NCBI GenBank assembly: GCA_965207885.1
Contig: OZ242311.1
Location: 1,248,001 to 1,312,000 of the forward strand
Source: Candidatus Latescibacterota bacterium
Lineage (GTDB): Bacteria; Latescibacterota; UBA2968
DNA length: 64,000 bases
Direction: 5' to 3'
Below are positions 1-64,000 of this stretch, piece after piece. The notes beneath the pieces are model-generated. The model was given only the letters and a program-made list of their open reading frames with translations. It was not told where the DNA came from and ran no database searches. Made by a program: the position numbers and the translations under genes. Positions within the stretch are counted from its first letter, which is position 1. Every line of letters starts with the position of its first letter.

Positions 1-2889
1 AGTACGCAAAAACACATACGCTTGCTGAAGACGTTGTGCATCTTCTACCTCCAAAAATCCGCCCTCTACCAATCTTCTCAGTGCCTCAAGCGTATTGGCA
101 CTGCGCAACTCCGGATGATCTTTAGCGAACTTCAACTGCAAAATTTGTACAATAAACTCAATATCTACAATCCCCCCCGCATCTGTTTTAATACTCACCA
201 CCTTACGGGATCTTTGCCCATTTTTGCGCTCCATCTTCTTGCGAATATCCAGCATCGTGGCAACTTCCTCATCCGAAAACCCGCTACCCACAACAAAAGG
301 CTCAAACAAATTCAGCAACTTTTCTCCCAAAACTGGATCGCCAGCGACGACCCGGCTGCGAGACAATGCCATGCGCTCCCACGTTGACGCGCGCGTCTCC
401 AAATAGCGACTATAAGACTCCAGAGACAGTGCCAGAAGCCCGCTCGCCCCCTCGGGACGCAATCGCGGATCCACCGGATAGAGCTTACCCTGAGGGGTAT
501 TCTGCTCCAGCATCGCGATCATCTGCTGTGACAGATCGATAAAAAATTGCAAATTCCCCTGCGGCCTTGCGCCATCTGTTTCGCCATCTTCACCATATAC
601 AAATACGATATCCAGATCCGAACCAAAACTCAATTCATCTCCACCCATCTTGCCCAGACCCAGCACCACAAACCCGACCTCCTCACCGCTGTGATTGCGC
701 GGTACCCCGCGCTTTTCGACCAACCGCGCATAAACCACCTCATAAACCACCTGCACAACCACATCGGCCAACATCGTCAGCGCCTCAAATGTTTCAAACG
801 AATCGGTCAAGCCCACGAGATCGCGCGTACCAAAGCGCAGCAACTCGCGATGTTTTATCCTGTTTAGAACACTCACCAATTCGGGCGTATCGCCATACTG
901 CTCAACCTGTGCGCGAAACTGTTCTCGCAAAGCGTCCACACCCGGACTGAGATGCAAAACCTCTGCTTCCGGATCCAGATACAAAACCTCTGGGCGAACC
1001 AGCCAATCGAGCAATCCGGGATTGCGCCTTATCACCTGAACCAGAAATTGGCTGCCCACACACAGTGACAACATCAGTTGGCGAAACCCCTGATTGGATG
1101 CCAAAATGCGGAAAAACATATCGCCCGCGCCATAAGCAGACACCAGACTCTCCAGATTGCTCAACCCCTGATCCGGATCGGCGGACTCCTGAAGTGCCTG
1201 CATCAATGCCGGTGCCAATTCTGTAAAGCTCTGACGCGCTCGCGTGCCCCGAATCCGCGGCACATGCCCAAAAGCCAGATAAATCAGATTGCGATGCGCC
1301 TCGCCCGGCCGATCAAACCCAATCTCTTCTAACAACCCGCTGGCTTCTGCATCGCCTATTTCCATATTTACCAGCGCGCCTATAGAACGACCCTCGCTCT
1401 CGTGCGCCTCCGTAAAGATCTGGGCATACACCTCCTGCACAGCCTTCAAATGGACATCCAGTATTTTGCGATACGACTCAGCAGATTCCATATCCATCGT
1501 GCGCGCCAATACGCGCTGTTCATCCTCTCCTTCGGGCAGCGAATAATCACTGCGATTGTGCATCATCTGCAAGCGGTGTTCCAAACGCCTGAAAAATACA
1601 TAAGCATCCCTTAGCTGATCGGCTTCCTTACCCGACAGAGCAGATACACGCTGCAACTGCCGGATAGCCTCGAGCGTATTATCCGACCTCGCATTCTCGT
1701 GTATGCGCCCCACCAACAATTGCAAACACTGCACAATAAACTCGATATCCCGGATGCCACCCGAGCGCAACTTCAAATGCGTCTCGCGCTGCCCCTTGCT
1801 TCCAATCTGATCTTCTATACGCGCCTTAACGCGGTTGATCTCCGTTGCCGGGCTGGTATCAAAATAGCGCGGATAAACAAAGGGCTGTACCATATTCAAA
1901 AATCGCTGCCCCAGGGCTTCAGACCCAGCACAACAACGGGCTTTGATCAGCATCTGCCGCTCCCACAATTCGCCCCGCCGCATATAGTAGCCCTCATATC
2001 CGGCAAGGGGCATCACGAGTGCGCCAGCCGCGCCATCGGGACGCAGGCGCATATCCATGCGATACAAAAATCCCTCGGGCGTCACCTCTGTTGCCGCACG
2101 CACAATTTGCTCACACAATCGGGTGAAAAATTCCTGATTGGTCACAGACCGTTCACCATCCGTATTGCCCTCGGCGCTATAGACAAACATCAAATCGATA
2201 TCCGAACTAAAATTGAGTTCCATACCGCCCAACTTGCCCAATCCAAAAATCGCAAACGCCACAGGCTGTCCATCGCCATTTCGCGGCATGCCATAACGCA
2301 CTTGCAGGTCGGGCAACAAAATATCAATCAGCTTTTGCAAACACACATCTGCCAAAATAGACAAATCAGCCGCAACATATTGAATGGCGCGCCCACCGGC
2401 CAGATCGCCCACGCCAATACGCAACAACTCGCGTCGCGCAACCCGCCGAACAGCATTGAGCTTGTCTTCGCGCGTATCCACAGCCTCGACAGCCCGTTCA
2501 AAAGACGCCAGCAATTGTTCTTTATCAGACGATTGTGCAATGCGATCCGGAGCACCTGTCAACCAGTCAAAGGTATCGGGGTCGCGCACCAGCATATCAG
2601 CCATAAAAGGGCTACCACCCAAAACGCACAACAACATGCGCCATAACTCGGGCTGTTCTTTGAGCGTGTGCAAAAATGACGCGTGATGCGCGATGCGCAC
2701 AAAATTATGCAGCGCCATATCGGGGTCGGGCGCATCGACCAACGCCTGAAAAAAATCATCGGGAAGTTGACCATCAGCCCCTGAGCCAGCCAACTCTTCG
2801 AGATTTTGCAACGCGCGTTCAACATCTCGAAATCCCGCCTGTGCAAGCGCGTCTCGTGCGCCGGGTGTGTCAAAATCAAAAATATCCAT
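1..2889 (-). CDS. glnE: Bifunctional glutamine synthetase adenylyltransferase/deadenylylase; 3' end runs off the window
   Basis: Not in the ORF track. Manual translation from ATG 2889 gives MDIFDFDTPG...DPDMALHNF...GGSPFMADML. The same frame at the window start gives KTDAGGIVDIEFIVQILQL...AYVFLRT, the GlnE C-terminal motifs. Lies directly downstream of the P-II gene. Confidence 0.9.
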   Translation of the reverse strand, partial: MDIFDFDTPGARDALAQAGFRDVERALQNLEELAGSGADGQLPDDFFQALVDAPDPDMALHNFVRIAHHASFLHTLKEQPELWRMLLCVLGGSPFMADMLVRDPDTFDWLTGAPDRIAQSSDKEQLLASFERAVEAVDTREDKLNAVRRVARRELLRIGVGDLAGGRAIQYVAADLSILADVCLQKLIDILLPDLQVRYGMPRNGDGQPVAFAIFGLGKLGGMELNFSSDIDLMFVYSAEGNTDGERSVTNQEFFTRLCEQIVRAATEVTPEGFLYRMDMRLRPDGAAGALVMPLAGYEGYYMRRGELWERQMLIKARCCAGSEALGQRFLNMVQPFVYPRYFDTSPATEINRVKARIEDQIGSKGQRETHLKLRSGGIRDIEFIVQCLQLLVGRIHENARSDNTLEAIRQLQRVSALSGKEADQLRDAYVFFRRLEHRLQMMHNRSDYSLPEGEDEQRVLARTMDMESAESYRKILDVHLKAVQEVYAQIFTEAHESEGRSIGALVNMEIGDAEASGLLEEIGFDRPGEAHRNLIYLAFGHVPRIRGTRARQSFTELAPALMQALQESADPDQGLSNLESLVSAYGAGDMFFRILASNQGFRQLMLSLCVGSQFLVQVIRRNPGLLDWLVRPEVLYLDPEAEVLHLSPGVDALREQFRAQVEQYGDTPELVSVLNRIKHRELLRFGTRDLVGLTDSFETFEALTMLADVVVQVVYEVVYARLVEKRGVPRNHSGEEVGFVVLGLGKMGGDELSFGSDLDIVFVYGEDGETDGARPQGNLQFFIDLSQQMIAMLEQNTPQGKLYPVDPRLRPEGASGLLALSLESYSRYLETRASTWERMALSRSRVVAGDPVLGEKLLNLFEPFVVGSGFSDEEVATMLDIRKKMERKNGQRSRKVVSIKTDAGGIVDIEFIVQILQLKFAKDHPELRSANTLEALRRLVEGGFLEVEDAQRLQQAYVFLRT

Positions 2890-2902
2890 AACGAACCTCA
2901 AG

Positions 2903-3334
<432 letters not shown>

Positions 3335-3336
3335 CT

Positions 3337-3690
3337 ATGCCTGTTACGAGACTATCGGAAACCACAGCCGAAGAATTTCCCTGGGGCACCCTCAACTGGC
3401 TCATGGGCCAGGCCATTGACCCCGATGCCAAACAGACCTTTGGCATGGCCGTCATTCAACCCGGACAGCAGAATCCACCGCATTACCATCCCAACTGCGA
3501 AGAAATCCTCTACGTCGTCTCCGGAACATGCGAACACACGTACGGCGACGACAGCTATCAACTCAAACCGGGTGATAGCATTCGAGTTCCCGCTGGCGTG
3601 ATCCACCACGCGATCAACAACGGCGACGAGCCGCTGCGCGCAATCATCTCCTTTTCATCGGGCGACCGTCAAACCGTATTTCTCGAATAG
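3337..3690 (+). CDS. Cupin domain protein
   Basis: Cupin metal motifs PPHYHPNCEEILYV and GVIHHAIN; AAGGA RBS before ATG 3337. Confidence 0.85.
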   Translation: MPVTRLSETTAEEFPWGTLNWLMGQAIDPDAKQTFGMAVIQPGQQNPPHYHPNCEEILYVVSGTCEHTYGDDSYQLKPGDSIRVPAGVIHHAINNGDEPLRAIISFSSGDRQTVFLE

Positions 3691-3697
3691 GCGAACA

Positions 3698-4267
3698 ATG
3701 ACTATTCGCGCCATCATCTTCGACATGGACGGTACGCTCACAGAATCGTACATCAACTGGCCGGCGTTGCGATCAAAAATCAATTGCCCCCCCGAAAAAA
3801 CCATCATCGAACACATCGACAACCTACCCGCAAAACAACGCGAACAGGCCAATGACATCCTACTCCAAAAAGAATGGGAGGCAGCACAACACGCCGCCAT
3901 TCGCGCTGGTGCAACAGAACTCATCGACGCACTGCGAGCGCGCAAGTACAAACTCGGCCTGGTCACCAACAACCACGGCGCCGCCATGCACCGTGTGATC
4001 AACCGACTCAATCGCGGCTTTGACATCGCCCTCAGCCGCGACGACGGTCCCATAAAACCCAGCCCCTACCTCATCAAAAAAACACTCCAGGCCCTCGACA
4101 TTCCCCCAAACGAAGCCATAAGCATCGGCGACAGCCGTTACGATCTCATGGCCTCTGCCGCCGCCCGCGTGCGCTGTATTCACTTCACCGATGGCGCATC
4201 CGACCTCGCGCACGATCTCCAGGCCGCGTCACTACCTGCGATCATACCGCTCCTGGATCGGCTTTAA
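3698..4267 (+). CDS. HAD-superfamily hydrolase (phosphoglycolate phosphatase-like)
   Basis: HAD motifs FDMDGTL, VTNN, KPSP and IGDSRYD. Confidence 0.88.
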   Translation: MTIRAIIFDMDGTLTESYINWPALRSKINCPPEKTIIEHIDNLPAKQREQANDILLQKEWEAAQHAAIRAGATELIDALRARKYKLGLVTNNHGAAMHRVINRLNRGFDIALSRDDGPIKPSPYLIKKTLQALDIPPNEAISIGDSRYDLMASAAARVRCIHFTDGASDLAHDLQAASLPAIIPLLDRL

Positions 4268-5438
4268 CAGACGCCAACTTTTCTGCACACATTCGAATGC
4301 GCGCCAACGCCTTTTGGATATTTTCCACAGAATTCGCGTAAGAAAACCGCAAATACCCCTCGCCGTATTCCCCAAAGCCCGACCCCGCCAGACACGCTAC
4401 GTGTCCCTCATTCAAAATCACATCCGCGACTTCCGCAGACGACTTGCCCAATCCCATAATATTTGGAAACGCGTAAAAAGCGCCCTCCGGCATCGGGCAT
4501 GTAATCCCCTCAATCGCATTCAAACCCTCTACAATAAGCGCACGCCGTTTGCGAAACGCAGCCATCATATCCCCAACCGCATCCTGCGGACCCTTCAACG
4601 CAGCCACAGCCGCCATTTGCGTAAACGCAGCCGTACACGAATTGCTATTGACCATCAGCCGGTCAAAATGCGGCACGAGATCCATCGGCATCACACCATA
4701 GCCAATGCGCCAGCCCGTCATCGCATACGTCTTGGAAAACCCATCGAGAATAATCAACAAATCGGCCATACCCTTACACGCCGAAATGCTGTGAAACTCA
4801 TCGCCATAGACCATCCGAGAATAAATCTCATCGGACAACACGGGAATCTGGTGCTCGATCGCCACCTCGGCAATCGCCTTCAAATCGCCTTCTGGAATTA
4901 TGCCGCCCGTGGGATTTTGCGGTGAATTTAGAATAATCAGCTTTGTACGTTCCGTCACCAGATCGCGCAATTGCTCCGCATCCAGGCTAAACCCGCGATC
5001 CTCCGTCAGAGGCACCGGCACGGGTTGCGCACCCGCAAACCGAATCACCGACTCGTAAATCGGAAAACCCGGATTCGGATAAATCACCTCATCACCCTGC
5101 TCTGCCAATGCGAGAATAGAATAAAACATAATCGGCTTGGCGCCGGGCGTCACCACCACCTGATCGGGATGCACGTCAATCTGCCGCGTTGTCGAAATCT
5201 CTTCGGCTATTGCCTCGCGCAACTCGGGCAAACCCACGGGCGGACCGTAATGCGTAAACCCTTCTGACAGTGCTCGTTGCCCCGCCTCGACAATATGTGC
5301 GGGCGTATCAAAATCCGGCTCGCCAATCTCCATATGCACCACATCGTGTCCCAGCGCCTCCAGCGCACGCGCCTTTACCAGCACCTCAAAAGCAGACTCC
5401 GTACCCAACAGCGACATGCGATTTGCAATACTCATCAT
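4242..5438 (-). CDS. PLP-dependent class I/II aminotransferase (aspartate aminotransferase-like)
   Basis: IGEPDF, NSPQNPTG, SDEIY and GFSKTYAMTGWRIG motifs. Confidence 0.92.
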   Translation of the reverse strand: MMSIANRMSLLGTESAFEVLVKARALEALGHDVVHMEIGEPDFDTPAHIVEAGQRALSEGFTHYGPPVGLPELREAIAEEISTTRQIDVHPDQVVVTPGAKPIMFYSILALAEQGDEVIYPNPGFPIYESVIRFAGAQPVPVPLTEDRGFSLDAEQLRDLVTERTKLIILNSPQNPTGGIIPEGDLKAIAEVAIEHQIPVLSDEIYSRMVYGDEFHSISACKGMADLLIILDGFSKTYAMTGWRIGYGVMPMDLVPHFDRLMVNSNSCTAAFTQMAAVAALKGPQDAVGDMMAAFRKRRALIVEGLNAIEGITCPMPEGAFYAFPNIMGLGKSSAEVADVILNEGHVACLAGSGFGEYGEGYLRFSYANSVENIQKALARIRMCAEKLASVKADPGAV

Positions 5439-5451
5439 CTCACCTCACGCC

Positions 5452-6015
5452 TTACCTGATAACAATTGCGTGTGCAACTTCGGGACCGTGGACCCCAAGC
5501 GTCAGCCGCATCTCAATATCGGCGGTTCGGCTTGGACCAGAAATAAAAGTCGCCGTTGCATTTTCGGGATGATCCAGATAAAACTGGCGCAACGGCTCAG
5601 CCGCATCCCTCAAATTCTCCAGCAGCGTACTCGCCTTAAAAATACCGATATGTACGCGGGGCAAAGTCGAAACAAGACGCACGGCATCGTCCAGAGCAAA
5701 CTCGACGAGACTTCCCGACTCCGCCACTGCAAAAACCGCCCAGGACACCCCCGCCTCGGCAGCATCAATCGCGTGGGGCAACTCGGAACTGTCAAAAGGC
5801 GGCACATGCACATCAATCCCCGCATCCATACACGCGCGTTCAACAGCATCGTCCAACCCATCGGGCAACTCGGCAAACACAACCCGCTTACAACCCACCT
5901 CCCTGAGCACACTGACCACAATGGGCGCAACCGCATCAGCATCCTCAGCCACATGCGCCACCCCGGACAAAGACGCGTACTTCTCAACAAAAGCATCAAT
6001 CAATTCATCACTCAT
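5452..6015 (-). CDS. LUD-domain (LutC/YkgG-like) protein
   Basis: AVAESGSLV, STLPRVHI and FISGPSRTADIEMRLTLGVHGP motifs; start chosen at MSDEL. Confidence 0.85.
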   Translation of the reverse strand: MSDELIDAFVEKYASLSGVAHVAEDADAVAPIVVSVLREVGCKRVVFAELPDGLDDAVERACMDAGIDVHVPPFDSSELPHAIDAAEAGVSWAVFAVAESGSLVEFALDDAVRLVSTLPRVHIGIFKASTLLENLRDAAEPLRQFYLDHPENATATFISGPSRTADIEMRLTLGVHGPEVAHAIVIR

Positions 6016-6179
6016 AATCCACCTATCCATAGAAATTTAAAGAGCACTCAAAGTAATGTGAAACACCGTTTGACGCAAGTGAAAGCCCCTACTTTACACT
6101 TTACCCTTTACCCTTTGAACTCTCCACTTTATCTTTACTCCATTCCGCACTTACTATCCATTGTTCACTGGAAACCACC

Positions 6180-7175
6180 ATGCACTCTCCAATACGCATC
6201 GCACAAATCGGCCTTGGGCCACTCGGTCAGATGCTCACCCCTTATCTGGTAAAACGATCGGGCATTGAAATCGTCAGTGCCATTGACATTGACCCATCCA
6301 AAACAGGTCAGGACCTGGGCGAAGTGAGCCAATGCGACCCCCTCGGCATAGCCATCACCGATGATCTCGACAGGGGATTGGCCGACGCAGACCTCGCCGT
6401 AGTGACAACCGTATCAGAACTCCAACGCATCGCCCCCACATTAAAAGCAATTATCGACCGGGGCGTCAACATCGTCTCGACCTGCGAAGAACTGTCCTAT
6501 CCCTGGACAACACAACCCGAATTATCCGCAACCATCGACACCTGGGCAAAAGAACGCGACGTCTCAGTCCTCGGAACCGGCATCAACCCCGGCTTTCTCA
6601 TGGACTTCTTGCCCACAGCGGCCACAGGCGTGTGTCACACCGTGCAATCCATACGCATAGAACGCACCCAGGACGCCTCTGCACGCCGCCTCCCCTTTCA
6701 GCAAAAAATAGGAGCGGGACTCACCGTTGAAGAATTTCAAAATCTCGTCGCCCAACAAAAAATCCGCCACGTCGGCCTCACCGAATCCATGCACATGATC
6801 GCCGCGCGATTGGGATGGCAACTCGACCACACCGAAGACATCGTAGAACCCGTCCTCGCAAAACCGGGGCATTGTGCAGGCGTACTGCAAACGGGACGGG
6901 GATACCACAACGAGCGAGAAGTCCTCACCCTCATCTTCAAAGCCGCCGTCGGACAACTAATACACAACGGCGAATCAATCGAATCCCAGGAGCGCATCCA
7001 GATCAATGGCACACCCGCTTACGACCTCATCATACCCGGCGGCATCAACGGCGACATCGCCACCTGTGCAGTTATCGCCAATGCCATCCCAATAGTCGCA
7101 TCTGCCGCACCCGGACTGCGCACCATGATCGACATCCCCCCACTCTCCTGCGCCCAGGAAATCCCCGAGGGATAA
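6180..7175 (+). CDS. Dihydrodipicolinate-reductase-like / 2,4-diaminopentanoate dehydrogenase-like oxidoreductase
   Basis: Rossmann GLGPLG, VSTCEEL, LGTGINPGF and GDIAT motifs. Confidence 0.8.
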   Translation: MHSPIRIAQIGLGPLGQMLTPYLVKRSGIEIVSAIDIDPSKTGQDLGEVSQCDPLGIAITDDLDRGLADADLAVVTTVSELQRIAPTLKAIIDRGVNIVSTCEELSYPWTTQPELSATIDTWAKERDVSVLGTGINPGFLMDFLPTAATGVCHTVQSIRIERTQDASARRLPFQQKIGAGLTVEEFQNLVAQQKIRHVGLTESMHMIAARLGWQLDHTEDIVEPVLAKPGHCAGVLQTGRGYHNEREVLTLIFKAAVGQLIHNGESIESQERIQINGTPAYDLIIPGGINGDIATCAVIANAIPIVASAAPGLRTMIDIPPLSCAQEIPEG

Positions 7176-9056
7176 ATGCCACCTGCTCTAAGCGATTTTG
7201 ACCTGCACCTGCACAGCGAAGGCAATCACCACCACATCTACGACTGCCTCGGCGCACACCCCACAAAAAAAGGCGTACATTTCGCCGTGTGGGCACCCAA
7301 TGCCCAGCGCGTAAGCGTGGTTGGCGACTTCAACGCCTGGAACGGATGCCAGCACCCCATGCAAAACAGAGGCAGCACAGGTGTATGGGAACTATTCATC
7401 CCCGACCTGCAGCCCGGCACCCTCTACAAATACGAAATCAAAACCCAAAACAGCGATATCTTTACCAAAAGCGACCCCTACGCCTTCTGTATGGAACACC
7501 GCCCGCGCACAGCCTCTGTCGTGTACCAGCCCGACGACGCCCTGTGGTCCGATGCCGAATGGCTGCAAACCCGCCAGCAAAGAGACCCATACACAGACCC
7601 AATCGCCATATACGAAGTACACCCCGGGTCCTGGCGGCGCAACCCCCAGGAAAACAACCGACCGCTCACCTATCGCGAACTCGCGCACGAACTCGTCGAA
7701 TACGTCCTCGAAATGGGCTACACCCACATCGAACTCCTCCCCATCATGGAACATCCCTTAGACGAATCCTGGGGATATCAGGTCACGGGTTATTACGCGC
7801 CAACCAGCCGTTTTGGCACGCCAGATGATTTCAAATACCTCGTCAACCACTGCCACACCTATGGCATTGGCGTCATTCTCGATTGGGTGCCCGCGCACTT
7901 TCCAACAGACGCGCATGGACTCGCGCAATTCGATGGCTCGGCCCTGTACGAACACGCCGATCCCCGGCAAGGCACACACCCCGATTGGGGCACCTTAATT
8001 TTCAACTACGGACGCAATGAAGTGCGCAATTTCCTCATTGCCAACGCCCTCTACTGGATCGAAAAATATCACATCGACGGCTTGCGCGTCGATGCCGTTG
8101 CCTCCATGCTCTACCTCGACTATTCCCGCAAAGAAGGCGAATGGATCCCCAACCAATATGGCGGCAGGGAAAATTTAGACGCCGTCGCCTTTATGCACCA
8201 GCTCAACACCCTGATCCACGAAAAGTTCCCGGGCGTCTTGATGATCGCCGAAGAATCGACCTCCTGGCCCGGCGTCTCTCGCCCCGTTTATCTGGGCGGC
8301 CTCGGCTTTGGATTCAAATGGAACATGGGCTGGATGAACGACACCCTGTCCTACATCACCAAAGAACCCATCCACCGCAAATACCACCACGACAGCCTCA
8401 CCTTTGGCCTCGTCTATGCCTTCCACGAAAACTTCATCCTCGTACTCTCCCACGACGAAGTCGTTCACGGCAAACGCGCCCTCATCGACAAAATGCCCGG
8501 CGACCGCTGGCAAAAATTTGCCAATCTGCGCGCCTTTTACGCCTTTCAATACGCCCATCCCGGCAAAAAGTTGCTCTTTATGGGCGGCGAACTCGGCCAG
8601 TGGCAAGAGTGGAACTCACAGGAAAGCGTACACTGGCACCTGCTCACAGAACCCGACCACGCGGGTCTGAAACGCTTTGTAAGAGACCTCAACACCCTCT
8701 ACCGGGGCGAACCCGCACTCTACGAACGGGATTTTGATCCCGAAGGCTTTGAATGGATCTCGCTCCACGACGCCTCAAACAGCGTCCTATCCTTCCTGCG
8801 CCGCGCGCGATCACACGATACCCCTTTGATCTTTGCCTGCAACTTTACCCCCATCCCAAGAGAAAACTACCGCATAGGCGTACCCACCCCGGGCGCCTAC
8901 CGCGAACTCATCAACAGCGACGCCGAACGCTATGGCGGCAGCAACATGGGCAACCTCGGCACTGTCCACACCGAACCCATCGCAAGTCACGGACATCCGC
9001 AATCCCTGCAAATCACCCTCCCCCCACTCGCCGCTGTCATGTTCAAACCCGAGTAA
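7176..9056 (+). CDS. glgB: 1,4-alpha-glucan branching enzyme (GH13)
   Basis: [32 protein letters not shown] and [10 protein letters not shown] motifs. Confidence 0.96.
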
Positions 9057-9096
9057 GAATTCCTTAAATTGTGTATCATATATTCTTAATATCGGC

Positions 9097-9136
9097 AATC
9101 TCCATATATGGTAAAATATCACGATATATGGAGATT
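9097..9136. promoter_or_regulatory. Perfect 13-bp inverted repeat; possible activator site or terminator
   Basis: AATCTCCATATAT-N14-ATATATGGAGATT in AT-rich DNA about 100 bp upstream of a sigma54 motif. Confidence 0.45.
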
Positions 9137-9232
9137 AAAAATATAAAATTTCAGACTGATTTCTATATAATTTTTTTAATTACTTCAATATAAATAATAC
9201 TTTATGATTAAAAATATCTTAAAAAATTCACG

Positions 9233-9248
9233 TTGGCACGGATATTGC
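9233..9248 (+). promoter_or_regulatory. Sigma54 (-24/-12) promoter
   Basis: TTGGCACG-GATA-TTGC matches the TGGCACG-N4-TTGC consensus. Confidence 0.7.
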
Positions 9249-9599
9249 ATAGTAAAAAACACATTCGCAAAGAAGGATCTGTGACCCAAAATCTGAACCG
9301 TTTTGAGACTCAGAGAATCAGCCGTGATATTTCTCAGCAAAACGTCAGAAGATCCCCGTCGGATTGGTAGTCAGCCTGTGGTCTTCTGCCGCAACATATA
9401 GAGCGGGAATAGTCCAACAAACCATACCCCACTCTGTTTAAGAAGATGACTCGTCACAAACACCGAGCGACAACGTTGTCCATAGGAGAAAAAATGCACA
9501 AAAATCTCGCCCTTATATCACGGGGCTACCTTTTTACAAAACTTTTCGAACTTGACCATCCCACGTGAGTCGGAGAACAAGCATATAAAGAAGGCATCT

Positions 9600-10595
9600 A
9601 TGTGGAACCGCATAATCTTAACCATGTGTCTGGTGTTTGTGTTGACAGGTCTGGCATTCACTGGCGACATGACCCACGTCCCGGACAGGGACTTCGATAA
9701 ACTCCGCGCCGCAGGAAACAGAAACCCCACAGGGATCTGGTCAGACGGGACGACCATGTGGGTGGTGGACCTTGCTGACGGTAGGGTTTATGCCTACAAC
9801 ATGAGATCTAAAGCCCATGATCCGGACAAGGGCTTCTATCTCGCCGTAGAACACGACGTCCCTGAAGGAATCTGGTCGGATGGGACAACCATGTGGGTGA
9901 AGGAAAGCTCTTACCATTTCGATAAAATTTATGCCTACAACATGAGGTCTAAAGCTCGTGATCCGAACAAGGACTTCAATACGCTAAAAGACGCCGGAGA
10001 ACAAAGCACTGACGGAATCTGGTCAGACGGGACGACCATGTTGGTAGCAGACGGATATCGGCATAAAATTTATGCCTACAACATGAGATCTAAAGCTCGT
10101 GACCGGGGCAAGGAATTCGATCTTGCCGCAGGAAACACCTCTCCTACGGGTATCTGGTCGGATGGAACGACTATATGGGTAGCGGACTACAGGGGCCACA
10201 TTTATGCCTACGGCAGCCTGGGCGCCACCAGTGATCAGGCCATCCAGGACTTTTCAATGAAAATCAGCGGCTCGACGGGAACCCTGAAGGTTTGCGTACG
10301 AGACCACGAATGCGAAGATGGCGATAGGATCAAGGTTGAAGTAGATGGCAGGAGCATATTTTCCGGAGAAATTGACAACGACTGGGACTGCTACACACTG
10401 GATGTGTGGGCAGGCGAGAGCTATGCAGTGGAATTGACAGCCCTCAACGGCACGGGATACAAGGGAGACTGTAGCTACCGAGACGAAAACACGGGTGAGA
10501 TCCGCGTTACCGGAGAGAATACAGAGACGCAGGTATGGCGTCATCGTGGAGGAGCCGGATCGAAAGCGCGTATCATCGTGGAAACAGCCAGATGA
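9600..10595 (+). CDS. Secreted protein with four GIWSDGTTxxV propeller-like repeats and a Cys-containing C-terminal beta domain
   Basis: Signal-like N-terminus MWNRIILTMCLVFVLTGLAFTG; four ~48-aa repeats (GIWSDGTTMWV...IYAYNMRSKARDPxKxF). Confidence 0.8.
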   Translation: MWNRIILTMCLVFVLTGLAFTGDMTHVPDRDFDKLRAAGNRNPTGIWSDGTTMWVVDLADGRVYAYNMRSKAHDPDKGFYLAVEHDVPEGIWSDGTTMWVKESSYHFDKIYAYNMRSKARDPNKDFNTLKDAGEQSTDGIWSDGTTMLVADGYRHKIYAYNMRSKARDRGKEFDLAAGNTSPTGIWSDGTTIWVADYRGHIYAYGSLGATSDQAIQDFSMKISGSTGTLKVCVRDHECEDGDRIKVEVDGRSIFSGEIDNDWDCYTLDVWAGESYAVELTALNGTGYKGDCSYRDENTGEIRVTGENTETQVWRHRGGAGSKARIIVETAR

Positions 10596-10628
10596 TCGCA
10601 GACAAAATTAATGAAAGGAGAGACAAGA

Positions 10629-11443
10629 TGTATCGACACTGTATTTGTATAGGCGTATTGATTCTTCTGAGCCTTCCCCTATGGTCACAACAGAACACCG
10701 GGGATAGTCTGCCTTCACCTGGAGAGACGTTTCAAGATTGCGACGAATGTCCAAAGATGGTGGTGATACCATCGGGAAGATTCACGATGGGGTCATCCAT
10801 TCGTGAGGGAGGTGATAGTAATGAAAGACCGATGCGCAGGGTGCGTATAGATTACCGGTTTGCGGTGGGTGTATATGAAGTGACCTTTGACGAATGGTAT
10901 GCCTGTGCAGATGCAGGTGGTTGTGGAAGCTATATTCCGGATGATAGGGGCTGGGGCCGCGGGAATCGTCCTGTGATCAATGTGAATTGGAAAGATGCGC
11001 AGTCTTATGTGCGTTGGCTGTCTGCCCGGACGGGTAAAAGGTATCGTTTATTGAGTGAATCGGAATGGGAGTATGTGGCACGGGCGGGCACAGAGACGGC
11101 GTATAGCTGGGGTGACAGCATCGGTGTCAACCGTGCCAGTTGCAATGGTTGCGGCAGTCAGTGGGATGGTGAGCAGACAGCACCAGTGGGATCATTTGAG
11201 GCAAATGCCTGGGACGTTCACGATATGCACGGCAATGTGTGGGAATGGGTGCAAGATTGCTATAATTACAGCTATAATGGCGCACCTTCAGACGGATCTG
11301 CGTGGGAGTCTGAGGACTGTAGCAATCACGTACAGCGTGGAGGTTCGTGGTACAACGGACCGGGGGACTTGCGTTCGGCGAATCGCGACAAGAGTTCCCT
11401 CCGGTACAGCGGCGACGGTTTTCGAGTTGCCCGGGATTTTTAG
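10629..11443 (+). CDS. Secreted formylglycine-generating enzyme (FGE-sulfatase/SUMF1) family protein
   Basis: AAGGAG RBS and signal peptide; FQDCDECPKMVVIPSGRFTMGS, RLLSESEWEY, DMHGNVWEW and RGGSW...GFRVAR motifs. Confidence 0.9.
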
Positions 11444-11598
11444 TTGCACCAAGACAGATTCGGAATTCGGCAACAGCATCTCAAACGGAGGAACTCCAGT
11501 TCCACGATAGAGAACTCAAAACGGTTGCATAATCATCACGGATGCGCTCAGCCCCATCCGCAACATTTGACAATATCTTAGCAATGGGAGGAAGCCCG

Positions 11599-12627
11599 AT
11601 GAATAATAATTCTTGGTACATTTATCTCTCGTACATTATGGCTACGTTTTTGGGAATAATCGTATGGCTTATCTTTAAAGAAATGTCCGTTATTTCGAAT
11701 ATCATATTAGTCTTAGTAAGTATCTCTGCGATATATTACATCATATATAGCCATCGTCACCTCGAGCTAAGGATGTCTAATGCATTACGTATATGGTTGT
11801 TGATTATGGTCTTTGCATGCTCGTTTTTTATTTGTTCAAAATTAAAAGAAGACTCAGTCGATATTATGTCTTTTGCTGTACCTATAATCTTAGGAATGAT
11901 AACTATAATTTTAGGATTGCTTACTGACCAAACAGTAGAAGCCATCAAAAATAAGGTTGCAGATACTCAAAAAGCTGTTGAAGACATCAATACTACAATG
12001 GAAAATGTCAACACTACAATGAAAAATATTAGGGAAAAGATGGATATTCCACCTTCTTCTCATAAGTCCAGATCCAATATAAGCTTGACAATTTTTTTCC
12101 TATTCTGCTCGGTTGTTATCTTGGTAATAGGATCTTTAACATTCTATAAAACGAACTCTATTCTAACAAGCGTAGAATTCGTACAAGAGACAGCAGATTC
12201 TATTCTCACGCAAAATGCTAAAATCCAAACAAGCGTAGAATCCGTACAAGAGACAGCAGATTCTATTCTCACGCAAAATGCTAAAATCCAAACAAGCGTA
12301 GAATCCGTACAAGAGACAGCAGACTCTATTCTCACGCAAAATACCAAAATCCAAACAAGCGTAGAATCCGTACAAGAGACAGCAGACTCTATTCTCACGC
12401 AAAACGCTAAAATCCAAACAAGCGTAGAATTCGTACAAGAGACAGCAGATTCTATTCTCACGCAAAATACCAAAATCCAAACAAGCGTAGAATCCGTACA
12501 AGAGACAGCAGACTCTATACAGACCAAAACAGACTCTATCCTTACAAAAGTCTCTGATCTTGAAACTGAGATTGATACTTTGAAAACGCAAATGCGAAGA
12601 CTATTGGCAAATATAGACAGTCTTTAG
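11599..12627 (+). CDS. Multi-pass membrane protein with a tandem 21-aa coiled-coil-like repeat tail
   Basis: GGAGG RBS before MNNNSW; about 5 hydrophobic segments; C-terminal repeats of TSVExVQETADSILTQNxKIQ; AT-rich. Confidence 0.75.
   Translation: MNNNSWYIYLSYIMATFLGIIVWLIFKEMSVISNIILVLVSISAIYYIIYSHRHLELRMSNALRIWLLIMVFACSFFICSKLKEDSVDIMSFAVPIILGMITIILGLLTDQTVEAIKNKVADTQKAVEDINTTMENVNTTMKNIREKMDIPPSSHKSRSNISLTIFFLFCSVVILVIGSLTFYKTNSILTSVEFVQETADSILTQNAKIQTSVESVQETADSILTQNAKIQTSVESVQETADSILTQNTKIQTSVESVQETADSILTQNAKIQTSVEFVQETADSILTQNTKIQTSVESVQETADSIQTKTDSILTKVSDLETEIDTLKTQMRRLLANIDSL
12166..12518 (+). repeat. 63-bp intragenic tandem repeat, 5 full copies plus 1 partial
   Basis: Unit ACAAGCGTAGAAT(T/C)CGTACAAGAGACAGCAGA.TCTATTCTCACGCAAAA...AAAATCCAA starts at 12166, 12229, 12292, 12355, 12418 and 12481. 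Confidence 0.95.
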
Positions 12628-12640
12628 TGCATTGTAAAAA

Positions 12641-12820
12641 TGGAGTTCCCCGTTTTGTTGGAGTACAGAGTTCGGGTTTCAAGCCTGTGATTGATGCAGC
12701 TTTTCATAAACCATCGGCGCGTGATAGGCGATGGAAAAATGCCCACGATACGGATTATATCTTCCTTCAATGTATTCGAAGATGGCTAACCGAACTTCCT
12801 TACGCAGGCGGAAACCGCAA
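12641..12820 (-). pseudogene. IS3-family right-end remnant (terminal IR plus OrfB C-terminus)
   Basis: TGGAGTTCCCCGTTTTGTTGGA resembles the IR of the intact IS at 13197. The minus strand reads RLAIFEYIEGRYNPYRGHFSIAY..PMVYE, paralogous to the OrfB tail KLSIFEYIEGWYNPHRRHSAIRYQSPITYE. Confidence 0.8.
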
Positions 12821-13201
12821 CTATCTGTGTTCATCGGCGGTTCTCGGTGGTTGTTTTTAAGGAGATAAATTAGGCAGAGAGTGTTCAGTAGTATTTTCGT
12901 TCTATTTTCACTGGGATTCTTCACATTGTTGGATGGCGTTGGCCAATCATACTGAATGCTACTCCTGGCATCCCGGTCTTGCGAAGGACGAGACCGGGAC
13001 CTGGTCTGGCGAGTGTTCCGGCGGCTTGGTCCAAGGAAAGGAAACACGCATCAATAATCAGGTAAACCAATTTTCGTCTGGATGAGACGGGCGACCATTT
13101 AAACGGAGATGGCGATTTAAAAAGGAGGACCTGCGATGCATTTGTACACCGTTTGAAATTTAATGGGACAAGTTCTATCACAAGAAAAGGAGGTATTGGA
13201 G

Positions 13202-14053
13202 TTACCCCGTTTTAGTGGATAGTGTAGAACTTTCAACCCCGTCACCTTTTGCCATCAGTTTTTCATAGGTGATGGGCGATTGGTACCTGATCGCAGAGTG
13301 TCTGCGGTGTGGGTTATACCACCCTTCAATATACTCGAAGATAGACAGTTTGGCCTGATTATGATTGGGGAAGCTATGCCGGTCTATCAACTCGCATTCA
13401 AGGGTAGCAAAGAAGCTTTCACACAAGGCATTGTCAAAGCAATCGCCAACCGATCCGACAGAGGGTTTGACCCCCATTCTTGCACAGCGTTGACCAAAGG
13501 CATAAGAGGTATATTGAGCGCCTTGATCTGAATGATGGATGACCCCATCTGGTCGTCGGTTCCAAAGTGCCATATCCAAGGCATCTAAGACCAGTTGGGT
13601 CTTCAGATGCGAGGCCATTGCCCAACCAACTACGCGTCTGGAGAAGGCGTCGAGAACAACAGAGAGATACAAAAAGCCAGACCAGGTTTTTATGTAGGTA
13701 ATATCAGCGACCCACAGCTTGTTGGGCTTATCAACCCTAAAGTCTCGCTTAACCAGATCAGGGGCTTTCTCGTCTGTGATAGACCGGTATGTAGTCAGGA
13801 TACCTTTTCTTCGGCTCACACCACATATATTGGCTTGTCGCATCAGTCTTGCGACCCGTTTCTTGCTGATGTGGACACCTACTTCGCGCAGATCCTGAAA
13901 GATACGCGGTGCGCCATAGGTTCCATTAGAACGCTGATGAAAGGTGCTTATTTGTTCTGTTAACTTTTCATCGTCCTTTGCCCGTTTAGATAAAGGTCTA
14001 TTACACCAGGCATAATACCCACTGGTGGAGACACCCAGCACGCGGCATAGCAT
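13202..14053 (-). CDS. IS3 transposase OrfB (DDE integrase core)
   Basis: WVADITY, DAFSRRVVGW, HHSDQGAQY and DNALCESFFATLECE motifs; the frame extends upstream (KIFRYIKAHQ) to the frameshift site. Confidence 0.93.
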   Translation of the reverse strand: MLCRVLGVSTSGYYAWCNRPLSKRAKDDEKLTEQISTFHQRSNGTYGAPRIFQDLREVGVHISKKRVARLMRQANICGVSRRKGILTTYRSITDEKAPDLVKRDFRVDKPNKLWVADITYIKTWSGFLYLSVVLDAFSRRVVGWAMASHLKTQLVLDALDMALWNRRPDGVIHHSDQGAQYTSYAFGQRCARMGVKPSVGSVGDCFDNALCESFFATLECELIDRHSFPNHNQAKLSIFEYIEGWYNPHRRHSAIRYQSPITYEKLMAKGDGVESSTLSTKTG

Positions 14054-14082
14054 GGTGATCGGATGGATGGCCTGATGCGCCT

Positions 14083-14394
14083 TTATGTATCTGAAGATTT
14101 TGGGGGTATCGCATCGGTCTCCGCTGCGAACCAGGCCGCGGCTTTTGCAAGGATCTCACGCTCTTGACGCAAGCGTTTATTTTCTTTGCGAAGCCGCTGA
14201 AGTTCTTCTCGCTCACGACTGGTCAACCCATCGTCCCGACGGCCTTCATCGCGGTCTGCTTGACGCACCCAGGCACTGATCGTCTGAGCGGTCGGCTCAA
14301 ACTCTTTGGCCAAATCGCTGGCACTACGGCCTGATCTGACCAGCGCGACCATTTGCTGGCGAAATGCTGATGGATATGATCTTTTTCTTCCCAT
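14083..14394 (-). CDS. IS3 transposase OrfA (HTH), with a probable -1 frameshift at C CCA AAA (14098-14104)
   Basis: YPSAFRQQMVALV and EREELQRLRKENKRLRQEREILAKAAAWFA; an X XXY YYZ slippery heptamer joins it to the OrfB frame. Confidence 0.9.
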   Translation of the reverse strand: MGRKRSYPSAFRQQMVALVRSGRSASDLAKEFEPTAQTISAWVRQADRDEGRRDDGLTSREREELQRLRKENKRLRQEREILAKAAAWFAAETDAIPPKSSDT

Positions 14395-14449
14395 TGCGGA
14401 CTCCTTTCTCTGAAAGAGATAAGTTGTCCACTAAAACGGGTCAAGTCCA

Positions 14450-15306
14450 CTTGGTCTTTTTCAGAAGGACTGGCTCGTGTGAAATTTGGTGATAGGTATG
14501 GGTATATCAACCGTGAAGGACGATATGTTATCAACCTGCTATTTGACGATGCTGAGGATTTTTCAGACAGCCTAGCCGCTGTGAGCATTGGTGGCAAGAA
14601 GATCTATCTCGATACCCTCAAGAGTTTTATTATAATATCTGACAAGTGGGGGTATATCAACAGAGAAGGACAATATGTTATCAACCCCCAATTTGATGAT
14701 GCCAGGTCTTTTTCAGAAGGACTGGCTTTTGTGGAGAATGGTGACAAGGAGGGGTATATCAACAGAGAAGGACAATTGGTTATCAAACTGACATATGAAT
14801 ATGGCTGGGGTAGGGATTTTTCAGAAGGCCTGGCTCCTGTGTGGATAGGTAACAGTGACAGGTATGGGTATATCAATAAGGAGGGAAAATATGTTATCAT
14901 TCCCCAATTTGACGGTGCTGAAGCTTTTTCAGAAGGTCTGGCTCGTGTGAGTATTAGTTACAAGTATGGATATATCAACAGAGAAGGACAATATGTTATC
15001 AATCCCCAATTTTCCTCTGCTGAGTCTTTTTCAGAAGGCCTGGCTCCTGTGAAAATTGATGGCAAGTGGAGGCATATCAATAAGGAAGGACAAGTTGTCA
15101 TCAAACCCCAATTTGACTATGCTGGAACTTTTTCAGAAGGTTTGGATCCTGTAAAAATGGACAATAAGTGGGGGTATATCAACAAGGAAGGGCAAGTTGT
15201 CATCAAACCCCAATTTGATGATGCTGGGTCTTTTTCAGAAGGCCTGGCTCCTGTAAAAATTGGTGAAAAGTGGGGGTATATCAGTAAGGCGTCTTTTGAG
15301 AAATGA
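14450..15306 (+). pseudogene. WG-repeat (KWG-type) protein, 5'-truncated by the IS3
   Basis: Repeats of FSEGLAxVxxxxKWGYINxEGQxVIxPQFD. The frame begins mid-repeat (SFSEGLARVK) immediately at the IS end, with no N-terminus. Confidence 0.8.
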
Positions 15307-15483
15307 TGGCGTTCCCCCCTTTTGGTTCTGAATCGCGGCTAAATTCAAACGTGCTTTATTAGGCGCGTTGACGCCACCCTCTTATCGCGTCACTCTGTTG
15401 CGTCTAACCTGCGTCTAAATTCATCGAGATCGGACACCTGTATCGCCACTACTTGAGGCGTGAGATGGGGGCATTTCAGGCAT

Positions 15484-15567
15484 CAATTGTCAGTTTCAAT
15501 AGAGACAATTTCCTACAATTGTCATTCTCAATAGCGACAACTTTCCGCAATTGTCTATCTCGATAGG
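15484..15567. repeat. Array of ~2.6 direct repeats with a 32-bp period, each internally palindromic (TTGTC-N12-GACAA)
   Basis: CAATTGTCAGTTTCAATAGAGACAATTTCCTA, then CAATTGTCATTCTCAATAGCGACAACTTTCCG, then CAATTGTCTATCTCGATAGG. Confidence 0.75.
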
Positions 15568-15729
15568 TGTTTTGTCAAGAACACTTCCAACATCGCTCTT
15601 TTATCTAACGAGGTATCAGACGAATATCCAGACGACTGAATCGCCGTGCGGTGCAACTGCTTGAGGCATTGGAAATCGTCGATAGCGACAATGCGAGCAG
15701 ATAGTGGGTGTGACGCAGCGAGATCAAAT

Positions 15730-16044
15730 CTATTGCGATACGAGCATTTTGGCGAGATCGGATTTGGTAACGCCAAGCGCGAAGAGGGAACGTATCATTA
15801 GATCTACAGAAACAGAGGGATCGCCCGCTTCGATTTTGGCAACACGAGATTGACTGGATTTGAGGCATTCTGCCAGTTGTGTTTGGGTCAAATTTTCTCG
15901 CTCACGACATTGACGCACTTTCTTGCTCAACGTGATCTTGAGGTCAATATAGGCGGCTTCTTCGTCGGTCAGGTTCAGAAAATCGTCTGTTGAACCCACA
16001 CGCCATCCAGCAGCCTCGAGAAGTTTTTTCTTTTTTTTATTCAT
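15730..16044 (-). CDS. XRE-family HTH antitoxin (HigA-like)
   Basis: LTQTQLAECLKSSQSRVAKIEAGDPSVSVD HTH; downstream of a RelE-like toxin. Confidence 0.85.
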   Translation of the reverse strand: MNKKKKKLLEAAGWRVGSTDDFLNLTDEEAAYIDLKITLSKKVRQCRERENLTQTQLAECLKSSQSRVAKIEAGDPSVSVDLMIRSLFALGVTKSDLAKMLVSQ

Positions 16045-16047
16045 GAG

Positions 16048-16383
16048 TCATCCTATCGAATCGTAGTGTAGTAGCCGTCTTTTACAAATATCAATGATTC
16101 TTTTGGGCGTCTGACGAGTCCTTTTTTTAAAAACTTCTGCTATGACGATGGCATCCGAATCAATGCGATAGATAATTCGCCAGGTCTCATTCTGATCCCG
16201 AACTCTCAATTCGTAACAATGCCTTCCTATGGAGGGCATTGGTCTGGCTTGAGGCATTGAAAGCAATTCACCGGCTTGAAGACTACGAAGAAGAAAACCC
16301 GCTTCGATTCTCGCCGCTGGAGAAAATGGGGGTGTCTTGATTTGTCCGTGAAGCCATACCAGAGGTTTGCCAGAAGGGCTCAT
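16048..16383 (-). CDS. RelE/HigB-type (phage Gp49-like) toxin
   Basis: KPLVWL..IKTPPFS, RPMPSIG..CYELRV..WRIIYRID and F.KRTRQTP motifs. Confidence 0.85.
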   Translation of the reverse strand: MSPSGKPLVWLHGQIKTPPFSPAARIEAGFLLRSLQAGELLSMPQARPMPSIGRHCYELRVRDQNETWRIIYRIDSDAIVIAEVFKKRTRQTPKRIIDICKRRLLHYDSIG

Positions 16384-16390
16384 AAAAGAA

Positions 16391-16414
16391 ATATATGTCA
16401 AATATGACATATAT
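16391..16414. promoter_or_regulatory. Probable TA autoregulatory operator
   Basis: Perfect palindrome ATATATGTCA-AATA-TGACATATAT directly upstream of the toxin start codon. Confidence 0.65.
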
Positions 16415-16710
16415 CAAAAGAGAAAATTTAACTGTGACAAATGCCTGATAGGAAAATGAAGGGAGAGTTCACCCGTTTTAATGGAAATCAATTCTGTTGT
16501 TTGTTCCACTGTCCGATGTTCAAGCCATGAAACGCGATCTAAAAAGTTAAGGCCAGAGGCTTTTTGGCCTCCGGCCAGAATTTCATCTATTACAGCGGAT
16601 GGTGCAATAACGCGAGAATACAATCGGGGCAATAGGTTGAGTTGCTTCACGCCCGCCAATGCAATGAGCGGACTGGAATCTGCGATCAGAAACACGTCAT
16701 TTATAGCCAA
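16414..16710 (-). pseudogene. Truncated PIN-domain toxin (DUF3368-like)
   Basis: IADSSPLIAL and VIAPSAVIDEI give the N-terminal PIN half; the C-terminal acidic motifs (GExEA, DD) are not seen. Confidence 0.7.
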
Positions 16711-16948
16711 ATTCTGTATCGAGTTGATCATCATCCAGATCAACAACAGGGATGTTCAGTGTACTGACCTTTGCGAGAAACTCAGGCTTGCTTAAACCGG
16801 ATAATTCCGCTGCCTTTCCAGCAGAAATCCGGCGGAGTTCAAAGAATTTCAAAGCCAATAAAAAACGCGCTTCTCGTTCAAATACTTCGTGTTCTTGCCC
16901 GGTGATCAAGAGCAGATCTTCAGAATATGGGATATTCAATATTTTCAT
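16697..16948 (-). CDS. UPF0175-family antitoxin
   Basis: LALKFFELRRISAGKAAELSGLSKPEFL; overlaps the start of the PIN gene. Confidence 0.82.
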   Translation of the reverse strand: MKILNIPYSEDLLLITGQEHEVFEREARFLLALKFFELRRISAGKAAELSGLSKPEFLAKVSTLNIPVVDLDDDQLDTEFGYK

Positions 16949-16991
16949 ATTTTACCCTGTCAGATCGGACATAAGACTAAAAAACATTTAG

Positions 16992-17159
16992 TTACTCGAA
17001 AATGACAACATCCCAATTATATCCAAAAGGCCCTGTATTATCAAGGGCTTCTTGTTCGGCGCCTTCCTCTCTACCCTGTTCAATGCCCTGTTCAAAACCT
17101 TCCTCTCTGCATTGCTGGGTAAAGGATTGAAAAAGAGATGATTCGCGGATGAGATCCAT
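16992..17159 (-). pseudogene. Rpn (recombination-promoting nuclease / Transposase_31) C-terminal fragment, probably frameshifted
   Basis: Not in the ORF track. Reads MDLIRESSLFQSFTQQCREEGFEQGIEQGREEGAEQE; a plausible continuation, IQGLLDIIGM, lies in another frame. Confidence 0.55.
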
Positions 17160-17189
17160 GTGGGCTTCTCTTTGTAAAGTGTTTTATAC

Positions 17190-17621
17190 TCACTGACCGT
17201 TTGTTGTATTCCCATTTTGATCTTCTAAGGCAGCGCGTATGGCTTCTATGTCAATATCCGGATGCATTTTTTTAACGATAGCAATGGTTTCCTCATGTCC
17301 TTTTCTTTGCCCATCCTGGAAGCGTTTTTCAAGATATCTTTCAGTCTCAGCACGAATTTTTTGAACTGGAACGATCATGAGATTTACCCCCTCTATAATG
17401 AAGAATGCCAAAGTGATAGCAGAGAGACCTATGGATCCTATGATACTGATTACCGTAATAATTGCATCGTAATCAGGTTCAGTAATTTTGCTCCAATTGT
17501 ACCAAAGGACCAGTGATAGAGAAGAGACAAAGAACAGTGCTGCTAAAGCTATCAGCCATGTTCTTTCTGTGTCTCCAGTGCTCCAAATCGACACCCTTTC
17601 TTCGTCTATTTTCTCCGCCAT
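17190..17621 (-). CDS. Hypothetical membrane protein (2 TM segments plus a charged tail)
   Basis: Two hydrophobic segments followed by RYLEKRFQDGQRKGHEE; RBS upstream. Confidence 0.7.
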   Translation of the reverse strand: MAEKIDEERVSIWSTGDTERTWLIALAALFFVSSLSLVLWYNWSKITEPDYDAIITVISIIGSIGLSAITLAFFIIEGVNLMIVPVQKIRAETERYLEKRFQDGQRKGHEETIAIVKKMHPDIDIEAIRAALEDQNGNTTNGQ

Positions 17622-17785
17622 TCTGTTGTGCCTTTTCTTTTCGCTCTATGTTCCCTATATAAGTATAGAAAAAATAGATTTCTAATGCAATATCGGCCTG
17701 GGTATGGTTTCAATGTCTGCCATAAGAGATGCCTCAGGTCTGAGAGTTGGTCGTATTTTGAACGAACGCAACAGTCAGAACTCAA

Positions 17786-17801
17786 GCAAATATCAGGCCA
17801 A
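17786..17801 (-). promoter_or_regulatory. Sigma54-type promoter pointing into the island
   Basis: Minus strand TTGGCCTG-ATAT-TTGC, with GG-N10-GC spacing. Confidence 0.5.
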
Positions 17802-18161
17802 TATCACAAAATTAAGCGATAAAAGAGGCTCGAAAGAAGTTCAGGAACCTTATTATGCTGTATTGCGCTATTGTTTACAACTTGAATTTGTGGATCGTCT
17901 GTTGACGCGGGGCTCAAGCGTTGGCGGCAAAAGTGTAAATTTTGAGCAATAAATGATTAGTATGGTGAAAGATATGTACTTCTCATCATGCCACGATGAC
18001 AGACAAAAATTACTGGATCGCGGCTAACCCCCTGCCGCGATGACGAGAGTTGGAGACTGCTCAATACCATGTCGCGATAACGGCTCTGGTGATCGACAGG
18101 TTGCTCCAAATCTGAATGAAAAAGCTCAAAACCCTGTATGCCTACTGGTATCAATAGATTT

Positions 18162-18230
18162 TTACTCGCTCCGCAGGGAATCCACAGGATTAGCTCCCGC
18201 AGTTCTAACTGCCTGCCATCCCACCATCAT
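18162..18230 (-). pseudogene. Last codons of an FtsX/MacB-type ABC permease (remnant)
   Basis: Minus strand reads MVGWQAVRTAGANPVDSLRSE*, typical of the C-terminus of these permeases; the rest of the gene is absent. Confidence 0.5.
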
Positions 18231-18367
18231 TAAATCATTCCTCAAAAAATAGATCAAGTCAACACTTTTTCTACTGCAAAGTTCTTGTGTACTCAACGAC
18301 AGTGTTTTATAATGTGCTTCATCAAACGAGCCCCTAATCTAACCGCACAAAAACAAAAGAGGCCGCT

Positions 18368-19612
18368 ATGAACAACACCGCCACAATACACACCCGCGCC
18401 TGGGCGGGTGATGAAGCTCTCACCCTCACCTTTCCCGAAGGCTGGACAGTCGAAACCTTTGGCCCAGAGGAATGCCCTCAAGTCACCGCAGAGCAAATCC
18501 AGACCGCCTTTGACAACCCCATCGGCACACCGCGGATATCAGAACTCGCCAGAGGAAAAAACAGCGCCGCAATCATCGTAGATGACCTGAGTCGTCCCAC
18601 ACCCGCTGCCGAACTCATCCCCTATGTCCTCAAAGAACTCGACACCGCAGGCATACCCAAAAATCAAATCCGCTTTGTCGTAGGTGGGGGATCTCACCGC
18701 CCAATCGACGCGGAAGAAATCGACAAAAAAGTAGGCGCTGATATCGCCCGCGCATATCAAGTCACAAACCACCACTTCATGGGCGGCGACCTGCGCGCCC
18801 TGGGCAGCCTGGACAGCGGCCTCCCCATTTACATCGACAGAATTGTCGCAGATGCCGACCTCAAGCTCTGCGTTGGCGGCATCTATCCCCACGCCAACGT
18901 GGGTTTTGGCGGCGGCGCTAAGCTCATCTTACCAGGCGTATCGGGCTTTGCCACCATGTTCTACTTTCACACCTTTTACGCAAATCGGGGACACGCCAAT
19001 ATTGAACGACAGGGCGACGAACCAGACCATCGAGACGCCGCCGAAGCAGTCGCAAAAGTCCTGGGCCTCGATGCCGTCGTCAACGTAACACTCAACCGCA
19101 AACGCCAGATCACCGGTGTATTTGTGGGCGACTTCATCCAGGCGCAACGCACAGGTGCCCGATTCGCACGAAAAACCTACGCAACCCGGACACCCGAAAC
19201 AGAGCCTGACCTCGTCATAGCCAACGCCTATCCGCTCGACTACGACCCCGTACAAACCGCCAAAGCACTCTGGCCGCTTCGGCTGTTCAAAAACGCGTAC
19301 AAAGTCGCCATCAATCCCGCCACCGATGGCATCTGTCACCACGGACTATACGACGAAATAGACTACGCGCGGTTTTGCAAACAGCAATCCCAACAGCCCC
19401 AGCAAGAACTCCCCGAACCCAAAATTGAAGGCCCGCACCAGACCCTGATGTGGTCTGAAAACTTCCCGGTTGACGAATTTTACAAACGCAATCCCGACGG
19501 CATTCTCTTCCGCGATTGGTACACACTCCGCAACCAACTCATTGAAAAATTGCCCGATAATGCCCGAGTCGCCGTTTTTCCCAATGCAGCCATCCAAATT
19601 TCCGAAAAATAA
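18368..19612 (+). CDS. Lactate racemase (LarA) domain protein
   Basis: NPIGTPRI, IIVDDLSRPTP, GSHRP and PH..GFGGGAKLILPG motifs. Confidence 0.85.
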   Translation: MNNTATIHTRAWAGDEALTLTFPEGWTVETFGPEECPQVTAEQIQTAFDNPIGTPRISELARGKNSAAIIVDDLSRPTPAAELIPYVLKELDTAGIPKNQIRFVVGGGSHRPIDAEEIDKKVGADIARAYQVTNHHFMGGDLRALGSLDSGLPIYIDRIVADADLKLCVGGIYPHANVGFGGGAKLILPGVSGFATMFYFHTFYANRGHANIERQGDEPDHRDAAEAVAKVLGLDAVVNVTLNRKRQITGVFVGDFIQAQRTGARFARKTYATRTPETEPDLVIANAYPLDYDPVQTAKALWPLRLFKNAYKVAINPATDGICHHGLYDEIDYARFCKQQSQQPQQELPEPKIEGPHQTLMWSENFPVDEFYKRNPDGILFRDWYTLRNQLIEKLPDNARVAVFPNAAIQISEK

Positions 19613-19774
19613 GGATCAAAAACGCGGAATTTTACTTTCATTCCCATATCTGTCATGCTATATTGAGCCGATGCAAATATGAAAAAAATCACGCAAGAGA
19701 ACGGGGAGACGTAGGGACCGAGGGAGATCCTTGCCAATCCCTTGTTCTCTTGCGTTATTATATTGGAGGACGCC

Positions 19775-20572
19775 ATGCTGACACAAGAACAAATCGACTT
19801 CTACCACGAAAACGGATACCTCAAATGCGAAGCGCTATTTACCCCAGAAGAAACCGCCGAACTCGGCTCGGAAATGGTGCGCATCATCGAAAATTGGGGC
19901 AATGAAACCATTGGCTGGCGGGGACCGTGGCGCGACCGATACCTGCCCGAAGACGAACGCCTCAACACCAAAGCCGTCTTCATGCACAATCCCCAATTCT
20001 ACTCCGCAACCTGGGGACGCGCCATCTTTAACGAACGCCTCGTCGGCTGCGTAGAAGACCTGATCCGCGACACAGTACAGTGGCACCACACCGTACTCCA
20101 TGCCAAACCACCAGAACTCGGCACGCCTTTTCCCATGCACCAGGACTATCCCTTTTATCCGCACGACGGCCCCGACTTTGTCGATTGCTTGCTTCACCTG
20201 GACGACACCCCAATAGAAAGCGGGTGCTTGCGCGTGGTACCCGGCAGCCACAAAAAAGGTCCGCTCGTCCACGTCCTGGGTCCAGACACCTCTCCTCATC
20301 TGCCGCCAGACGATTACCACCCCGACAAAATCGACTCCATCCTGATCCCGGCAAAAGCCGGAGACGTCATCTTCTTTAGCTATCAGATCATTCACTGGTC
20401 CGATTGCAACCGCACCAACGAGTGGCGAAAATCCGTTCGCTTCGGCTACCACAGCACCCAGATGCACCCCGTGGGCCGCGCAGAAAACGACCCCTACCGC
20501 ATCGACCCCGACAACATTTTGGAACGCAAAGACAGCACCATTGTGTCCGGCTTTAGAATGAATAACGTATGA
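19775..20572 (+). CDS. Phytanoyl-CoA dioxygenase (PhyH) family protein
   Basis: FYHENGY, HQDYPFY, GCLRVVPGSH and IIHWS.N motifs. Confidence 0.9.
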   Translation: MLTQEQIDFYHENGYLKCEALFTPEETAELGSEMVRIIENWGNETIGWRGPWRDRYLPEDERLNTKAVFMHNPQFYSATWGRAIFNERLVGCVEDLIRDTVQWHHTVLHAKPPELGTPFPMHQDYPFYPHDGPDFVDCLLHLDDTPIESGCLRVVPGSHKKGPLVHVLGPDTSPHLPPDDYHPDKIDSILIPAKAGDVIFFSYQIIHWSDCNRTNEWRKSVRFGYHSTQMHPVGRAENDPYRIDPDNILERKDSTIVSGFRMNNV

Positions 20573-21813
20573 ACAAACCCAACATCATCATCGTACTCGC
20601 CGACGACATGGGCTATGGTGATTCCAGTGCGTACGGGGGCTGGATCCACACGCCCGCAATGGAAAAAATGGCCCGCGAAGGGCTTAAATTCACCGACTTT
20701 CACTCCAGCGGGGCCGTCTGCAGCCCCACGCGCGCCGGACTACTCACCGGACGCTATCAACAGCGCGCAGGCGTGCCCAAAGTGATCGGCGCCAATCCCA
20801 ACAGCGCCGACCACTATGTGGGATTGTACCCCTCTGAAATCACCTTTCCCAAACTACTCAAAAAAGCCGGCTACACCTCCGCCATCTTTGGCAAATGGCA
20901 CCTCGGATACGACAAAAAATTCAATCCCATGCACCACGACTTTGATCGCTTTCGCGGATATGTAAGCGGCAACATCGACTACATCTCGCACTACGACCGC
21001 ATGGAAGTGTACGACTGGTGGGAGGGCCTCGAACACATCGAAGAAGAAGGCTATACCACACACCTCATCACCCAGCATTCGGTGCAATTCATCAAAGACC
21101 ACAAAGACACGCCCTTTTGCCTCTATGTTGCACACGAAGCCGTACACACCCCATTGCAGGGACCTGACGACCCCGCCATTCGCGGTCCTGAAAAAGCGGA
21201 CTTTCATCCCGACGACCCCCGAGAAACCTATTGCCAGATGATGAAAGCCATGGACGACAGCCTGGCCGAAATCATGGGCACAGTCCGAGAACTCGGCATT
21301 GAGGAAAACACCCTCGTCTTCTTTTTTTCCGACAACGGCGGCACCCGTCAAAACCCCGAATCCAACGCTCCGTTGCGCGGGAACAAAGGCACCGTATGGG
21401 AAGGCGGCCACCGCGTCCCCGCCATTGCATGGTGGCCCGGAACAATTGCCCCCAACAGCGTCACCGACCAACTCGCCATCAGCATCGACCTCTTTCCCAC
21501 CATGTGCGACCTCGCAGGGGCACCTGCACCCGACAACCACTTTGACGGCATCAGCCTCAAATCCACCCTCCTGGGCGAGGGCGAACCCGGTGTCCGACAA
21601 TTATTCTGGAACGGCCTTGCCATGCGCGACGACAAGTACAAGCTCGTAATCGACAAAGGCACGCCACATCTCTTCGACCTATCTCAGGACATATCGGAAA
21701 GCAACGACCTCGCATCGCAACAACCCGACCGCGTTCGGCAAATGTGCGATGCAATCGATGCTTGGAAACGCGACGTAGCCGATGGTGCAACACCTCAAAA
21801 AGACACGTTCTGA
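20569..21813 (+). CDS. Arylsulfatase-like S1 sulfatase
   Basis: PNIIIVLADDMG, CSPTRAGLLTG (formylglycine motif), GKWHLG, SDNGG and KGTVWEGGHRVP. Confidence 0.93.
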   Translation: MNKPNIIIVLADDMGYGDSSAYGGWIHTPAMEKMAREGLKFTDFHSSGAVCSPTRAGLLTGRYQQRAGVPKVIGANPNSADHYVGLYPSEITFPKLLKKAGYTSAIFGKWHLGYDKKFNPMHHDFDRFRGYVSGNIDYISHYDRMEVYDWWEGLEHIEEEGYTTHLITQHSVQFIKDHKDTPFCLYVAHEAVHTPLQGPDDPAIRGPEKADFHPDDPRETYCQMMKAMDDSLAEIMGTVRELGIEENTLVFFFSDNGGTRQNPESNAPLRGNKGTVWEGGHRVPAIAWWPGTIAPNSVTDQLAISIDLFPTMCDLAGAPAPDNHFDGISLKSTLLGEGEPGVRQLFWNGLAMRDDKYKLVIDKGTPHLFDLSQDISESNDLASQQPDRVRQMCDAIDAWKRDVADGATPQKDTF

Positions 21814-21825
21814 TAGAGGAGATTT

Positions 21826-23367
21826 ATGCTTGGACTACACCTGCTGGACTTTGCCACGCTCGCCATTTATTTAATCGGCATCATGATTGCCGGCCTATGG
21901 GTCGCCCGCAAAATCAAAAATACGGGCGACTATTTTATGGGTGGGCGCAGCTTTGGCAAAACATTTATGATCATGCACGCCTTTGGCACCGGCACCCACA
22001 CCGACCAGGCCGTAACCGTAGCAGGTGCCTCCTACAAATTGGGCATGGCGGGGATATGGTATCAATGGCTCTACTTATTCGCCACCCCCTTCTACTGGCT
22101 CATCGCGCCAATATGGCGAAGGCTGCGCTACCTCACCATAGCGGACTTCTTTGAAGATCGATTCAGCAACTCGCTCGGTTATTTCTACGCCCTCTATGGC
22201 CTGCTCTACTTTGCCATACAAATAGGCATCATGCTCCTGGGCACCGGCAAAACAGCCAGTGCCATGACCGGCGGCGCGATCTCTCCTGAAATCGCCATCG
22301 GTGTGATGACCGTCCTCTTCCTCTCCTACGGTCTATTAGGCGGCCTGCCCGCAGCCATCATCACCGACTTTATACAGGGCATCTTCATCATCGTCCTCTC
22401 TTTTCTCCTCGTCCCCTTTGTCATCGACGGCGTCGGCGGCTTCACCGGCCTTCACCAGCAAGTACCCATTGAAAAATTCAGCCTCGAAGCCCCCGGCGAT
22501 CCCCCGGCCGGATACGACCGCATCACCCCCTTCTTCATCGTCATGGTCGTCATCAACGCCCTCGTCGGCATCATTGCCCAACCCCACCACATGGAAATTG
22601 GCGGTGCGGGCAAAACCGAACGCGAAGCCCGCGTGGGATTCACCTACGGCAACATGATCAAACGCCTCTGCACCGTAGCCTGGGCATTTACCGGCGTAGC
22701 CTGCATCGCCCTTTATCCCAACATCCACGATCCCGAACATGCTTTTGGGCTCGCCTCGCGCGACCTCTTGCCCATCGGCCTCGTCGGCATCATGCTCGCC
22801 TCAATGATCGCCGCGGTCATGTCCACCTGCGATTCATTCATGGTCGATGGCGCCGCTCTCTTTGTCGAAAACTTTTACAAACCCCTCTTCAAGCCCGAAG
22901 CCGACGACAAACACTACCTCACCACAGGTCGTATCGTCGCCCTCATACTCGTCATATTCGGCATAATCATCGCGCTCTACTTCACCTCTGTCGTCGCAAT
23001 CATTCGCCTCTCCTGGTCGCTCGTAGCATTCTTTGGGATCGCATTCTGGGGAGGAATTCTCTGGCGCAGATGCAATGCGCCCGGCGCCTGGGCGGGCCTG
23101 ATCGTCTCGGCATTCTTATTCGCCATATCCGGTCAAACAATCATCAATTTGGAAAGCCTGGGCATCTACATTGGCGGCCTCGACTGGGAATTGCCCTATC
23201 GCTACGTACTCTACATCGTCGGCGGTTTTGCCGCACTCATCATCGTCAGCAAACTCACCAAACCGCAAGACAAAGAGCGACTCGACCGCTTTTACACTTT
23301 GCTCCACACGCCCGTTGGACAGGAGCACAAATTGCGCGAAGCCGGCATAAAAGTCGTTATGGAGTAG
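21826..23367 (+). CDS. Sodium:solute symporter (SSS) family transporter
   Basis: YFMGGRS, GGLPAAIITDFIQG and AAVMSTCDS motifs; about 13 TM segments. Confidence 0.92.
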   Translation: MLGLHLLDFATLAIYLIGIMIAGLWVARKIKNTGDYFMGGRSFGKTFMIMHAFGTGTHTDQAVTVAGASYKLGMAGIWYQWLYLFATPFYWLIAPIWRRLRYLTIADFFEDRFSNSLGYFYALYGLLYFAIQIGIMLLGTGKTASAMTGGAISPEIAIGVMTVLFLSYGLLGGLPAAIITDFIQGIFIIVLSFLLVPFVIDGVGGFTGLHQQVPIEKFSLEAPGDPPAGYDRITPFFIVMVVINALVGIIAQPHHMEIGGAGKTEREARVGFTYGNMIKRLCTVAWAFTGVACIALYPNIHDPEHAFGLASRDLLPIGLVGIMLASMIAAVMSTCDSFMVDGAALFVENFYKPLFKPEADDKHYLTTGRIVALILVIFGIIIALYFTSVVAIIRLSWSLVAFFGIAFWGGILWRRCNAPGAWAGLIVSAFLFAISGQTIINLESLGIYIGGLDWELPYRYVLYIVGGFAALIIVSKLTKPQDKERLDRFYTLLHTPVGQEHKLREAGIKVVME

Positions 23368-23380
23368 GAAGGAAATTGTC

Positions 23381-24916
23381 ATGCGCCTCATAGCCATATT
23401 GCTTATCATCGCACTCTACACGAGTTTGGGATCTGCGGACCCTGCGCTACATCTAAAAATTGACCGCGGCGAGACGCAACCCCTCCCCAAAAGCCTCTAT
23501 GGCTTCAACACGAACATGATGAGCGGTGACTACGGCTATCTCGACTCCAGCTTCGTCGCGCTCACAAAAGACCTGCAACCCCAGACACTGCGTTTTCCCG
23601 GAGGCACAATCGGCAATTTTTACCACTGGAAAATAGCTGGATTTATCCAGAGTGAAATGAGTTCAACCGGCAGCGAGCAACTCAACAGACGAAACAGAGG
23701 CAATTTTGTCAGACTGAGAAAAAGGAGAAACGGGAGACTTGCATTTGACGACTTCATGCAAATGTGCAACGCGCTAAAAATAACGCCCATCGTAGTCGTC
23801 AACATGTGGACGGGAACCGCGGAAGAAAGTGCCGGGTGGGTCCAATACGCAAAAAACAGGGGATACGAGATCGCGTATTGGGAACTCGGCAATGAGCATT
23901 ATCTGCCGTGGTACGCGGAAAAATACCCCTCTGCGGAAACCTATATCGCACAGGCCAAAAAACATGCACAGGCGATGAAAGCCGTTGACCCAACCATAAA
24001 AGTCTCGGTCTGTGCAAGCCCGGTAGCCTTCCACAAAAACGGCTTTGAAAAAAACGTGGACCAACGCAAATGGGACAGTGCATTGGCGGCCGCGGATCAA
24101 TTTTACGACGCCTATACCGTTCACGTCTATGCGTATCGAACCGCTCGAAAAAAAGAGATTGAGGAATATCGGGGCTATCTCTTTGGTTGGATCCACTGCG
24201 ACTTCGACGACGCCATGGCCTATTATGAAAAATTGTTCCCCAACGTGGAAATGTGGATAACAGAGTGGAATATCGCCAACCCCGCAAACCGGGTCGCCAA
24301 CACACAACTGCACGCTATGTACACGGGCGACTTCTTCTTAAAAATGCTCACCCAACCGCGCATTACCCATGCAAATTTTCACGTCATTGCCGGTCCCGGC
24401 AAAGGATTCCCCGCATTCTCTCCGATCGCACCCCCATCGCCGAGAACCAATTGGAAATACGGGGGTGAACCAGAAGCGGACTTTGGAAAAACAATTCGGC
24501 GCGCGACCTACTACCCCCTTCAGTTAATAGGAGAAGCATTCGCGGAATCGGACACAAAATTCTCCCTCGCCATCCAAAATCCACCCATCCTCAATGGACA
24601 ACTCGAATACGAGGGAAAACAAATACCGGGCATTCAAGCACAGGCAGTCGGAAATGCCGCGCACCTTTTTGTACTCATCAGCAACCGCACAGCAGACGAC
24701 CTATCGCCGGGCCTCACCATCGACGGCAAAAAATACGAAGGTACGCTCACATATCGCTATGTAGCCCATGAAAGACTCAACGCATCAAATGGCGGAAATG
24801 CGGAAATGGAAGGCGCGGGCAAAATAGAAGTCGCGATCCGCGAATGGTCTGGTGCTTGCAATAATCTCTTGATTCCCAAAAACAGTTTTGGCATTTTAGT
24901 GTTATCGCTCAACTAA
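23381..24916 (+). CDS. Secreted clan GH-A glycoside hydrolase (GH51/GH79-like)
   Basis: Signal peptide; LYGFN, LRFPGG, YWELGNE (acid/base) and WITEWN (nucleophile). Confidence 0.78.
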   Translation: MRLIAILLIIALYTSLGSADPALHLKIDRGETQPLPKSLYGFNTNMMSGDYGYLDSSFVALTKDLQPQTLRFPGGTIGNFYHWKIAGFIQSEMSSTGSEQLNRRNRGNFVRLRKRRNGRLAFDDFMQMCNALKITPIVVVNMWTGTAEESAGWVQYAKNRGYEIAYWELGNEHYLPWYAEKYPSAETYIAQAKKHAQAMKAVDPTIKVSVCASPVAFHKNGFEKNVDQRKWDSALAAADQFYDAYTVHVYAYRTARKKEIEEYRGYLFGWIHCDFDDAMAYYEKLFPNVEMWITEWNIANPANRVANTQLHAMYTGDFFLKMLTQPRITHANFHVIAGPGKGFPAFSPIAPPSPRTNWKYGGEPEADFGKTIRRATYYPLQLIGEAFAESDTKFSLAIQNPPILNGQLEYEGKQIPGIQAQAVGNAAHLFVLISNRTADDLSPGLTIDGKKYEGTLTYRYVAHERLNASNGGNAEMEGAGKIEVAIREWSGACNNLLIPKNSFGILVLSLN

Positions 24917-24932
24917 TTCCGAGGAGGCTATC

Positions 24933-25052
24933 GTGTTTGGCCTTGAAATTCGCAAACCATCCAGAGAAACAGTCATAGGATTCATCGTCACCTGGATCTG
25001 TGTAATCGGCATCATCTTTCTCACACTTGCCCTCGTCCGCATCGGTGCGTAA
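24933..25052 (+). CDS. Small single-TM protein (39 aa)
   Basis: Below the ORF-track cutoff. Strong GAGGAGG RBS and GTG start; MFGLEIRKPSRETVIGFIVTWICVIGIIFLTLALVRIGA. Confidence 0.7.
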   Translation: MFGLEIRKPSRETVIGFIVTWICVIGIIFLTLALVRIGA

Positions 25053-25064
25053 AGGACTTATTCC

Positions 25065-25544
25065 ATGATCAGAAAATACCGCCCTGAAGACCTCAACGCC
25101 CTCAAAGAAATCACCGTTATCTGTTTTGATGGGGTATCAATCGACCAGAACATCGAAAAAAACTTCGGTCAATTTGCCGACACAGATTGGAAAGCACGCA
25201 AAGCCAAACACATAGACGCGGACGTCGCAGCCAATGCCGATGGCATCTTCGTTTGGGAAGACAACGGCAAAGTCGCGGCCTACATCACCACGCGCATCGA
25301 CCATGAAAGCAAAATAGGCGGCATACCCAACCTCGCCGTCTTGCCCGAATACCAGGGCAAAGGAATCGGCAAAGCATTGATGACAGCCGCCTTTGACTAT
25401 TTTGAAGAACAGGGCATGGCCGTGGCAAAAATCGAAACCCTCGACCAGAACCCCGTTGGACAGAACTTTTATCCGCGCTCGGGCTTTACCGCAGTCGCCC
25501 AACAAATCCACTACGCAATGCCAATGAAAGACCGCAAAGTGTAG
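25065..25544 (+). CDS. GNAT-family N-acetyltransferase
   Basis: LAVLPEYQGKGIGKALM acetyl-CoA motif; N..GQNFY..GF. Confidence 0.9.
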   Translation: MIRKYRPEDLNALKEITVICFDGVSIDQNIEKNFGQFADTDWKARKAKHIDADVAANADGIFVWEDNGKVAAYITTRIDHESKIGGIPNLAVLPEYQGKGIGKALMTAAFDYFEEQGMAVAKIETLDQNPVGQNFYPRSGFTAVAQQIHYAMPMKDRKV

Positions 25545-25548
25545 CTCT

Positions 25549-26337
25549 TTACTCATCCCTCCACACCGTTGGAAAGTGTTCCCCCCGCAAAATCGCGCCA
25601 TCTTCCACAGTTACAAATTCCTTCATCACGTGATTGCCACTCGCATCGTAATACGTATCCTGCGTCATATAGTGAATCGCAATCGCGCGCCGAGGTCGCT
25701 TGCTGCGATTATCGTGCGAACCGTGCCAGGTCAGAGCGTGGTGATAATGCACCTCGCCCTTTTTCACCGGTCGGCGCACCACCGATATGGACTGGCCTTC
25801 AAACTCCGACGGCATCGCGTCAAAATCCTTTACTTCCCGCACAAACGCAATCTGATTGCCCCATTTGTGCGAACCCGGCACCATACTCATACACCCATTT
25901 TCCACATCCACATCGTCCAATGCCACCCACGCGCTCACCTCTGTCATCGGTCGAATAATCGGCCACAGCGGCGCGTCCTGATGCCAACCGGTCGTCCCCC
26001 CAATTTCAGCGGGCTTGTACTGAATCTGATCGTGCCAGATACGCAACTCCGTCGCTCCGGTCAACTGCGCCATTTCTTCCACAATCTTCTCTGAATACAT
26101 CAAATTCTTAAAAGGCTCACTCGCCTCCCAGATATTCACAATCTGCCAGACCGGCGCCGAATCATTACCGCCCAAATTGCGCAACAAAACCGGCTGCGAC
26201 ACATCATCGCGATCTTTATTCTCAATCACCCGGTACAACTCCTCGCGCAACACCTCGACCTGCGCGTCCTCCAGCACCGGCCCCCCATTCAAAAACCCAT
26301 TCTCGTGAAACTCCGCCACTTGCTCTTCTGTTAGCAT
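25549..26337 (-). CDS. Phytanoyl-CoA dioxygenase (PhyH) family protein
   Basis: FHENGF, WHQD, NGCMSMVPGSH and HGSHDNRSKRPRR motifs. Confidence 0.9.
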   Translation of the reverse strand: MLTEEQVAEFHENGFLNGGPVLEDAQVEVLREELYRVIENKDRDDVSQPVLLRNLGGNDSAPVWQIVNIWEASEPFKNLMYSEKIVEEMAQLTGATELRIWHDQIQYKPAEIGGTTGWHQDAPLWPIIRPMTEVSAWVALDDVDVENGCMSMVPGSHKWGNQIAFVREVKDFDAMPSEFEGQSISVVRRPVKKGEVHYHHALTWHGSHDNRSKRPRRAIAIHYMTQDTYYDASGNHVMKEFVTVEDGAILRGEHFPTVWRDE

Positions 26338-26357
26338 GTCTCATCTCCTATCCCACA

Positions 26358-27590
26358 TCAAACCAAATTCCCCTCTGCCCGGCTTTTTCTTCCCACAACA
26401 GTAATAGCCCTATCCATCCCTACACACAAATTACCGCTAATCAAATTATAGTCGCTCTCGCCACTCTCCTCAATACCCTTCAACTGCGTCGGCCTCTCCT
26501 GATCATCCGCACACCTATTGCCCTGCACAATCGAATGCGTCAAATCCTGCACGCGGATACCGGGATATTTCCCCTTTTCCGCCCGAGAATTGCTCAGCAA
26601 CAAATTCCCCGTAATCACCTGCTCATCCCCTCTATTGGCATCTATCCCACACATCCCATTGTACGAACACACATTATTACTCACAATATTGTGGTGATCC
26701 CCGCCATTTGCCACACCGCCAATCCCGTGTTGCCCATTTTCGGAAAACACACTATCGCTACACACCGAATGGTGCACCCGCGCGCAAAAATAATACCCAT
26801 CGCCCCCATTTCCCTTCCCGATATTGTGCGACCACACACTGCGCGCCAACCCCGTTCCGGGATGAAACCCATGCCCGCGACACCCGTGTGCCTGACAATG
26901 CGCCACCTGGGCATCGCAACCGCGCTGAATCCCAAACCCATCGCTGGGCCACCCAAACACCGAACAATTCAGAATCCGCACGCGCTCACACCCCACAATA
27001 TGCACCGCAGAATACGTAAAATCCCACCAATCACCCGCGTAATCTTCGGGTCCCTTAATCGTCAAATCCCGTATCTCAACATCCGTCTCGTTCTCTGCCC
27101 ATATACAGGGAAACAGATTCACCACCCGGGCATTGTCGCGCACTAACAATCGCCGATTAAACGGCACACTCATCCACACGCGATTGCCCACAACCCGCTC
27201 AACCTCTCCATGCGTACCCCACCATCCCCTGTGCTTATCGTCACAAACCCCAATCCCCTCACCCACGCGAAAAGGCGGCCTGGTCTTACAGTTCAACACC
27301 CGCCTACCTTTGCGAATATCCTTTGCCAGATAAGCCACCTGCAAAGGCCGAATCTTTAACACCGTCGCTGGCCCATCGCCGACCAGACTCACCCGACTCG
27401 GCACGTACAGCGTCTTGCGCAAAAGATACGTACCCGCTGGAATACGCACCCTGCCACCGCTCTCTGGCAAAGATGCAACCGCATCCTCCAGACCACAGGT
27501 CATCGACTCCCGATCAAAAAAATCCGCAGCATTCACCTCATCTCGCGGCGCATCGGGCAACGGAATCTCTCTCGCTGGCATAGCAGGCAT
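26358..27590 (-). CDS. Right-handed parallel beta-helix (pectate-lyase-fold) protein
   Basis: GGRVRIPAGTY..VSLVGDG; repeated N/G-rich ladders (SHNIGKGN, SNNVCSYN, TGNLLLSN). Confidence 0.8.
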   Translation of the reverse strand: MPAMPAREIPLPDAPRDEVNAADFFDRESMTCGLEDAVASLPESGGRVRIPAGTYLLRKTLYVPSRVSLVGDGPATVLKIRPLQVAYLAKDIRKGRRVLNCKTRPPFRVGEGIGVCDDKHRGWWGTHGEVERVVGNRVWMSVPFNRRLLVRDNARVVNLFPCIWAENETDVEIRDLTIKGPEDYAGDWWDFTYSAVHIVGCERVRILNCSVFGWPSDGFGIQRGCDAQVAHCQAHGCRGHGFHPGTGLARSVWSHNIGKGNGGDGYYFCARVHHSVCSDSVFSENGQHGIGGVANGGDHHNIVSNNVCSYNGMCGIDANRGDEQVITGNLLLSNSRAEKGKYPGIRVQDLTHSIVQGNRCADDQERPTQLKGIEESGESDYNLISGNLCVGMDRAITVVGRKSRAEGNLV

Positions 27591-27610
27591 AACATCCTCC
27601 TCCTGATTTT

Positions 27611-28330
27611 TTAAGCACTCTCCAAAAACACCGTCACCCCCATATCGGCGTATTTCTCGCGCGTATCCGGCGTGCGGTTGCGATGACAAACTGCCACGCC
27701 AGTCCCTTCCAAAGACCTGCACAAATACGCGATCGTATCATCCACAGACTTCAACCAGTGTTGCGGATGTGCCTTAATGCTCATAGACAAATCCGTCGGA
27801 CCCATCGACAGACAATCCACACCCGCCTTCGCGAGCAAATGCCCGCGCGTTGCGGCCTCTACCGACTCAATTTGCAACCACAAAATCCCAAAGCTATTCC
27901 ACCAATCGGCGTACTCCTCCGTAGTTTTATCTTCCGTGCCTCGCCGATGTCTCCCGCCAAAACTGCGCCCACCAGCTGGCGGATAATAAAAATAGTGCAA
28001 CGCATCATCAACCGTCTCTTCCAACTCAGTCTGCGGAATCTCGATCCCACACGGACCCAAATCGAGATAATTGCCAATCAAATAGGCATTGCGCGTGTGT
28101 TTGATCCGAAACTGCACGAACACATCGCGCTCGGCAGCCATATCGCAAAACGCCGCAATGCGCTCTTCGCTCAACGGCGTATGCTGGCTATCAATAGACA
28201 CAAAATCGTAATCATCTTTATCCATAATCTGATCGAACCGATCCGGCGGCGTATTCGGCGCCATAGACACGCCAATAATGCGTTCGCCATTGCGATATTT
28301 TTGTTTTAGTCCAATTGCGTTTTCAAACAT
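27611..28330 (-). CDS. HpcH/HpaI aldolase/citrate lyase family protein
   Basis: FVSIDSQH, LDLG..GIEIP, YPPAGGRS, QIESVEA and MGPTDL motifs. Confidence 0.85.
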   Translation of the reverse strand: MFENAIGLKQKYRNGERIIGVSMAPNTPPDRFDQIMDKDDYDFVSIDSQHTPLSEERIAAFCDMAAERDVFVQFRIKHTRNAYLIGNYLDLGPCGIEIPQTELEETVDDALHYFYYPPAGGRSFGGRHRRGTEDKTTEEYADWWNSFGILWLQIESVEAATRGHLLAKAGVDCLSMGPTDLSMSIKAHPQHWLKSVDDTIAYLCRSLEGTGVAVCHRNRTPDTREKYADMGVTVFLESA

Positions 28331-28340
28331 ACTGTCTCCT

Positions 28341-29594
28341 TTAACTGTGGTTACTTCTCTCCCATTCTCGAAGTTTATCTGCATTCTCGCGCACCTTCAC
28401 AAATGCGCGCGACATATCCCGCATCCGCGTTTCAGAAGTCAGCAAAGCCCTCTGGCTTATCGACAAACGTTCCTTGCAATACTGCTCGACCTTTGGCAAG
28501 TGCAACGAGCGATAATCCTGTGCCGCATCTGTCCACGCAAAAGGCGTGTAATCACGCGCTTTCCAATCCGTTTGAAAAACCGGATGTTTGTAAACTGGCG
28601 TCTCGTATCCCGTACTCACCGGCACCCCTTCAGCGCGCATCGCCCTGACAAATGCATCGCGAGAAACGCCCTCAAACGCCTCGGATAAATACCGCGCACC
28701 ATACACATGCCAGTTGACGCGGGTCGCATCTTCCAATCGGTGAATCGGATCAATACCCTCGACCTCCGACAACGTGCGCGTCAACATCGCCCCATTTTGT
28801 TCACGGATCTCCGTATGCTCGGGAATGCGCTTCAACTGGCACAATAAAACCGCAGCGACAAATTCCGTCATCCGATGATTGCCGCCCCATTGTCGAGATT
28901 CCTCCGTACGACCATACCGCGACCGCCCGACATTGACCGCACAGCCAATCGCATCGGCAATTGCTTCGTCATTGGTCAGGGCAATACCCCCATCTCCGCC
29001 CGTCATATTTTTGCTCTGCTGAAAAGAAAACCCCGAAGCCAGTCCCCAGCTACCCAGTCCACGATCCCTATAGGCCGATCCCCACCCGTGCGCCGCATCT
29101 TCTAAAATCGCGAGATTGTGTCGCTCGGCAATATCCAGCAACCGCTGGAGATCACACGCCAACCCGCCAAAATGCACCGGCATAATCCCCTTCGTACGAT
29201 CTGTAATAAGACTCTCGACCTCCGCCACATCGAGATTATTGGTATCCGGGTCTATATCGCAAAAAACAACCGTAGCACCGGCTTTTAGAATCCCCGAACA
29301 CGTACCGATAAATGTATAGGCACTCGTAATCACCTCATCGCCTACACCAATACCCGCCCCGCGGCAAATCATTTCCAGAGCCACAGTGCCACCAGTACAC
29401 GCGATCCCGTATTTCGCATCTTGAAATGCCGCAAATGTCTCTTCAAACTCCTGGCACTTCGAGGAATTGTACCACGCCCGACTCTCCAGCACCTCGATAA
29501 GAGCATCTCTTTCGGCCGCATCGTACATCGGCCATAAAATATCATCCTTCTCTTTAACCTCACGCTCGCCACCCAACAGCGCTAACTCTGCCAT
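28341..29594 (-). CDS. DegT/DnrJ/EryC1/StrS PLP aminotransferase
   Basis: GDEVI..YTF, MPVHFGG, EDAAHG, FSFQQSKNMTGGDGG and NHRMTE motifs. Confidence 0.9.
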   Translation of the reverse strand: MAELALLGGEREVKEKDDILWPMYDAAERDALIEVLESRAWYNSSKCQEFEETFAAFQDAKYGIACTGGTVALEMICRGAGIGVGDEVITSAYTFIGTCSGILKAGATVVFCDIDPDTNNLDVAEVESLITDRTKGIMPVHFGGLACDLQRLLDIAERHNLAILEDAAHGWGSAYRDRGLGSWGLASGFSFQQSKNMTGGDGGIALTNDEAIADAIGCAVNVGRSRYGRTEESRQWGGNHRMTEFVAAVLLCQLKRIPEHTEIREQNGAMLTRTLSEVEGIDPIHRLEDATRVNWHVYGARYLSEAFEGVSRDAFVRAMRAEGVPVSTGYETPVYKHPVFQTDWKARDYTPFAWTDAAQDYRSLHLPKVEQYCKERLSISQRALLTSETRMRDMSRAFVKVRENADKLREWERSNHS

Positions 29595-29608
29595 ATTTCC
29601 CTCCTTGA

Positions 29609-30097
29609 TCAATCCCTCTGCAAACATTCGACCAGCAGGTCCAATGCTTCGCGGGCGAACACTTCCATATTCTCTCCCCGGTTCTCGCTGCCCGTTGCGA
29701 TCGCAATCGCCTGCTCGGCATCTGGTCCCACAACGCCGATACACGTATGACCGGGCGGATCGCCATACCGATTTCCCGTCGGACCAGCCGCGCCCGTCTC
29801 GCCGATACCCCAGTCCGCCCCCAAACGTTCGCGCGCAGCGCGAGCCAGATGCAGGGCATGCGTTTTTGTCGCAGCCCTCGCCTCGCCCATTGCCGCATCG
29901 GAAACAGCCATCAATATTTGCTTTGAGTCACCCGTATAACACACCCCACCGCCCTTGAAATAAGCCGAAGCCCCCGGCACAGCCAAAAGCGCTGCAGAAA
30001 TAATTCCCCCCGACGACGACTCGGCCACCGCCACGGTCTGCCCCTTGTCTTTTAGCAATGCACCCACATCTGTGGCCATTGTCTTAAAATCCGCCAT
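29609..30097 (-). CDS. CinA/PncC-family protein (stand-alone domain)
   Basis: VAVAESSSGG, PGASAYF and ETGAAGPTG motifs. Confidence 0.85.
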   Translation of the reverse strand: MADFKTMATDVGALLKDKGQTVAVAESSSGGIISAALLAVPGASAYFKGGGVCYTGDSKQILMAVSDAAMGEARAATKTHALHLARAARERLGADWGIGETGAAGPTGNRYGDPPGHTCIGVVGPDAEQAIAIATGSENRGENMEVFAREALDLLVECLQRD

Positions 30098-30119
30098 ATT
30101 AACCTCTACATTTTTTAGA

Positions 30120-31895
30120 TTATTCCCCGTCTTCTTTTAAACTTCTATCCCCCACCGGAGCCTCAACGCGAACCGTTACTATATCCGCATCGTGATACTG
30201 CTGATGGCGCACAGACGAAGTGAAATGCTGAAGCAAACGCAGCGAGATTTCATGCTCGACCGGCATCTCGTCTGTATGTTCTCTGAGATAGGCCATTCGG
30301 TCCTCAATATTTTCCTCACCAGTCGAAGCGATAAACTCGAGTTCTGCGCCATTGCTTCCATCGCTACGTATAATTAAAAGCAGGCGTTTCTCCGCTTGTT
30401 CGCCCTCCCCTTGCTGAATGAGAATCAGAAGGGTTTCTTCGGCAGACAGACAGAGACGATTTGTCATCTCGGCATCCCAGCCTCTGCGCGAAGCGAACTT
30501 TTCGAGGAATGCCGTGATTTCTGGCAAAGCCTCGACAGCGAGCGCCGTCTCAATGCGCTGCCGGCGCGGTGCTGTCAACTCCATAAACAGCGTCAGGAAA
30601 ATCGCCGTGAGACCGCCAGCCGTCATCCCATTGCCGAGCAGTGCCCCCCACCACTCTCCAAGATATTCCGCAAAAATGGCCTGATCCTGAAACCCCACAC
30701 CAATCCAGAATGCGACGCCCGCGATCATCGCCTTGCGATAATCTACCCCATCCTGGACGATAATCCGCATACCCACAACAAAGAGAAGAGCCAGCAGCAC
30801 CGTCACATAGGCTCCGACCACGGGATTGGGGATTGCCAGCAGAAGTGCCGACACCTTGGGAATAAAGGACGCCACCACAAATACGATGCCAATACACACT
30901 CCGACGCCGCGTGCGGCAACGCCGGTGAGTTCTGTGATTGAAACACTTGACGAGTAGGTCGTATTTGGAACTGTCCCCGCAATACCGGAAAGCAAGTTGC
31001 CCACGCCATCTGCGGTAACTGCGCCCTGCACCGCTCGAAAATCGGGCGCGCGAGGCGTACGCCACGAAACCTTCTGGATCGCGATAGAATCCCCTATTGT
31101 TTCGATAGCACCGACCAGGGTCACAAATATGAAAGCGGGAAGAAGCGACCAGAAAACAGGACCAAAGCTGAGGTCAAAACCCGGCCAGCCACCACCTGCG
31201 GGAAGCCCTATCCATGGAGCGTCGATAACGCGCTGGATGTCGTACAGCCCAAAAAACGAAGCGACAATACACCCCACGACAATCCCTATAATCGGCACCC
31301 AAAGACGCCACATACCCGAAACCCGCAACGCGAGCACGACCACTACGAACAGGGTTGCAATAGTACATGTGGGCGCGGCAGTCGAGGGCGTTCCTTCGGG
31401 CACATCCCCCAACATATCAAAGACAATCGGCATAACGGTCACCGCGATCAACATGATCACCGTTCCCGCCACGGTTGGCGTAATGATTCGCCGCAGCAAC
31501 GAGAGCCGCGTCGAGAGCGCGAATTGGAACAACGATGAAATGATGACCAGGATTGCGAGCATCGCCGGACCGCCCTGGGCAAGTGCCGTCACGCAAACCG
31601 CGATAAAAGCGCCAGAAGTACCCATAAGGAGGATGTAGCCAGCACCAATGCGTCCAACGCGCACAGCCTGCATCACTGTGGTCAACCCGCTGACCAAAAG
31701 CGCGGCAAAAACCGCCCATGACAGATAAGGCTCGCCCCCACCCGCGGCCCTCACCACGATGACCGGCGTAATTACAATGCCCGCAATACAGAGCATGGCA
31801 GCCTGAAAACCGAGTGCGAAAGCAATGGTATTTGGAGGCCGCTCATTGGGTTCGTAAAGCACACTCTGGTCGCGGCGGTCAGTCTCAGATTGCAT
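30120..31895 (-). CDS. NCS2 xanthine/uracil permease with an extra C-terminal RsbW/HATPase-like domain
   Basis: GTSGAF, TPTVAGTVI, ETIGD, ADGVG and PNTTYS NCS2 motifs; about 140-aa soluble tail. Confidence 0.85.
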   Translation of the reverse strand: MQSETDRRDQSVLYEPNERPPNTIAFALGFQAAMLCIAGIVITPVIVVRAAGGGEPYLSWAVFAALLVSGLTTVMQAVRVGRIGAGYILLMGTSGAFIAVCVTALAQGGPAMLAILVIISSLFQFALSTRLSLLRRIITPTVAGTVIMLIAVTVMPIVFDMLGDVPEGTPSTAAPTCTIATLFVVVVLALRVSGMWRLWVPIIGIVVGCIVASFFGLYDIQRVIDAPWIGLPAGGGWPGFDLSFGPVFWSLLPAFIFVTLVGAIETIGDSIAIQKVSWRTPRAPDFRAVQGAVTADGVGNLLSGIAGTVPNTTYSSSVSITELTGVAARGVGVCIGIVFVVASFIPKVSALLLAIPNPVVGAYVTVLLALLFVVGMRIIVQDGVDYRKAMIAGVAFWIGVGFQDQAIFAEYLGEWWGALLGNGMTAGGLTAIFLTLFMELTAPRRQRIETALAVEALPEITAFLEKFASRRGWDAEMTNRLCLSAEETLLILIQQGEGEQAEKRLLLIIRSDGSNGAELEFIASTGEENIEDRMAYLREHTDEMPVEHEISLRLLQHFTSSVRHQQYHDADIVTVRVEAPVGDRSLKEDGE

Positions 31896-31898
31896 CGT

Positions 31899-32915
31899 TC
31901 AAATCCTTTCCTTAAGCAACTCATCGCCATAAGCAAATAGCGCAGGTGTCCCACCGGTATGCACAAACACAACTGTTTGATCCCTGCGATACCATCCCTC
32001 GCGGATATGCTCAATCATTGCACCATAGGTTTTGCCCGCATAAACGGGGTCCAGCAACAACCCTTCGGTTTGCGCGGCCAATAATACGGCCTCTTGCGCC
32101 CCGGGCGTCAGTACACCATACGCCGGTCCCGCGTATTTGCCATAACTCTCAAAATCATCTGCCGTAAAACTCAGATCCAAATCCAGAATTTTACACACCT
32201 CATTTGCCACCTCGGCGAGTTGCACATTCTTTTTGGCATCATCCTGTGGACTTGGACTTATGCCAATAATCCGCACATCAACACCCAGTGCTCTTGCCCC
32301 AACGACAAGCCCGGTATGCGTATGCACACCCGCACACACATAGATGGCATCGGGTATCACATCCATTGCCTGCACCTGCTCCCACAATTCCAAAAACCCA
32401 TCCACATAAGACACGCTGCGATAATAATACCCATCCGAACTCGTATTATAGACCCTGTGTCCATCGGTCTCTAACTTTTCAATGACGGCTACCTTCTCCT
32501 GCTCGCTCTCAATCAAATGCACCTCTGCGCCAAACAGATGCGTGAGCAACAAATTGCCATTCACGGGATCTGCATGGTCATCCTTGCGCCCCACCATCAC
32601 CGCCTTCAGACCCAGCCTCGCCGCAACCGCTGCGGTCAACCGCGACTGATTCGACTGCGACGCCGCGCCGTGAAGCAACACATCATATCCTTCATCCACA
32701 GCGGGTGCTACGGAATATTCAAACTCGCGCACCTTATTCCCCCCAAACGCCAGCCCCGTCTGATCCTCGCGCTTGACCAGAATGCGCGGTCCGCCCAGCT
32801 TTGCCGCCAACCTCGGGCAATCCATCAACGGCGTGGGCAAATCGGCAAGCGACAATCGGCTGCACGTCCCCAACGCCTCTCGAACCTCTCGAATCGAATA
32901 GCTCAAGGGTATCAC
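31899..32915 (-). CDS. D-cysteine desulfhydrase / ACC deaminase family PLP enzyme
   Basis: LPTPL, KREDQTGLAFGGNKVR, QSNQ, EGLLLDPVYAGK and HTGG motifs. Confidence 0.88.
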   Translation of the reverse strand: MIPLSYSIREVREALGTCSRLSLADLPTPLMDCPRLAAKLGGPRILVKREDQTGLAFGGNKVREFEYSVAPAVDEGYDVLLHGAASQSNQSRLTAAVAARLGLKAVMVGRKDDHADPVNGNLLLTHLFGAEVHLIESEQEKVAVIEKLETDGHRVYNTSSDGYYYRSVSYVDGFLELWEQVQAMDVIPDAIYVCAGVHTHTGLVVGARALGVDVRIIGISPSPQDDAKKNVQLAEVANEVCKILDLDLSFTADDFESYGKYAGPAYGVLTPGAQEAVLLAAQTEGLLLDPVYAGKTYGAMIEHIREGWYRRDQTVVFVHTGGTPALFAYGDELLKERI

Positions 32916-32923
32916 TCCTCTTT

Positions 32924-33970
32924 TTAATTTTCTAATTCAACCGCCTGAAGCAGGGCCTGGATAAAGCCAAATTGAAAGGCAAATGCCTGTTCGAAATGCC
33001 CTTGCGCAGTGTGGCCTGGCGCGTGATCGGGAACAATCATGTGTGGATAGCCCACTTCCTTGAGCGCTTTCATCAGGACAAACATATTCATATCGCCCTC
33101 ATCCGGATAAACCTCCTGAAACTTGTTGCGCCCACCCGTTATATTGCGGAAGTGGATGAGGTTAATTTTTTTTCGCTTCCCAAAATAGCGAATAATATCG
33201 GCCACCTCATTGCGCGGATCCACAACGCTCTCCGCCATGCAACCGAGGCACAGATTGAGACCGTGATAAGGACTTGGGCAAATATCTATAAAACTCTTGA
33301 ACCCATCGTATCCACCCAGCACGCGATCAACACCTTTGTAACCCGGCGGCAACCAGGGATCGCACGGGTGACAGGCCATACGCACTTTGCATTCGGTGGC
33401 AACGGGAATAACGCGCTCCAAAAAAAACGTAATATTTCCCCAGTTCTGTTCCGCTGTAACCGGTTCATCATACCGCGACGTATCCGCATCGGCCTTAGAC
33501 AAATCCCACGTGGAATAGCGCACATCCCCTCGCCCGAGCGGAACGCTTTCAGTACGTTGATTTTCCATTTCGCAGAGAAAATACTTCAGCGCGGGAATAC
33601 CCGCATCTGCGGCAGCCCGCACCATATCGCAGGCGATCTCGATTTCTTTTTCCCCGTCTTTCCTATTCCCGCGCATAAACTCGGGCACAAAACTGCCATC
33701 GACATTCAGATGTTGCACCGGCAATGCCACCATTTCCACGGTAATACCGTGTTTTGCAGCTTTTTCTTTTTTTTCTACAATTTCTTCCACTGTCCAGCCG
33801 CGACTCGGATCTGACGTAATTTCTCTGGCGTCATTGAGCGCCATATTTGTAACGCCACATCGCGCGAGAAATTCGAGATGCTCATCCGACGTGGAAAAAC
33901 GCTGTGTACCAATGTGCATGCGCGGATTCTCCGGATCCCATTCTACGCCTGCATACATTTCGGCTGCCAT
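32924..33970 (-). CDS. Mannonate dehydratase (UxuA) family protein
   Basis: FLERVIPVA, MACHPCDP, HFRN, YPDEGD and PDHAP motifs. Confidence 0.8.
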   Translation of the reverse strand: MAAEMYAGVEWDPENPRMHIGTQRFSTSDEHLEFLARCGVTNMALNDAREITSDPSRGWTVEEIVEKKEKAAKHGITVEMVALPVQHLNVDGSFVPEFMRGNRKDGEKEIEIACDMVRAAADAGIPALKYFLCEMENQRTESVPLGRGDVRYSTWDLSKADADTSRYDEPVTAEQNWGNITFFLERVIPVATECKVRMACHPCDPWLPPGYKGVDRVLGGYDGFKSFIDICPSPYHGLNLCLGCMAESVVDPRNEVADIIRYFGKRKKINLIHFRNITGGRNKFQEVYPDEGDMNMFVLMKALKEVGYPHMIVPDHAPGHTAQGHFEQAFAFQFGFIQALLQAVELEN

Positions 33971-34155
33971 GGTCAAATCTCCTCAATCTTCACACTTTTT
34001 GTATCTTTGTGTCCTTGTGTCTCTGTGTGAGGCCCTCTCACGCCTTATGATAATGCAAGAAATTCTGGATAGCAACATGATTGGGGATTGTGAGAGGTGT
34101 AAAATTGTTGTATCTTCTCACTCCTCAAGTCCACCCCTATAAACTGGAGCTTTTT

Positions 34156-35394
34156 ATGCGAGTCGAAATCAACAAACACGCCCTGGATCGCGTGCCGATC
34201 TCGATAATTTTTGATGACTCGACTGTACTGGTAAATCTGAACTATTTTTTCATGCGAGACCGCCAGGCTGTAGATGGCACGGATTATCGCTGGGAAGATG
34301 TACCTGTGGTACATCCGGAATCGTTCACGCGCGAATTTGCCGAGTTCTGCTTGGAAAACGATGTAAAAGGCAAATTCAGTGTGGTCCCATGCCCCGCTGC
34401 GATTGGGCGAATAGACCATGGACTCCCCCTGTTCTCCAAAGCGCAGCAAGAAAGCTGGTTGGCGATGTGTCGGGAACTGATTATGCCCAACTACGACATC
34501 ACCCCGGAAATGATCACACACACCTTTGTGGTAGATCTGGAAACATTGCAACCTGTTGATCCAAACTTGTGGGAACAATGGGGATGGAACAATCTGCCAA
34601 CCGACGAAGAAGAGCGGGTAACAAATTATATCGCGCTGGCGTGTGAGATCTTGCACAATGTGGGCCTGACACCTGCAGGTGTCACAAGCCCGGGAGGATT
34701 TGGCAATCCAATAGACTTTTATGCAAAATGTGCGGAAAACGCCGTGCGAAGCGTAACGGGCAATCCAACACCGTATCTATTTAAGCGCGTATCGTCCAGT
34801 GGTCCGGTAGATTGCCCGGTGTGGTATCCCAAACCCGAACGCGGCGAAGCAATGGGTGAAGTGATCGCAGCGACGGGTGACCGCACGGGATCGTGGACCG
34901 GATATGGCGAAGTAGATGTAGATTATTACATCTCATCGGATCTTCAAGGTGGGCGTTTGCCCGAAGTCATCGACGCGGGCGACCCTGCCGTGATGATCAG
35001 CCACTGGCAGGGATTTTACGGAATACACAATGAAGACCACCGCGGGTTTCGGGCGTTTCAGACCATTGTGCGGCGGCTCAAAGAACGCGACCCCAATGGC
35101 GAGAAATCGCAATGGCGCAAATGCAGTGAAATTACCAATTATGCAATCGCGCGCGAAATGGCTGATGTCGCGGTAGAAGAAAAAATAATAACACTCGATT
35201 TACCCGTACAGGTGCCCGAATTCACATTGCGATTGCGCGATATAACAGTTGCAGGCGTAAAAATAAACGACAAACCCCTGACACCCGCGCTGACGAAAGC
35301 GGCCTTTCGAGATGGCACATTTTATCGAGATGGCGATATAACACTGGTAGCTTTCACGCCCGAAGGCCGAAATGTCAGAGTTGAAATAGAATAA
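34156..35394 (+). CDS. Hypothetical protein (polysaccharide-deacetylase-like N-terminus)
   Basis: SIIFDD, KGKFSVVP, PEMITH and GVTSPG motifs; long ORF with codon usage like its neighbours. Confidence 0.65.
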   Translation: MRVEINKHALDRVPISIIFDDSTVLVNLNYFFMRDRQAVDGTDYRWEDVPVVHPESFTREFAEFCLENDVKGKFSVVPCPAAIGRIDHGLPLFSKAQQESWLAMCRELIMPNYDITPEMITHTFVVDLETLQPVDPNLWEQWGWNNLPTDEEERVTNYIALACEILHNVGLTPAGVTSPGGFGNPIDFYAKCAENAVRSVTGNPTPYLFKRVSSSGPVDCPVWYPKPERGEAMGEVIAATGDRTGSWTGYGEVDVDYYISSDLQGGRLPEVIDAGDPAVMISHWQGFYGIHNEDHRGFRAFQTIVRRLKERDPNGEKSQWRKCSEITNYAIAREMADVAVEEKIITLDLPVQVPEFTLRLRDITVAGVKINDKPLTPALTKAAFRDGTFYRDGDITLVAFTPEGRNVRVEIE

Positions 35395-35407
35395 CTGGAA
35401 AACAAGA

Positions 35408-37483
35408 ATGACAAAAGCAAAACTCAAACGAGAAATCGGCTTACTCGGCGTCTATGCCATAGCAACGGGCACGACCTTGAGCGCGGGATTCTTTTTATTG
35501 CCAGGACTGGCTGCCGAACAGGCCGGTGCGGCCATCGTACTGGCCTATATCGTCGCCGCTACGCCACTCGTACCCGCGATGTTCAGCATTATAGAACTGG
35601 CAACCGCTATGCCCCGCGCGGGTGGCGTGTATTATTTTTTAGACCGGTCACTCGGACCCTGGATGGGCACGCTTGGAGGCATTGGCACCTGGCTGGCACT
35701 CGTATTAAAAGTATCATTCGCACTCGTGGGCATGGGAGCGTACATCGCACTTTATGTACCCGAGTTGCCAATGACCCCCGTAGCCGTCGCAATTGCGGTT
35801 GGACTCGGCATACTGAATTTATTGGGCGCGCAGAAAAGCGGTGGATTTCAGATGGCACTGGTACTGGGTTTGTTGATGATCCTGGGGATATTTATCGGAG
35901 GAGGCGTACCCAATATTGAACAGGCGCGATTGACCGCGATATTCGAGGCAGATGTCCAGACGATTTTATCCACAGCGGGCCTGGTCTATATCAGTTATGT
36001 CGGCGTGACAACCGTAGCGAGTTTATCAGAAGAAGTAAAACATCCCGAGCGCAATTTGCCTCTGGGCCTCATCTTCTCATTGATCACAGCCGTTCTGGTC
36101 TATGCTCTCGGCACGGGCGTCATGGTCGGTGTATTGCCGCTCGAGCAACTGGTGGGAGATTTAACGCCCGCTGCCTCAGCAGCCAAAGCCGTATTTGGCG
36201 ATTGGGGCGCAATAATCATCTCCCTGGCAGCCCTCCTCGCCTTTACATCGGTTGCCAATGCCGGAATGCTTTCGGCTTCTCGCTTTCCTCTGGCAATGAG
36301 CCGAGACCACATGATGCCGAGACTTTTTCAGCATTTAAATACAAGAGGCGCACCCGTTCAAGGGGTATTGGTTACCATGGGCGTAATTGTTTTAATCCTC
36401 ATCTTTCTCGACCCAACCAAAATTGCCAAATTGGCCAGTGCGTTTCAATTATTGATGTTCGCGCTGGTATGCCTGGCGGTAATTGTCATGCGCGAAAGCG
36501 GATTGGCTTCCTACGACTCGGGATATCACTCACCACTGTACCCGTGGATGCAGTTATTCGGCATGTTAGCGTCGTGTACCTTGATTGTCCAGATGGGCTG
36601 GTTACCATCCCTATTTTCTGTCGCGCTGATCCTGCTGGGAACGATTTGGTACTTTAAATTTGCCCGGGACAAGGTCAACCGAGACGGCGCAATTTACCAC
36701 ATGTTTGAACGCTGGGGACAAAGGCGACACACCGGCCTGGATGTCGAACTGCGGAGTATCCTGAAGGAAAAGGGATTGCGCGACGAAGATCCCTTCGAAG
36801 AGATCGCAGCGCGAAGTTTGGTCATCGATCTGGATCGCCCGGCCGAATTTGAGGATATAGTCCGACAGGTATCGAAATGGTTATCGGATCGCGTACCACA
36901 CACCGTAGATGAAATCGAGAAACAATTGCTGGACCGCACGCATATTGGATCGACACCCGTGACACACGGCGTGGGATTGCCACATCTGCGAATTGATGGA
37001 ATCGAACACTGCGAAATGGTCCTCGTGCGATCACTGCCGGGTATTCACATCCAATTTACAGATCCACTGACCGAGCACGAAGTAGAAGCGCAGCTAACCG
37101 CGCTCTTTTTCTTATTCAGCCCAGAACACGACCCGTCACAGCACCTGCGTATCCTGGCACAAATCGCGCGGCGCGCAGACGATGAAAACTTCTTGCGCGA
37201 ATGGCACTCTGCCAGCGATGAAGTCGAGTTAAAAGAAGTCCTGTTGCGCGACGAAGCCTTTTTATTATTGACATTGCGCCGCGATCGCGCAACCGCCGAC
37301 CTCATTGGCCGCGCCCTGATCGAGACAGATTTTCCAGAAGGCTGTCTCGTGGCAATGTTGCGGCGTGGCGGGCGCATGGTGATTCCCCGCGGCAATACCG
37401 TACTGCAAGAAAATGATCGATTGACAATTTTGGGAAATAATGAAGGCTTGCGCAACCTCGAAGCGCGATTTGGCGGGCGGTGA
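35408..37483 (+). CDS. APC amino acid permease fused to PTS EIIA(Ntr)-like and TrkA-C domains
   Basis: GTTLSAGFFLLPG, ELATAMPRAGG and EEVKHPERN (APC); STPVTHGVGLPH...HLRILAQIA (EIIA); RRGGRMVIPRGNTVLQEND (TrkA-C). Confidence 0.88.
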   Translation: MTKAKLKREIGLLGVYAIATGTTLSAGFFLLPGLAAEQAGAAIVLAYIVAATPLVPAMFSIIELATAMPRAGGVYYFLDRSLGPWMGTLGGIGTWLALVLKVSFALVGMGAYIALYVPELPMTPVAVAIAVGLGILNLLGAQKSGGFQMALVLGLLMILGIFIGGGVPNIEQARLTAIFEADVQTILSTAGLVYISYVGVTTVASLSEEVKHPERNLPLGLIFSLITAVLVYALGTGVMVGVLPLEQLVGDLTPAASAAKAVFGDWGAIIISLAALLAFTSVANAGMLSASRFPLAMSRDHMMPRLFQHLNTRGAPVQGVLVTMGVIVLILIFLDPTKIAKLASAFQLLMFALVCLAVIVMRESGLASYDSGYHSPLYPWMQLFGMLASCTLIVQMGWLPSLFSVALILLGTIWYFKFARDKVNRDGAIYHMFERWGQRRHTGLDVELRSILKEKGLRDEDPFEEIAARSLVIDLDRPAEFEDIVRQVSKWLSDRVPHTVDEIEKQLLDRTHIGSTPVTHGVGLPHLRIDGIEHCEMVLVRSLPGIHIQFTDPLTEHEVEAQLTALFFLFSPEHDPSQHLRILAQIARRADDENFLREWHSASDEVELKEVLLRDEAFLLLTLRRDRATADLIGRALIETDFPEGCLVAMLRRGGRMVIPRGNTVLQENDRLTILGNNEGLRNLEARFGGR

Positions 37484-37498
37484 GTCCCTGCAACGAGA

Positions 37499-39043
37499 TC
37501 ACCCGTAGAGACGGCCAACAGTCTCGGGGTGTTTGCGAGCCTCGCGCATGAGGCGATTGCCCCATGTTGTGGGATATTTTCCCGTGACGCACCCCAGACA
37601 CAGGGTATCTGTTTCACACCCAATGCTGGAACCCAGATCGGGGACATCGAGGTACCTCAGGCTATCGACATCGAGATCGATAGCCATTTTTTTTAGCGTT
37701 TGTGTGCTGGGCAAACCGCGGTATCGCACCGGAACGTGTTCGGGGGCAAAGAGTTCGTCCAAAGTGGACATATCAATGCCGTAAAAACACGGCGCAACAA
37801 TGGGCGGACAGGCCACGCGCACGTGCACCTCGGTCGCGCCGCCGATATCGCGCACCTGATGGGCAAGGGTGCGAAGCGTGAGGGAGCGCACAATAGAATC
37901 TTCCACGAGGAAAACGCGCTTGCCCGATAAAACAGAAGCCAATGACGTGTATTTGCTCTTGGCACTCTGCGAGCGAGTGGTTTTGGGCTGGATAAAAGTG
38001 CGCCCCACATAGCGATTGCGAATCACACCTTCCATACAGGGCATATTCAGGTGGTGGGCATAGGCATCGGCTGCTGCTTTGGCCGTATCGGGAACGGGCA
38101 CAACCACACATGAATCGTCAATTTTCTGGCTTTCTTTCTCGGCCAAAATACGACCGGCCTCAGCGCGAGAAGTATAGACGCTGAGGCCATCAATTTCACT
38201 GGCAACATTGGAAAAATAGACCCATTCAAAAAAGCAACGAGCTGTTTTTTTCGGTTCCGTATAGCGCGCAACGCGCAAGTCACCATTTTCGACAATCACC
38301 ATTTCGCCGGGTTCGAGCCATTTTATATCGTTAAAACCGAGGTTAGAAAGAGCCGTTGATTCATTGGCTGCGGCAAAGAGATGGCCTTTCACCCCCCAGC
38401 ACATGGGATGCAAACCGAGCGGATCGCGCGAGACGAACATGCGCCCCGAGGCATCGAGAAAAGCGATATTATAAGCACCGTCAAAATCGCGGGAAAGCGA
38501 GCGCATCACATCGGCCAGATCGGGTGGGTTTTCACCTTTCAATCGATACGCCAGGGTGTGCATGATAATTTCGGTATCGATATTGAGGGTAAAGTGATAC
38601 CCCTGCTTGGACAACAGGCGTTCGCGCAACAGCGTGTAATTGGCCAGATTGCCATTAAAAGCCAGACTAAACCATTTCCAAATACGCCCGTGCTGCCGTT
38701 CAAAGGGCTGTGCATAGCCCACATCGTCTTCGCCACTCGTAGCATAGCGCGTATGTCCAATCGCAGCAATCCCTGCATATTGGTTGATAATAGACTGGAA
38801 TTTACCGGGATGCGACATGCGGAAGGCTTCGGTAACACCACCCAGATCTTTAAACGTGCGCAACAGGTGATCGCGATTGGGGTGATAGGCGCAATACCCC
38901 GCGGCGAGTTGTCCCCTGTTTTGGAGGTCGAGCAACATACTCGGCATAAGTGACGCAACATTTTCAAAATCATCGGTATCGCCGTTTCCCTTGAGCCAGT
39001 AGAGGGCTGCCACGCCGCATTCGTGGCCGATATCTTCGCTCAT
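37499..39043 (-). CDS. purF: Amidophosphoribosyltransferase
   Basis: ECG N-terminal nucleophile, LQNRGQ, GHTRYAT, CFFEWVYF, NRYVGRTFI, VEDSIVR and PCFYGIDM. Confidence 0.93.
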   Translation of the reverse strand: MSEDIGHECGVAALYWLKGNGDTDDFENVASLMPSMLLDLQNRGQLAAGYCAYHPNRDHLLRTFKDLGGVTEAFRMSHPGKFQSIINQYAGIAAIGHTRYATSGEDDVGYAQPFERQHGRIWKWFSLAFNGNLANYTLLRERLLSKQGYHFTLNIDTEIIMHTLAYRLKGENPPDLADVMRSLSRDFDGAYNIAFLDASGRMFVSRDPLGLHPMCWGVKGHLFAAANESTALSNLGFNDIKWLEPGEMVIVENGDLRVARYTEPKKTARCFFEWVYFSNVASEIDGLSVYTSRAEAGRILAEKESQKIDDSCVVVPVPDTAKAAADAYAHHLNMPCMEGVIRNRYVGRTFIQPKTTRSQSAKSKYTSLASVLSGKRVFLVEDSIVRSLTLRTLAHQVRDIGGATEVHVRVACPPIVAPCFYGIDMSTLDELFAPEHVPVRYRGLPSTQTLKKMAIDLDVDSLRYLDVPDLGSSIGCETDTLCLGCVTGKYPTTWGNRLMREARKHPETVGRLYG

Positions 39044-39052
39044 AAAAATCTC

Positions 39053-40156
39053 CTATCCCAATGCCTGATTCTGCATATAATGAATCCCAGCAACGATTTC
39101 TTCGCGCGTCACATCATCTCGTGGCACAATTTTCCCAATCCGCTCGGGCAATACAAAGCGGATGACACCGTCCCGCGCTTTCTTATCGCTTGCCATTCGC
39201 GCCAACACCTCATCGACCTTCAAATCGGGCACACCCCTGGGAATGCCCAAACGGGCAATAAGTGCATTTTGCCGCTCAAACGCATCTTGCGACCACATCT
39301 CCTTTTGCACAGCAATATACCCTGCAGCCAGCATCCCCAAACACACCGCCTCGCCGTGTTTGTAATAATCGTAATGCGTCACCACTTCCAGGGCGTGTCC
39401 CACCGTATGGCCGTAATTCAAAATTTCGCGCAAGCCCTTCTCGGTTTCATCGGCGGCCACAACACCCGCCTTGATGCGACACTGTTGGGCAACGAGCCAA
39501 TTGATCTGATCCGCAGGCAGGCTTAAATTTACCGCACCCTCAATACAATCTTCCAAAAACGCCACCAGACCGAGATCGCGTATAATCCCGTGCTTGACCA
39601 CCTCTGCCATACCTGCTCGCACTTCGCGTTTGGGCAAAGTATCAAGTGTAGCCGTATCGATCAACACCAACTTTGGCTGGTGAAAAGCACCGATCATGTT
39701 CTTTCCCAAAACGTGATCAACAGCTGTTTTGCCTCCCACACTGGCATCGACCTGCGCTTCCAGTGTCGTGGGCACCTGCACAAAATCGACCCCCCTTAAA
39801 TACGTCGCAGCGACAAAACCAGCCATATCGCCGACCACACCACCGCCCAATGTCACAATACAGGATTTCCGATCCATTCCCGCCGCGATCAAATCGCCAT
39901 AGATCTGCGAGGCCGTCTCGAGCGTCTTGTATTGCTCCCCATCGGGCACAGTTACGACCACAACCTTCACACCGGCACGCACGAGACTCTGCTGAACCGT
40001 ATCGAGATAGAGCGCGGCAACCGTCGGATTGGTCACAATTGCCGCTGTTTCTCCCAACCCGCGTTCCGCATACAAATCCCCCAAATCGCGCAAACAATTG
40101 CGACCGATTAAAATATCGTAACTTCGATCAGCTAAATCAACCGTCACTATTTCCAT
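39053..40156 (-). CDS. aroB: 3-dehydroquinate synthase
   Basis: GGGVVGD, PTTL.AQVDASVGGKT, KNMIGAF, LNYGHT and HGEAV motifs. Confidence 0.96.
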   Translation of the reverse strand: MEIVTVDLADRSYDILIGRNCLRDLGDLYAERGLGETAAIVTNPTVAALYLDTVQQSLVRAGVKVVVVTVPDGEQYKTLETASQIYGDLIAAGMDRKSCIVTLGGGVVGDMAGFVAATYLRGVDFVQVPTTLEAQVDASVGGKTAVDHVLGKNMIGAFHQPKLVLIDTATLDTLPKREVRAGMAEVVKHGIIRDLGLVAFLEDCIEGAVNLSLPADQINWLVAQQCRIKAGVVAADETEKGLREILNYGHTVGHALEVVTHYDYYKHGEAVCLGMLAAGYIAVQKEMWSQDAFERQNALIARLGIPRGVPDLKVDEVLARMASDKKARDGVIRFVLPERIGKIVPRDDVTREEIVAGIHYMQNQALG

Positions 40157-40158
40157 TG

Positions 40159-40707
40159 TCAATCCCGATCCAGAACGCGCTGTAATTCAATAAGAGCTGT
40201 CTCTGCTGTGTCTTCGGGCGTGTGATCATTTGTCGAGGTTGCAAACGCATCTGCACGCGCATAAAAACGCTCTCGCTCTGCCATCATCACCTCAATTTTG
40301 TTTTTCAAACCCTCGTCATCCAGCCCGGCCAGCAAGGGCCTTTCATCGCGCTTGCGACTGACCCGTTCAAAAATCGTATCGACAGAAGCGCGGAAACAAA
40401 GACATACACCTGTCTCGCGAATAACCGCCCAATTTCGCTCCTGCGTAATGGCACCACCCCCGAGCGACACGACCACATTGCTCATCTTCGATGCCACGAC
40501 AACCGCCTGGTGTTCCAACTGGCGAAATGCGGTCTCACCGTCTTGTTCAAAAATCTCGGGAATAGTTTTCCCAGCAGCATCGACCAGCAATTCATCTGTA
40601 TCGACAAAGGTCCGCTTCAACCACCCGGCCAAAATGCGCCCAACTCTGGTTTTCCCAGTAGCCATAAAACCGGTGAGAAATATGGGTTTATCAGGTAGAT
40701 CAAACAC
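40159..40707 (-). CDS. aroK: Shikimate kinase
   Basis: GFMATGKT P-loop, GETAFRQLE, LGGG and RPLL motifs. Confidence 0.94.
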   Translation of the reverse strand: MFDLPDKPIFLTGFMATGKTRVGRILAGWLKRTFVDTDELLVDAAGKTIPEIFEQDGETAFRQLEHQAVVVASKMSNVVVSLGGGAITQERNWAVIRETGVCLCFRASVDTIFERVSRKRDERPLLAGLDDEGLKNKIEVMMAERERFYARADAFATSTNDHTPEDTAETALIELQRVLDRD

Positions 40708-40729
40708 AGCGCTCTTCCACTATACGGTA

Positions 40730-42436
40730 TCACATCTGTTCTGGCGTTTTCATCCCCAGCAAAGTTAGGCCCGATGCCAGCACCGTCTTAATCGCATAGA
40801 CCAGTGCAACGCGGGCAGCCGTCAAATCCGCTTGTTCAGAAATAACCTGATGGGCATTGTAAAACCGATTGGCGACCGTACACAATTCAATCATAAGCGT
40901 TGTCACGACAGAGGGTTCGTATTCGTCTGCAGCTTTTTGAATCTGCCCTGGAAATCGCGCAAGACACTTGACGACCTCAATGGCTTCTGGCTCATTTAAC
41001 AACGCGAAGTCGATATCCCTCGGCGGCAAAGTACCGTCATAGCGCCGCAACACGCTGCAATATCGCGCGTGGGTATATTGCAAATATGGACCGGTTTCGC
41101 CGTTGAAATTTAAAACCTCGTCCCAATCAAACACAATATCGCGCGTCCGTTTGGAATCCAAATCCGCAAAAATAATCGCACCAATGCCCACATCTCGTGC
41201 AATCTGATCACTATTGGGCAAATCGGGATTCTTATCGGCAATAATTTTTTGCGTCAACTCAATCGCGCGATTCAGCACATCTTCCAAAAAAACCACATTG
41301 CCCCTGCGCGTTGAAGCCCCACTGCCATCTTTGAATCGCAGCCGCCCAAATTGCACATGCGCGCATTTTTTTCGCCAATCGTATTCCATCAATTCCAACA
41401 CCTGAAACAACTGGCGAAAATACAGCGATTGCGCCACATCCACCACATAGAGCAATTTTTCAAAGCGATATGTTTCCCACCGATACTCCAGCGCGGCCAA
41501 ATCGCGCGTACCGTACAATGTCGCATCGTCGCTTCGCAATGCGATCAAAGGCGGCATATCCCATTTTTCCAAATCCACAATAGTTGCGCCTTCACTCTCG
41601 GTCAGCAACCCCTTTACCCGCAATCGATCCAATGTCGCGGGCATCTTATCCTGGTAAAAACTCTCCCCAGCAATCGACTCAAACCCAATGCCCAGCATAT
41701 CGTAAACGCGATCAAACTCCTTAAAACTCACATCCACGCACACCTGCCACATCCGCACGGCTTCTTCATCGCCATCTTCGAGGCGGCGAAACCAATCGCG
41801 GGCTTCTTGTTCGAGTTTGGGATTGTCTTCAATCTCCTCATTAATGCGAATATAGAGTTCCAACAACTTCTGAATGGTAATATCCGCCGTCAATTCGCCC
41901 TCACCCCAGTAATTCCACGCCAGAATCAATTTCGCAAACTGAGATCCCCAATCGCCCAGATGATTCACCCCAATCACTTCATAGCCCAATGCCCGATAAA
42001 TATTTCGCAAAGCATTGCCAATCACAGTTGACCGTAGATGGTGAATACCAAATGGCTTGGCAATATTGGGATGCGAAAAATCGATCACAACCGTCTTTCC
42101 AACACCGTGATCTCCGCGTCCGTAATCCGCACCCTGTTCGAAAACTGCCGAGAGTGTCTCCCCCACCAAATTGGTCTTCGGCACAAAAAAATTGAGATAC
42201 GGACCTGTGGGACGCACCTCGGAAATTCGCTCACCCGTCGCAATTTGTGCAGATAGTTCTTCGGCAATCAGATGGGGTGCTTTGCGAAAAATTTTGGCCA
42301 ACGTAAAACACGGCAATGCATAATCGCCCATCTCGGGTTTTGGCGGCGTTTCGATCAGCGCCCTCACATCGCCACAAGACATCTCAGTTGCTTTTGACAC
42401 CTGCAATACAATTTCTTCGACAAAAGGATTGACCAT
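40730..42436 (-). CDS. argS: Arginine--tRNA ligase
   Basis: DFSHPNIAKPFGIHHLRST, NHLGDWG, STRRG and GETGPYLQY motifs. Confidence 0.95.
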   Translation of the reverse strand: MVNPFVEEIVLQVSKATEMSCGDVRALIETPPKPEMGDYALPCFTLAKIFRKAPHLIAEELSAQIATGERISEVRPTGPYLNFFVPKTNLVGETLSAVFEQGADYGRGDHGVGKTVVIDFSHPNIAKPFGIHHLRSTVIGNALRNIYRALGYEVIGVNHLGDWGSQFAKLILAWNYWGEGELTADITIQKLLELYIRINEEIEDNPKLEQEARDWFRRLEDGDEEAVRMWQVCVDVSFKEFDRVYDMLGIGFESIAGESFYQDKMPATLDRLRVKGLLTESEGATIVDLEKWDMPPLIALRSDDATLYGTRDLAALEYRWETYRFEKLLYVVDVAQSLYFRQLFQVLELMEYDWRKKCAHVQFGRLRFKDGSGASTRRGNVVFLEDVLNRAIELTQKIIADKNPDLPNSDQIARDVGIGAIIFADLDSKRTRDIVFDWDEVLNFNGETGPYLQYTHARYCSVLRRYDGTLPPRDIDFALLNEPEAIEVVKCLARFPGQIQKAADEYEPSVVTTLMIELCTVANRFYNAHQVISEQADLTAARVALVYAIKTVLASGLTLLGMKTPEQM

Positions 42437-42461
42437 AAAAGACTACCTCTTCTCCAGTTCC

Positions 42462-42926
42462 CTATTTCAAAATATCCAAATCCAAAATTTTCTGTACATC
42501 GGCCTTCACTTGTGCGGGCACGCGAAACCGATAGCTCTTTCGTTGAGAAATGAGTTCCAAATCCCGCTCGGTACGCCACACATATCTCGAAAAACGCTGC
42601 CAGGGCATATAGCGCATACCCATCATCAATCCGCGCGCACTCATGGTCACGCGAATGGTAGCATACGCGATATAAAAAAATTCGAGAGAAAGCAAAAAAC
42701 CGAATAATTGCGGCACAAATCCCACGCCATCTGAGATCGCGGCTCCCCGAAACAGCACAATACCCCCCGTCACAATCAAAAGCACATCCCATCGCTTCTG
42801 CAAAAAAACCACCACAGGCTCTTGTGCATTGGACACATGACGTCGCAATCGCCAATACGCCACAATAGACGCGCCCAATAAAATGGGAGCGAGAATCAAC
42901 ACGATTTGTATAAGTGTCAAAGGCAT
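42462..42926 (-). CDS. Hypothetical membrane protein (DUF5673-like)
   Basis: Three TM segments plus RG...PWQRFSRYVW; tightly coupled to its neighbours. Confidence 0.65.
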   Translation of the reverse strand: MPLTLIQIVLILAPILLGASIVAYWRLRRHVSNAQEPVVVFLQKRWDVLLIVTGGIVLFRGAAISDGVGFVPQLFGFLLSLEFFYIAYATIRVTMSARGLMMGMRYMPWQRFSRYVWRTERDLELISQRKSYRFRVPAQVKADVQKILDLDILK

Positions 42927-42927
42927 G

Positions 42928-43689
42928 TTACGATTTCGACGCCAGATAAATGGTTGCAATCCCAAAGCTCAACCGAACCGCCTGTATATCGGCAAATCCC
43001 GCATCGAATAACCGCCCGCAAAAATCGGCACCTTCGGGAAAATGCATCACAGATTCATACAAATAGCGGTAGGCATTCGGGTCGCGGGAGATCATGTGTC
43101 CAATACGAGGCAAAATACGCTGAAAATAAAAATTGTAAAGGCCGCGGAACACAGGGGTTCGCGGCCTTGAAAACTCCAGCACAGCCACGCGCCCACCCAC
43201 CTTGAGCACGCGGCACATCTCGCTCAGGGCCGTTTCCAACTCGGCCACGTTGCGAATGCCAAATCCGATTGTCACGCCGTCAAATGTCCCCTCACAAAAG
43301 GGGAGACTCTCCCCATCGCCACACAAAAACGCGACCGGATTTGCTCGCGACTCATTTTTTTTTGTACCCTCACGCAACATCGGCACCGAAGGATCGACGC
43401 CGATCACCTGAATATCGCCAGCGCGCTTGCCGCATTCAAACCCCAAATCGCCCGTGCCCGTAGCCAGGTCCAAAATTCGCCAGTTCGGCCCAGGTTGCAA
43501 TCGGTCAATCGTCTTTTTTCGCCACAAAATATCAATGCCCAGGCTCAACAGGTGGTTGAGCAAATCGTATCTGCGGGCAATCCCGTCAAACATCTGCCGC
43601 ACAAAAGCGCGCTTGGCTTCTGGTTTGAGCAACACATCGCGCGCAATACCCGCAGGGGCTTTAGGGCTATCCCTGTGCTCACCTCTCAT
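42928..43689 (-). CDS. ubiE: Ubiquinone/menaquinone C-methyltransferase
   Basis: MFDGIARRYDLLNHLLSLG, LDLATGTGD, GFGIRNV, LEFS and YRYLYES motifs. Confidence 0.93.
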   Translation of the reverse strand: MRGEHRDSPKAPAGIARDVLLKPEAKRAFVRQMFDGIARRYDLLNHLLSLGIDILWRKKTIDRLQPGPNWRILDLATGTGDLGFECGKRAGDIQVIGVDPSVPMLREGTKKNESRANPVAFLCGDGESLPFCEGTFDGVTIGFGIRNVAELETALSEMCRVLKVGGRVAVLEFSRPRTPVFRGLYNFYFQRILPRIGHMISRDPNAYRYLYESVMHFPEGADFCGRLFDAGFADIQAVRLSFGIATIYLASKS

Positions 43690-44557
43690 TTTTTGTGCCG
43701 ACCCGTTTGACAACGACATTTTTCATCACATCGGTCGGTGGCTCAACACCCGTCCAGATCGCAAAAGACCGCGCCCCTTGAAAGACCAGCATATCCAGCC
43801 CTCCAAAAGCAGACGCACCAACCGATTGAAACGCGCGCATCAACTGCGTTTCCAGTGGATTGAACACCGTATCGTAGAGCACCAGATCCGGATGGACAGC
43901 GCGCACATCGTCAAGAGGCGAGGCATTGACCTCGGGATACATCCCCAGCGAAGTGGTATTCACAACCACACCCGCATCGGCAAACGCCCTGCATTGCGCA
44001 TCGACATCCAGCGCACCCACATCCATTTTTGTGCCCGTTATTCTTTCCATATCCACTGCCAGAGCCTCGGCTCGCTCGACCGTGCGATTCAAAATCGACA
44101 CCCGCTGCACCCCATCTTGCGTCCCCAGCGCATACGTCACAGCGCGGGCAGCCCCACCAGCACCAAGCACCACGCAATGCGCGGGAAATGCTTCAATCCC
44201 CGCAATATCGCGCAATGCCGTCAAGACGCCATAGACATCCGTATTGTATCCGACCAGCTCATCGTCTTCACGCGAAATGGTATTAACCGCACCCACAGCC
44301 AGCGCTTCTTCTGAAATGCGATCCAGATGTTCCATCACCGCCAGCTTGTGCGGAATAGTCACATTTAACCCGCGAATATTCAGTCCGCGCAACCCCTTCA
44401 TCGCCTCGCCCACGCGGTCGGGCAACACGTGAAAAGCCACATAACAATAATCCACATCTAATGCGGCGATTGCGGCATTGTGCATATCGGGAGAAAACGA
44501 ATGAGCCACCGGGTCGCCAATAACGCCCAGCACCTGACTTGTTGCGCGAATATTCAT
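43679..44557 (-). CDS. aroE: Shikimate dehydrogenase
   Basis: HSFSPDMHN, NVTIPHK, GAVNT, GYNTD, GAGGAARA and GLDMLVFQG motifs. Confidence 0.95.
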   Translation of the reverse strand: MNIRATSQVLGVIGDPVAHSFSPDMHNAAIAALDVDYCYVAFHVLPDRVGEAMKGLRGLNIRGLNVTIPHKLAVMEHLDRISEEALAVGAVNTISREDDELVGYNTDVYGVLTALRDIAGIEAFPAHCVVLGAGGAARAVTYALGTQDGVQRVSILNRTVERAEALAVDMERITGTKMDVGALDVDAQCRAFADAGVVVNTTSLGMYPEVNASPLDDVRAVHPDLVLYDTVFNPLETQLMRAFQSVGASAFGGLDMLVFQGARSFAIWTGVEPPTDVMKNVVVKRVGTKNER

Positions 44558-44712
44558 CAAGACCTTCGACTGCCATCCAGCAAATCATTTACAAACTCGT
44601 CAGCAATATCAAAACTTTCCTTCCACGAGCAGTTGTATGTATAGCGTATAAATGCCACACCGCCCAGGATCATCAAAATCGCAAATAGCGCGAGCTTAAA
44701 AAGTATCTTCAT
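44557..44712 (-). CDS. Small membrane-anchored protein (51 aa)
   Basis: Not in the ORF track. MKILFKLALFAILMILGGVAFIRYTYNCSWKESFDIADEFVNDLLDGSRRS*; ATGA overlap with the upstream gene and TGATG overlap with aroE. Confidence 0.7.
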   Translation of the reverse strand: MKILFKLALFAILMILGGVAFIRYTYNCSWKESFDIADEFVNDLLDGSRRS

Positions 44713-45368
44713 ATTTTCACCTCTTTTGGTTGAACAACAGTAGATAAACAGGCAAATAACCCGGCGAAATCACGACACATATCACCCGTATTTGACACCC
44801 GGGTTTCGCCCTCGGCTACCAATCCCGCCAGAGTAAAGGTCAATCCCGTGAGGGCATCGCCGCCAGCATCGACCTCTATACCCTCAAGGCGCACAGGTCC
44901 CTGCACCACCAGACCATCGGGCATTTCGCCTGCCTTAGCCCCCATTTGACGCAAATTTTGAATCGTCAGTGATAGGCGGTCAACCTCTCCCTGGCGCAAA
45001 CCCTCTCCATCTCGAATAACCGTTTCGCCCGCGGCTTGCGTGCCCATCACAGCGAGAAAAGGCACTTCACGAATAAATAGATCGGTTTGCTCGCCCCCTA
45101 TACGCGTGCGCCGCAATTCAGACCCCTGGACTTTAATCGTACGCGTCACCTTAGACTTTGATCGCGTCACCTGAATGTCCAATTGTGCATTCAACCGCCG
45201 CAACAAATCCAATGCGCGGCGGGTCTTCCAATCGTCGCCCACGCAGTGAAGGGTTAAATCCGACTGCGATAACATCGCCGCAGCGCCGAGCAAATAAAGC
45301 GTGGTCTCAGGATCCCCTGGAACATCGCACTCACCAATAAGCCCACGCGCTTCCTTTACCTCATACAT
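44709..45368 (-). CDS. Half-length, degenerate EPSP synthase (AroA)-like protein
   Basis: 219 aa. VPGD, A.GETVIRD..LR.GEVDR, L.QMGA..E.PDGLVVQG and GETRV match the AroA C-terminal half, but KESDR becomes GEVDR and DHR becomes DAL. Confidence 0.8.
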   Translation of the reverse strand: MYEVKEARGLIGECDVPGDPETTLYLLGAAAMLSQSDLTLHCVGDDWKTRRALDLLRRLNAQLDIQVTRSKSKVTRTIKVQGSELRRTRIGGEQTDLFIREVPFLAVMGTQAAGETVIRDGEGLRQGEVDRLSLTIQNLRQMGAKAGEMPDGLVVQGPVRLEGIEVDAGGDALTGLTFTLAGLVAEGETRVSNTGDMCRDFAGLFACLSTVVQPKEVKI

Positions 45369-45378
45369 ACTTACCCCT

Positions 45379-46488
45379 CTAACGCAACCGCACTTGATAA
45401 CCCGCATCTCGCAAAATATCGACAGACCGATCGGCTTCCTCCTGCTGCCCAAACCCCATCCGAATCGTCCCCCCTTCGCCTTCGCGCACCTTCAGGACTT
45501 CAATATCTTCAATATTAATTCCTTCGGCAGATAAACGCGAGGCAACATCGGCAATCACACCGGGTTTGTCTTCCACCACCAGCAAAATTTCGTGAAGCGG
45601 ATGCAAAAACCCCTTGGAATCTCTGGGAATCTCTCCGCGAATGCGATTCGCATAGTCAAAATCTTCTGATAGTGCCTCTCGATCCACCTTCTCTCGTATC
45701 GCCACAAGCGCGTCGAGATACGCATTGATCATCTCTCGAATAGGACCGGCATTGGTCTGACAAATATCTCGCCACATCGCAAACGGACTGGAGGCAATGC
45801 GCGTCAAGTCGCGGAACCCACCCGCCGCCATTTGCAGGGGAAGGCCATCGGCCTCATTGAGCCTGCCCACCAATCCCACGAGCGTGGTAGCCATCATCTG
45901 CGGCAAATGGCTCACCGTCGCCGCGACCCGATCATGCGTCTCTGCCTCCATGCGCATAGAACGCGCACCAATGCATTGCACCAGTGCTGCAAGCGCATCC
46001 ACAGTTTCGTCGGAAACACCGCTTGCGGGCGTAAGCACATAAAGCGCGTTTTCAAACAAAAAGGGATCGGCAGCACCCACACCGCTCTTTTCCGACCCCG
46101 CCATGGGATGCCCGCCCACAAAATGCACATCTTCACGCGCAACCTGTTCTGCACATGCGACAATCGCGCCCTTCGTACTGCCCACATCTGTAATAATACA
46201 ACCCGGCGAGGCCGCTTTCACGACCGAGGGTAATTGCTCCAGAATACGCACAATGGGCGAACACAAAAATACCAGATCTGACCGCTTTACGCCATTGTCC
46301 ATCGCGTCGTATCCATAACCACTGTCAATCACATCGAGCGCACGGGCCTCTCGCAGGGTCTCCGCGCGGCTAATACCAATAATCTCGCGCCCAATACCCA
46401 GTCGCTTAAACGCCAGCCCCAGCGACCCGCCAATCAACCCCACACCCACAATGGCAATCGCGGCATCTGTAAACGGAGGATCGTTCAT
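45379..46488 (-). CDS. tyrA: Prephenate dehydrogenase with a C-terminal ACT domain
   Basis: GVGLIGGS, TDVGSTK, GHPMAGSE, HD..A.VSHLP, FRDLTRIA and VEDKPGVIA motifs. Confidence 0.93.
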   Translation of the reverse strand: MNDPPFTDAAIAIVGVGLIGGSLGLAFKRLGIGREIIGISRAETLREARALDVIDSGYGYDAMDNGVKRSDLVFLCSPIVRILEQLPSVVKAASPGCIITDVGSTKGAIVACAEQVAREDVHFVGGHPMAGSEKSGVGAADPFLFENALYVLTPASGVSDETVDALAALVQCIGARSMRMEAETHDRVAATVSHLPQMMATTLVGLVGRLNEADGLPLQMAAGGFRDLTRIASSPFAMWRDICQTNAGPIREMINAYLDALVAIREKVDREALSEDFDYANRIRGEIPRDSKGFLHPLHEILLVVEDKPGVIADVASRLSAEGINIEDIEVLKVREGEGGTIRMGFGQQEEADRSVDILRDAGYQVRLR

Positions 46489-46515
46489 ACAAATAACCTG
46501 ATACGATATAAAATA

Positions 46516-47541
46516 CTAAACCAGACCCGCCAGATCCTTCACAAAAATTTCCGTATCTTCCCATCCCAGGCACGGGTCGGTAATCGACTTCCCAAATATC
46601 CCCTCTTCGGGTTTTTGCGCGCCCTCTTCCAGATAACTCTCCACCATCAACCCGCGCACCACATTGTGAAGCAGCGCGGAATGGCGGCGGCTGCGCATCA
46701 CCTCCAGACCAATGCGCGGCTGTTCGGAAAACGTTTTATCTGAATTATTGTGATTGGTATCCACAATAATCGTCGGATTGCCCAACTTGCGCGTAAGATA
46801 TTGCTCGGCAACATGCATCAAATCTTCGTAGTGATAATTGGGGATGCTTCGCCCATTATACGACATCCCGCGCAACACCGCATGCGTCAGCGGATTGCCC
46901 GACGTACTGACTTCCCAGCCATTGTGAAAAAATACATGCGGCATTTGCGCGGCATAAATGGCATTGAACATCACATCCAGATCGCCACCCGTTGGATTTT
47001 TCATGCCCGCGGGCACATCGACACCGCTAATGGTCAGGCGATGATTCTGATTTTCAACAGACCGCGCCCCCACGGCAATATAACTCAGCAAATCCTCTAC
47101 ATAAGGCAAATTCGAAGGGTAGAGCATCTCATCGGCAGCCGTCAAATGCGACTCGCGAAAAGCGCGAATCTGCATCTGCCGAATGGTCTTAATCCCAACA
47201 ACCATATCGGGCATACCTTTGGGATCGGGCTGATGGGCCATGCCCTTATACCCTTCGCCAGTCGTGCGCGGCTTATTGGTATAAATCCTCGGCACGAGCA
47301 CCAATTTGTCCATCACCTGCTCTTGAAGCTGTGCCAGGCGATTTACATATTCACACACCGCATCGACATTGTGAGCCGAGCAAGGACCAATAACCAACAA
47401 AAACTTATCGCTCTTGCGCTCAAAAATAGCCCGAATCTCGGCATCGCGTTCTTCTTTCTTAGACTTTAAATCATCGGGCAGTGGCAAAACATCCCGGATC
47501 TCTTCTGCACTCGGAATGGGCTGAATCCGTTTGAAACTCAT
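46516..47541 (-). CDS. aroF: DAHP synthase, class I-alpha
   Basis: GPCSA, KPRTTG.GYKG, GARSVENQ.HR, KNPTGG, LRG and SITDPCLGW motifs; allosteric specificity unknown. Confidence 0.9.
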   Translation of the reverse strand: MSFKRIQPIPSAEEIRDVLPLPDDLKSKKEERDAEIRAIFERKSDKFLLVIGPCSAHNVDAVCEYVNRLAQLQEQVMDKLVLVPRIYTNKPRTTGEGYKGMAHQPDPKGMPDMVVGIKTIRQMQIRAFRESHLTAADEMLYPSNLPYVEDLLSYIAVGARSVENQNHRLTISGVDVPAGMKNPTGGDLDVMFNAIYAAQMPHVFFHNGWEVSTSGNPLTHAVLRGMSYNGRSIPNYHYEDLMHVAEQYLTRKLGNPTIIVDTNHNNSDKTFSEQPRIGLEVMRSRRHSALLHNVVRGLMVESYLEEGAQKPEEGIFGKSITDPCLGWEDTEIFVKDLAGLV

Positions 47542-47556
47542 AATAGTACCTTTTTT

Positions 47557-47838
47557 TTAAGACTCTGAATCTGAGTGATCTTCTTCCAACCGCAGTGACT
47601 CATCGATAATCTGTCTAAAAATGCGTTGCGCTGCTTCGTGACTCAAAGGACCGCCATTCAATTCGCGAATGCGGTTGAGGATCAGGGTTTCTCGTTCGGG
47701 GACATGAAAGGGCAAACCCTCGGCACGCTTAATTTTTCCCACAGACAGAGCATACCGAGCACGCTCATTGAGCAACTCGAGAATCTGATCATCTAAGGCA
47801 TCAATTTTCTCGCGCCAGAAATCCAGATCCCTCTCCAT
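47557..47838 (-). CDS. Chorismate mutase (AroQ-type, stand-alone)
   Basis: REKIDALDDQILELLNERA..VGKIK and PERE motifs. Confidence 0.9.
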   Translation of the reverse strand: MERDLDFWREKIDALDDQILELLNERARYALSVGKIKRAEGLPFHVPERETLILNRIRELNGGPLSHEAAQRIFRQIIDESLRLEEDHSDSES

Positions 47839-47841
47839 AAC

Positions 47842-48645
47842 CTACACACCCTCTCTCAAAGGGCCGACCAAAGACCCGACAAACGCCCCCACCTTTGCAA
47901 CCAGATCGGCCTCGTGTTGGTACTCGCCAATGCGGCGCACAATCGCGCTACCAACCACAACCGCATCGGCATATCGCGCAATTTCCGATACATGCTCGGG
48001 CGTTGAAATACCAAACCCAACGGCAATGGGCATATCTGTGTGCTGGCATATCGCAGACACCTTGCTTTGAATTTCATCAGCCAGAGAATCGCGCTCTCCC
48101 GTCACCCCGGTGCGCGACACATAATAGATAAAACCTCTGGTATGCGATGCAATCAGCTTCATCCGATCATCGCGCGTGGTAGGCGTCACGAGAAAAACCG
48201 TATCCAGCCCATGCACATCCATCTGCGCTTTGTAATCGCCGCCCTCTTCCGGAGGCAGATCCAGCATCAGAACACCATCCACCCCCACATCTGCAGCGCG
48301 TTTTACAAAGCGCTCCACACCGTAGCGATGAATCGGATTATAATACGTAAACAGCACAATGGGGATTTCGGTCTCCATCCGCACATCTGCAACCATAGAC
48401 AACACGCCCTCGAGCGTTGCGCCGGCGGCCAAAGCGCGTTGTGACGCCTCCTGAATCACGGGACCATCGGCCAGAGGATCTGAAAAGGGAACACCCAGTT
48501 CCAGGACATCCACACCTCGCCGATCCAGTTCCAACACCACCTGATGCGTGGTATTTAAGTCTGGATCACCCGCCGTAATATACGCGACAAAGCCCGTTCT
48601 GTCCGCTTTTCTCAAGTCTTCAAACCGCTGACCAATCCGCATCAT
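47842..48645 (-). CDS. trpA: Tryptophan synthase alpha chain
   Basis: [34 protein letters not shown] and GFGIS motifs. Confidence 0.96.
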
Positions 48646-49847
48646 CTCACTCCTTCGATAAACCGCGCCGCTTGCTGCACATCTTTGTCCCCGCGTCCCG
48701 ATAAATTGACCACCACAGTCTGATCTCGACTCATCTCGGGTGCCAACTTGCAAACATGGGCAATAGCGTGTGAACTCTCCAAAGCGGGAATAATCCCTTC
48801 GGTATGACTGAGCAACTCAAAAGCACTGAGTGCTTCCTCATCCGTCGCATACGTATAAGTCGTGCGCGCCATATCTCGCAAATAACAATGCTCTGGCCCC
48901 ACGCCCGAATAATCGAGACCAGCCGACACCGAATGCGTCAATGCGATTTGCCCATCATCATCTTGCAACACATAGATGCGCGCACCGTGCAAAACCCCCA
49001 AATCGCCGCCATTAAACCGCGCAGCGTGCTCGCCAGACTCAATACCGTGCCCTCCAGCCTCCACACCGATCATCTGGACATCGGTATCATCTAAGAAAGC
49101 GTGAAACAACCCAATAGAATTGCTACCCCCGCCCACACAGGCGACGAGTACATCGGGCAATCGGCCTTCTCTGTCTAAAATTTGAGCACGGGCTTCAACG
49201 CCAATAACCCGCTGAAAATCGCGCACGATCATCGGATACGGATGCGGTCCCAAAACCGAACCAAAAATGTAAAACGTATCCTCCACATTGGTCACCCAGT
49301 CGCGGATGGCCTCATTAATCGCATCCTTCAGGGTTTTGCTACCCGAATGGACACCCGTAACTTTCGCTCCCAGGAGCCGCATGCGAAACACATTGAGCGC
49401 TTGCCGTTCCATATCTTCAACACCCATGTAAATTTCGCATTTGAGACCGAACATCGCAGCCACAGTTGCCGTTGCCACGCCGTGTTGTCCGGCACCAGTC
49501 TCGGCAATAATCCGCGTTTTGCCCATTCGGTTGGCGAGCAAAATCTGCCCCATGGCGTGATTGATCTTATGCGCCCCCGTATGGGCTAGGTCTTCGCGCT
49601 TGAGATAAATTTTAGGACCGCCGAGTTCTTCTGTCAACCGGTCGGCAAAATAAAGCGGCGTGGGCCGCCCGACATACTCGCCCAAATATCGATCCAGTTC
49701 AGCCCAAAACCCGGGGTCGCGCTTTGCCTCCCGATAAGCCGCCTCAAGGTCTTCCAACAGCGCCATAAGCGTCTCGGGCACATATTGCCCACCATAAGGT
49801 CCAAAATGTCCGCGCGCATCGGGCAAATCACTCGCGTTTACAGCCAT
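48642..49847 (-). CDS. trpB: Tryptophan synthase beta chain
   Basis: [34 protein letters not shown] and SGRGDKD motifs. Confidence 0.97.
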
Positions 49848-49860
49848 ATTGTATATCCTC

Positions 49861-50838
49861 TTAAATATCCCCAACGACTTGGTCGTAAAATGCCAGATAC
49901 CGATCGCAGTCATCACCATCGAGCAATGCCATTGCCTCGCGGGGATGCTGGTTGTGCTGACCCGTGATATTATAGGGCACCAGAGGTCCCCACATCATTT
50001 CGCGGCGCAACTTGACAAAATGCTCTTCCAGCAACTTATAGACGGGACGGATCTTAAACTTGGGATTCCGCAAAAAACCGAGCAACAATTCCATGGGACA
50101 ATTGCCCGCACCGCGACCCAATCCATCCACAGTAGCATCGACCCGATTGGCCCCCAAAATAATGGCCTCAATAGTATTGGCAAATGCCAGTTGCTGGTTA
50201 TTGTGCGCGTGAATACCCACCTCTTTACCCGAACCCTTGGTCGCCTCCATGTATTTTCGCACCAGCATATCGACCTGCTCGCGATACAGCGCACCGAAAC
50301 TATCCACCACGCAAATCGTGCCCACAGGGGTTTCCATCAGCACCTCTAACGCCTGATCAATCTCGACATCTTGCACCTTCGAAATCGCCATAATATTACA
50401 ACTCGTTTCATACCCCTTCTCGTGGGCATCGAGCAACATTTCGACAGTCTCGGGAATCTGCTCGACATAACACGCCACGCGCACCATATCGACCACGCTC
50501 TCGCTGGATGGCAGAATATCTTCGGCCCAATCGCTCTTGCCCGCATCCGCCATAATTGCGAGTTTCATCCCCGTCGCTTCGGGATCGTGATCCCCGGTAA
50601 TTTTGCGAATATCCTCTTCATCGCTGTGGCGGAACGCACCAAAATCTCTTTTGGGGAACATCTCTTTAGAGTTTCGGTAACCAATTTCCATATAATCAAC
50701 ACCCGCCGCGACACATGTTTCATACACGGCCTTCACAAAATCATCATCAAAATGATGGTCATTCATCAAACCGCCATCGCGGATCGTACAATCGAGTACC
50801 TTGAGTTCCGGACGGTAGGTAATCCAGGGTGCTTTCAT
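49861..50838 (-). CDS. DRE-TIM/HMGL-like aldolase (4-hydroxy-2-oxovalerate aldolase-like)
   Basis: [17 protein letters not shown] and GLGRGAGN motifs. Confidence 0.85.
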
Positions 50839-50896
50839 AAAAAATCCTTCCTTTGGAATTAAGTAGTTAGTGAAAAATCTACATGCACCTGCACAA

Positions 50897-52159
50897 TCAC
50901 GCCGACCACCTCACCAAAAAGTAGCGGCGTTTGCCGCGGCGTATCACCAGATATTTTCCAGCCAGTCTTTCAGACGGCTTTAAGACATGACTCATATCTG
51001 TACAGCGTTCTCCATTAATATAAATAGCGCCGGTCCTGATATCTTCGCGCGCCTGTCGCCTGGACGACGAAATCCGCGCATCCACGAGCAAATCTATCAA
51101 GACCACTTCATCAACACCTTTGAGCGTGTAAGACGGCACATCGCTAAACCCTTCTGCGATCTCCTGTTCATTCAAATCCCGCAAATTGCCGTAAAACAGC
51201 GCCTCGGAAATATGCACGGCGCGATCTTTTGCGGCTGCACCGTGGATAAAAGTCGTCACCTCTTCGGCCAGCACGCGCTGCGCCTCGCGCTTCTCGGGTC
51301 GCGCCTCCACCTCTCGTTCCAATTCCTCTATGCGTTCGCGGCTCAAAAAAGTGAACAACTTCAAAAATTTCACCACATCGCGATCCGCTGCATTCACCCA
51401 AAACTGATAAAATTGATAGGGCGATGTCTTCTCGGGATCGAGCCATAACGTACCCGTCTCGGTCTTGCCAAACTTTGTCCCATCCGATTTTTCCAGCAAC
51501 GGGAAAGTCAACCCATACACAGTCTTATTGAGCACGCGCCGACACAACTCTATGCCCGCTGTAATATTGCCCCACTGATCGCTACCCCCGATCTGAAGCT
51601 CACAGCCATACTTTCTGTTCAACGCCATAAAATCATACGCCTGCAAAACCATATAACTAAATTCGGTAAACGAAATCCCGGTTGAAAGACGCGACGACAC
51701 CGACTCTTTGCCCAGCATATATCCCATTGAAAAGTGTTTGCCCACATCGCGCAAAAATTCAATCGTACGCAACTCCGAAAGCCAGGTATAATTGCTCACC
51801 ATCAGCGCCGGATTGTCCCTGGTCTCAAAATCCAGATACTTTTCCAATTGCGCGCGCTGGCACTCCGTATATGCCTGCACTACCTCCAGTGAATTCAACT
51901 GTCGCTCTTCTGCTTTCCCACTCGGATCGCCGATCAATCCCGTGCCCCCGCCCACGAGTGCAATGGGCTTGTGCCCCGCATCCTGAAAGCGACGCAATCC
52001 CATAATGGGAACCAGACTGCCCGCATGCAGACTATCGGCTGTGGGGTCAAATCCGCAATACAACGTCATCTGCCCCTCTGCCAAACGCCTGCGGAGCTTA
52101 TCCTCATCTGTCATCTGAAAAATATAGCCACGAAATGCCAAATCGTCTAACACATCCAC
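50897..52159 (-). CDS. tyrS: Tyrosine--tRNA ligase
   Basis: YCGFDPTADSLHAG, QIGGSDQWGN, KFGKT and a C-terminal S4 domain. Confidence 0.97.
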   Translation of the reverse strand: MDVLDDLAFRGYIFQMTDEDKLRRRLAEGQMTLYCGFDPTADSLHAGSLVPIMGLRRFQDAGHKPIALVGGGTGLIGDPSGKAEERQLNSLEVVQAYTECQRAQLEKYLDFETRDNPALMVSNYTWLSELRTIEFLRDVGKHFSMGYMLGKESVSSRLSTGISFTEFSYMVLQAYDFMALNRKYGCELQIGGSDQWGNITAGIELCRRVLNKTVYGLTFPLLEKSDGTKFGKTETGTLWLDPEKTSPYQFYQFWVNAADRDVVKFLKLFTFLSRERIEELEREVEARPEKREAQRVLAEEVTTFIHGAAAKDRAVHISEALFYGNLRDLNEQEIAEGFSDVPSYTLKGVDEVVLIDLLVDARISSSRRQAREDIRTGAIYINGERCTDMSHVLKPSERLAGKYLVIRRGKRRYFLVRWSA

Positions 52160-52180
52160 GTTTTTATCTCCATATTCATA

Positions 52181-52786
52181 TCACGCCTTTGCGCGCGCCA
52201 AAAAATCTCGTACTTTTTTGTAATCCTTCTTCCCCGGCTCGGCTTCTACGCCACTACTCGTATCCACCGCATAGGGACCAACTCGCTCAATCGCCTCCTG
52301 AACATTATCCGGATTTAACCCACCAGCAAGAATAATGCGCCCATACTCTTTTGCCTCCACCGCCTTTGTCCAGTCAAATATCTCCCCCGTACCGCCGTAA
52401 AAACCCGCTCTCTCTGTATCCAATAAGAATGTATTGACCAGATACGACCCCATCGTCTGCACATCAAAATCGCGTCCCACGCGAAGCGCGCGAATCACCG
52501 GCACCGCATGCCCCAGACATGCTTCGGGAGGCTCATCCCCGTGCAATTGAATCGCCCGAAGCCCCGCCAACTTCACGGCAACGTCAATCTCTCGTTCCGA
52601 TGCATTCACAAACACCCCTACGGGAGTCACAAATGGCGGCAAATCAAAAACAATTTCTCCGGCTTTCTCGGGCGCAATATAGCGAAGGCTCTTCTCGTAA
52701 AAATTAAACCCCAGGGCATCTGCACCGTGATCAACCGCACACAACGCATCATCCCGATTTGTAACACCGCAAATTTTAGCTCGCAT
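52181..52786 (-). CDS. trpF: Phosphoribosylanthranilate isomerase
   Basis: KICG, QLHGDE, GGTG..FDW, LAGGL and DTSSGVE..PGKKD motifs. Confidence 0.95.
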   Translation of the reverse strand: MRAKICGVTNRDDALCAVDHGADALGFNFYEKSLRYIAPEKAGEIVFDLPPFVTPVGVFVNASEREIDVAVKLAGLRAIQLHGDEPPEACLGHAVPVIRALRVGRDFDVQTMGSYLVNTFLLDTERAGFYGGTGEIFDWTKAVEAKEYGRIILAGGLNPDNVQEAIERVGPYAVDTSSGVEAEPGKKDYKKVRDFLARAKA

Positions 52787-53567
52787 GCCCTATCAACTCC
52801 TGCAACCTGGCGGCAATATCCGGTTCGCGCATCAAACTTTCGCCCACCAGCACGGCATCTGCGCCCGCATCTCGAAGCGCGACAACATCCTCCCGCGTAT
52901 AAATACCGCTCTCACTCACCTTCAACACATCATCGGGAATATGATCAATCAACCCATAAGTCGTATCCAGAGACGTATCAAAAGTCTTCAAATTCCGATT
53001 GTTAATCCCAACAACCTCTGCCCCAGCATCGAGCGCGACCATCAGTTCTTCTCTCTCGTGTACCTCCACCAGCGCATCCAGACCCAGCGCACGGCTCGTC
53101 GCTATAAATGAGGACAATTCTTCAGGCGTTAAAATCGACACAATCAACAACACAGCCGAAGCCCCAATCGCGCGCGCCTCGTAAATCTGATAGGGATCAA
53201 TCGTGAAATCCTTTCGCAAAATGGGCCGATCAACAACTGTTGAAATCTGAGTCAAATAATCTGCCGACCCCTGAAAAAATTTCTCATCCGTCAATACCGA
53301 AATCGCCGAAGCTCCATTTTCCACATAAATTTTCGCAATGCCCACTGCGTCAAAATCCCCGCGTATCACACCCTTAGAGGGCGATGCCTTTTTTACCTCG
53401 GCGATCACAGCAATATCATCCCCATCTACCAGCCCATCAAAAAACGAAGGCGGTTCCGGCGCCTCCTCGGCCAACTGCGCCATCTCCTCAAACGGCGTCT
53501 GCGCCATACACCTGGCGAGAAACCTGCGTTTATACGCCACAATTTTGTCGAGAATATTGCCGGCCAT
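52776..53567 (-). CDS. trpC: Indole-3-glycerol phosphate synthase
   Basis: IAEVKKASPSKG, SVLTD, LRKDF, GINNRNL and SESGI motifs. Confidence 0.96.
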   Translation of the reverse strand: MAGNILDKIVAYKRRFLARCMAQTPFEEMAQLAEEAPEPPSFFDGLVDGDDIAVIAEVKKASPSKGVIRGDFDAVGIAKIYVENGASAISVLTDEKFFQGSADYLTQISTVVDRPILRKDFTIDPYQIYEARAIGASAVLLIVSILTPEELSSFIATSRALGLDALVEVHEREELMVALDAGAEVVGINNRNLKTFDTSLDTTYGLIDHIPDDVLKVSESGIYTREDVVALRDAGADAVLVGESLMREPDIAARLQELIGHAS

Positions 53568-53592
53568 AAAATCCCACCATCCTCAGACGGTG

Positions 53593-54657
53593 CTAAAGCC
53601 AAGACCGCGGATCGGGAACGGACACCCATCCATTTTCGCGTACTGACTGCAACCCCGCAATACCGGGCAGTGTCATATCCAGCGCCTGCATCAAATCTAC
53701 CGGCGGTGGCGATCCATTCGCAACCGCCCGCACAAAATCCAGAACAATGAGCATACTCGTTTTGCCGTGCCCTGCACCGAGCGCGCTCGAAAACTGGGGC
53801 AACTCGGGATGGTGGCATTCTTCGCGCGTCACCTGCTCCTTATTCCCCACCGAATAATAACACACCGTTCGGGCTTCGCGAAATCGCCCCGTCTCTAAAG
53901 AACCCTCATCGCCATAAAAACTCAAGAAATGGCTCATCCCATGCACATTCTGAAACGAATTGGTCAACCTGAACACCGCACCTTCTTCGGTTCGAAACAA
54001 AGCCGTCTGTACCCAATCTGCTTCATACCCTTCTAAAAACTCATCTCTTCCTGAAGCCGAAACAGCCATGACCTCAACCAGACGATCGCCCGTCATATTC
54101 AAATACGGCGACGTCCCATGTGTCGGATAAAGAAGGGGTTGTAAACTATTCCGCCAGGTCGGCCGCCTATCGGGATGTCGCCTCAACGCTTTTAGACCGT
54201 GAATATACTCGGCTTCGGCATAGTAAATACGCCCCAGCTTCCGCGCTTCATAAAGCGACCTGGCGCGCACCACACTGGGTTCATAGACCCAATTCTCAGC
54301 CATCATATAAATGCGGTCACTTTTTGAAATAACCTCGACCAGCACCCTTGCCTCATCCATAGTCAGCGCAGCGGGCACGGCACACAAAACGTGCTTACCG
54401 GCCCGGATCGCTCGAATCACCTGTTCTGCATGAAGCGGCGCGGGAGTAAAAATAGCCACCGCATCAATCCGTTCATCAGCGACCAGATCATCAAAAGCCG
54501 CATAACAAACATCGACACCCAACTGCTCTTTTGCCTCGTCCAGTTTCTCCTGCTGGATGTCACAAACAGCGACCAACTCAGTCTCGGCATACGCATCAAA
54601 CACCCGTGCCCAGGACATGCCAAATCGCAAACCAGCAACACCTACAGAAAGAGCCAT
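53593..54657 (-). CDS. Gfo/Idh/MocA family oxidoreductase
   Basis: VGVAGL.FG, TP..LH, AGKHVLCAVP, YMMAEN and YPTH motifs. Confidence 0.88.
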   Translation of the reverse strand: MALSVGVAGLRFGMSWARVFDAYAETELVAVCDIQQEKLDEAKEQLGVDVCYAAFDDLVADERIDAVAIFTPAPLHAEQVIRAIRAGKHVLCAVPAALTMDEARVLVEVISKSDRIYMMAENWVYEPSVVRARSLYEARKLGRIYYAEAEYIHGLKALRRHPDRRPTWRNSLQPLLYPTHGTSPYLNMTGDRLVEVMAVSASGRDEFLEGYEADWVQTALFRTEEGAVFRLTNSFQNVHGMSHFLSFYGDEGSLETGRFREARTVCYYSVGNKEQVTREECHHPELPQFSSALGAGHGKTSMLIVLDFVRAVANGSPPPVDLMQALDMTLPGIAGLQSVRENGWVSVPDPRSWL

Positions 54658-54680
54658 TTTACCTCACTTCATCTCCAGAA

Positions 54681-55694
54681 TCATTCCTGACTCGCCGCGA
54701 CCAAAGCGTCCAACTTCTCCAACGCCTTGCCCGAGTCAATCACTTCAGCGGCGACCTGCACACCTTCGTTCAAATCACGCGCCTTATCGCCCGTCACAAT
54801 TGCCGCTGCCGCATTCAACAGCACAATATCGCGTTGAGGACCTTCCTCCCCATTCAGAATCGACCGCGTAATCTCCGCATTATAATCGGCATCTCCACCT
54901 TTTAGCGCATCGGCTGGCGCCTGCGCCAGCCCAAAGTCCCCAGGTGATACATCATACGTCGAAACCGATCCATTTTTCAATTCGCTCACCCTCGTCGGAC
55001 CCGTCAGCGTCATCTCATCCAAACCATCCGAACCGTGAACGACAAACGCGCGCTCCGCCCCCAGGGTCGCCAAAACACCTGCGAGTGTCTCGGTCAATGC
55101 CGCGCTGTACACACCGACCACCTGCCGCGTTGCACCCGCCGGATTGCTCAGCGGTCCCAGCGCATTGAAAATTGTCCGCGCACCAATTTCCCGACGCGGC
55201 CCAATCGCGTATTTCATCGCCCCATGCAACGAAATGGCAAACAAAAACCCAATCCCCACATCGTCCAGACACCTGCTCATCGTCTCGGGCGATGCCTCAA
55301 TACTCACACCCAATGCACTCAGCACATCCGCGCTACCACTTTGACTCGTTGCCGCGCGATTGCCGTGTTTGGCCACACACAAACCCGCCCCAGCCGCGAC
55401 AAATGCCGCAGTTGTCGAAATATTAAACGTGCCCGAATGATCGCCCCCCGTACCACATGTATCGACAATCACATCGTGCTTTGTCGCAATAGGCGTTGCC
55501 TTCTCGCGCATCACAGACGCGGCCCCGGCAATCTCATCAACACACTCGCCCTTCACGCGCAACGCAATCAAAAACGCGCCGATCTGTGCATCCGTCGCCT
55601 CGCCCGACATAATCTGATTCATCACATCCGTCATCTCATCCCGGCTCAAATCCGCACCTTCGATCACTTTTGCAATCGCCTCTTGTATGTTCAT
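54681..55694 (-). CDS. trpD: Anthranilate phosphoribosyltransferase
   Basis: DTCGTGGD, FNISTT, KHGNR, SGSAD and GLDE motifs. Confidence 0.96.
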   Translation of the reverse strand: MNIQEAIAKVIEGADLSRDEMTDVMNQIMSGEATDAQIGAFLIALRVKGECVDEIAGAASVMREKATPIATKHDVIVDTCGTGGDHSGTFNISTTAAFVAAGAGLCVAKHGNRAATSQSGSADVLSALGVSIEASPETMSRCLDDVGIGFLFAISLHGAMKYAIGPRREIGARTIFNALGPLSNPAGATRQVVGVYSAALTETLAGVLATLGAERAFVVHGSDGLDEMTLTGPTRVSELKNGSVSTYDVSPGDFGLAQAPADALKGGDADYNAEITRSILNGEEGPQRDIVLLNAAAAIVTGDKARDLNEGVQVAAEVIDSGKALEKLDALVAASQE

Positions 55695-55716
55695 ACTCAT
55701 CTCCTCAGCTAACAAA

Positions 55717-56280
55717 TCATGCATCGAGAAAATTTTGCAGCAAATTCTTGCCTTCACCCGTCAAAATCGATTCCGGATGAAACTGCACGCCATCCACCGC
55801 CATATCTCGATGGCGCAAACCCATAATCACGCCATCATCGGTCTCTGCCGTAATTTCCAGACAAACGGGCAAACTCTCTCGCTCGACCACCAGCGAATGG
55901 TAGCGCGTGGCAATAAACGGCTCAGGTAATCCCTCAAAAATAGACTTCCTCGTATGATGAATTTCCGACACCTTCCCGTGCATAATCGTCGGCGCGCCCA
56001 CAATTTTTCCACCAAATGCCTGCCCGATGGACTGATGCCCCAGACAAACCCCTAAAATCGGAATTTCCCCCGCAAAATGCTGCACCAAAGCCACGGAAAT
56101 TCCCGCTTCGTTTGGCGTACACGGCCCCGGAGAAATCACGATCTTCTCAGGTGCGATATCCGCAATCTCTTCAAGTGAGATTTGATCATTGCGATACACC
56201 ACCAGATCCGCACCCAGTTCGCCGAGATATTGAACGAGGTTATAAGTAAAAGAATCGTAGTTATCAATGACGAGAATCAC
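55717..56280 (-). CDS. trpG: Anthranilate synthase component II (glutamine amidotransferase)
   Basis: [26 protein letters not shown] and QFHPES motifs. Confidence 0.95.
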
Positions 56281-57752
56281 AACAACACTCCTCTTTCAGC
56301 CATTTCCACCGCCCGAAACAGTGCCCGCGCTTTGTTCACGGTCTCCTGATATTCGTATTCCGGCTCTGAATCAAACACCACACCACCTCCTGCCTGCACA
56401 TACGCTTTGCCATTCTTAATCACCAGCGTGCGAATGGCAATACACGTATCCATATTGCCCGCAAAATCGATATAACCCACCGCACCGGCATAAGGCCCGC
56501 GGCGCGTAGGTTCCATCTCGTCGATAATCTCCATCGCCCGAATTTTTGGCGCGCCCGACACCGTACCAGCCGGATAACATGCAAAAAGCGCGTCCAGCGC
56601 ATCGACACCCTCGTGCAATTCCCCGCACACATTCGAAACGATATGCATCACATGAGAATAGCGTTCAATCGCCATCTGCTCGGTCACGCGCACCGTATCA
56701 AACCTGGAAACGCGCCCCACATCATTGCGCCCCAGATCCACCAGCATAATATGCTCGGCGCGTTCTTTTTCATCTGCCAACAACTCCTGTGACAGCACCT
56801 GATCCTCTGCCTCTGTTTTGCCGCGCCACCGCGTCCCCGCAATAGGTCGCACCTGCACCACCCCGTCCTCTACCCTGACGAGCAACTCGGGCGACGCGCC
56901 CACGAGTTGATGATCTTTCAAATCGACGTGAAACATATAAGGCGACGGATTCACCGTCCGCAACGCCCGATAAATATCCAGTGCATCCACCGTCACATCC
57001 ATTGCAAAGCGCTGCGAAGGCACCACCTGGAAAATATCACCTGCCACAATGTATTCCCTGCAATGCGCCACCACATCCATATACGCTTCTTTGCTCGTAT
57101 TTGAAGTCACGACACACGAACTCGTGCCCGGTTTCAGAGACACATCCACCGGTTGCGCCAGTACCTCAATAAGTGTATCGATCCGTTTGACTGCATCCTC
57201 GTAATTCGCCTCCAAATCTCCCTCTGTATGCACATTGGCCATCACATGCACTTTGTGCGTCACATTGTCAAACGCCAGCACCGAATCGTAAAAGGAAAAA
57301 AATATATCGTCAAAACCGAGATCGTCTTCAACCGTCTCGGGAATGCGCTCAATCAAACGCACGGCATCGTAACTCACATAGCCCACAGCACCGCCTGTAA
57401 ATCGAGGCAACCCCTCCACAGGTTGCGAATGGTATTTTTTTAACAACCCACGCAATACCTCAATAGGCTCCCCGTCAAATAGTCGCAGCTCACCCGTCGT
57501 CGCATGTTCAATCGAAATTTTTGTTCCGCGCGAACGAAAAACCAGAAACGGATCCACGCCTAAAAACGAATACCGCCCAATCTGCTCGCCGCCCACCACG
57601 CTTTCAAACAAAAACGCATGCGATGATCTGGCGCGAATTTTCAAATAAGCCGAAACAGGCGTCTCCGTATCCGCGAGTAGTTCTCTTGAAATGGGAACGA
57701 GACCACAGTCTTTGCTCATCTTCTTCACAGTTTTGAGATCGGGTTGAATCAC
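56277..57752 (-). CDS. trpE: Anthranilate synthase component I
   Basis: [32 protein letters not shown] and [11 protein letters not shown] motifs; GTG start after AAGGA. Confidence 0.95.
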
Positions 57753-57768
57753 TGGAAAATCCTTAAAG

Positions 57769-57805
57769 AAAATAAAAAAGGTCGTGAGCAGTTTGCCCAC
57801 GACCT
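57769..57805 (-). terminator. Intrinsic (attenuator) terminator upstream of trpE
   Basis: RNA AGGUCGUGGGC-AAACU-GCUCACGACCU (11 bp, one G-U pair) followed by UUUUUAUUUU. Confidence 0.85.
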
Positions 57806-57832
57806 CGTACTTTTATTTTCATACCAAAACAC

Positions 57833-57934
57833 TCAACACGCAGGACAAACCACACTCTTGGACGGGCGGCAATAATAATATCGACCGTCAAATCGACGCC
57901 AAAAATACCAGAAGTAGGTCGCAAAAGCGTTCAT
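57833..57934 (-). CDS. Attenuator leader peptide rich in Tyr, Phe and Trp (33 aa)
   Basis: Not in the ORF track. MNAFATYFWYFWRRFDGRYYYCRPSKSVVCPAC*; AAGGA RBS; stop codon about 27 nt before the terminator. Confidence 0.85.
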   Translation of the reverse strand: MNAFATYFWYFWRRFDGRYYYCRPSKSVVCPAC

Positions 57935-57975
57935 CACATCAAATTCCTTAAACCAGAGTTATATCGGACGCGCCA

Positions 57976-58003
57976 AAGATAACAAATTCTAAAACAGTGT
58001 CAA
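57976..58003 (-). promoter_or_regulatory. Putative sigma70 promoter of the leader and aromatic operon
   Basis: TTGACA-N16-TATCTT with an extended TG. Confidence 0.55.
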
Positions 58004-58012
58004 GAGGGAAGT

Positions 58013-58783
<771 letters not shown>

Positions 58784-58803
58784 AAAACACCTCACAATCA
58801 GAT

Positions 58804-59475
58804 TTAAACTTCCAACGACATCGCATCAACCGGCTCCATCTTGGCAGCGCGATAGGCCGGCAAAATACCGCCAACCAGCGACAAAACAGAACCAATAACA
58901 ATAGCTTTAACACCATCTTCAAGAATTTGAGCCAGAGGAAGATGATCGAAAATCACCGTGCCAAAACTCGACATATTGAGCAATGCAGTCAGCAAAAACC
59001 CAATGATCACGCCAATAACCGTGCCTGCTGTACCCATAAACGTCGATTCGAGAATAAACAGCTTAATAATAAATCCGTCCAGGGCGCCCATACATTTCAT
59101 GGTGCCAATCTCGCGGAACCGCTCGGTAACAGACATCAGCATAGCATTGGCAATACCCACCAAACACACGAGCAGTGACAACACCACCAGCCATGCATCC
59201 TTCGACCGTTGCTGCATTGCGGCGGCACTGTCGGGATCAATTTCAACGCCCTTTTGTTGCAAGATCAAATTGATCTTGGGATCGCCAGCACCCATCAAAC
59301 CATCAATAATGGAATTGCCCGCCCAAATCGACATCAAAAAAGCGATAGCAAGCACAATACCACTCACCGTAATCAAAGATCGGCCAAATCGAATCTTAAC
59401 GCTATTAAAACTGATCTCAACCGCTTTGGAAAGCGGAAGAGATATCTGGGTATTGAGTTCGTGCTGCTGTGCCAT
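58804..59475 (-). CDS. FtsX-like ABC permease (short)
   Basis: NAMLMSVTERFREIGTMKCMGA and PAYRAAKMEPVDAM motifs. Confidence 0.88.
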   Translation of the reverse strand: MAQQHELNTQISLPLSKAVEISFNSVKIRFGRSLITVSGIVLAIAFLMSIWAGNSIIDGLMGAGDPKINLILQQKGVEIDPDSAAAMQQRSKDAWLVVLSLLVCLVGIANAMLMSVTERFREIGTMKCMGALDGFIIKLFILESTFMGTAGTVIGVIIGFLLTALLNMSSFGTVIFDHLPLAQILEDGVKAIVIGSVLSLVGGILPAYRAAKMEPVDAMSLEV

Positions 59476-59560
59476 AAACGCCTCCAGTTACAAAAGAACT
59501 ACACTAATCGGTGTTCAACATAAACGCCATGTGCCCCTCTGTCAAGCCAAAATACCAGAC

Positions 59561-60280
59561 TTATTTATTATCGGCGTTGGTCTTTTTTCGCAAAAAATAG
59601 AATGTCAACAATTGCTTGAGAAACAAATAGTACTCAGTCCAGTTCAACTTGCTGCTGCTGTATTGCCGGTTGCGAAACACAAAGGGGACCTCTATAAAAG
59701 ACTCATAATGCCCCTTGACCAGAATCTCCAGTAAAATTTTATACCCCGGCGAAGTCAATGCCATGTCTTTAATAACGCGCCGATGCAAGAAAAAATAGCC
59801 CGCCAGCGGGTCTTGCACACCGGTTAATTGCCGCGCGAGAAATACCCCCAATTGAGAAATAAACCTGCGGTACCAGGCCCATTTTTCGACGTGACTCTCC
59901 GAATCAAACCGGCTACCAATAGCCAGATCGTGATCCCGCAACCCGTAAATGAGCTGAGGCAAAACAATGGGATCGTGGCTCAAATCGGCGTCAATCACCC
60001 CCAGGAGATCCCGCTCTGCCCGCTCAAAACCGGCCATCACAGCACTGCCCAATCCCAATTTCCCGGCGCGGTGAACCACCTGCACCGGATAGCGCTCCAC
60101 GAGTGATTCGGCCACCTCTCCCGTGCCATCGGGCGAATTGTCATCAACCACAATTAATTCGAGATCGATGTCGGGATGGTCTTTCAGAACGTCGAATATT
60201 TCTTCGGCCAATAAAGAAATGTTCTCGCGCTCGTTATAGGTGGGTGTAATCAGAGAAATACGGAGTATATTATCAGACAT
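59561..60280 (-). CDS. GT2 polyprenol-phosphate mannosyltransferase-like glycosyltransferase
   Basis: PTYNERENI, VDDNSPDGT, DADLSH and GYKILLE motifs. Confidence 0.9.
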   Translation of the reverse strand: MSDNILRISLITPTYNERENISLLAEEIFDVLKDHPDIDLELIVVDDNSPDGTGEVAESLVERYPVQVVHRAGKLGLGSAVMAGFERAERDLLGVIDADLSHDPIVLPQLIYGLRDHDLAIGSRFDSESHVEKWAWYRRFISQLGVFLARQLTGVQDPLAGYFFLHRRVIKDMALTSPGYKILLEILVKGHYESFIEVPFVFRNRQYSSSKLNWTEYYLFLKQLLTFYFLRKKTNADNK

Positions 60281-61169
60281 AGGTATTAACAATCCTGTGA
60301 AAGACGCTCTTTAATTGCCTCAAATTATGCTCAAAAGAGGCAGGTACAATATCACATAATGTTCCGGCAAGGGCGGTTGTCAACCCGGCTCGCAACGGGC
60401 GCTGTGCGAGCTGTCCAAATTCTGCGGACGTCATGGAAGATACCAGTGAAAAGTCAAGCTCCATCACAGCACAAATCCGTTCGACCATTTCAAAGCGCGT
60501 CAAAAAATCCGCCCCGCCAAAATGCACCACACCGCGGAAGTCAGTGCGGCACAGTTGAAAAATAAATGCGGCGAGTTCATCGACAAAAGTCGGATTTGTC
60601 CACTCGTCTATCACCACGCGAATCGCCTCGCGTCCTGCCAGCGATGAAATGGCCCAGGTCACAAAATTGGGCCGACAAGACGGGCGAAAACCGTACAATA
60701 CCGCCGTTCGCACCACAATGCCGGGGCAAAGTGCGTTCAGCAGAACAACTTCGCTTTCTAACTTGGTCTGCCCATACACATTCACCGGATGTACTTCATC
60801 GCCCTCGGCATAAGGCCCTTTCTCTCCATCAAACACATAATTGGTCGATAAGTTCACCAGACCGCATCCAACCCGTTCACACGCTTGAACCAAATTGCGC
60901 GTTCCATCGACGTGTATCGCATGCGCAAGCGCGGGATTGCGCTCGCATCCATCAACGCTTGTCATAGCTGCCGAATTGATCACCCACCGGGGGCGTACCT
61001 GTGCCACCACCTCGTGTACCAAATCGGGCCGTGTCAAATCTACGACGAGATGACCTTTTTCACCGTTGCGGGATGCGGGTACTCGCTCCCAATCACTGCG
61101 GGATGCATCGCAAAGCGCATGCCCCAAAAAGCCCGATGCGCCGATAATGAGCAACCGATTATTAGCCAT
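60273..61169 (-). CDS. RmlD-like SDR (dTDP-4-dehydrorhamnose reductase family)
   Basis: GASGFLG, STNYVFDG, YGQTK and NPT motifs. Confidence 0.88.
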   Translation of the reverse strand: MANNRLLIIGASGFLGHALCDASRSDWERVPASRNGEKGHLVVDLTRPDLVHEVVAQVRPRWVINSAAMTSVDGCERNPALAHAIHVDGTRNLVQACERVGCGLVNLSTNYVFDGEKGPYAEGDEVHPVNVYGQTKLESEVVLLNALCPGIVVRTAVLYGFRPSCRPNFVTWAISSLAGREAIRVVIDEWTNPTFVDELAAFIFQLCRTDFRGVVHFGGADFLTRFEMVERICAVMELDFSLVSSMTSAEFGQLAQRPLRAGLTTALAGTLCDIVPASFEHNLRQLKSVFHRIVNTYV

Positions 61170-62635
61170 TAGTTTTCGCTTTCCCGCACAAATAATGCCA
61201 ATGCGCGATTCAGCGCGCCAGCATATCCGATGCGATCTATATTGGGTCCAATCAGAGCTGTCAAAATCGCTTCGGCCCAATCTCGATAGCGCGGCATCTT
61301 CGTATGCACAAAAAGCCGCATAAAAACCTGCGCCGCTACGCCATTTCCCGAAGGCAGCCACCGATCAATAGCGGGCGAGAGCGCGACATCAACCTCGGGC
61401 ATTCGGTCACTCAAAGCGCCCGAAGAATCGGCAAAAACTGTCATAATCCGATCTGCATGCGCCCGCGCAAATAACAAATCGGCCTCGCGTTCCTGCACCT
61501 CAAACAAATCGAGAGCAGCGCGGATGATTAAAACCTGATCCAGCAAAAAACGAGGTGTATTCAAAGATCGCGCGTGGGCAAATAGACTATCATCCTGTAC
61601 AAATCTCATCTTAACTGTTTCAAAAATTCGTCGCCCAGCATCTAAAAAACGCCCCTCTCGAGTTTCGAGAAACGCCGCGCACAAACCCGAAATTGCCAGT
61701 GCATTCCAGCCCGAATAAATCTCTGCATCTCGCAATACATTTCCCGCCTGATCTCGAAAGCCAGCCAGCCCGGCCCCCAACAAAATATCGCCAGATACGG
61801 CAAATTGTTCGAGCACCGCATCGGCCAGATCGCGGGACAAATTTACCCGTGCAAACGCCCGCAGTAATTGGGCATTGACCGCCATGTGTTTTTCCGCATC
61901 AATCACAGGCCCGCGATGCGTTAATACCCCCAATACATAAACGCCGTCTGTATCGCGCCGTGCGCTGTGTGCAAAATTGATCAAAGGCGAATCAATACCC
62001 GCTTCTGCAAGCGCGAGAAGACCTTCGGGACCTGGATCAAAACCGCTTTTTATCACCGATTTCAAACTGTCGCGCACGCGGTGCAAAAGCGCTGCGCTCG
62101 GACTGATACGAGGGCGCGGATCTTTCTTTTTATCGCGTTCTACTCGCCGCTTCAACTCTGCCCGCTGCACCTCGAGCCTGACGAGCCTATCGGGATTGTC
62201 GTACAAAATTTGCACCCACCGCAACAGATCTATCATATCATCGGGATCGAGATAGGTGCTGCCCGTGATCCATTGTCCATCGGGCGTTAAAAAAGAGAGT
62301 GATGGAACCCCACCCAGACCAAAACGCTCAAATAAATCGGGTCGTTGATCGGCATCAACCCATATTGGCAGAGTGTAACGGGCAACCGCCCGTGCAATTT
62401 CTGAATCTTCAAAACACCGCGCTACCAGATCGCGGCACCAACCCGATCGCTGCGTATAAAAAAATAACAAAATGGGACGCCCGAGGATTCGGGCAGAATC
62501 TCTTTGGCTCCATGTCCGCCAGTTTATGCTTCCGCCATCCAACGCCGTTACATCTAATTTTGCCATCTCATTTCCCCCACCACATGCACCAGATAAAAAC
62601 CCAAGCACGAGTGCGATCCATATATTTTTTCGCAA
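61169..62635 (-). CDS. Thioredoxin-like DUF255 / YyaL-like protein, probable lipoprotein
   Basis: LSGAC lipobox-like sequence; INWRTW, VDADQRPD, GWNALAI and PSGNGVA motifs; start codon uncertain. Confidence 0.7.
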   Translation of the reverse strand: MRKNIWIALVLGFLSGACGGGNEMAKLDVTALDGGSINWRTWSQRDSARILGRPILLFFYTQRSGWCRDLVARCFEDSEIARAVARYTLPIWVDADQRPDLFERFGLGGVPSLSFLTPDGQWITGSTYLDPDDMIDLLRWVQILYDNPDRLVRLEVQRAELKRRVERDKKKDPRPRISPSAALLHRVRDSLKSVIKSGFDPGPEGLLALAEAGIDSPLINFAHSARRDTDGVYVLGVLTHRGPVIDAEKHMAVNAQLLRAFARVNLSRDLADAVLEQFAVSGDILLGAGLAGFRDQAGNVLRDAEIYSGWNALAISGLCAAFLETREGRFLDAGRRIFETVKMRFVQDDSLFAHARSLNTPRFLLDQVLIIRAALDLFEVQEREADLLFARAHADRIMTVFADSSGALSDRMPEVDVALSPAIDRWLPSGNGVAAQVFMRLFVHTKMPRYRDWAEAILTALIGPNIDRIGYAGALNRALALFVRESEN

Positions 62636-62776
62636 AACCTGACCAACAGTACATAAATTTTGTAAAAAAAAATATGGAACTCGCTGCATGGGAAAACGTC
62701 TAAACCGTTCAAAAAAGGCTTGACACATGGGAAGGATTTGCTGAAGTTCTAAAATACTTCAAAAACGGGGAAAAGC

Positions 62777-63040
62777 CTATTGAGGCGCGAATTTTTCTAT
62801 TGGGATAGCTTCGTCGATCAACATAATGGGAATCGCGTCCCGAATGGGATATAAAAAGACGCGATCTTCGCGCACCAAGCCGCCATCAATTGGCTGTTCA
62901 ATTTTTTGTCCGCCCCGGTTTTTAACCTCGCCTTTTTCAATCGCGCTGTTGATGGTGTCAATCAGCGGTTGATCGGCCAATTTTACGGGCGTTTTGTTCT
63001 CTGGACAGGCCAAAATATCGAGTAAATCCCGATCAATCAC
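62777..63040 (-). CDS. Trm112-family protein
   Basis: LLDILACP and YPIRDAIPIMLIDEA motifs. Confidence 0.88.
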   Translation of the reverse strand: MIDRDLLDILACPENKTPVKLADQPLIDTINSAIEKGEVKNRGGQKIEQPIDGGLVREDRVFLYPIRDAIPIMLIDEAIPIEKFAPQ

Positions 63041-63344
63041 GGTTCTCTCCCTTCATCAATCACAAACTCGTGGTTTGAAAATAGTCAACACGCGAGTCTC
63101 AAACAAGCGGTTTTTTTGATTTTATCTCACCATTAATCAGGAAATTTGTCTATCGCATCACCGCTAAAGCGCTTTTTTTACATCAGTAAAATCCCATCGG
63201 CTATTTGTCCGATATCCGAGATGTGTCTGCTTTAGCGCGCGATGTTAGAATGCCCCCCGGTTGGCGGCGCGTTCACACGCGCTCACGGCCGGGTTTTTTC
63301 ATATCTTGCAGGCTTTCCGGCTAATTCTATAAAGGAGAATCCCC

Positions 63345-64000
63345 ATGAAACACCGCCTTCTCACCCTGTTCACACTTGGTATTGGCCTGCTCAGCACCCC
63401 TGCTTATGCAACGCCAGAAAGCCATGCCGCAGCCACTTTTTTGTTATTCGCACCATCGGCTCGCGCAGCGGGTATGGGCAATGCGTATGTCGCTATTGCC
63501 GATGACGCCAATGCCACGTACTACAATCCCGCCGCGCTGGCCTCATTACAAATTCACAGTCTCAGCACCACCCTTTACAAACCCGTTCCCCGACTGGCCA
63601 GCGACATCTTTTCGTCATTCGGTGCTTACACACACCCGTTTAGTGATATTGGCAATCTGGGATATAGCCTCATTTATAGTTCTTTGGGCGAACAACAACG
63701 CACCGATGAAGAGGGAAATCTTTTAGGTACATTTAAGAGCTACGGCATGGCCCTGGGCGTATCTTATGGCACGCATCTCTTCAAAAACCTGGCCCTGGGC
63801 ATCACAGTTAAATTCATCTATGAACATCTCTCCGACACAGGTGCAGGTATTGAGCAAGGCAAAGGTACAGCGACTTCTTTTGCCGGAGACATAGGTCTCA
63901 TGTGGGCAGCCACAGATCGGCTTAGCTTCGGCAGTGTGTTGCACAATGTTGGCCCAAACATGACTTTTATCGATGCCGATCAGGCAGATCCACTGCCACA
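63345..64000 (+). CDS. PorV/PorQ-family outer-membrane beta-barrel protein; runs off the window
   Basis: Not in the ORF track. AAGGAG RBS; signal peptide MKHRLLTLFTLG..., then FLLFAPSARAAGMGNAYVAIADDANATYYNPAAL. Confidence 0.82.
   Translation, partial: MKHRLLTLFTLGIGLLSTPAYATPESHAAATFLLFAPSARAAGMGNAYVAIADDANATYYNPAALASLQIHSLSTTLYKPVPRLASDIFSSFGAYTHPFSDIGNLGYSLIYSSLGEQQRTDEEGNLLGTFKSYGMALGVSYGTHLFKNLALGITVKFIYEHLSDTGAGIEQGKGTATSFAGDIGLMWAATDRLSFGSVLHNVGPNMTFIDADQADPLP

Follow-up and report, generated by a model that had tools for sequence, protein, structure and literature searches.

A probable domain-excised EPSP synthase pseudoenzyme kept beside tyrA and aroE in a genus of Latescibacterota

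Results

A single-lobe relative of AroA in an aromatic amino acid operon

An intact minus-strand ORF in a Candidatus Latescibacterota genome (44709..45368 of the window, the whole 64,000-nucleotide stretch that was analysed) encodes a 219-aa protein (P0001) that is probably a domain-excised pseudoenzyme, a conserved remnant, one lobe in size, of a displaced EPSP synthase (EPSPS; AroA). Profile matches, occurrence in 21/21 genomes of the genus and dN/dS values identify it as a single-lobe, AroA-derived protein. Judged from its residues, it would be unable to make EPSP and would be kept for a non-catalytic job of this lobe; the best guess is that it is a binding, scaffold, or regulatory protein associated with the aromatic amino acid operon. 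The half gene is co-located with that operon and is apparently co-transcribed.

As first described, the ORF lies between tyrA and aroE, both confirmed by Pfam, and runs from an ATG start to a TGA stop with no internal stops or frameshifts. Directly upstream, with a gap of 10 nt between its stop and the start of the half gene, is tyrA (45379..46488, minus strand; prephenate dehydrogenase with a C-terminal ACT domain; Pfam PDH_N, PDH_C, and ACT), and an AGAGGGG Shine-Dalgarno-like site (45374..45380, minus strand), read from the letters, overlaps the tyrA stop codon (TAG, 45379-45381). This conserved block also includes a DAHP synthase (46516..47541, minus strand; Pfam DAHP_synth_1) on the upstream side of tyrA. 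Downstream, the half-gene TGA overlaps the ATG of a 51-aa small ORF (44557..44712, minus strand) as ATGA, and the stop of the small ORF overlaps the start of aroE (43679..44560, minus strand; shikimate dehydrogenase; Pfam Shikimate_dh_N and SDH_C). Synteny is kept for tyrA, aroE, and the DAHP synthase. The small ORF is conserved (62–100% identity across 28/28 loci examined, and phylum-wide in 24 aligned sequences), belongs to no Pfam family, and returned only an unnamed cluster from the ESM Atlas (score, 0.75); its hydrophobic N-terminal stretch is read as a putative membrane helix.

In two studies, RNA libraries yielded contigs over the ORF, including a 1097-nt contig corresponding to 44386-45460; these are assembled contigs, for which DNA carry-over is possible and strand and level are not given. 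Parts of the window are without cover in the RNA contigs of runs X1-X3. Rfam gave nothing at the gathering score within 38000-52000, and a promoter and terminator scan gave counts no different from those of shuffled sequence.

Excision of one lobe between two repeated motifs

The 219-aa ORF belongs to the EPSP_synthase superfamily (PF00275; 85 bits, cut-off 22.8), with a match that spans only profile positions 225-405 of 417, while the AroA-specific TIGR01356 scores 94.3 / 92.6 bits, below its cut-off of 287.25. No other Pfam or NCBIfam family matches the protein. The closest sequence relatives are the class II EPSPS 3rmt, 1rf4, and 3tr1 (93, 92, and 91 bits, respectively; ~30% identity over residues 14-208). 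A functional AroA has two lobes and about 415–450 aa; here there are 219 aa and one predicted lobe.

The AroA-like start, and its direct continuation into sequence from after the second, mid-protein PGD motif, were both recovered by alignment to a full-length relative (G023): residues 2-17 match its N-terminus at 13/16 positions, and from residue 15 on the protein corresponds to its residues 232-435 at 64% identity. Based on alignments with full-length relatives, the half protein is the AroA N-terminal strand (~14 residues) joined to the C-terminal lobe, and three segments can be delimited on the minus strand: the retained N-terminal beta-strand (residues 1-14, MYEVKEARGLIGEC; 45327..45368; also supported by the structural model), a deletion junction in which the first PGD motif is fused with the second (residues 15-20, DVPGDP; 45309..45326), and the C-terminal EPSPS lobe (residues 21-219; 44712..45308; delimited by Pfam, the 3rmt alignment, AlphaFold2, and fold searches). 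About 213 residues are gone in frame between two repeated D-x-P-G-D/N-P motifs, and in the DNA of full-length relatives a short direct repeat is common to both deletion sites; protein alignments and repeat DNA agree with the in-frame deletion that had been proposed for this gene.

The one folded domain expected to remain is also what AlphaFold2 predicts, a single compact EPSPS lobe (pLDDT 93.3, pTM 0.90) in which the N-terminal segment forms strands E2-4 and E7-15. The C-terminal lobe residues 21-219 make up three beta-alpha-beta-alpha-beta-beta units that carry degenerate IREVP, GEVDR, and GDAL motifs. The best Foldseek matches are the class II EPSPS 3rmt and 3tr1 (TM 0.80 over ~200 columns), and VIA-align superposes the model on EPSPS chains with Z of 24–26.5 (for 2o0b, model 1..213 on chain 3..424, Z 24.0), with the N-terminal strand of the model lying on the N-terminus of those chains. 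The EPSPS domains are discontinuous, since the chain begins with a strand that forms part of the C-terminal lobe.

Loss of catalytic residues

The EPSPS catalytic and substrate residues, K22, R124, S169-Q171, D313, K340/E341/R344, and H385/R386 (E. coli numbering), are largely missing from the half protein. Compared to 3rmt and the canonical syntenic homologs, PGDKS/PGDIS is replaced by PGDPE, IDE(I)P by IREVP, KETDR/KESDR by GEVDR, and DHR by DAL, which changes K340 to G, H385 to A, R386 to L, and IDE to IRE and leaves E341 and R344 in place. All of the substitutions quoted in the original prediction hold in this comparison, with one correction: K22 was deleted along with the lobe and not substituted, because the residues following the PGD derive from the second, mid-protein motif. 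In the full-length relatives, the K22 position is a proline (PGNPD). The K22, R124, and S169-Q171 sites lie within the deleted lobe, to which the PGDKS, NSGT, SAQ, and RDHTE motifs belong, and the EPSPS active site requires both lobes.

A working aroA elsewhere and no second half

The genome contains three PF00275 matches only: aroA, murA, and the half-gene ORF. The first, a canonical class I-type aroA (G000:C1:4861050-4862279) located 3.6 Mb from the half gene, is the working EPSPS that was anticipated elsewhere in the genome; it scores 423.2 bits against TIGR01356 (cut-off 287.25) and is closest to the V. cholerae and E. coli EPSPS (352 and 339 bits). A copy above the same cut-off is also present in 40/41 relatives. 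A query with the lobe excised here, taken from the nearest full-length relative, found nothing in this genome or in G001 and G011, while it recovered controls in G087 (100%), G023 (53%), and G024 (49%). With no copy of the missing lobe in the genome, the half gene does not represent one half of a split enzyme.

Purifying selection within the genus

Rather than a full-length aroA at this position, all 21 same-genus relatives, each a species, carry the half gene intact (ORF length 214–223 aa; 20 ATG starts and one GTG), with a purine-rich site ahead of the start in 21/21. The median pairwise dN/dS is 0.146 (210 pairs; median dS 0.34, up to 1.27), compared to 0.107 for tyrA and 0.137 for aroE, and a fixed-tree codon-model run gave a maximum-likelihood omega of 0.193 versus 0.147 and 0.159 for tyrA/aroE. 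A recent lesion is rejected because the gene is intact in 21/21 species at dN/dS of 0.15–0.19, like tyrA/aroE. The stops, frameshifts, and dN/dS near 1 of a pseudogene are all absent; the lack of catalytic residues in a gene under purifying selection instead points to a pseudoenzyme, one of the options raised when the ORF was first noted. Beyond fold-core motifs, no set of cleft or surface residues is kept clade-wide in the degenerate copies.

The many arginines of the lobe had raised the idea of nucleic-acid binding, which was dropped; the net charge of the lobe varies among members of the genus from -4 to +7, and the ‘RR...LLRR’ and ‘ELRRTRI’ motifs also occur in the canonical class II copies of the phylum.

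Distribution and history across the phylum

In more distant Latescibacterota (families f5, f6, f7, and f9), canonical class II copies occupy the syntenic position, and in two genomes (G049 and G050) this copy is the sole aroA. Full-length degenerate copies with the same synteny occur in f1, f2, and f4 (open frames of 426–482 aa), and catalytic degeneration is common to the full-length syntenic copies across four families of the class. These full-length paralogs (G023, G024, G087, and those of f2 and f4; the nearest at 58–68% identity) share the same locus, the change of K340 to G, and the loss of H385 with the half protein, but keep both lobes where this genus has one; the single one modelled has a confident predicted two-lobe fold (pLDDT 93.0). 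At the R344 position, most f2 copies and several f1 and f4 copies have C, V, S, or L, and f3, f4, and this genome have lost the counterpart of R386. As full-length syntenic copies are already degenerate, the degeneration is older than the deletion, with the catalytic residues lost before the lobe.

The degenerate copies group as a single clade (93/97 support), within which the genus halves are nested inside the full-length f1 forms (100/99 and 99/97). A second set of halves in f3 (P0099, 215 aa; G077 and G078; open frames of 223–228 aa) has the same architecture and the same order of tyrA, half gene, small ORF, and aroE, but differs in identity (~40%), in its junction (LPEGKWNT), and in forming a separate clade (100/99). 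A single clade of all halves was rejected by an AU test (p = 3.8e-5) for a group named after the tree was seen. According to the phylogeny, f3 lost the same lobe independently of this genus.

Among the 150 best representatives, the architecture of N-terminal strand plus lobe was found only in this genus and in P0099. An exhaustive search of representatives returned 12 short matches (187–254 aa) as candidate kin, all of which proved to be canonical AroA cut to C-terminal fragments and were rejected; each starts within the other lobe, and KESDR is present in 12/12 and DHR in 11/12 (one garbled there).

Discussion

From displacement to a single lobe

The ancestral arrangement in the phylum was a block of DAHP synthase, tyrA, class II aroA, small ORF, and aroE, and the half gene occupies the place of that class II aroA beside tyrA/aroE. 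In the class to which this genome belongs, a class I-type aroA located elsewhere carries the intact catalytic motifs, and the syntenic class II copy lost its catalytic and substrate-binding residues while staying full-length and, by prediction, well folded. In the ancestor of the genus, the whole inserted lobe was then deleted from one short direct repeat to the other; these repeats encode the two D-x-P-G-D/N-P turns at which the chain passes from lobe to lobe. The N-terminal strand and C-terminal half were left as one complete EPSPS lobe.

What this lobe does is a more tentative matter. It is possible that the retained lobe is the working part of a class-wide pseudoenzyme, acting as an adaptor or regulatory subunit (e.g., binding TyrA, AroE, DAHP synthase, or the active AroA), and that it may self-pair into a two-lobed clamshell. 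Under this adaptor role, the other lobe would be dispensable and could therefore have been cleanly cut out at least twice. The EPSPS/MurA fold is presumed to have had a half-size ancestor, which self-pairing would echo.

Alternative explanations

It is unlikely that the gene is a functionless relic in decay, left as the class II copy was lost piecemeal following displacement by the class I enzyme. Several observations would fit such decay, including the complete deletion of the half gene between tyrA and a retained small ORF and aroE in G028, making the gene dispensable in at least one species, a cut-down stub of 174 aa in G026, and the loss of the same lobe twice. Between genera the half gene also diverges faster (59–64% identity to G023/G024 versus 70–78% for tyrA/aroE), and the conservation of the excised lobe relative to the retained one is lower in full-length degenerate forms (identity ratio of 0.71–0.77) than in canonical copies (0.86). 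Against this stand the intact ORFs in every species of the genus across the full range of dS, each with a start codon and ribosome-binding-like site, at dN/dS and omega like those of the flanking enzymes, as well as the RNA-library contigs over the ORF and the persistence of full-length degenerate forms in four families, of which the modelled one is predicted to fold confidently.

A new ligand-binding or catalytic activity on a pathway metabolite that bears a phosphate or carboxyl group, through E128, D130, R131, and D171 of the anion-binding helix N-termini, is similarly improbable. The GEVDR and GD motifs are partly kept in the genus and the gene is within an aromatic amino acid operon, but the degenerate clade as a whole does not conserve these residues, an EPSPS active site needs both lobes, and no further Pfam or NCBIfam family matches the protein. 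There is very little to recommend an ORF kept open only so that ribosomes can travel on past tyrA into the small ORF and aroE, with its amino acids irrelevant; the short gap after tyrA and the ATGA overlap, present in many orthologs, would suit translational coupling, but the dN/dS and omega values indicate constraint at the amino acid level, G028 has the small ORF and aroE without a half gene, and in G078 unrelated genes sit between tyrA and the half gene. Half of a split EPSPS, pairing with either a separately encoded N-terminal lobe or a lobe supplied by the canonical AroA, as the original prediction had allowed and as the reassembly of laboratory-split EPSPS fragments might encourage, is scarcely credible given the three PF00275 matches, the excised lobe not found with positive controls, and the K340, H385, and R386 missing from the retained lobe.

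Comparison with known systems

The fold of the probable pseudoenzyme is the same as one lobe of class II EPSPS (3RMT from Bacillus halodurans, 1RF4 from Streptococcus pneumoniae, and 3TR1 from Coxiella burnetii; TM 0.80) but, unlike these enzymes, it is half-length, with a lobe excised and K340/H385/R386 replaced. A lone EPSPS lobe has a precedent in the isolated N-terminal domain of the E. coli enzyme (1P88/1P89; Z 12.7 over 175 residues), which binds shikimate-3-phosphate; that domain is a laboratory construct and the other lobe, the one excised here. The RNA 3'-terminal phosphate cyclase RtcA and its relative Rcl1 (3KGD, 4O89, and 4CLQ), both natural proteins, share a one-lobe fold of three units (Z 10.8–12.4 over 187–189 aligned residues), but at 8–10% identity, with an inserted domain and action on RNA, the likeness is of fold only, and the half protein gave no Pfam or NCBIfam match to the RTC family at E up to 1. 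Rcl1 is considered to lack catalysis and to act through partner binding. HisZ, which acts with HisG, is a regulatory pseudoenzyme paralog in amino acid biosynthesis, and the half protein may be analogous as a dead paralog of a pathway-related enzyme, selected and beside pathway genes; the folds of HisZ and the EPSPS lobe are unrelated, and the role of the half protein is inferred.

Implications

A search of article full texts found no EPSPS pseudoenzyme or natural single-lobe EPSPS, including in passages of an EPSPS classification preprint (10.1101/2020.05.27.118265). If the predicted structure is correct, the half protein would be a natural demonstration that one ‘inside-out’ lobe can fold alone and be selected alone, its inserted partner having been removed exactly at two sequence-similar crossover turns, independently in two lineages. 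Within one phylum, the loci document a path from displacement to pseudoenzyme, domain loss, and loss, and offer a tractable system for asking why a dead enzyme of the shikimate pathway is kept. Pathway reconstructions or glyphosate-sensitivity surveys that count PF00275 matches would misread the half protein. Its current annotation differs between databases, being ‘3-phosphoshikimate 1-carboxyvinyltransferase’ at JGI and ‘hypothetical protein’ at NCBI.

The half gene and its lost lobe

The AroA-derived half gene (window 44709..45368, minus strand) is an uninterrupted 219-codon ORF that starts with ATG and ends with TGA. It begins 10 nt past the TAG stop of tyrA, preceded by an AGAGGGG site, and is followed by a 51-aa ORF whose ATG overlaps the half gene TGA and then by aroE. 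Pfam searches confirmed the neighbors: tyrA encodes a prephenate dehydrogenase carrying an ACT domain, aroE a shikimate dehydrogenase, and a gene further upstream a DAHP synthase. The wider same-strand aromatic amino-acid block (window 39053..50838, minus strand; gene names beyond those checked with Pfam were read from translations) runs trpB, trpA, chorismate mutase, DAHP synthase, tyrA, the half gene, the small ORF and aroE, followed by a ubiE/menG-like methyltransferase, a membrane protein, argS, aroK and aroB.

By sequence, the half-gene protein belongs to the PF00275 (EPSP_synthase) superfamily (85 bits), aligning only to profile positions 225–405 of 417. The nearest solved structures are class II enzymes (3rmt, 1rf4 and 3tr1; ~90 bits, ~30% identity). 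The protein falls outside the functional AroA equivalog, from which it differs in score (94 bits on TIGR01356, well under the 287-bit cut-off), architecture and residues. Public labels for it are ‘3-phosphoshikimate 1-carboxyvinyltransferase’ (JGI) and ‘hypothetical protein’ (NCBI).

In genomes beyond this genus, the locus is occupied by full-length homologs with open frames of 426–482 aa. Half-gene residues 2–17 (YEVKEARGLIGECDVPG) match 13 of 16 positions at the N-terminus of the homolog in one relative, G023, while the sequence from residue 15 on shares 64% identity with residues 232–435 of that protein. Two multiple alignments placed a single gap of ~213 residues between ‘...GEC’ and ‘DVPGDP...’, both ends of which carry the turn D-[VLT]-[PA]-G-[DNS]-P in the full-length relatives, with a short direct repeat in their DNA (GGG AAT CCC GAT / GGT GAT CCC GAT in locus L027). 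The original prediction of an intact ORF with an AroA-like start, shortened by an in-frame deletion between two PGD motifs, therefore holds.

In the EPSP synthase (EPSPS) fold the N-terminal strand is part of the C-terminal lobe, so the cut takes out precisely one lobe while the other stays whole. The anticipated single folded domain was recovered by AlphaFold2, which predicted one compact lobe (pLDDT 93.3, pTM 0.90) with strands at residues 2–4 and 7–15. Foldseek matched the model to class II EPSPS (TM 0.80 over ~200 columns), and an all-against-representatives structure search returned EPSPS chains at Z 24–26.5; in 2o0b, model residues 1..213 span chain positions 3..424, mapping the N-terminal strand onto the enzyme N-terminus. 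The closest precedents for a lobe that stands alone are the N-terminal domain of E. coli EPSPS, a laboratory construct (1P88/1P89; Z 12.7) that represents the other lobe, and the RtcA/Rcl1 family (Z 10.8–12.4 at 8–10% identity), which shows fold likeness only. A literature search yielded no description of an EPSPS pseudoenzyme or of a single-lobe EPSPS in nature; matched passages of an EPSPS classification preprint (10.1101/2020.05.27.118265) mention ‘unclassified’ EPSPS and not single-lobe or pseudoenzyme forms.

Degeneration and repeated truncation

The gene order tyrA – aroA-like gene – small ORF – aroE is conserved. In the phylum's families outside the source genome's class (f5, f6, f7 and f9), the aroA-like position holds a canonical class II aroA (VPGDKSISHR, NSGT..R, SAQVKS, RDHTE, PGDISAAAFF, LIDEIP, LR.KETDR, GDHR), which is the sole aroA in genomes G049 and G050. 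In the families of the class (f1–f4), the syntenic copy lacks these motifs while still full-length (e.g., PGNPD or PGERV; GDDDFE; LREGPVDR or LRQGPFDK; GDVRV or DDAEL), with the change of K340 to G and the loss of H385 common to all degenerate copies. The full-length degenerate copies score 119–177 bits on TIGR01356, and that of G087 is predicted to adopt a confident two-lobe fold (pLDDT 93.0, pTM 0.91). A maximum-likelihood tree of 31 sequences, built on the retained lobe, unites the degenerate copies in one clade (support 93/97) adjoining the canonical syntenic class II genes; within it, the halves of this genus group together (100/99), nested in the full-length f1 forms (99/97). Catalytic degeneration of the syntenic copy thus predates the lobe deletion. 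In the simplest history, a class I-type aroA would have taken over as the working enzyme of the class, the class II gene already in place would have turned pseudoenzyme, and the pseudoenzyme gene would later have lost one lobe. The excised/retained lobe identity ratio is 0.71–0.77 in full-length degenerate forms versus 0.86 in canonical enzymes, the excised lobe of the degenerate forms being further off canonical sequence (23–27% versus 38–39%).

An exhaustive search of 1.84 billion representatives returned only 12 proteins at E ≤1e-30. Among these, P0099 (215 aa, on contigs of 643 kb and 5.8 Mb) matches the architecture of the half gene, with an N-terminal strand followed by the lobe, and comes from family f3, where the open frames in G077 and G078 measure 223 and 228 aa and the half lies in the order tyrA – half – small ORF – aroE. 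It shares ~40% identity with the half-gene protein, has a different junction (LPEGKWNT) and branches as a separate clade basal to f1+f2. Placing all halves in a single clade, a group named after the tree was seen, lowers the log-likelihood by 49.6 units (AU p = 3.8e-5). These comparisons show a second, independent excision of the same lobe in f3. Parsimony on the tree gives at least three truncation events.

In G078 (locus L051, 168..1371), two unrelated ORFs, by eye a small HicB-like protein and a phosphotransferase/kinase-like protein of ~320 aa, are inserted between tyrA and the half, with the half – small ORF – aroE unit intact. Three uncultured-bacterial AroA homologs (P0094, P0096 and P0106; 429–457 aa) have partly lost their motifs (first motif PGDPF, PGDRS or PGDNS; last motif GDGR, GDHL or KDDR), and thus degenerate class II AroA paralogs may exist beyond the phylum; P0094 is known from short contigs only.

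Conservation, selection and transcription

The half gene could be a stage of gradual loss, as would fit the 174-aa C-terminal stub that is all that is left of the gene in G026, its complete deletion between tyrA and the small ORF in G028 and its faster divergence between genera, but the selection data speak against slow decay in this genus. The half-size ORF occurs in the source genome and in each of the other 20 species of its genus (75–98% identity, same synteny), and the extracted CDSs are intact in 21/21 (214–223 codons; ATG start in 20, GTG in one, each with a purine-rich site ahead); a TGA flagged inside the frame in G009 is merely an earlier stop. Median pairwise dN/dS (Nei-Gojobori, 210 pairs; dS median 0.34, maximum 1.27) was 0.146, compared to 0.107 for tyrA and 0.137 for aroE, and omega under the GY94 codon model on a fixed tree was 0.193, 0.147 and 0.159, respectively. 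A recent lesion or assembly artefact is ruled out by the source assembly (a single 6.23-Mb contig), the intact orthologs and the low dN/dS.

RNA-library contigs from three sponge metatranscriptomes (one study) contain pieces inside the half gene at ≥95% identity, most at ≥99%. A 1097-nt contig from a coral metatranscriptome (second study), from a related strain with 34 differences and 0 gaps, spans 44386–45460, reaching from the start of aroE through the small ORF and the complete half gene into the end of tyrA. These contigs, which give no strand or level and may include DNA carry-over, are consistent with co-transcription without proving it.

The working enzyme and a possible role

The source genome (G000) has three PF00275 matches: a full aroA, murA and the half gene. 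The full aroA (G000:C1:4861050-4862279; 391 bits Pfam, 423 bits TIGR01356) bears out the expectation of a working EPSP synthase elsewhere in the genome. It is of class I type, nearest to V. cholerae 3nvs (352 bits) and E. coli 1g6s (339 bits), and retains PGSKS, GNSGT, SSQ, DHRMAM and KTFP. This gene, outside the window (locus L004, 1495..2811, minus strand), reads RIHETDR versus RVKETDR in V. cholerae and E. coli, its His occupying the K340 position of E. coli; other motifs inspected were canonical. A class I-type aroA over the cut-off is present in 40/41 genomes of the order, the exception (G034) being a 320-contig assembly, and 153/168 genomes phylum-wide hold an aroA copy over the cut-off. 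G077 has two such copies (459 and 422 bits) plus its half-size gene, and many f4 genomes have three AroA-family matches at E ≤1e-20.

The suggestion that the half gene is half of a split enzyme does not stand: a query with the excised lobe, taken from the nearest full-length relative, found no match in G000 or in the genomes G001 and G011, while the controls, all with full-length degenerate genes, matched (G087, 100%; G023, 53%; G024, 49%).

The half gene, which is under selection and probably transcribed, encodes a lone EPSPS lobe that lacks key catalytic residues and has no partner lobe in the genome. Since the active site of this family sits between the two lobes, the protein should be unable to make EPSP, and it is presumably kept for a non-catalytic role seated in the retained lobe. 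Because the gene keeps a fixed position within the aromatic amino-acid operon, we favor a role in which the protein would bind, scaffold or regulate a pathway enzyme, by analogy with HisZ-type pseudoenzymes. We place high confidence in its identity as a domain-excised EPSPS-family pseudoenzyme and in the account of its origin, and low confidence in its proposed function. Overall, the original prediction was confirmed as an observation and supported in its interpretation.

The adjoining small ORF

The small ORF (window 44557..44712, minus strand; 51 aa, MKILFKLALFAIL...CSWKESFDIADEFVNDLL) is wedged between the half gene, with an ATGA overlap, and aroE. A Pfam search gave no family for it; by eye, its N-terminus has a hydrophobic stretch, a putative membrane helix, and its C-terminus a conserved acidic one. 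It is more conserved than the AroA-like gene, is kept phylum-wide, including beside canonical class II aroA, and is still present in G028, where the AroA-like gene is lost.

What the first reader, a model, noticed from the sequence alone, without database searches (positions are those of the whole stretch)
57769..57934. One attenuator that may sense all three aromatic amino acids (YFWYFW...YYY leader)
Seen: an unannotated 33-codon ORF with its own RBS, MNAFAT-YFWYFW-RRFDGR-YYY-CRPSKSVVCPAC. It has 11 aromatic residues (5 Tyr, 4 Phe, 2 Trp), including a tandem Tyr-Phe-Trp repeat. An 11-bp hairpin with a U-tract follows it, just before trpE. The end of the leader ORF (GGUUUGUCCUGCG, 57851-57839) can pair with the terminator 5' arm and loop (CGUGGGCAAACU, 57801-57790) to form an antiterminator. 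A ribosome reaching the stop codon would cover that segment; one stalled at YFWYFW or YYY would leave it free. Known: the classical trpL and pheL leaders each sense one aromatic amino acid, and multivalent leaders are best known for thr and ilv. Inference: shortage of any charged tRNA-Tyr, -Phe or -Trp switches on the whole shikimate/trp/tyr operon. I do not recall this design being described, but I cannot check the literature.
Basis: partly seen in the sequence, partly recalled or inferred. Interest (0 to 1): 0.92.

Follow-up and report, generated by a model that had tools for sequence, protein, structure and literature searches.

The report
Aromatic-codon leader attenuator before trpE
A 33-codon mini-gene packed with tyrosine, phenylalanine and tryptophan codons, followed by a switchable terminator, very probably lets ribosome speed control a large aromatic amino-acid operon; it is a new variant of a textbook mechanism.

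Summary
A 33-codon ORF (57934-57833, minus strand; 4 Phe, 2 Trp, 5 Tyr) with its own Shine-Dalgarno and promoter-like site is followed by a 13-pair terminator just before trpE.

All 53 readable trpE-upstream regions from relatives carry a homologous ORF with F, W and Y codons plus a terminator. Aromatic codons make up 29% of the leader frame against 9% and 8% in the other two frames. The antiterminator strand sits at the leader's end in 52 of 53 and changes together with the terminator arm in another family.

Homologous leaders elsewhere in the phylum are Trp-dominated. Tyr-rich ones coincide with tyrS (and, in two families, DAHP synthase) inside the operon.

I read it as a classical ribosome-mediated attenuator (about 0.9). 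It probably senses Trp and Tyr; Phe sensing is less certain.

Weak points:
- In the window alone the antiterminator is no better than shuffles.
- Anti-antiterminator pairing is unclear in this genus.
- There are no expression data.

I found no three-aromatic leader in the literature. This scan has noted similar leaders in other genomes. Verdict: new variant of a known kind.

The parts
57976..58003 (-). Promoter-like site, TTGACA-16 nt-TATCTT with TG before the -10 hexamer
   Evidence: 10 of 12 matches. A TTGAC[AT]...TAnnnT-like site lies within 110 nt upstream of the leader start in 43 of 53 relatives. No transcription start is mapped.
57945..57949 (-). Shine-Dalgarno-like AAGGA of the leader ORF
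   Evidence: It is conserved as (A)AGGA(A/T) before the start in most genus members.
57833..57934 (-). Leader ORF, 33 codons plus TGA: MNAFATYFWYFWRRFDGRYYYCRPSKSVVCPAC
   Evidence: Homologous ORFs occur in 53 of 53 readable trpE-upstream regions. The aromatic fraction is highest in this frame in 53 of 53.
57899..57916 (-). First regulatory cluster, codons 7-12 (Tyr-Phe-Trp-Tyr-Phe-Trp)
   Evidence: FWYFW is kept in 17 of 20 genus leaders, and position 7 varies (Y/C/H). With a ribosome masked here, the model gives antiterminator P of about 0.8.
57872..57880 (-). Second regulatory cluster, codons 19-21 (Tyr-Tyr-Tyr)
   Evidence: All 20 genus leaders have YYY or YYYY. Runs or pairs of Tyr also occur in f1, f2 and f4 leaders.
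57839..57851 (-). Segment 2, the upstream strand of the antiterminator (GGUUUGUCCUGCG), made of the last codons of the leader
   Evidence: In 52 of 53 relatives the best duplex with the terminator 5' arm lands at this place. The UG(U/C)CC core is invariant in alignment A2.
57790..57806 (-). Segment 3, terminator 5' arm plus loop. It pairs either with segment 2 or with segment 4.
57778..57789 (-). Segment 4, terminator 3' arm
   Evidence: In relatives 94% of cells are paired, and 6 of 12 pairs show changes on both sides.
57768..57777 (-). U-tract (TTTTATTTTC), directly after the stem; the stem's own last pairs already use two U
56277..57752 (-). trpE (anthranilate synthase component I), first structural gene
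   Evidence: Pfam Chorismate_bind and Anth_synt_I_N. Orthologues were found in relatives.
39053..56280 (-). Rest of the co-directional aromatic gene cluster. Order: trpG, trpD, GFO/IDH/MocA oxidoreductase, trpC, trpF, tyrS, HMGL-like gene, trpB, trpA, chorismate mutase (47838-47557), DAHP synthase, tyrA, aroA remnant, aroE, ubiE-like, argS, aroK, aroB.
   Evidence: The gene order is conserved in 15 relatives. That it forms one transcript is an inference from short gaps and shared strand.

Best explanation
This is a classical ribosome-mediated transcription attenuator at the head of a trpE-led aromatic supraoperon.

Proposed mechanism:
- Transcription starts at the TTGACA/TATCTT promoter.
- A ribosome translates the 33-codon leader while RNA polymerase moves on.
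- If charged tRNA-Trp, tRNA-Tyr and probably tRNA-Phe are plentiful, the ribosome reaches the last codons and the stop codon. There it covers segment 2 (57851-57839). The 13-pair hairpin with its U-tract then forms and transcription ends 26 nt before trpE.
- If the ribosome stalls at the aromatic codons (codons 4-21), segment 2 stays free. It pairs with the terminator's 5' arm and loop as these emerge, the terminator cannot form, and polymerase reads into trpE and the genes behind it.

The leader carries 5 Tyr, 4 Phe and 2 Trp codons. The operon holds Trp-branch genes, tyrA, tyrS, chorismate mutase and a DAHP synthase. The switch is therefore most likely multivalent: sensing of Trp and Tyr is well supported by composition, and sensing of Phe is plausible but weaker.

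Shown: the anatomy, its conservation, the frame-specific codon enrichment and the ribosome geometry. Inferred: termination at the hairpin, the kinetic competition, and the response to each amino acid.

My odds: about 0.9 that it is a leader-peptide attenuator, about 0.6 that it responds to more than one aromatic amino acid, and about 0.4 that it responds to all three.
For: (1) Anatomy in the window.

(2) Conservation. All 53 readable trpE-upstream regions have an ORF with at least 1 F, 1 W and 2 Y plus a terminator. They come from the genus, four further genera of the family, a second family of the order, a further family f4 and one f3 genome. Model R1 finds one copy per genome at trpE: f1 28 of 29, f2 19 of 19, f4 2 of 2. 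It hits the window's own genome once.

(3) The element stays with trpE when the upstream neighbour changes (L003, L006, L007, L014, L016).

(4) Codons.
- The aromatic fraction is 0.29 in the leader frame against 0.09 and 0.08 in the other two frames. The leader frame is highest in 53 of 53.
- Enrichment over 18 operon proteins is W 7.8x, Y 4.1x and F 2.7x.
- Both TAT/TAC and TTT/TTC are used.

(5) Terminator: 94.0% of cells paired against 34-54% for slid controls. Six of 12 pairs change on both sides, and 0 of 500 shuffles reach this.

(6) Antiterminator.
- The best duplex of the upstream 56 nt with the 5' arm and loop lands at the leader's end in 52 of 53, at -11 to -23 kcal/mol.
- In a fixed register, 72.7-75.1% of cells pair against 32-52% for slid controls.
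- Cognate pairs beat swapped pairs: -16.8 against -15.4 kcal/mol, reached by 32 of 20000 permutations.
- In family f3 both strands are different but still complementary: UGCGUCC with GGACGCA. Loop-proximal pairs are compensatory, GAU/AUC against GGU/ACC.

(7) Geometry.
- 475 of 497 aromatic codons lie more than 12 nt upstream of segment 2.
- A ribosome at the stop codon covers the start of segment 2 in 47 of 53.
- In the masked-ribosome model, antiterminator P is about 0.7-0.8 for codons 3-24 of the window leader and 0 for the last ten positions, codons 25-33 and the stop.

(8) Link to operon content.
- Homologous leaders in other families are W-dominated, for example RRWWWRFWSY, GGWWWYWRK and RWCWWWRGH.
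- tyrS lies inside the operon in 14 genomes examined (f1, f2 and two of f4). Their leaders have 2-6 Tyr, and 13 of 14 have 3 or more.
- 14 genomes without tyrS in the operon have 1-2 Tyr and 2-4 Trp (the f3 counts were trimmed by eye to the first Met).
- Within f4, the one genome without tyrS has 2 Tyr against 4 in the two genomes with it.
Against: (1) There are no expression data. The only RNA-library records are metatranscriptome contigs of relatives, which cannot show 3' ends or levels.

(2) In the window alone the antiterminator duplex (-12.7 kcal/mol) is not better than chance: 55 of 300 shuffles do as well, and the shuffled mean is -11.2. It is much weaker than the terminator (-19.8). 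With the 3' arm present the terminator wins at equilibrium for every ribosome position, so the switch must be kinetic.

(3) Formal covariation of the antiterminator is thin. The 5-pair core never varies. Only 1 pair of 10 in A2 shows changes on both sides, a count that all 500 of 500 shuffles reach.

(4) An anti-antiterminator (1:2) helix is predicted in most other groups but not in the consensus of this genus. The model gives antiterminator P = 0.78 for the window with no ribosome at all. The off state therefore depends on the ribosome at the stop codon.

(5) Phe enrichment is modest and only partly frame-specific. pheA is not in the operon.

(6) A review reports that C. glutamicum aroR, with an F-Y-F leader, responds to Phe but not to Tyr.

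(7) The tyrS/Tyr-codon association rests on about three independent contrasts.

(8) In at least 13 of 53 relatives, none of them in the genus, a second promoter-like site lies between the terminator and trpE. There it would bypass the attenuator.
Confidence: 0.6

Rival explanations
1. It is a Trp-only attenuator. The two Trp codons do the sensing, as in E. coli trpL. The Tyr and Phe codons are passengers left by drift from a W-rich ancestor, or tolerated because U/A-rich codons keep the region unstructured.
For: - Homologous leaders in other families of the phylum and in other phyla are Trp-dominated, with WW or WWW runs.
- Two Trp codons suffice in E. coli (recalled).
- Tyr availability does not affect C. 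glutamicum aroR despite its Tyr codon, per review passages.
- Phe enrichment is only partly frame-specific.
Against: - Tyr is 4.1x enriched, at 12.2% of leader codons against 0.5% and 0.7% in the other frames.
- All 20 genus leaders have YYY or YYYY runs.
- Trp codons fell to 1-2 while Tyr rose to 3-6 in just those lineages whose operon holds tyrS.
- Aromatic-to-aromatic replacements occur, for example W to Y by two base changes in L125.
Confidence: 0.22
2. The element is mainly a gene for a trans-acting product. That product would be a conserved aromatic/Arg-rich micro-peptide, or the terminated ~150-nt leader RNA acting as an sRNA, as described for peTrpL and rnTrpL in Sinorhizobium meliloti. 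Attenuation would be secondary or absent.
For: - The peptide sequence is highly conserved within the genus (WRRFDGRYYY..SKSVVCP).
- In at least 13 of 53 relatives trpE has its own promoter-like site after the terminator, which would make the leader a separate transcription unit there.
- Dual-function trp leaders exist (abstracts listed).
Against: - Peptide conservation decays quickly outside the genus, while codon composition and the RNA pairing persist.
- In L022 and L025 the stop codon moves upstream and the conserved 'VCP' stretch is kept only as RNA, in another frame.
- The element is always next to trpE.
- This rival is not exclusive of attenuation.
Confidence: 0.08
3. The hairpin is simply the terminator of the upstream ABC-transporter gene (58013-58795), and the small ORF is a chance reading frame.
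For: - The hairpin lies about 205 nt downstream of the ABC ATPase gene on the same strand.
- It is symmetric, with an A-tract before and a U-tract after.
- The best Rfam match (rli42, far under threshold) is only a terminator-like alignment.
Against: - A promoter-like site lies between the transporter gene and the ORF.
- The ORF and hairpin follow trpE when the upstream gene differs.
- The reading frame, start and aromatic codons are kept in 53 of 53.
- Only 3 such ORF-plus-terminator pairs exist in the genome.
Confidence: 0.02
4. It is a TnaC-like nascent-peptide arrest element. The peptide would sense a free aromatic amino acid inside the ribosome tunnel, rather than tRNA charging.
For: The window's peptide has W12, D16 and P24. 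This is the spacing I recall for E. coli TnaC; the comparison is recalled, not computed.
Against: - The spacing is not conserved. 14 of 20 genus leaders have a fourth Tyr, which by itself shifts the Pro by one (in L014 a two-codon deletion upstream also moves the Trp). The Asp is absent in most leaders outside f1, including all of genus g7.
- The Pro is not followed by a stop codon.
- An intrinsic terminator, not a Rho site, follows.
Confidence: 0.02

Closest known systems
E. coli / Salmonella trpL-trpEDCBA attenuator (Yanofsky model; Rfam Trp_leader RF00513)
   Same: A short leader ORF with its own start lies before trpE. Regulatory codons sit upstream of a strand that can pair with the terminator's 5' arm, and an intrinsic terminator directly precedes trpE. 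A ribosome at the stop codon blocks the antiterminator.
   Different: - There is no sequence or structure match to RF00513.
- The leader has 5 Tyr and 4 Phe codons as well as 2 Trp, and the Trp codons are not adjacent.
- The controlled cluster also holds tyrS, chorismate mutase, DAHP synthase, tyrA and common-pathway genes.
- The 1:2 helix is unclear in this genus.
Multivalent leaders of Enterobacteria (thrL with Thr+Ile codons; ilvL/ivbL with Ile/Leu/Val codons).
   Same: One leader carries several codons for each of several amino acids, whose pathways share the controlled enzymes.
   Different: The amino acids here are the three aromatic ones. I found no aromatic counterpart in print. The operon also includes an aminoacyl-tRNA synthetase gene (tyrS).
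Corynebacterium glutamicum aroR leader before aroF (Neshat et al. 2014, seen only through passages of the review PMC11802643)
   Same: A leader peptide with mixed aromatic codons (Phe-Tyr-Phe) lies upstream of a DAHP synthase operon, and attenuation works by ribosome stalling.
   Different: - aroR has two amino acids and three codons, against three amino acids and 11 codons here.
- aroR precedes aroF, while this leader precedes trpE; C. glutamicum has a separate Trp leader for trp.
- The review reports that aroR responds to Phe but not Tyr.
pheL-pheA, and the uORFC-13-1 motif before aroF in Acholeplasma (PMC8632094 passages; PMC3082878 abstract)
   Same: A uORF with aromatic (Phe) codons sits next to an intrinsic terminator and controls an aromatic-pathway gene.
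   Different: These carry a single amino acid (Phe), control single genes or small operons, and have unrelated RNA.
Bacillus subtilis aro/trp supraoperon with TRAP (PMC1173090 passages)
   Same: A trp operon is embedded in a larger aromatic supraoperon, with transcription attenuation in the trp leader.
   Different: The sensor there is a Trp-activated RNA-binding protein, not a translating ribosome, and it is specific for Trp only.
W-rich trpE leaders of the same RNA architecture in other families of this phylum and in Desulfobacterota-type MAGs (L062, L093, L192, L194-L209)
   Same: They are homologous or very similar in layout. The leader ends in a ..V-C-P-like stretch whose RNA (GUUUGYCC or UGCGUCC) pairs with the terminator 5' arm (GGGCA or GGACGCA), directly upstream of trpE.
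   Different: Those leaders carry WW or WWW runs and few Tyr or Phe codons. Their operons, where examined, lack tyrS and the DAHP synthase.

Membership tests
Classical ribosome-mediated (leader-peptide) transcription attenuator | Short translatable ORF with its own ribosome-binding site in the 5' leader of a biosynthetic operon | tested here: met
   ATG 57934 with AAGGA 9 nt upstream. The ORF is kept in 53 of 53 relatives.
Classical ribosome-mediated (leader-peptide) transcription attenuator | Enrichment of codons for the amino acid(s) made by the operon, specific to the reading frame | tested here: met
   W 7.8x, Y 4.1x, F 2.7x. The aromatic fraction is 0.29 against 0.09 and 0.08 in the other frames, and the leader frame is highest in 53 of 53.
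Classical ribosome-mediated (leader-peptide) transcription attenuator | Intrinsic terminator between the leader ORF and the first structural gene | tested here: met
   13-pair stem plus U-tract at 57806-57768. In relatives 94% of cells are paired and 6 pairs change on both sides. Actual termination was not measured.
Classical ribosome-mediated (leader-peptide) transcription attenuator | Antiterminator that shares a strand with the terminator, and whose other strand is covered by a ribosome at the stop codon but free when the ribosome stalls at the regulatory codons | tested here: met
   The position is conserved in 52 of 53. Geometry fits for 475 of 497 codons and 47 of 53 leaders. A family-level compensatory switch is seen. 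Caveat: the duplex is not significant in the window alone, and the invariant core gives little formal covariation.
Classical ribosome-mediated (leader-peptide) transcription attenuator | Anti-antiterminator / pause helix (1:2) that includes or adjoins the regulatory codons | tested here: inconclusive
   The helix is predicted in g6, g7, g8, g9/g11, g10 and f4 consensus folds, but not in the consensus of the window's genus. The window model gives antiterminator P = 0.78 without a ribosome.
Classical ribosome-mediated (leader-peptide) transcription attenuator | Readthrough rises when the cognate charged tRNA is limiting | not testable with these tools
   Only metatranscriptome contigs of relatives were available.
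Rfam Trp_leader (RF00513) and other catalogued amino-acid leaders | Match to the family covariance model | tested here: not met
   cmscan of 45000-64000 at E <= 10 gave only rli42 (23.9 bits against a gathering score of 80) and an IRES model. The element is not a member of any Rfam 15 family.
Multivalent attenuation (one leader, several amino acids) | Several codons for each of two or more amino acids in the stall-competent part of the leader | tested here: met
   5 Tyr, 4 Phe and 2 Trp codons, all upstream of segment 2 by more than 12 nt. The minimum over 53 leaders is F 1, W 1, Y 2.
Multivalent attenuation (one leader, several amino acids) | The operon encodes functions needed for each sensed amino acid | tested here: inconclusive
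   Trp branch, tyrA, tyrS, chorismate mutase and DAHP synthase are present. The Phe-specific pheA is elsewhere and has no leader. Co-transcription is not shown.
Multivalent attenuation (one leader, several amino acids) | Separate response to starvation for each amino acid | not testable with these tools
   This needs an experiment. The aroR precedent shows that codon presence is not enough.

The most novel reading that the evidence does not exclude
One leader integrates the charging state of tRNA-Trp, tRNA-Tyr and tRNA-Phe to control a roughly 19-gene supraoperon that includes an aminoacyl-tRNA synthetase gene (tyrS). Its codon make-up has co-evolved with operon content. An ancestral Trp-only (WWW) attenuator, widespread in this phylum, would have been re-coded to a Tyr/Phe-rich one in the lineages where tyrS, trpFBA and a DAHP synthase joined the operon. 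That would be a natural example of a sensor being re-programmed by codon turnover while the RNA switch stayed the same.
Probability: 0.35. Interest if true: 0.7.

Novelty: new variant of a known kind. Interest (0 to 1): 0.5.

Why it matters
- Leader-peptide attenuation is a textbook mechanism. The aromatic examples I found in print read one amino acid (trpL, pheL, pheM) or at most carry a short F-Y-F motif (aroR).
- Here a conserved family in an uncultured lineage, probably Latescibacterota, carries many codons for all three aromatic amino acids in front of a supraoperon that mixes common-pathway, Trp-branch and Tyr-branch genes with tyrS. If it responds to each, it is the aromatic counterpart of the thr/ilv multivalent leaders.
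- W-rich homologues control operons without tyrS, and Tyr-rich ones control operons with it. This gives a testable case of how sensor specificity can evolve by changing codons only.
- Practically, the family is absent from Rfam and would be missed by annotation pipelines.
- It does not reveal a new mechanism.

Tried and rejected
- Rfam search at E <= 10: no amino-acid leader family matched.
- Equilibrium folding with the whole terminator present: terminator P = 1.00 at every ribosome position. This is uninformative, because the decision must be kinetic.
- Public RNA runs: only Logan contigs from metatranscriptomes, 90-95% identical and so from relatives. One 259-nt contig in X1 covers 57796-58052, and contigs in the other runs cover trpE. 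They show neither ends nor levels, so they say nothing about termination.
- Second aromatic ORF plus terminator at genome 3567069-3566971: it lies out of frame inside the 3' end of a membrane-protein gene. Rejected.
- The third hit of that scan, genome 2090194-2090298, was not followed up.
- The 300-nt gap between trpA and the DAHP synthase: it holds a 93-aa chorismate mutase, not a second leader.
- pheA: it overlaps its upstream gene and has no leader.
- Secondary hits of model R1 in relatives (L183-L186, L190, L191): plain terminators at gene ends.
- Arg sensing, considered because argS is in the cluster: Arg is 2.0x enriched, but it is also 10.6% in the +1 frame, so this is probably a composition effect.
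- TnaC-like arrest: the W12/D16/P24 spacing is not conserved.
- Placing the phylum with TIGR04294: nothing matched, not even in the control genomes, so the search was uninformative.
- The search for related loci in genome contigs: no close relative was returned, and the best named hit was 60% identical.
- One search failed on a frame slip of one base and was corrected.
Full report
**1. Observation**

On the minus strand the window reads as follows.
- An AAGGA lies at 57949-57945.
- An ATG at 57934 opens a 33-codon frame, MNAFATYFWYFWRRFDGRYYYCRPSKSVVCPAC, which ends with TGA at 57835-57833.
- A hairpin follows at 57806-57778: 13 pairs, 7 of them G-C, a loop of 3, then TTTTATTTTC.
- The GTG start of trpE is at 57752.
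- A promoter-like TTGACA-16-TATCTT with an extended -10 TG lies at 58003-57976, between the upstream ABC-transporter gene and the ORF.

The stem is 13 pairs rather than 11.

No Rfam 15 family matches. The best match is a terminator-like alignment to rli42 at 23.9 bits, against a gathering score of 80.

**2. Genomic context**

Behind the leader, all on the same strand, lie these genes:
- trpE, trpG and trpD;
- a GFO/IDH/MocA oxidoreductase;
- trpC and trpF;
- tyrS (TIGR00234);
- an HMGL-like gene;
- trpB and trpA;
- a 93-aa chorismate mutase (47838-47557);
- an AroFGH-type DAHP synthase;
- tyrA with an ACT domain;
- a C-terminal remnant of aroA;
- aroE, a ubiE-like methyltransferase, argS, aroK and aroB.

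Most gaps are under 60 nt. That this is one transcript is an inference. pheA lies about 69 kb away, overlaps its upstream gene and has no leader.

**3. Conservation in relatives**

A TrpE search of 61 related genomes gave 55 loci with an orthologue whose upstream DNA I fetched. Two were cut by contig ends (L017, L024). In all 53 others I found a terminator preceded by a small ORF with F, W and Y codons. The starts of six leaders were corrected by hand.

Examples:
- YFWYFWRRFDGRYYYY in the genus;
- LWYWRRFDGRFYYY;
- FFWRYFWYYRYYRQ;
- WRGYFYRSYRWYYRE;
- FSFSFLRSYYDYWSSFY.

The element stays with trpE where the upstream gene differs (five genus members). A covariance model of the 3' part (R1) hits the window's own genome once. 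In a phylum sample it hits one site per genome at trpE in f1 28 of 29, f2 19 of 19 and f4 2 of 2.

**4. Codon composition**

- The aromatic fraction is 0.29 in the leader frame, and 0.09 and 0.08 in the other two frames of the same DNA. The leader frame is highest in 53 of 53. Minimum counts are F 1, W 1, Y 2.
- Against 18 operon proteins, 20 representative leaders are enriched 7.8x for W, 4.1x for Y, 2.8x for C, 2.7x for F and 2.0x for R.
- Y and W are nearly absent from the other frames. F is only 1.6-2x above them, and R is not frame-specific.
- Genome-wide, 216 small ORFs pass a loose aromatic filter. Only 3 of them have a strong terminator behind them, and one of the other two is an out-of-frame artefact.

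**5. RNA structures**

Terminator:
- 94.0% of cells are paired, against 34-54% when partners are slid.
- Six of 12 pairs change on both sides.

Antiterminator:
- The best duplex between the 56 nt upstream and the terminator's 5' arm plus loop falls at the end of the leader ORF in 52 of 53. L018 picks another site. Energies run from -11 to -23 kcal/mol.
- In a fixed alignment register, 72.7% (A1) and 75.1% (A2, 37 of the 53 sequences) of cells pair, against 32-52% for slid controls.

Results against the antiterminator:
- The UGCCC/GGGCA core never varies, so it says nothing either way.
- Only one pair of 10 in A2 changes on both sides, and 500 of 500 shuffles reach that count.
- In the window alone, -12.7 kcal/mol is matched by 55 of 300 shuffles.

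Results for the antiterminator:
- Cognate segment-2/segment-3 pairs are better than swapped ones across 15 representatives: -16.8 against -15.4 kcal/mol, reached by 32 of 20000 permutations. The sequences are related, so this overstates the case.
- In family f3 both strands are replaced together: UGCGUCC with GGACGCA or GGGCGCA. Loop-proximal pairs are compensatory, GAU/AUC against GGU/ACC.
- In L022 and L025 the leader stops earlier, yet the segment-2 RNA is kept in another frame. This argues that the 'VCP' stretch is conserved as RNA.

Anti-antiterminator (1:2):
- Consensus folds of the leader alone show a helix between segment 2 and a strand at or just before the first aromatic codons in g6, g7, g8, g9/g11, g10 and f4.
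- They do not show it in the consensus of the window's genus.

**6. Ribosome geometry**

- 475 of 497 aromatic codons in the 53 leaders lie more than 12 nt upstream of the first paired base of segment 2. A ribosome with the stop codon in its A site covers that base in 47 of 53.
- I modelled a transcript ending before the 3' arm, with a 28-nt ribosome mask, for 21 of the 53 sequences.
- In the window the predicted antiterminator probability is about 0.7-0.8 for stalls at codons 3-24 and 0 for the last ten positions, codons 25-33 and the stop.
- Without a ribosome it is 0.78 in the window but near 0 in seven other sequences.
- With the 3' arm present the terminator always wins. As in other attenuators, the choice must therefore be kinetic. 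I did not simulate this.

**7. The wider family and the link to operon content**

Upstream of trpE in other families of the phylum, the same architecture carries Trp-dominated leaders.
- In f3, 15 of 17 regions have W-rich leaders such as RRWWWRFWSY..CVHP and RRYWWRRYHK.
- f11 has GYWWYWRK. f13 has RWCWWWRGH..VCP. f8 has QRWYWRRFHKE.
- In 10 f10 regions my script found no terminator. One of these (L222) was only 127 nt, cut at a contig end.
- MAGs of other phyla have WWW leaders (L062, L093, L100). R1 weakly hits L093, L062 and a named Latescibacterota locus directly upstream of trpE.

Operon maps (tblastn with the window's proteins) show the following.
- tyrS follows trpF in the window, in 11 f1/f2 relatives and in 2 of 3 f4 genomes. 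Some carry a second TyrRS type, about 30% identical, at the same place.
- tyrS is absent from the cluster in 11 f3 genomes, one f4 genome, and the f6, f7 and f8 examples.
- The DAHP synthase is in the cluster in f1/f2 only.
- Leaders of the 14 genomes with tyrS have 2-6 Tyr (13 of 14 have 3 or more) and 1-2 Trp.
- Leaders of 14 genomes without tyrS have 1-2 Tyr and 2-4 Trp. The f3 counts were trimmed by eye to the first Met.

This fits codon make-up tracking operon content, but it amounts to about three independent contrasts.

**8. Literature**

Full-text searches were run. I read passages of PMC11802643, PMC8632094, PMC4833913, PMC1173090 (including its section 36), PMC1262725, PMC2659441 and PMC11109978.

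The closest cases found:
- C. glutamicum aroR, an F-Y-F leader before aroF. The review says it responds to Phe limitation and not to Tyr.
- A Phe uORF before aroF in Acholeplasma.
- A cited Tyr-tRNA attenuator idea for aroF.
- Predicted attenuators before tyrA supraoperons, with no codon detail given.

I found no leader with codons for all three aromatic amino acids. The library lacks most subscription papers, and supplements were closed. Neshat 2014, Vitreschak 2004, Panina 2001 and Lopatovskaya 2010 were not readable and may bear on this.

The scan's own earlier notes describe similar mixed aromatic leaders in at least nine other genomes, and one look-alike of this very element. These are unchecked AI notes, not publications.

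**9. Mechanism and odds**

I commit to a classical leader-peptide attenuator (about 0.9).
- The off state relies on the ribosome at the last codons and the stop codon masking segment 2.
- The on state relies on stalling anywhere in codons 4-21.
- Trp and Tyr sensing is supported by strong, frame-specific, conserved enrichment, by Tyr runs, and by the tyrS association.
- Phe sensing is plausible. Starvation for Phe would call for DAHP synthase and chorismate mutase, both in the cluster. It is less well supported.
- Response to more than one amino acid: about 0.6. To all three: about 0.4.

The rivals are a Trp-only sensor with passenger codons (0.22), a trans-acting peptide or RNA (0.08, not exclusive), a chance ORF before a plain terminator (0.02), and TnaC-like arrest (0.02).

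**10. Caveats**

- No transcript ends or levels are known. Searches gave only contigs from relatives.
- The phylum name (probably Latescibacterota) is an inference.
- In at least 13 of 53 relatives, none in this genus, a second promoter-like site follows the terminator.
- The related sequences are not independent, so all counts across them overstate the support.

**11. Verdict**

The feature is real and conserved, and the finding is well observed. It is a new variant of a known kind, not a new mechanism. Interest is moderate.

Noticed in passing
window 44709-45452 (-): The aroA gene of the cluster is only a C-terminal half: it covers EPSP_synthase positions 225-405 of 417, and about 820 nt separate tyrA from aroE. 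Most relatives have about 1.5 kb there. Two full-length EPSP-family genes lie elsewhere in the genome, at 1024331-1025548 and 4861059-4862294 (one is presumably murA). G032 and G058 also look short at this place.
   Followed up: partly
window 50897-52159 (-); L140:5063-6286; L148:5626-6846: tyrS sits inside the trp operon, after trpF, throughout two families. In some genomes the same slot holds a different TyrRS type only about 30% identical, and both types match TIGR00234. This suggests non-orthologous displacement at a fixed operon position.
   Followed up: partly
window 49861-50838 (-); L136, L137, L142: An HMGL-like (DmpG/aldolase-like) gene lies between tyrS and trpB. It is present in only 3 of 15 relatives examined, yet it is 84-92% identical there, while neighbouring genes are 57-88% identical. 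That is unusually conserved, or recently spread. Its function in an aromatic operon is unexplained.
   Followed up: no
window 53593-54657 (-): A GFO/IDH/MocA-family oxidoreductase is inserted between trpD and trpC. No relative examined has it at this place. G018 has a different insertion of about 2.1 kb between trpG and trpD.
   Followed up: no
L022-L030, L112, L117, L132-L134 (between terminator and trpE): In at least 13 of 53 relatives a strong promoter-like site (CTTGACAAAT..N..TTATTA) follows the attenuator's terminator. After it comes a conserved 5' UTR motif (for example ATCTTGATAAAATTTCGATAGTTAG), so trpE may have a second, attenuator-independent promoter there. This is absent in the window's genus.
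   Followed up: partly
L006-L009, L016 (between terminator and trpE); L132, L133 (5' UTR): Short tandem copies of a CATCTGCG(T/C)CCATCTGCGGAT-like unit are inserted at different places around the attenuator in several genomes. This may be a small mobile or repeat element.
   Followed up: no
L181 (G015) and L182 (G012), absent in the window's genome: A 41-codon Phe-rich ORF ends in ..DVCPG and is followed by two terminator hairpins, upstream of a 297-aa protein of unknown function. It is weakly hit by the attenuator model. It could be a Phe-type paralogue of the attenuator or a small membrane peptide.
   Followed up: no
L187, L188, L189 (families f9, f12): A WWW-type leader and terminator of the same architecture precede not trpE but a protein of about 460 aa with a signal-peptide-like N-terminus. 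In L188 a TrpB-like gene follows.
   Followed up: no
window 57833-57934 and 40730-42436 (-): Arg codons are 2x enriched in the leaders (13.5% against 6.7%), and argS is a conserved member of the cluster. The enrichment is not frame-specific, so it is probably a composition effect of the CG-rich paired segments.
   Followed up: partly
whole window: GC skew is strongly negative on the plus strand (about -0.14 to -0.26 in seven of eight 8-kb bins) at about 51% G+C.
   Followed up: no
genome C1:2090194-2090298 (+), outside the window: A third small aromatic ORF (LGYFLFRYDLAWPTDLAETYHPHQYFSIDFTGLF) is followed by a -17.8 kcal/mol hairpin and a T-run. Its context was not examined.
   Followed up: no
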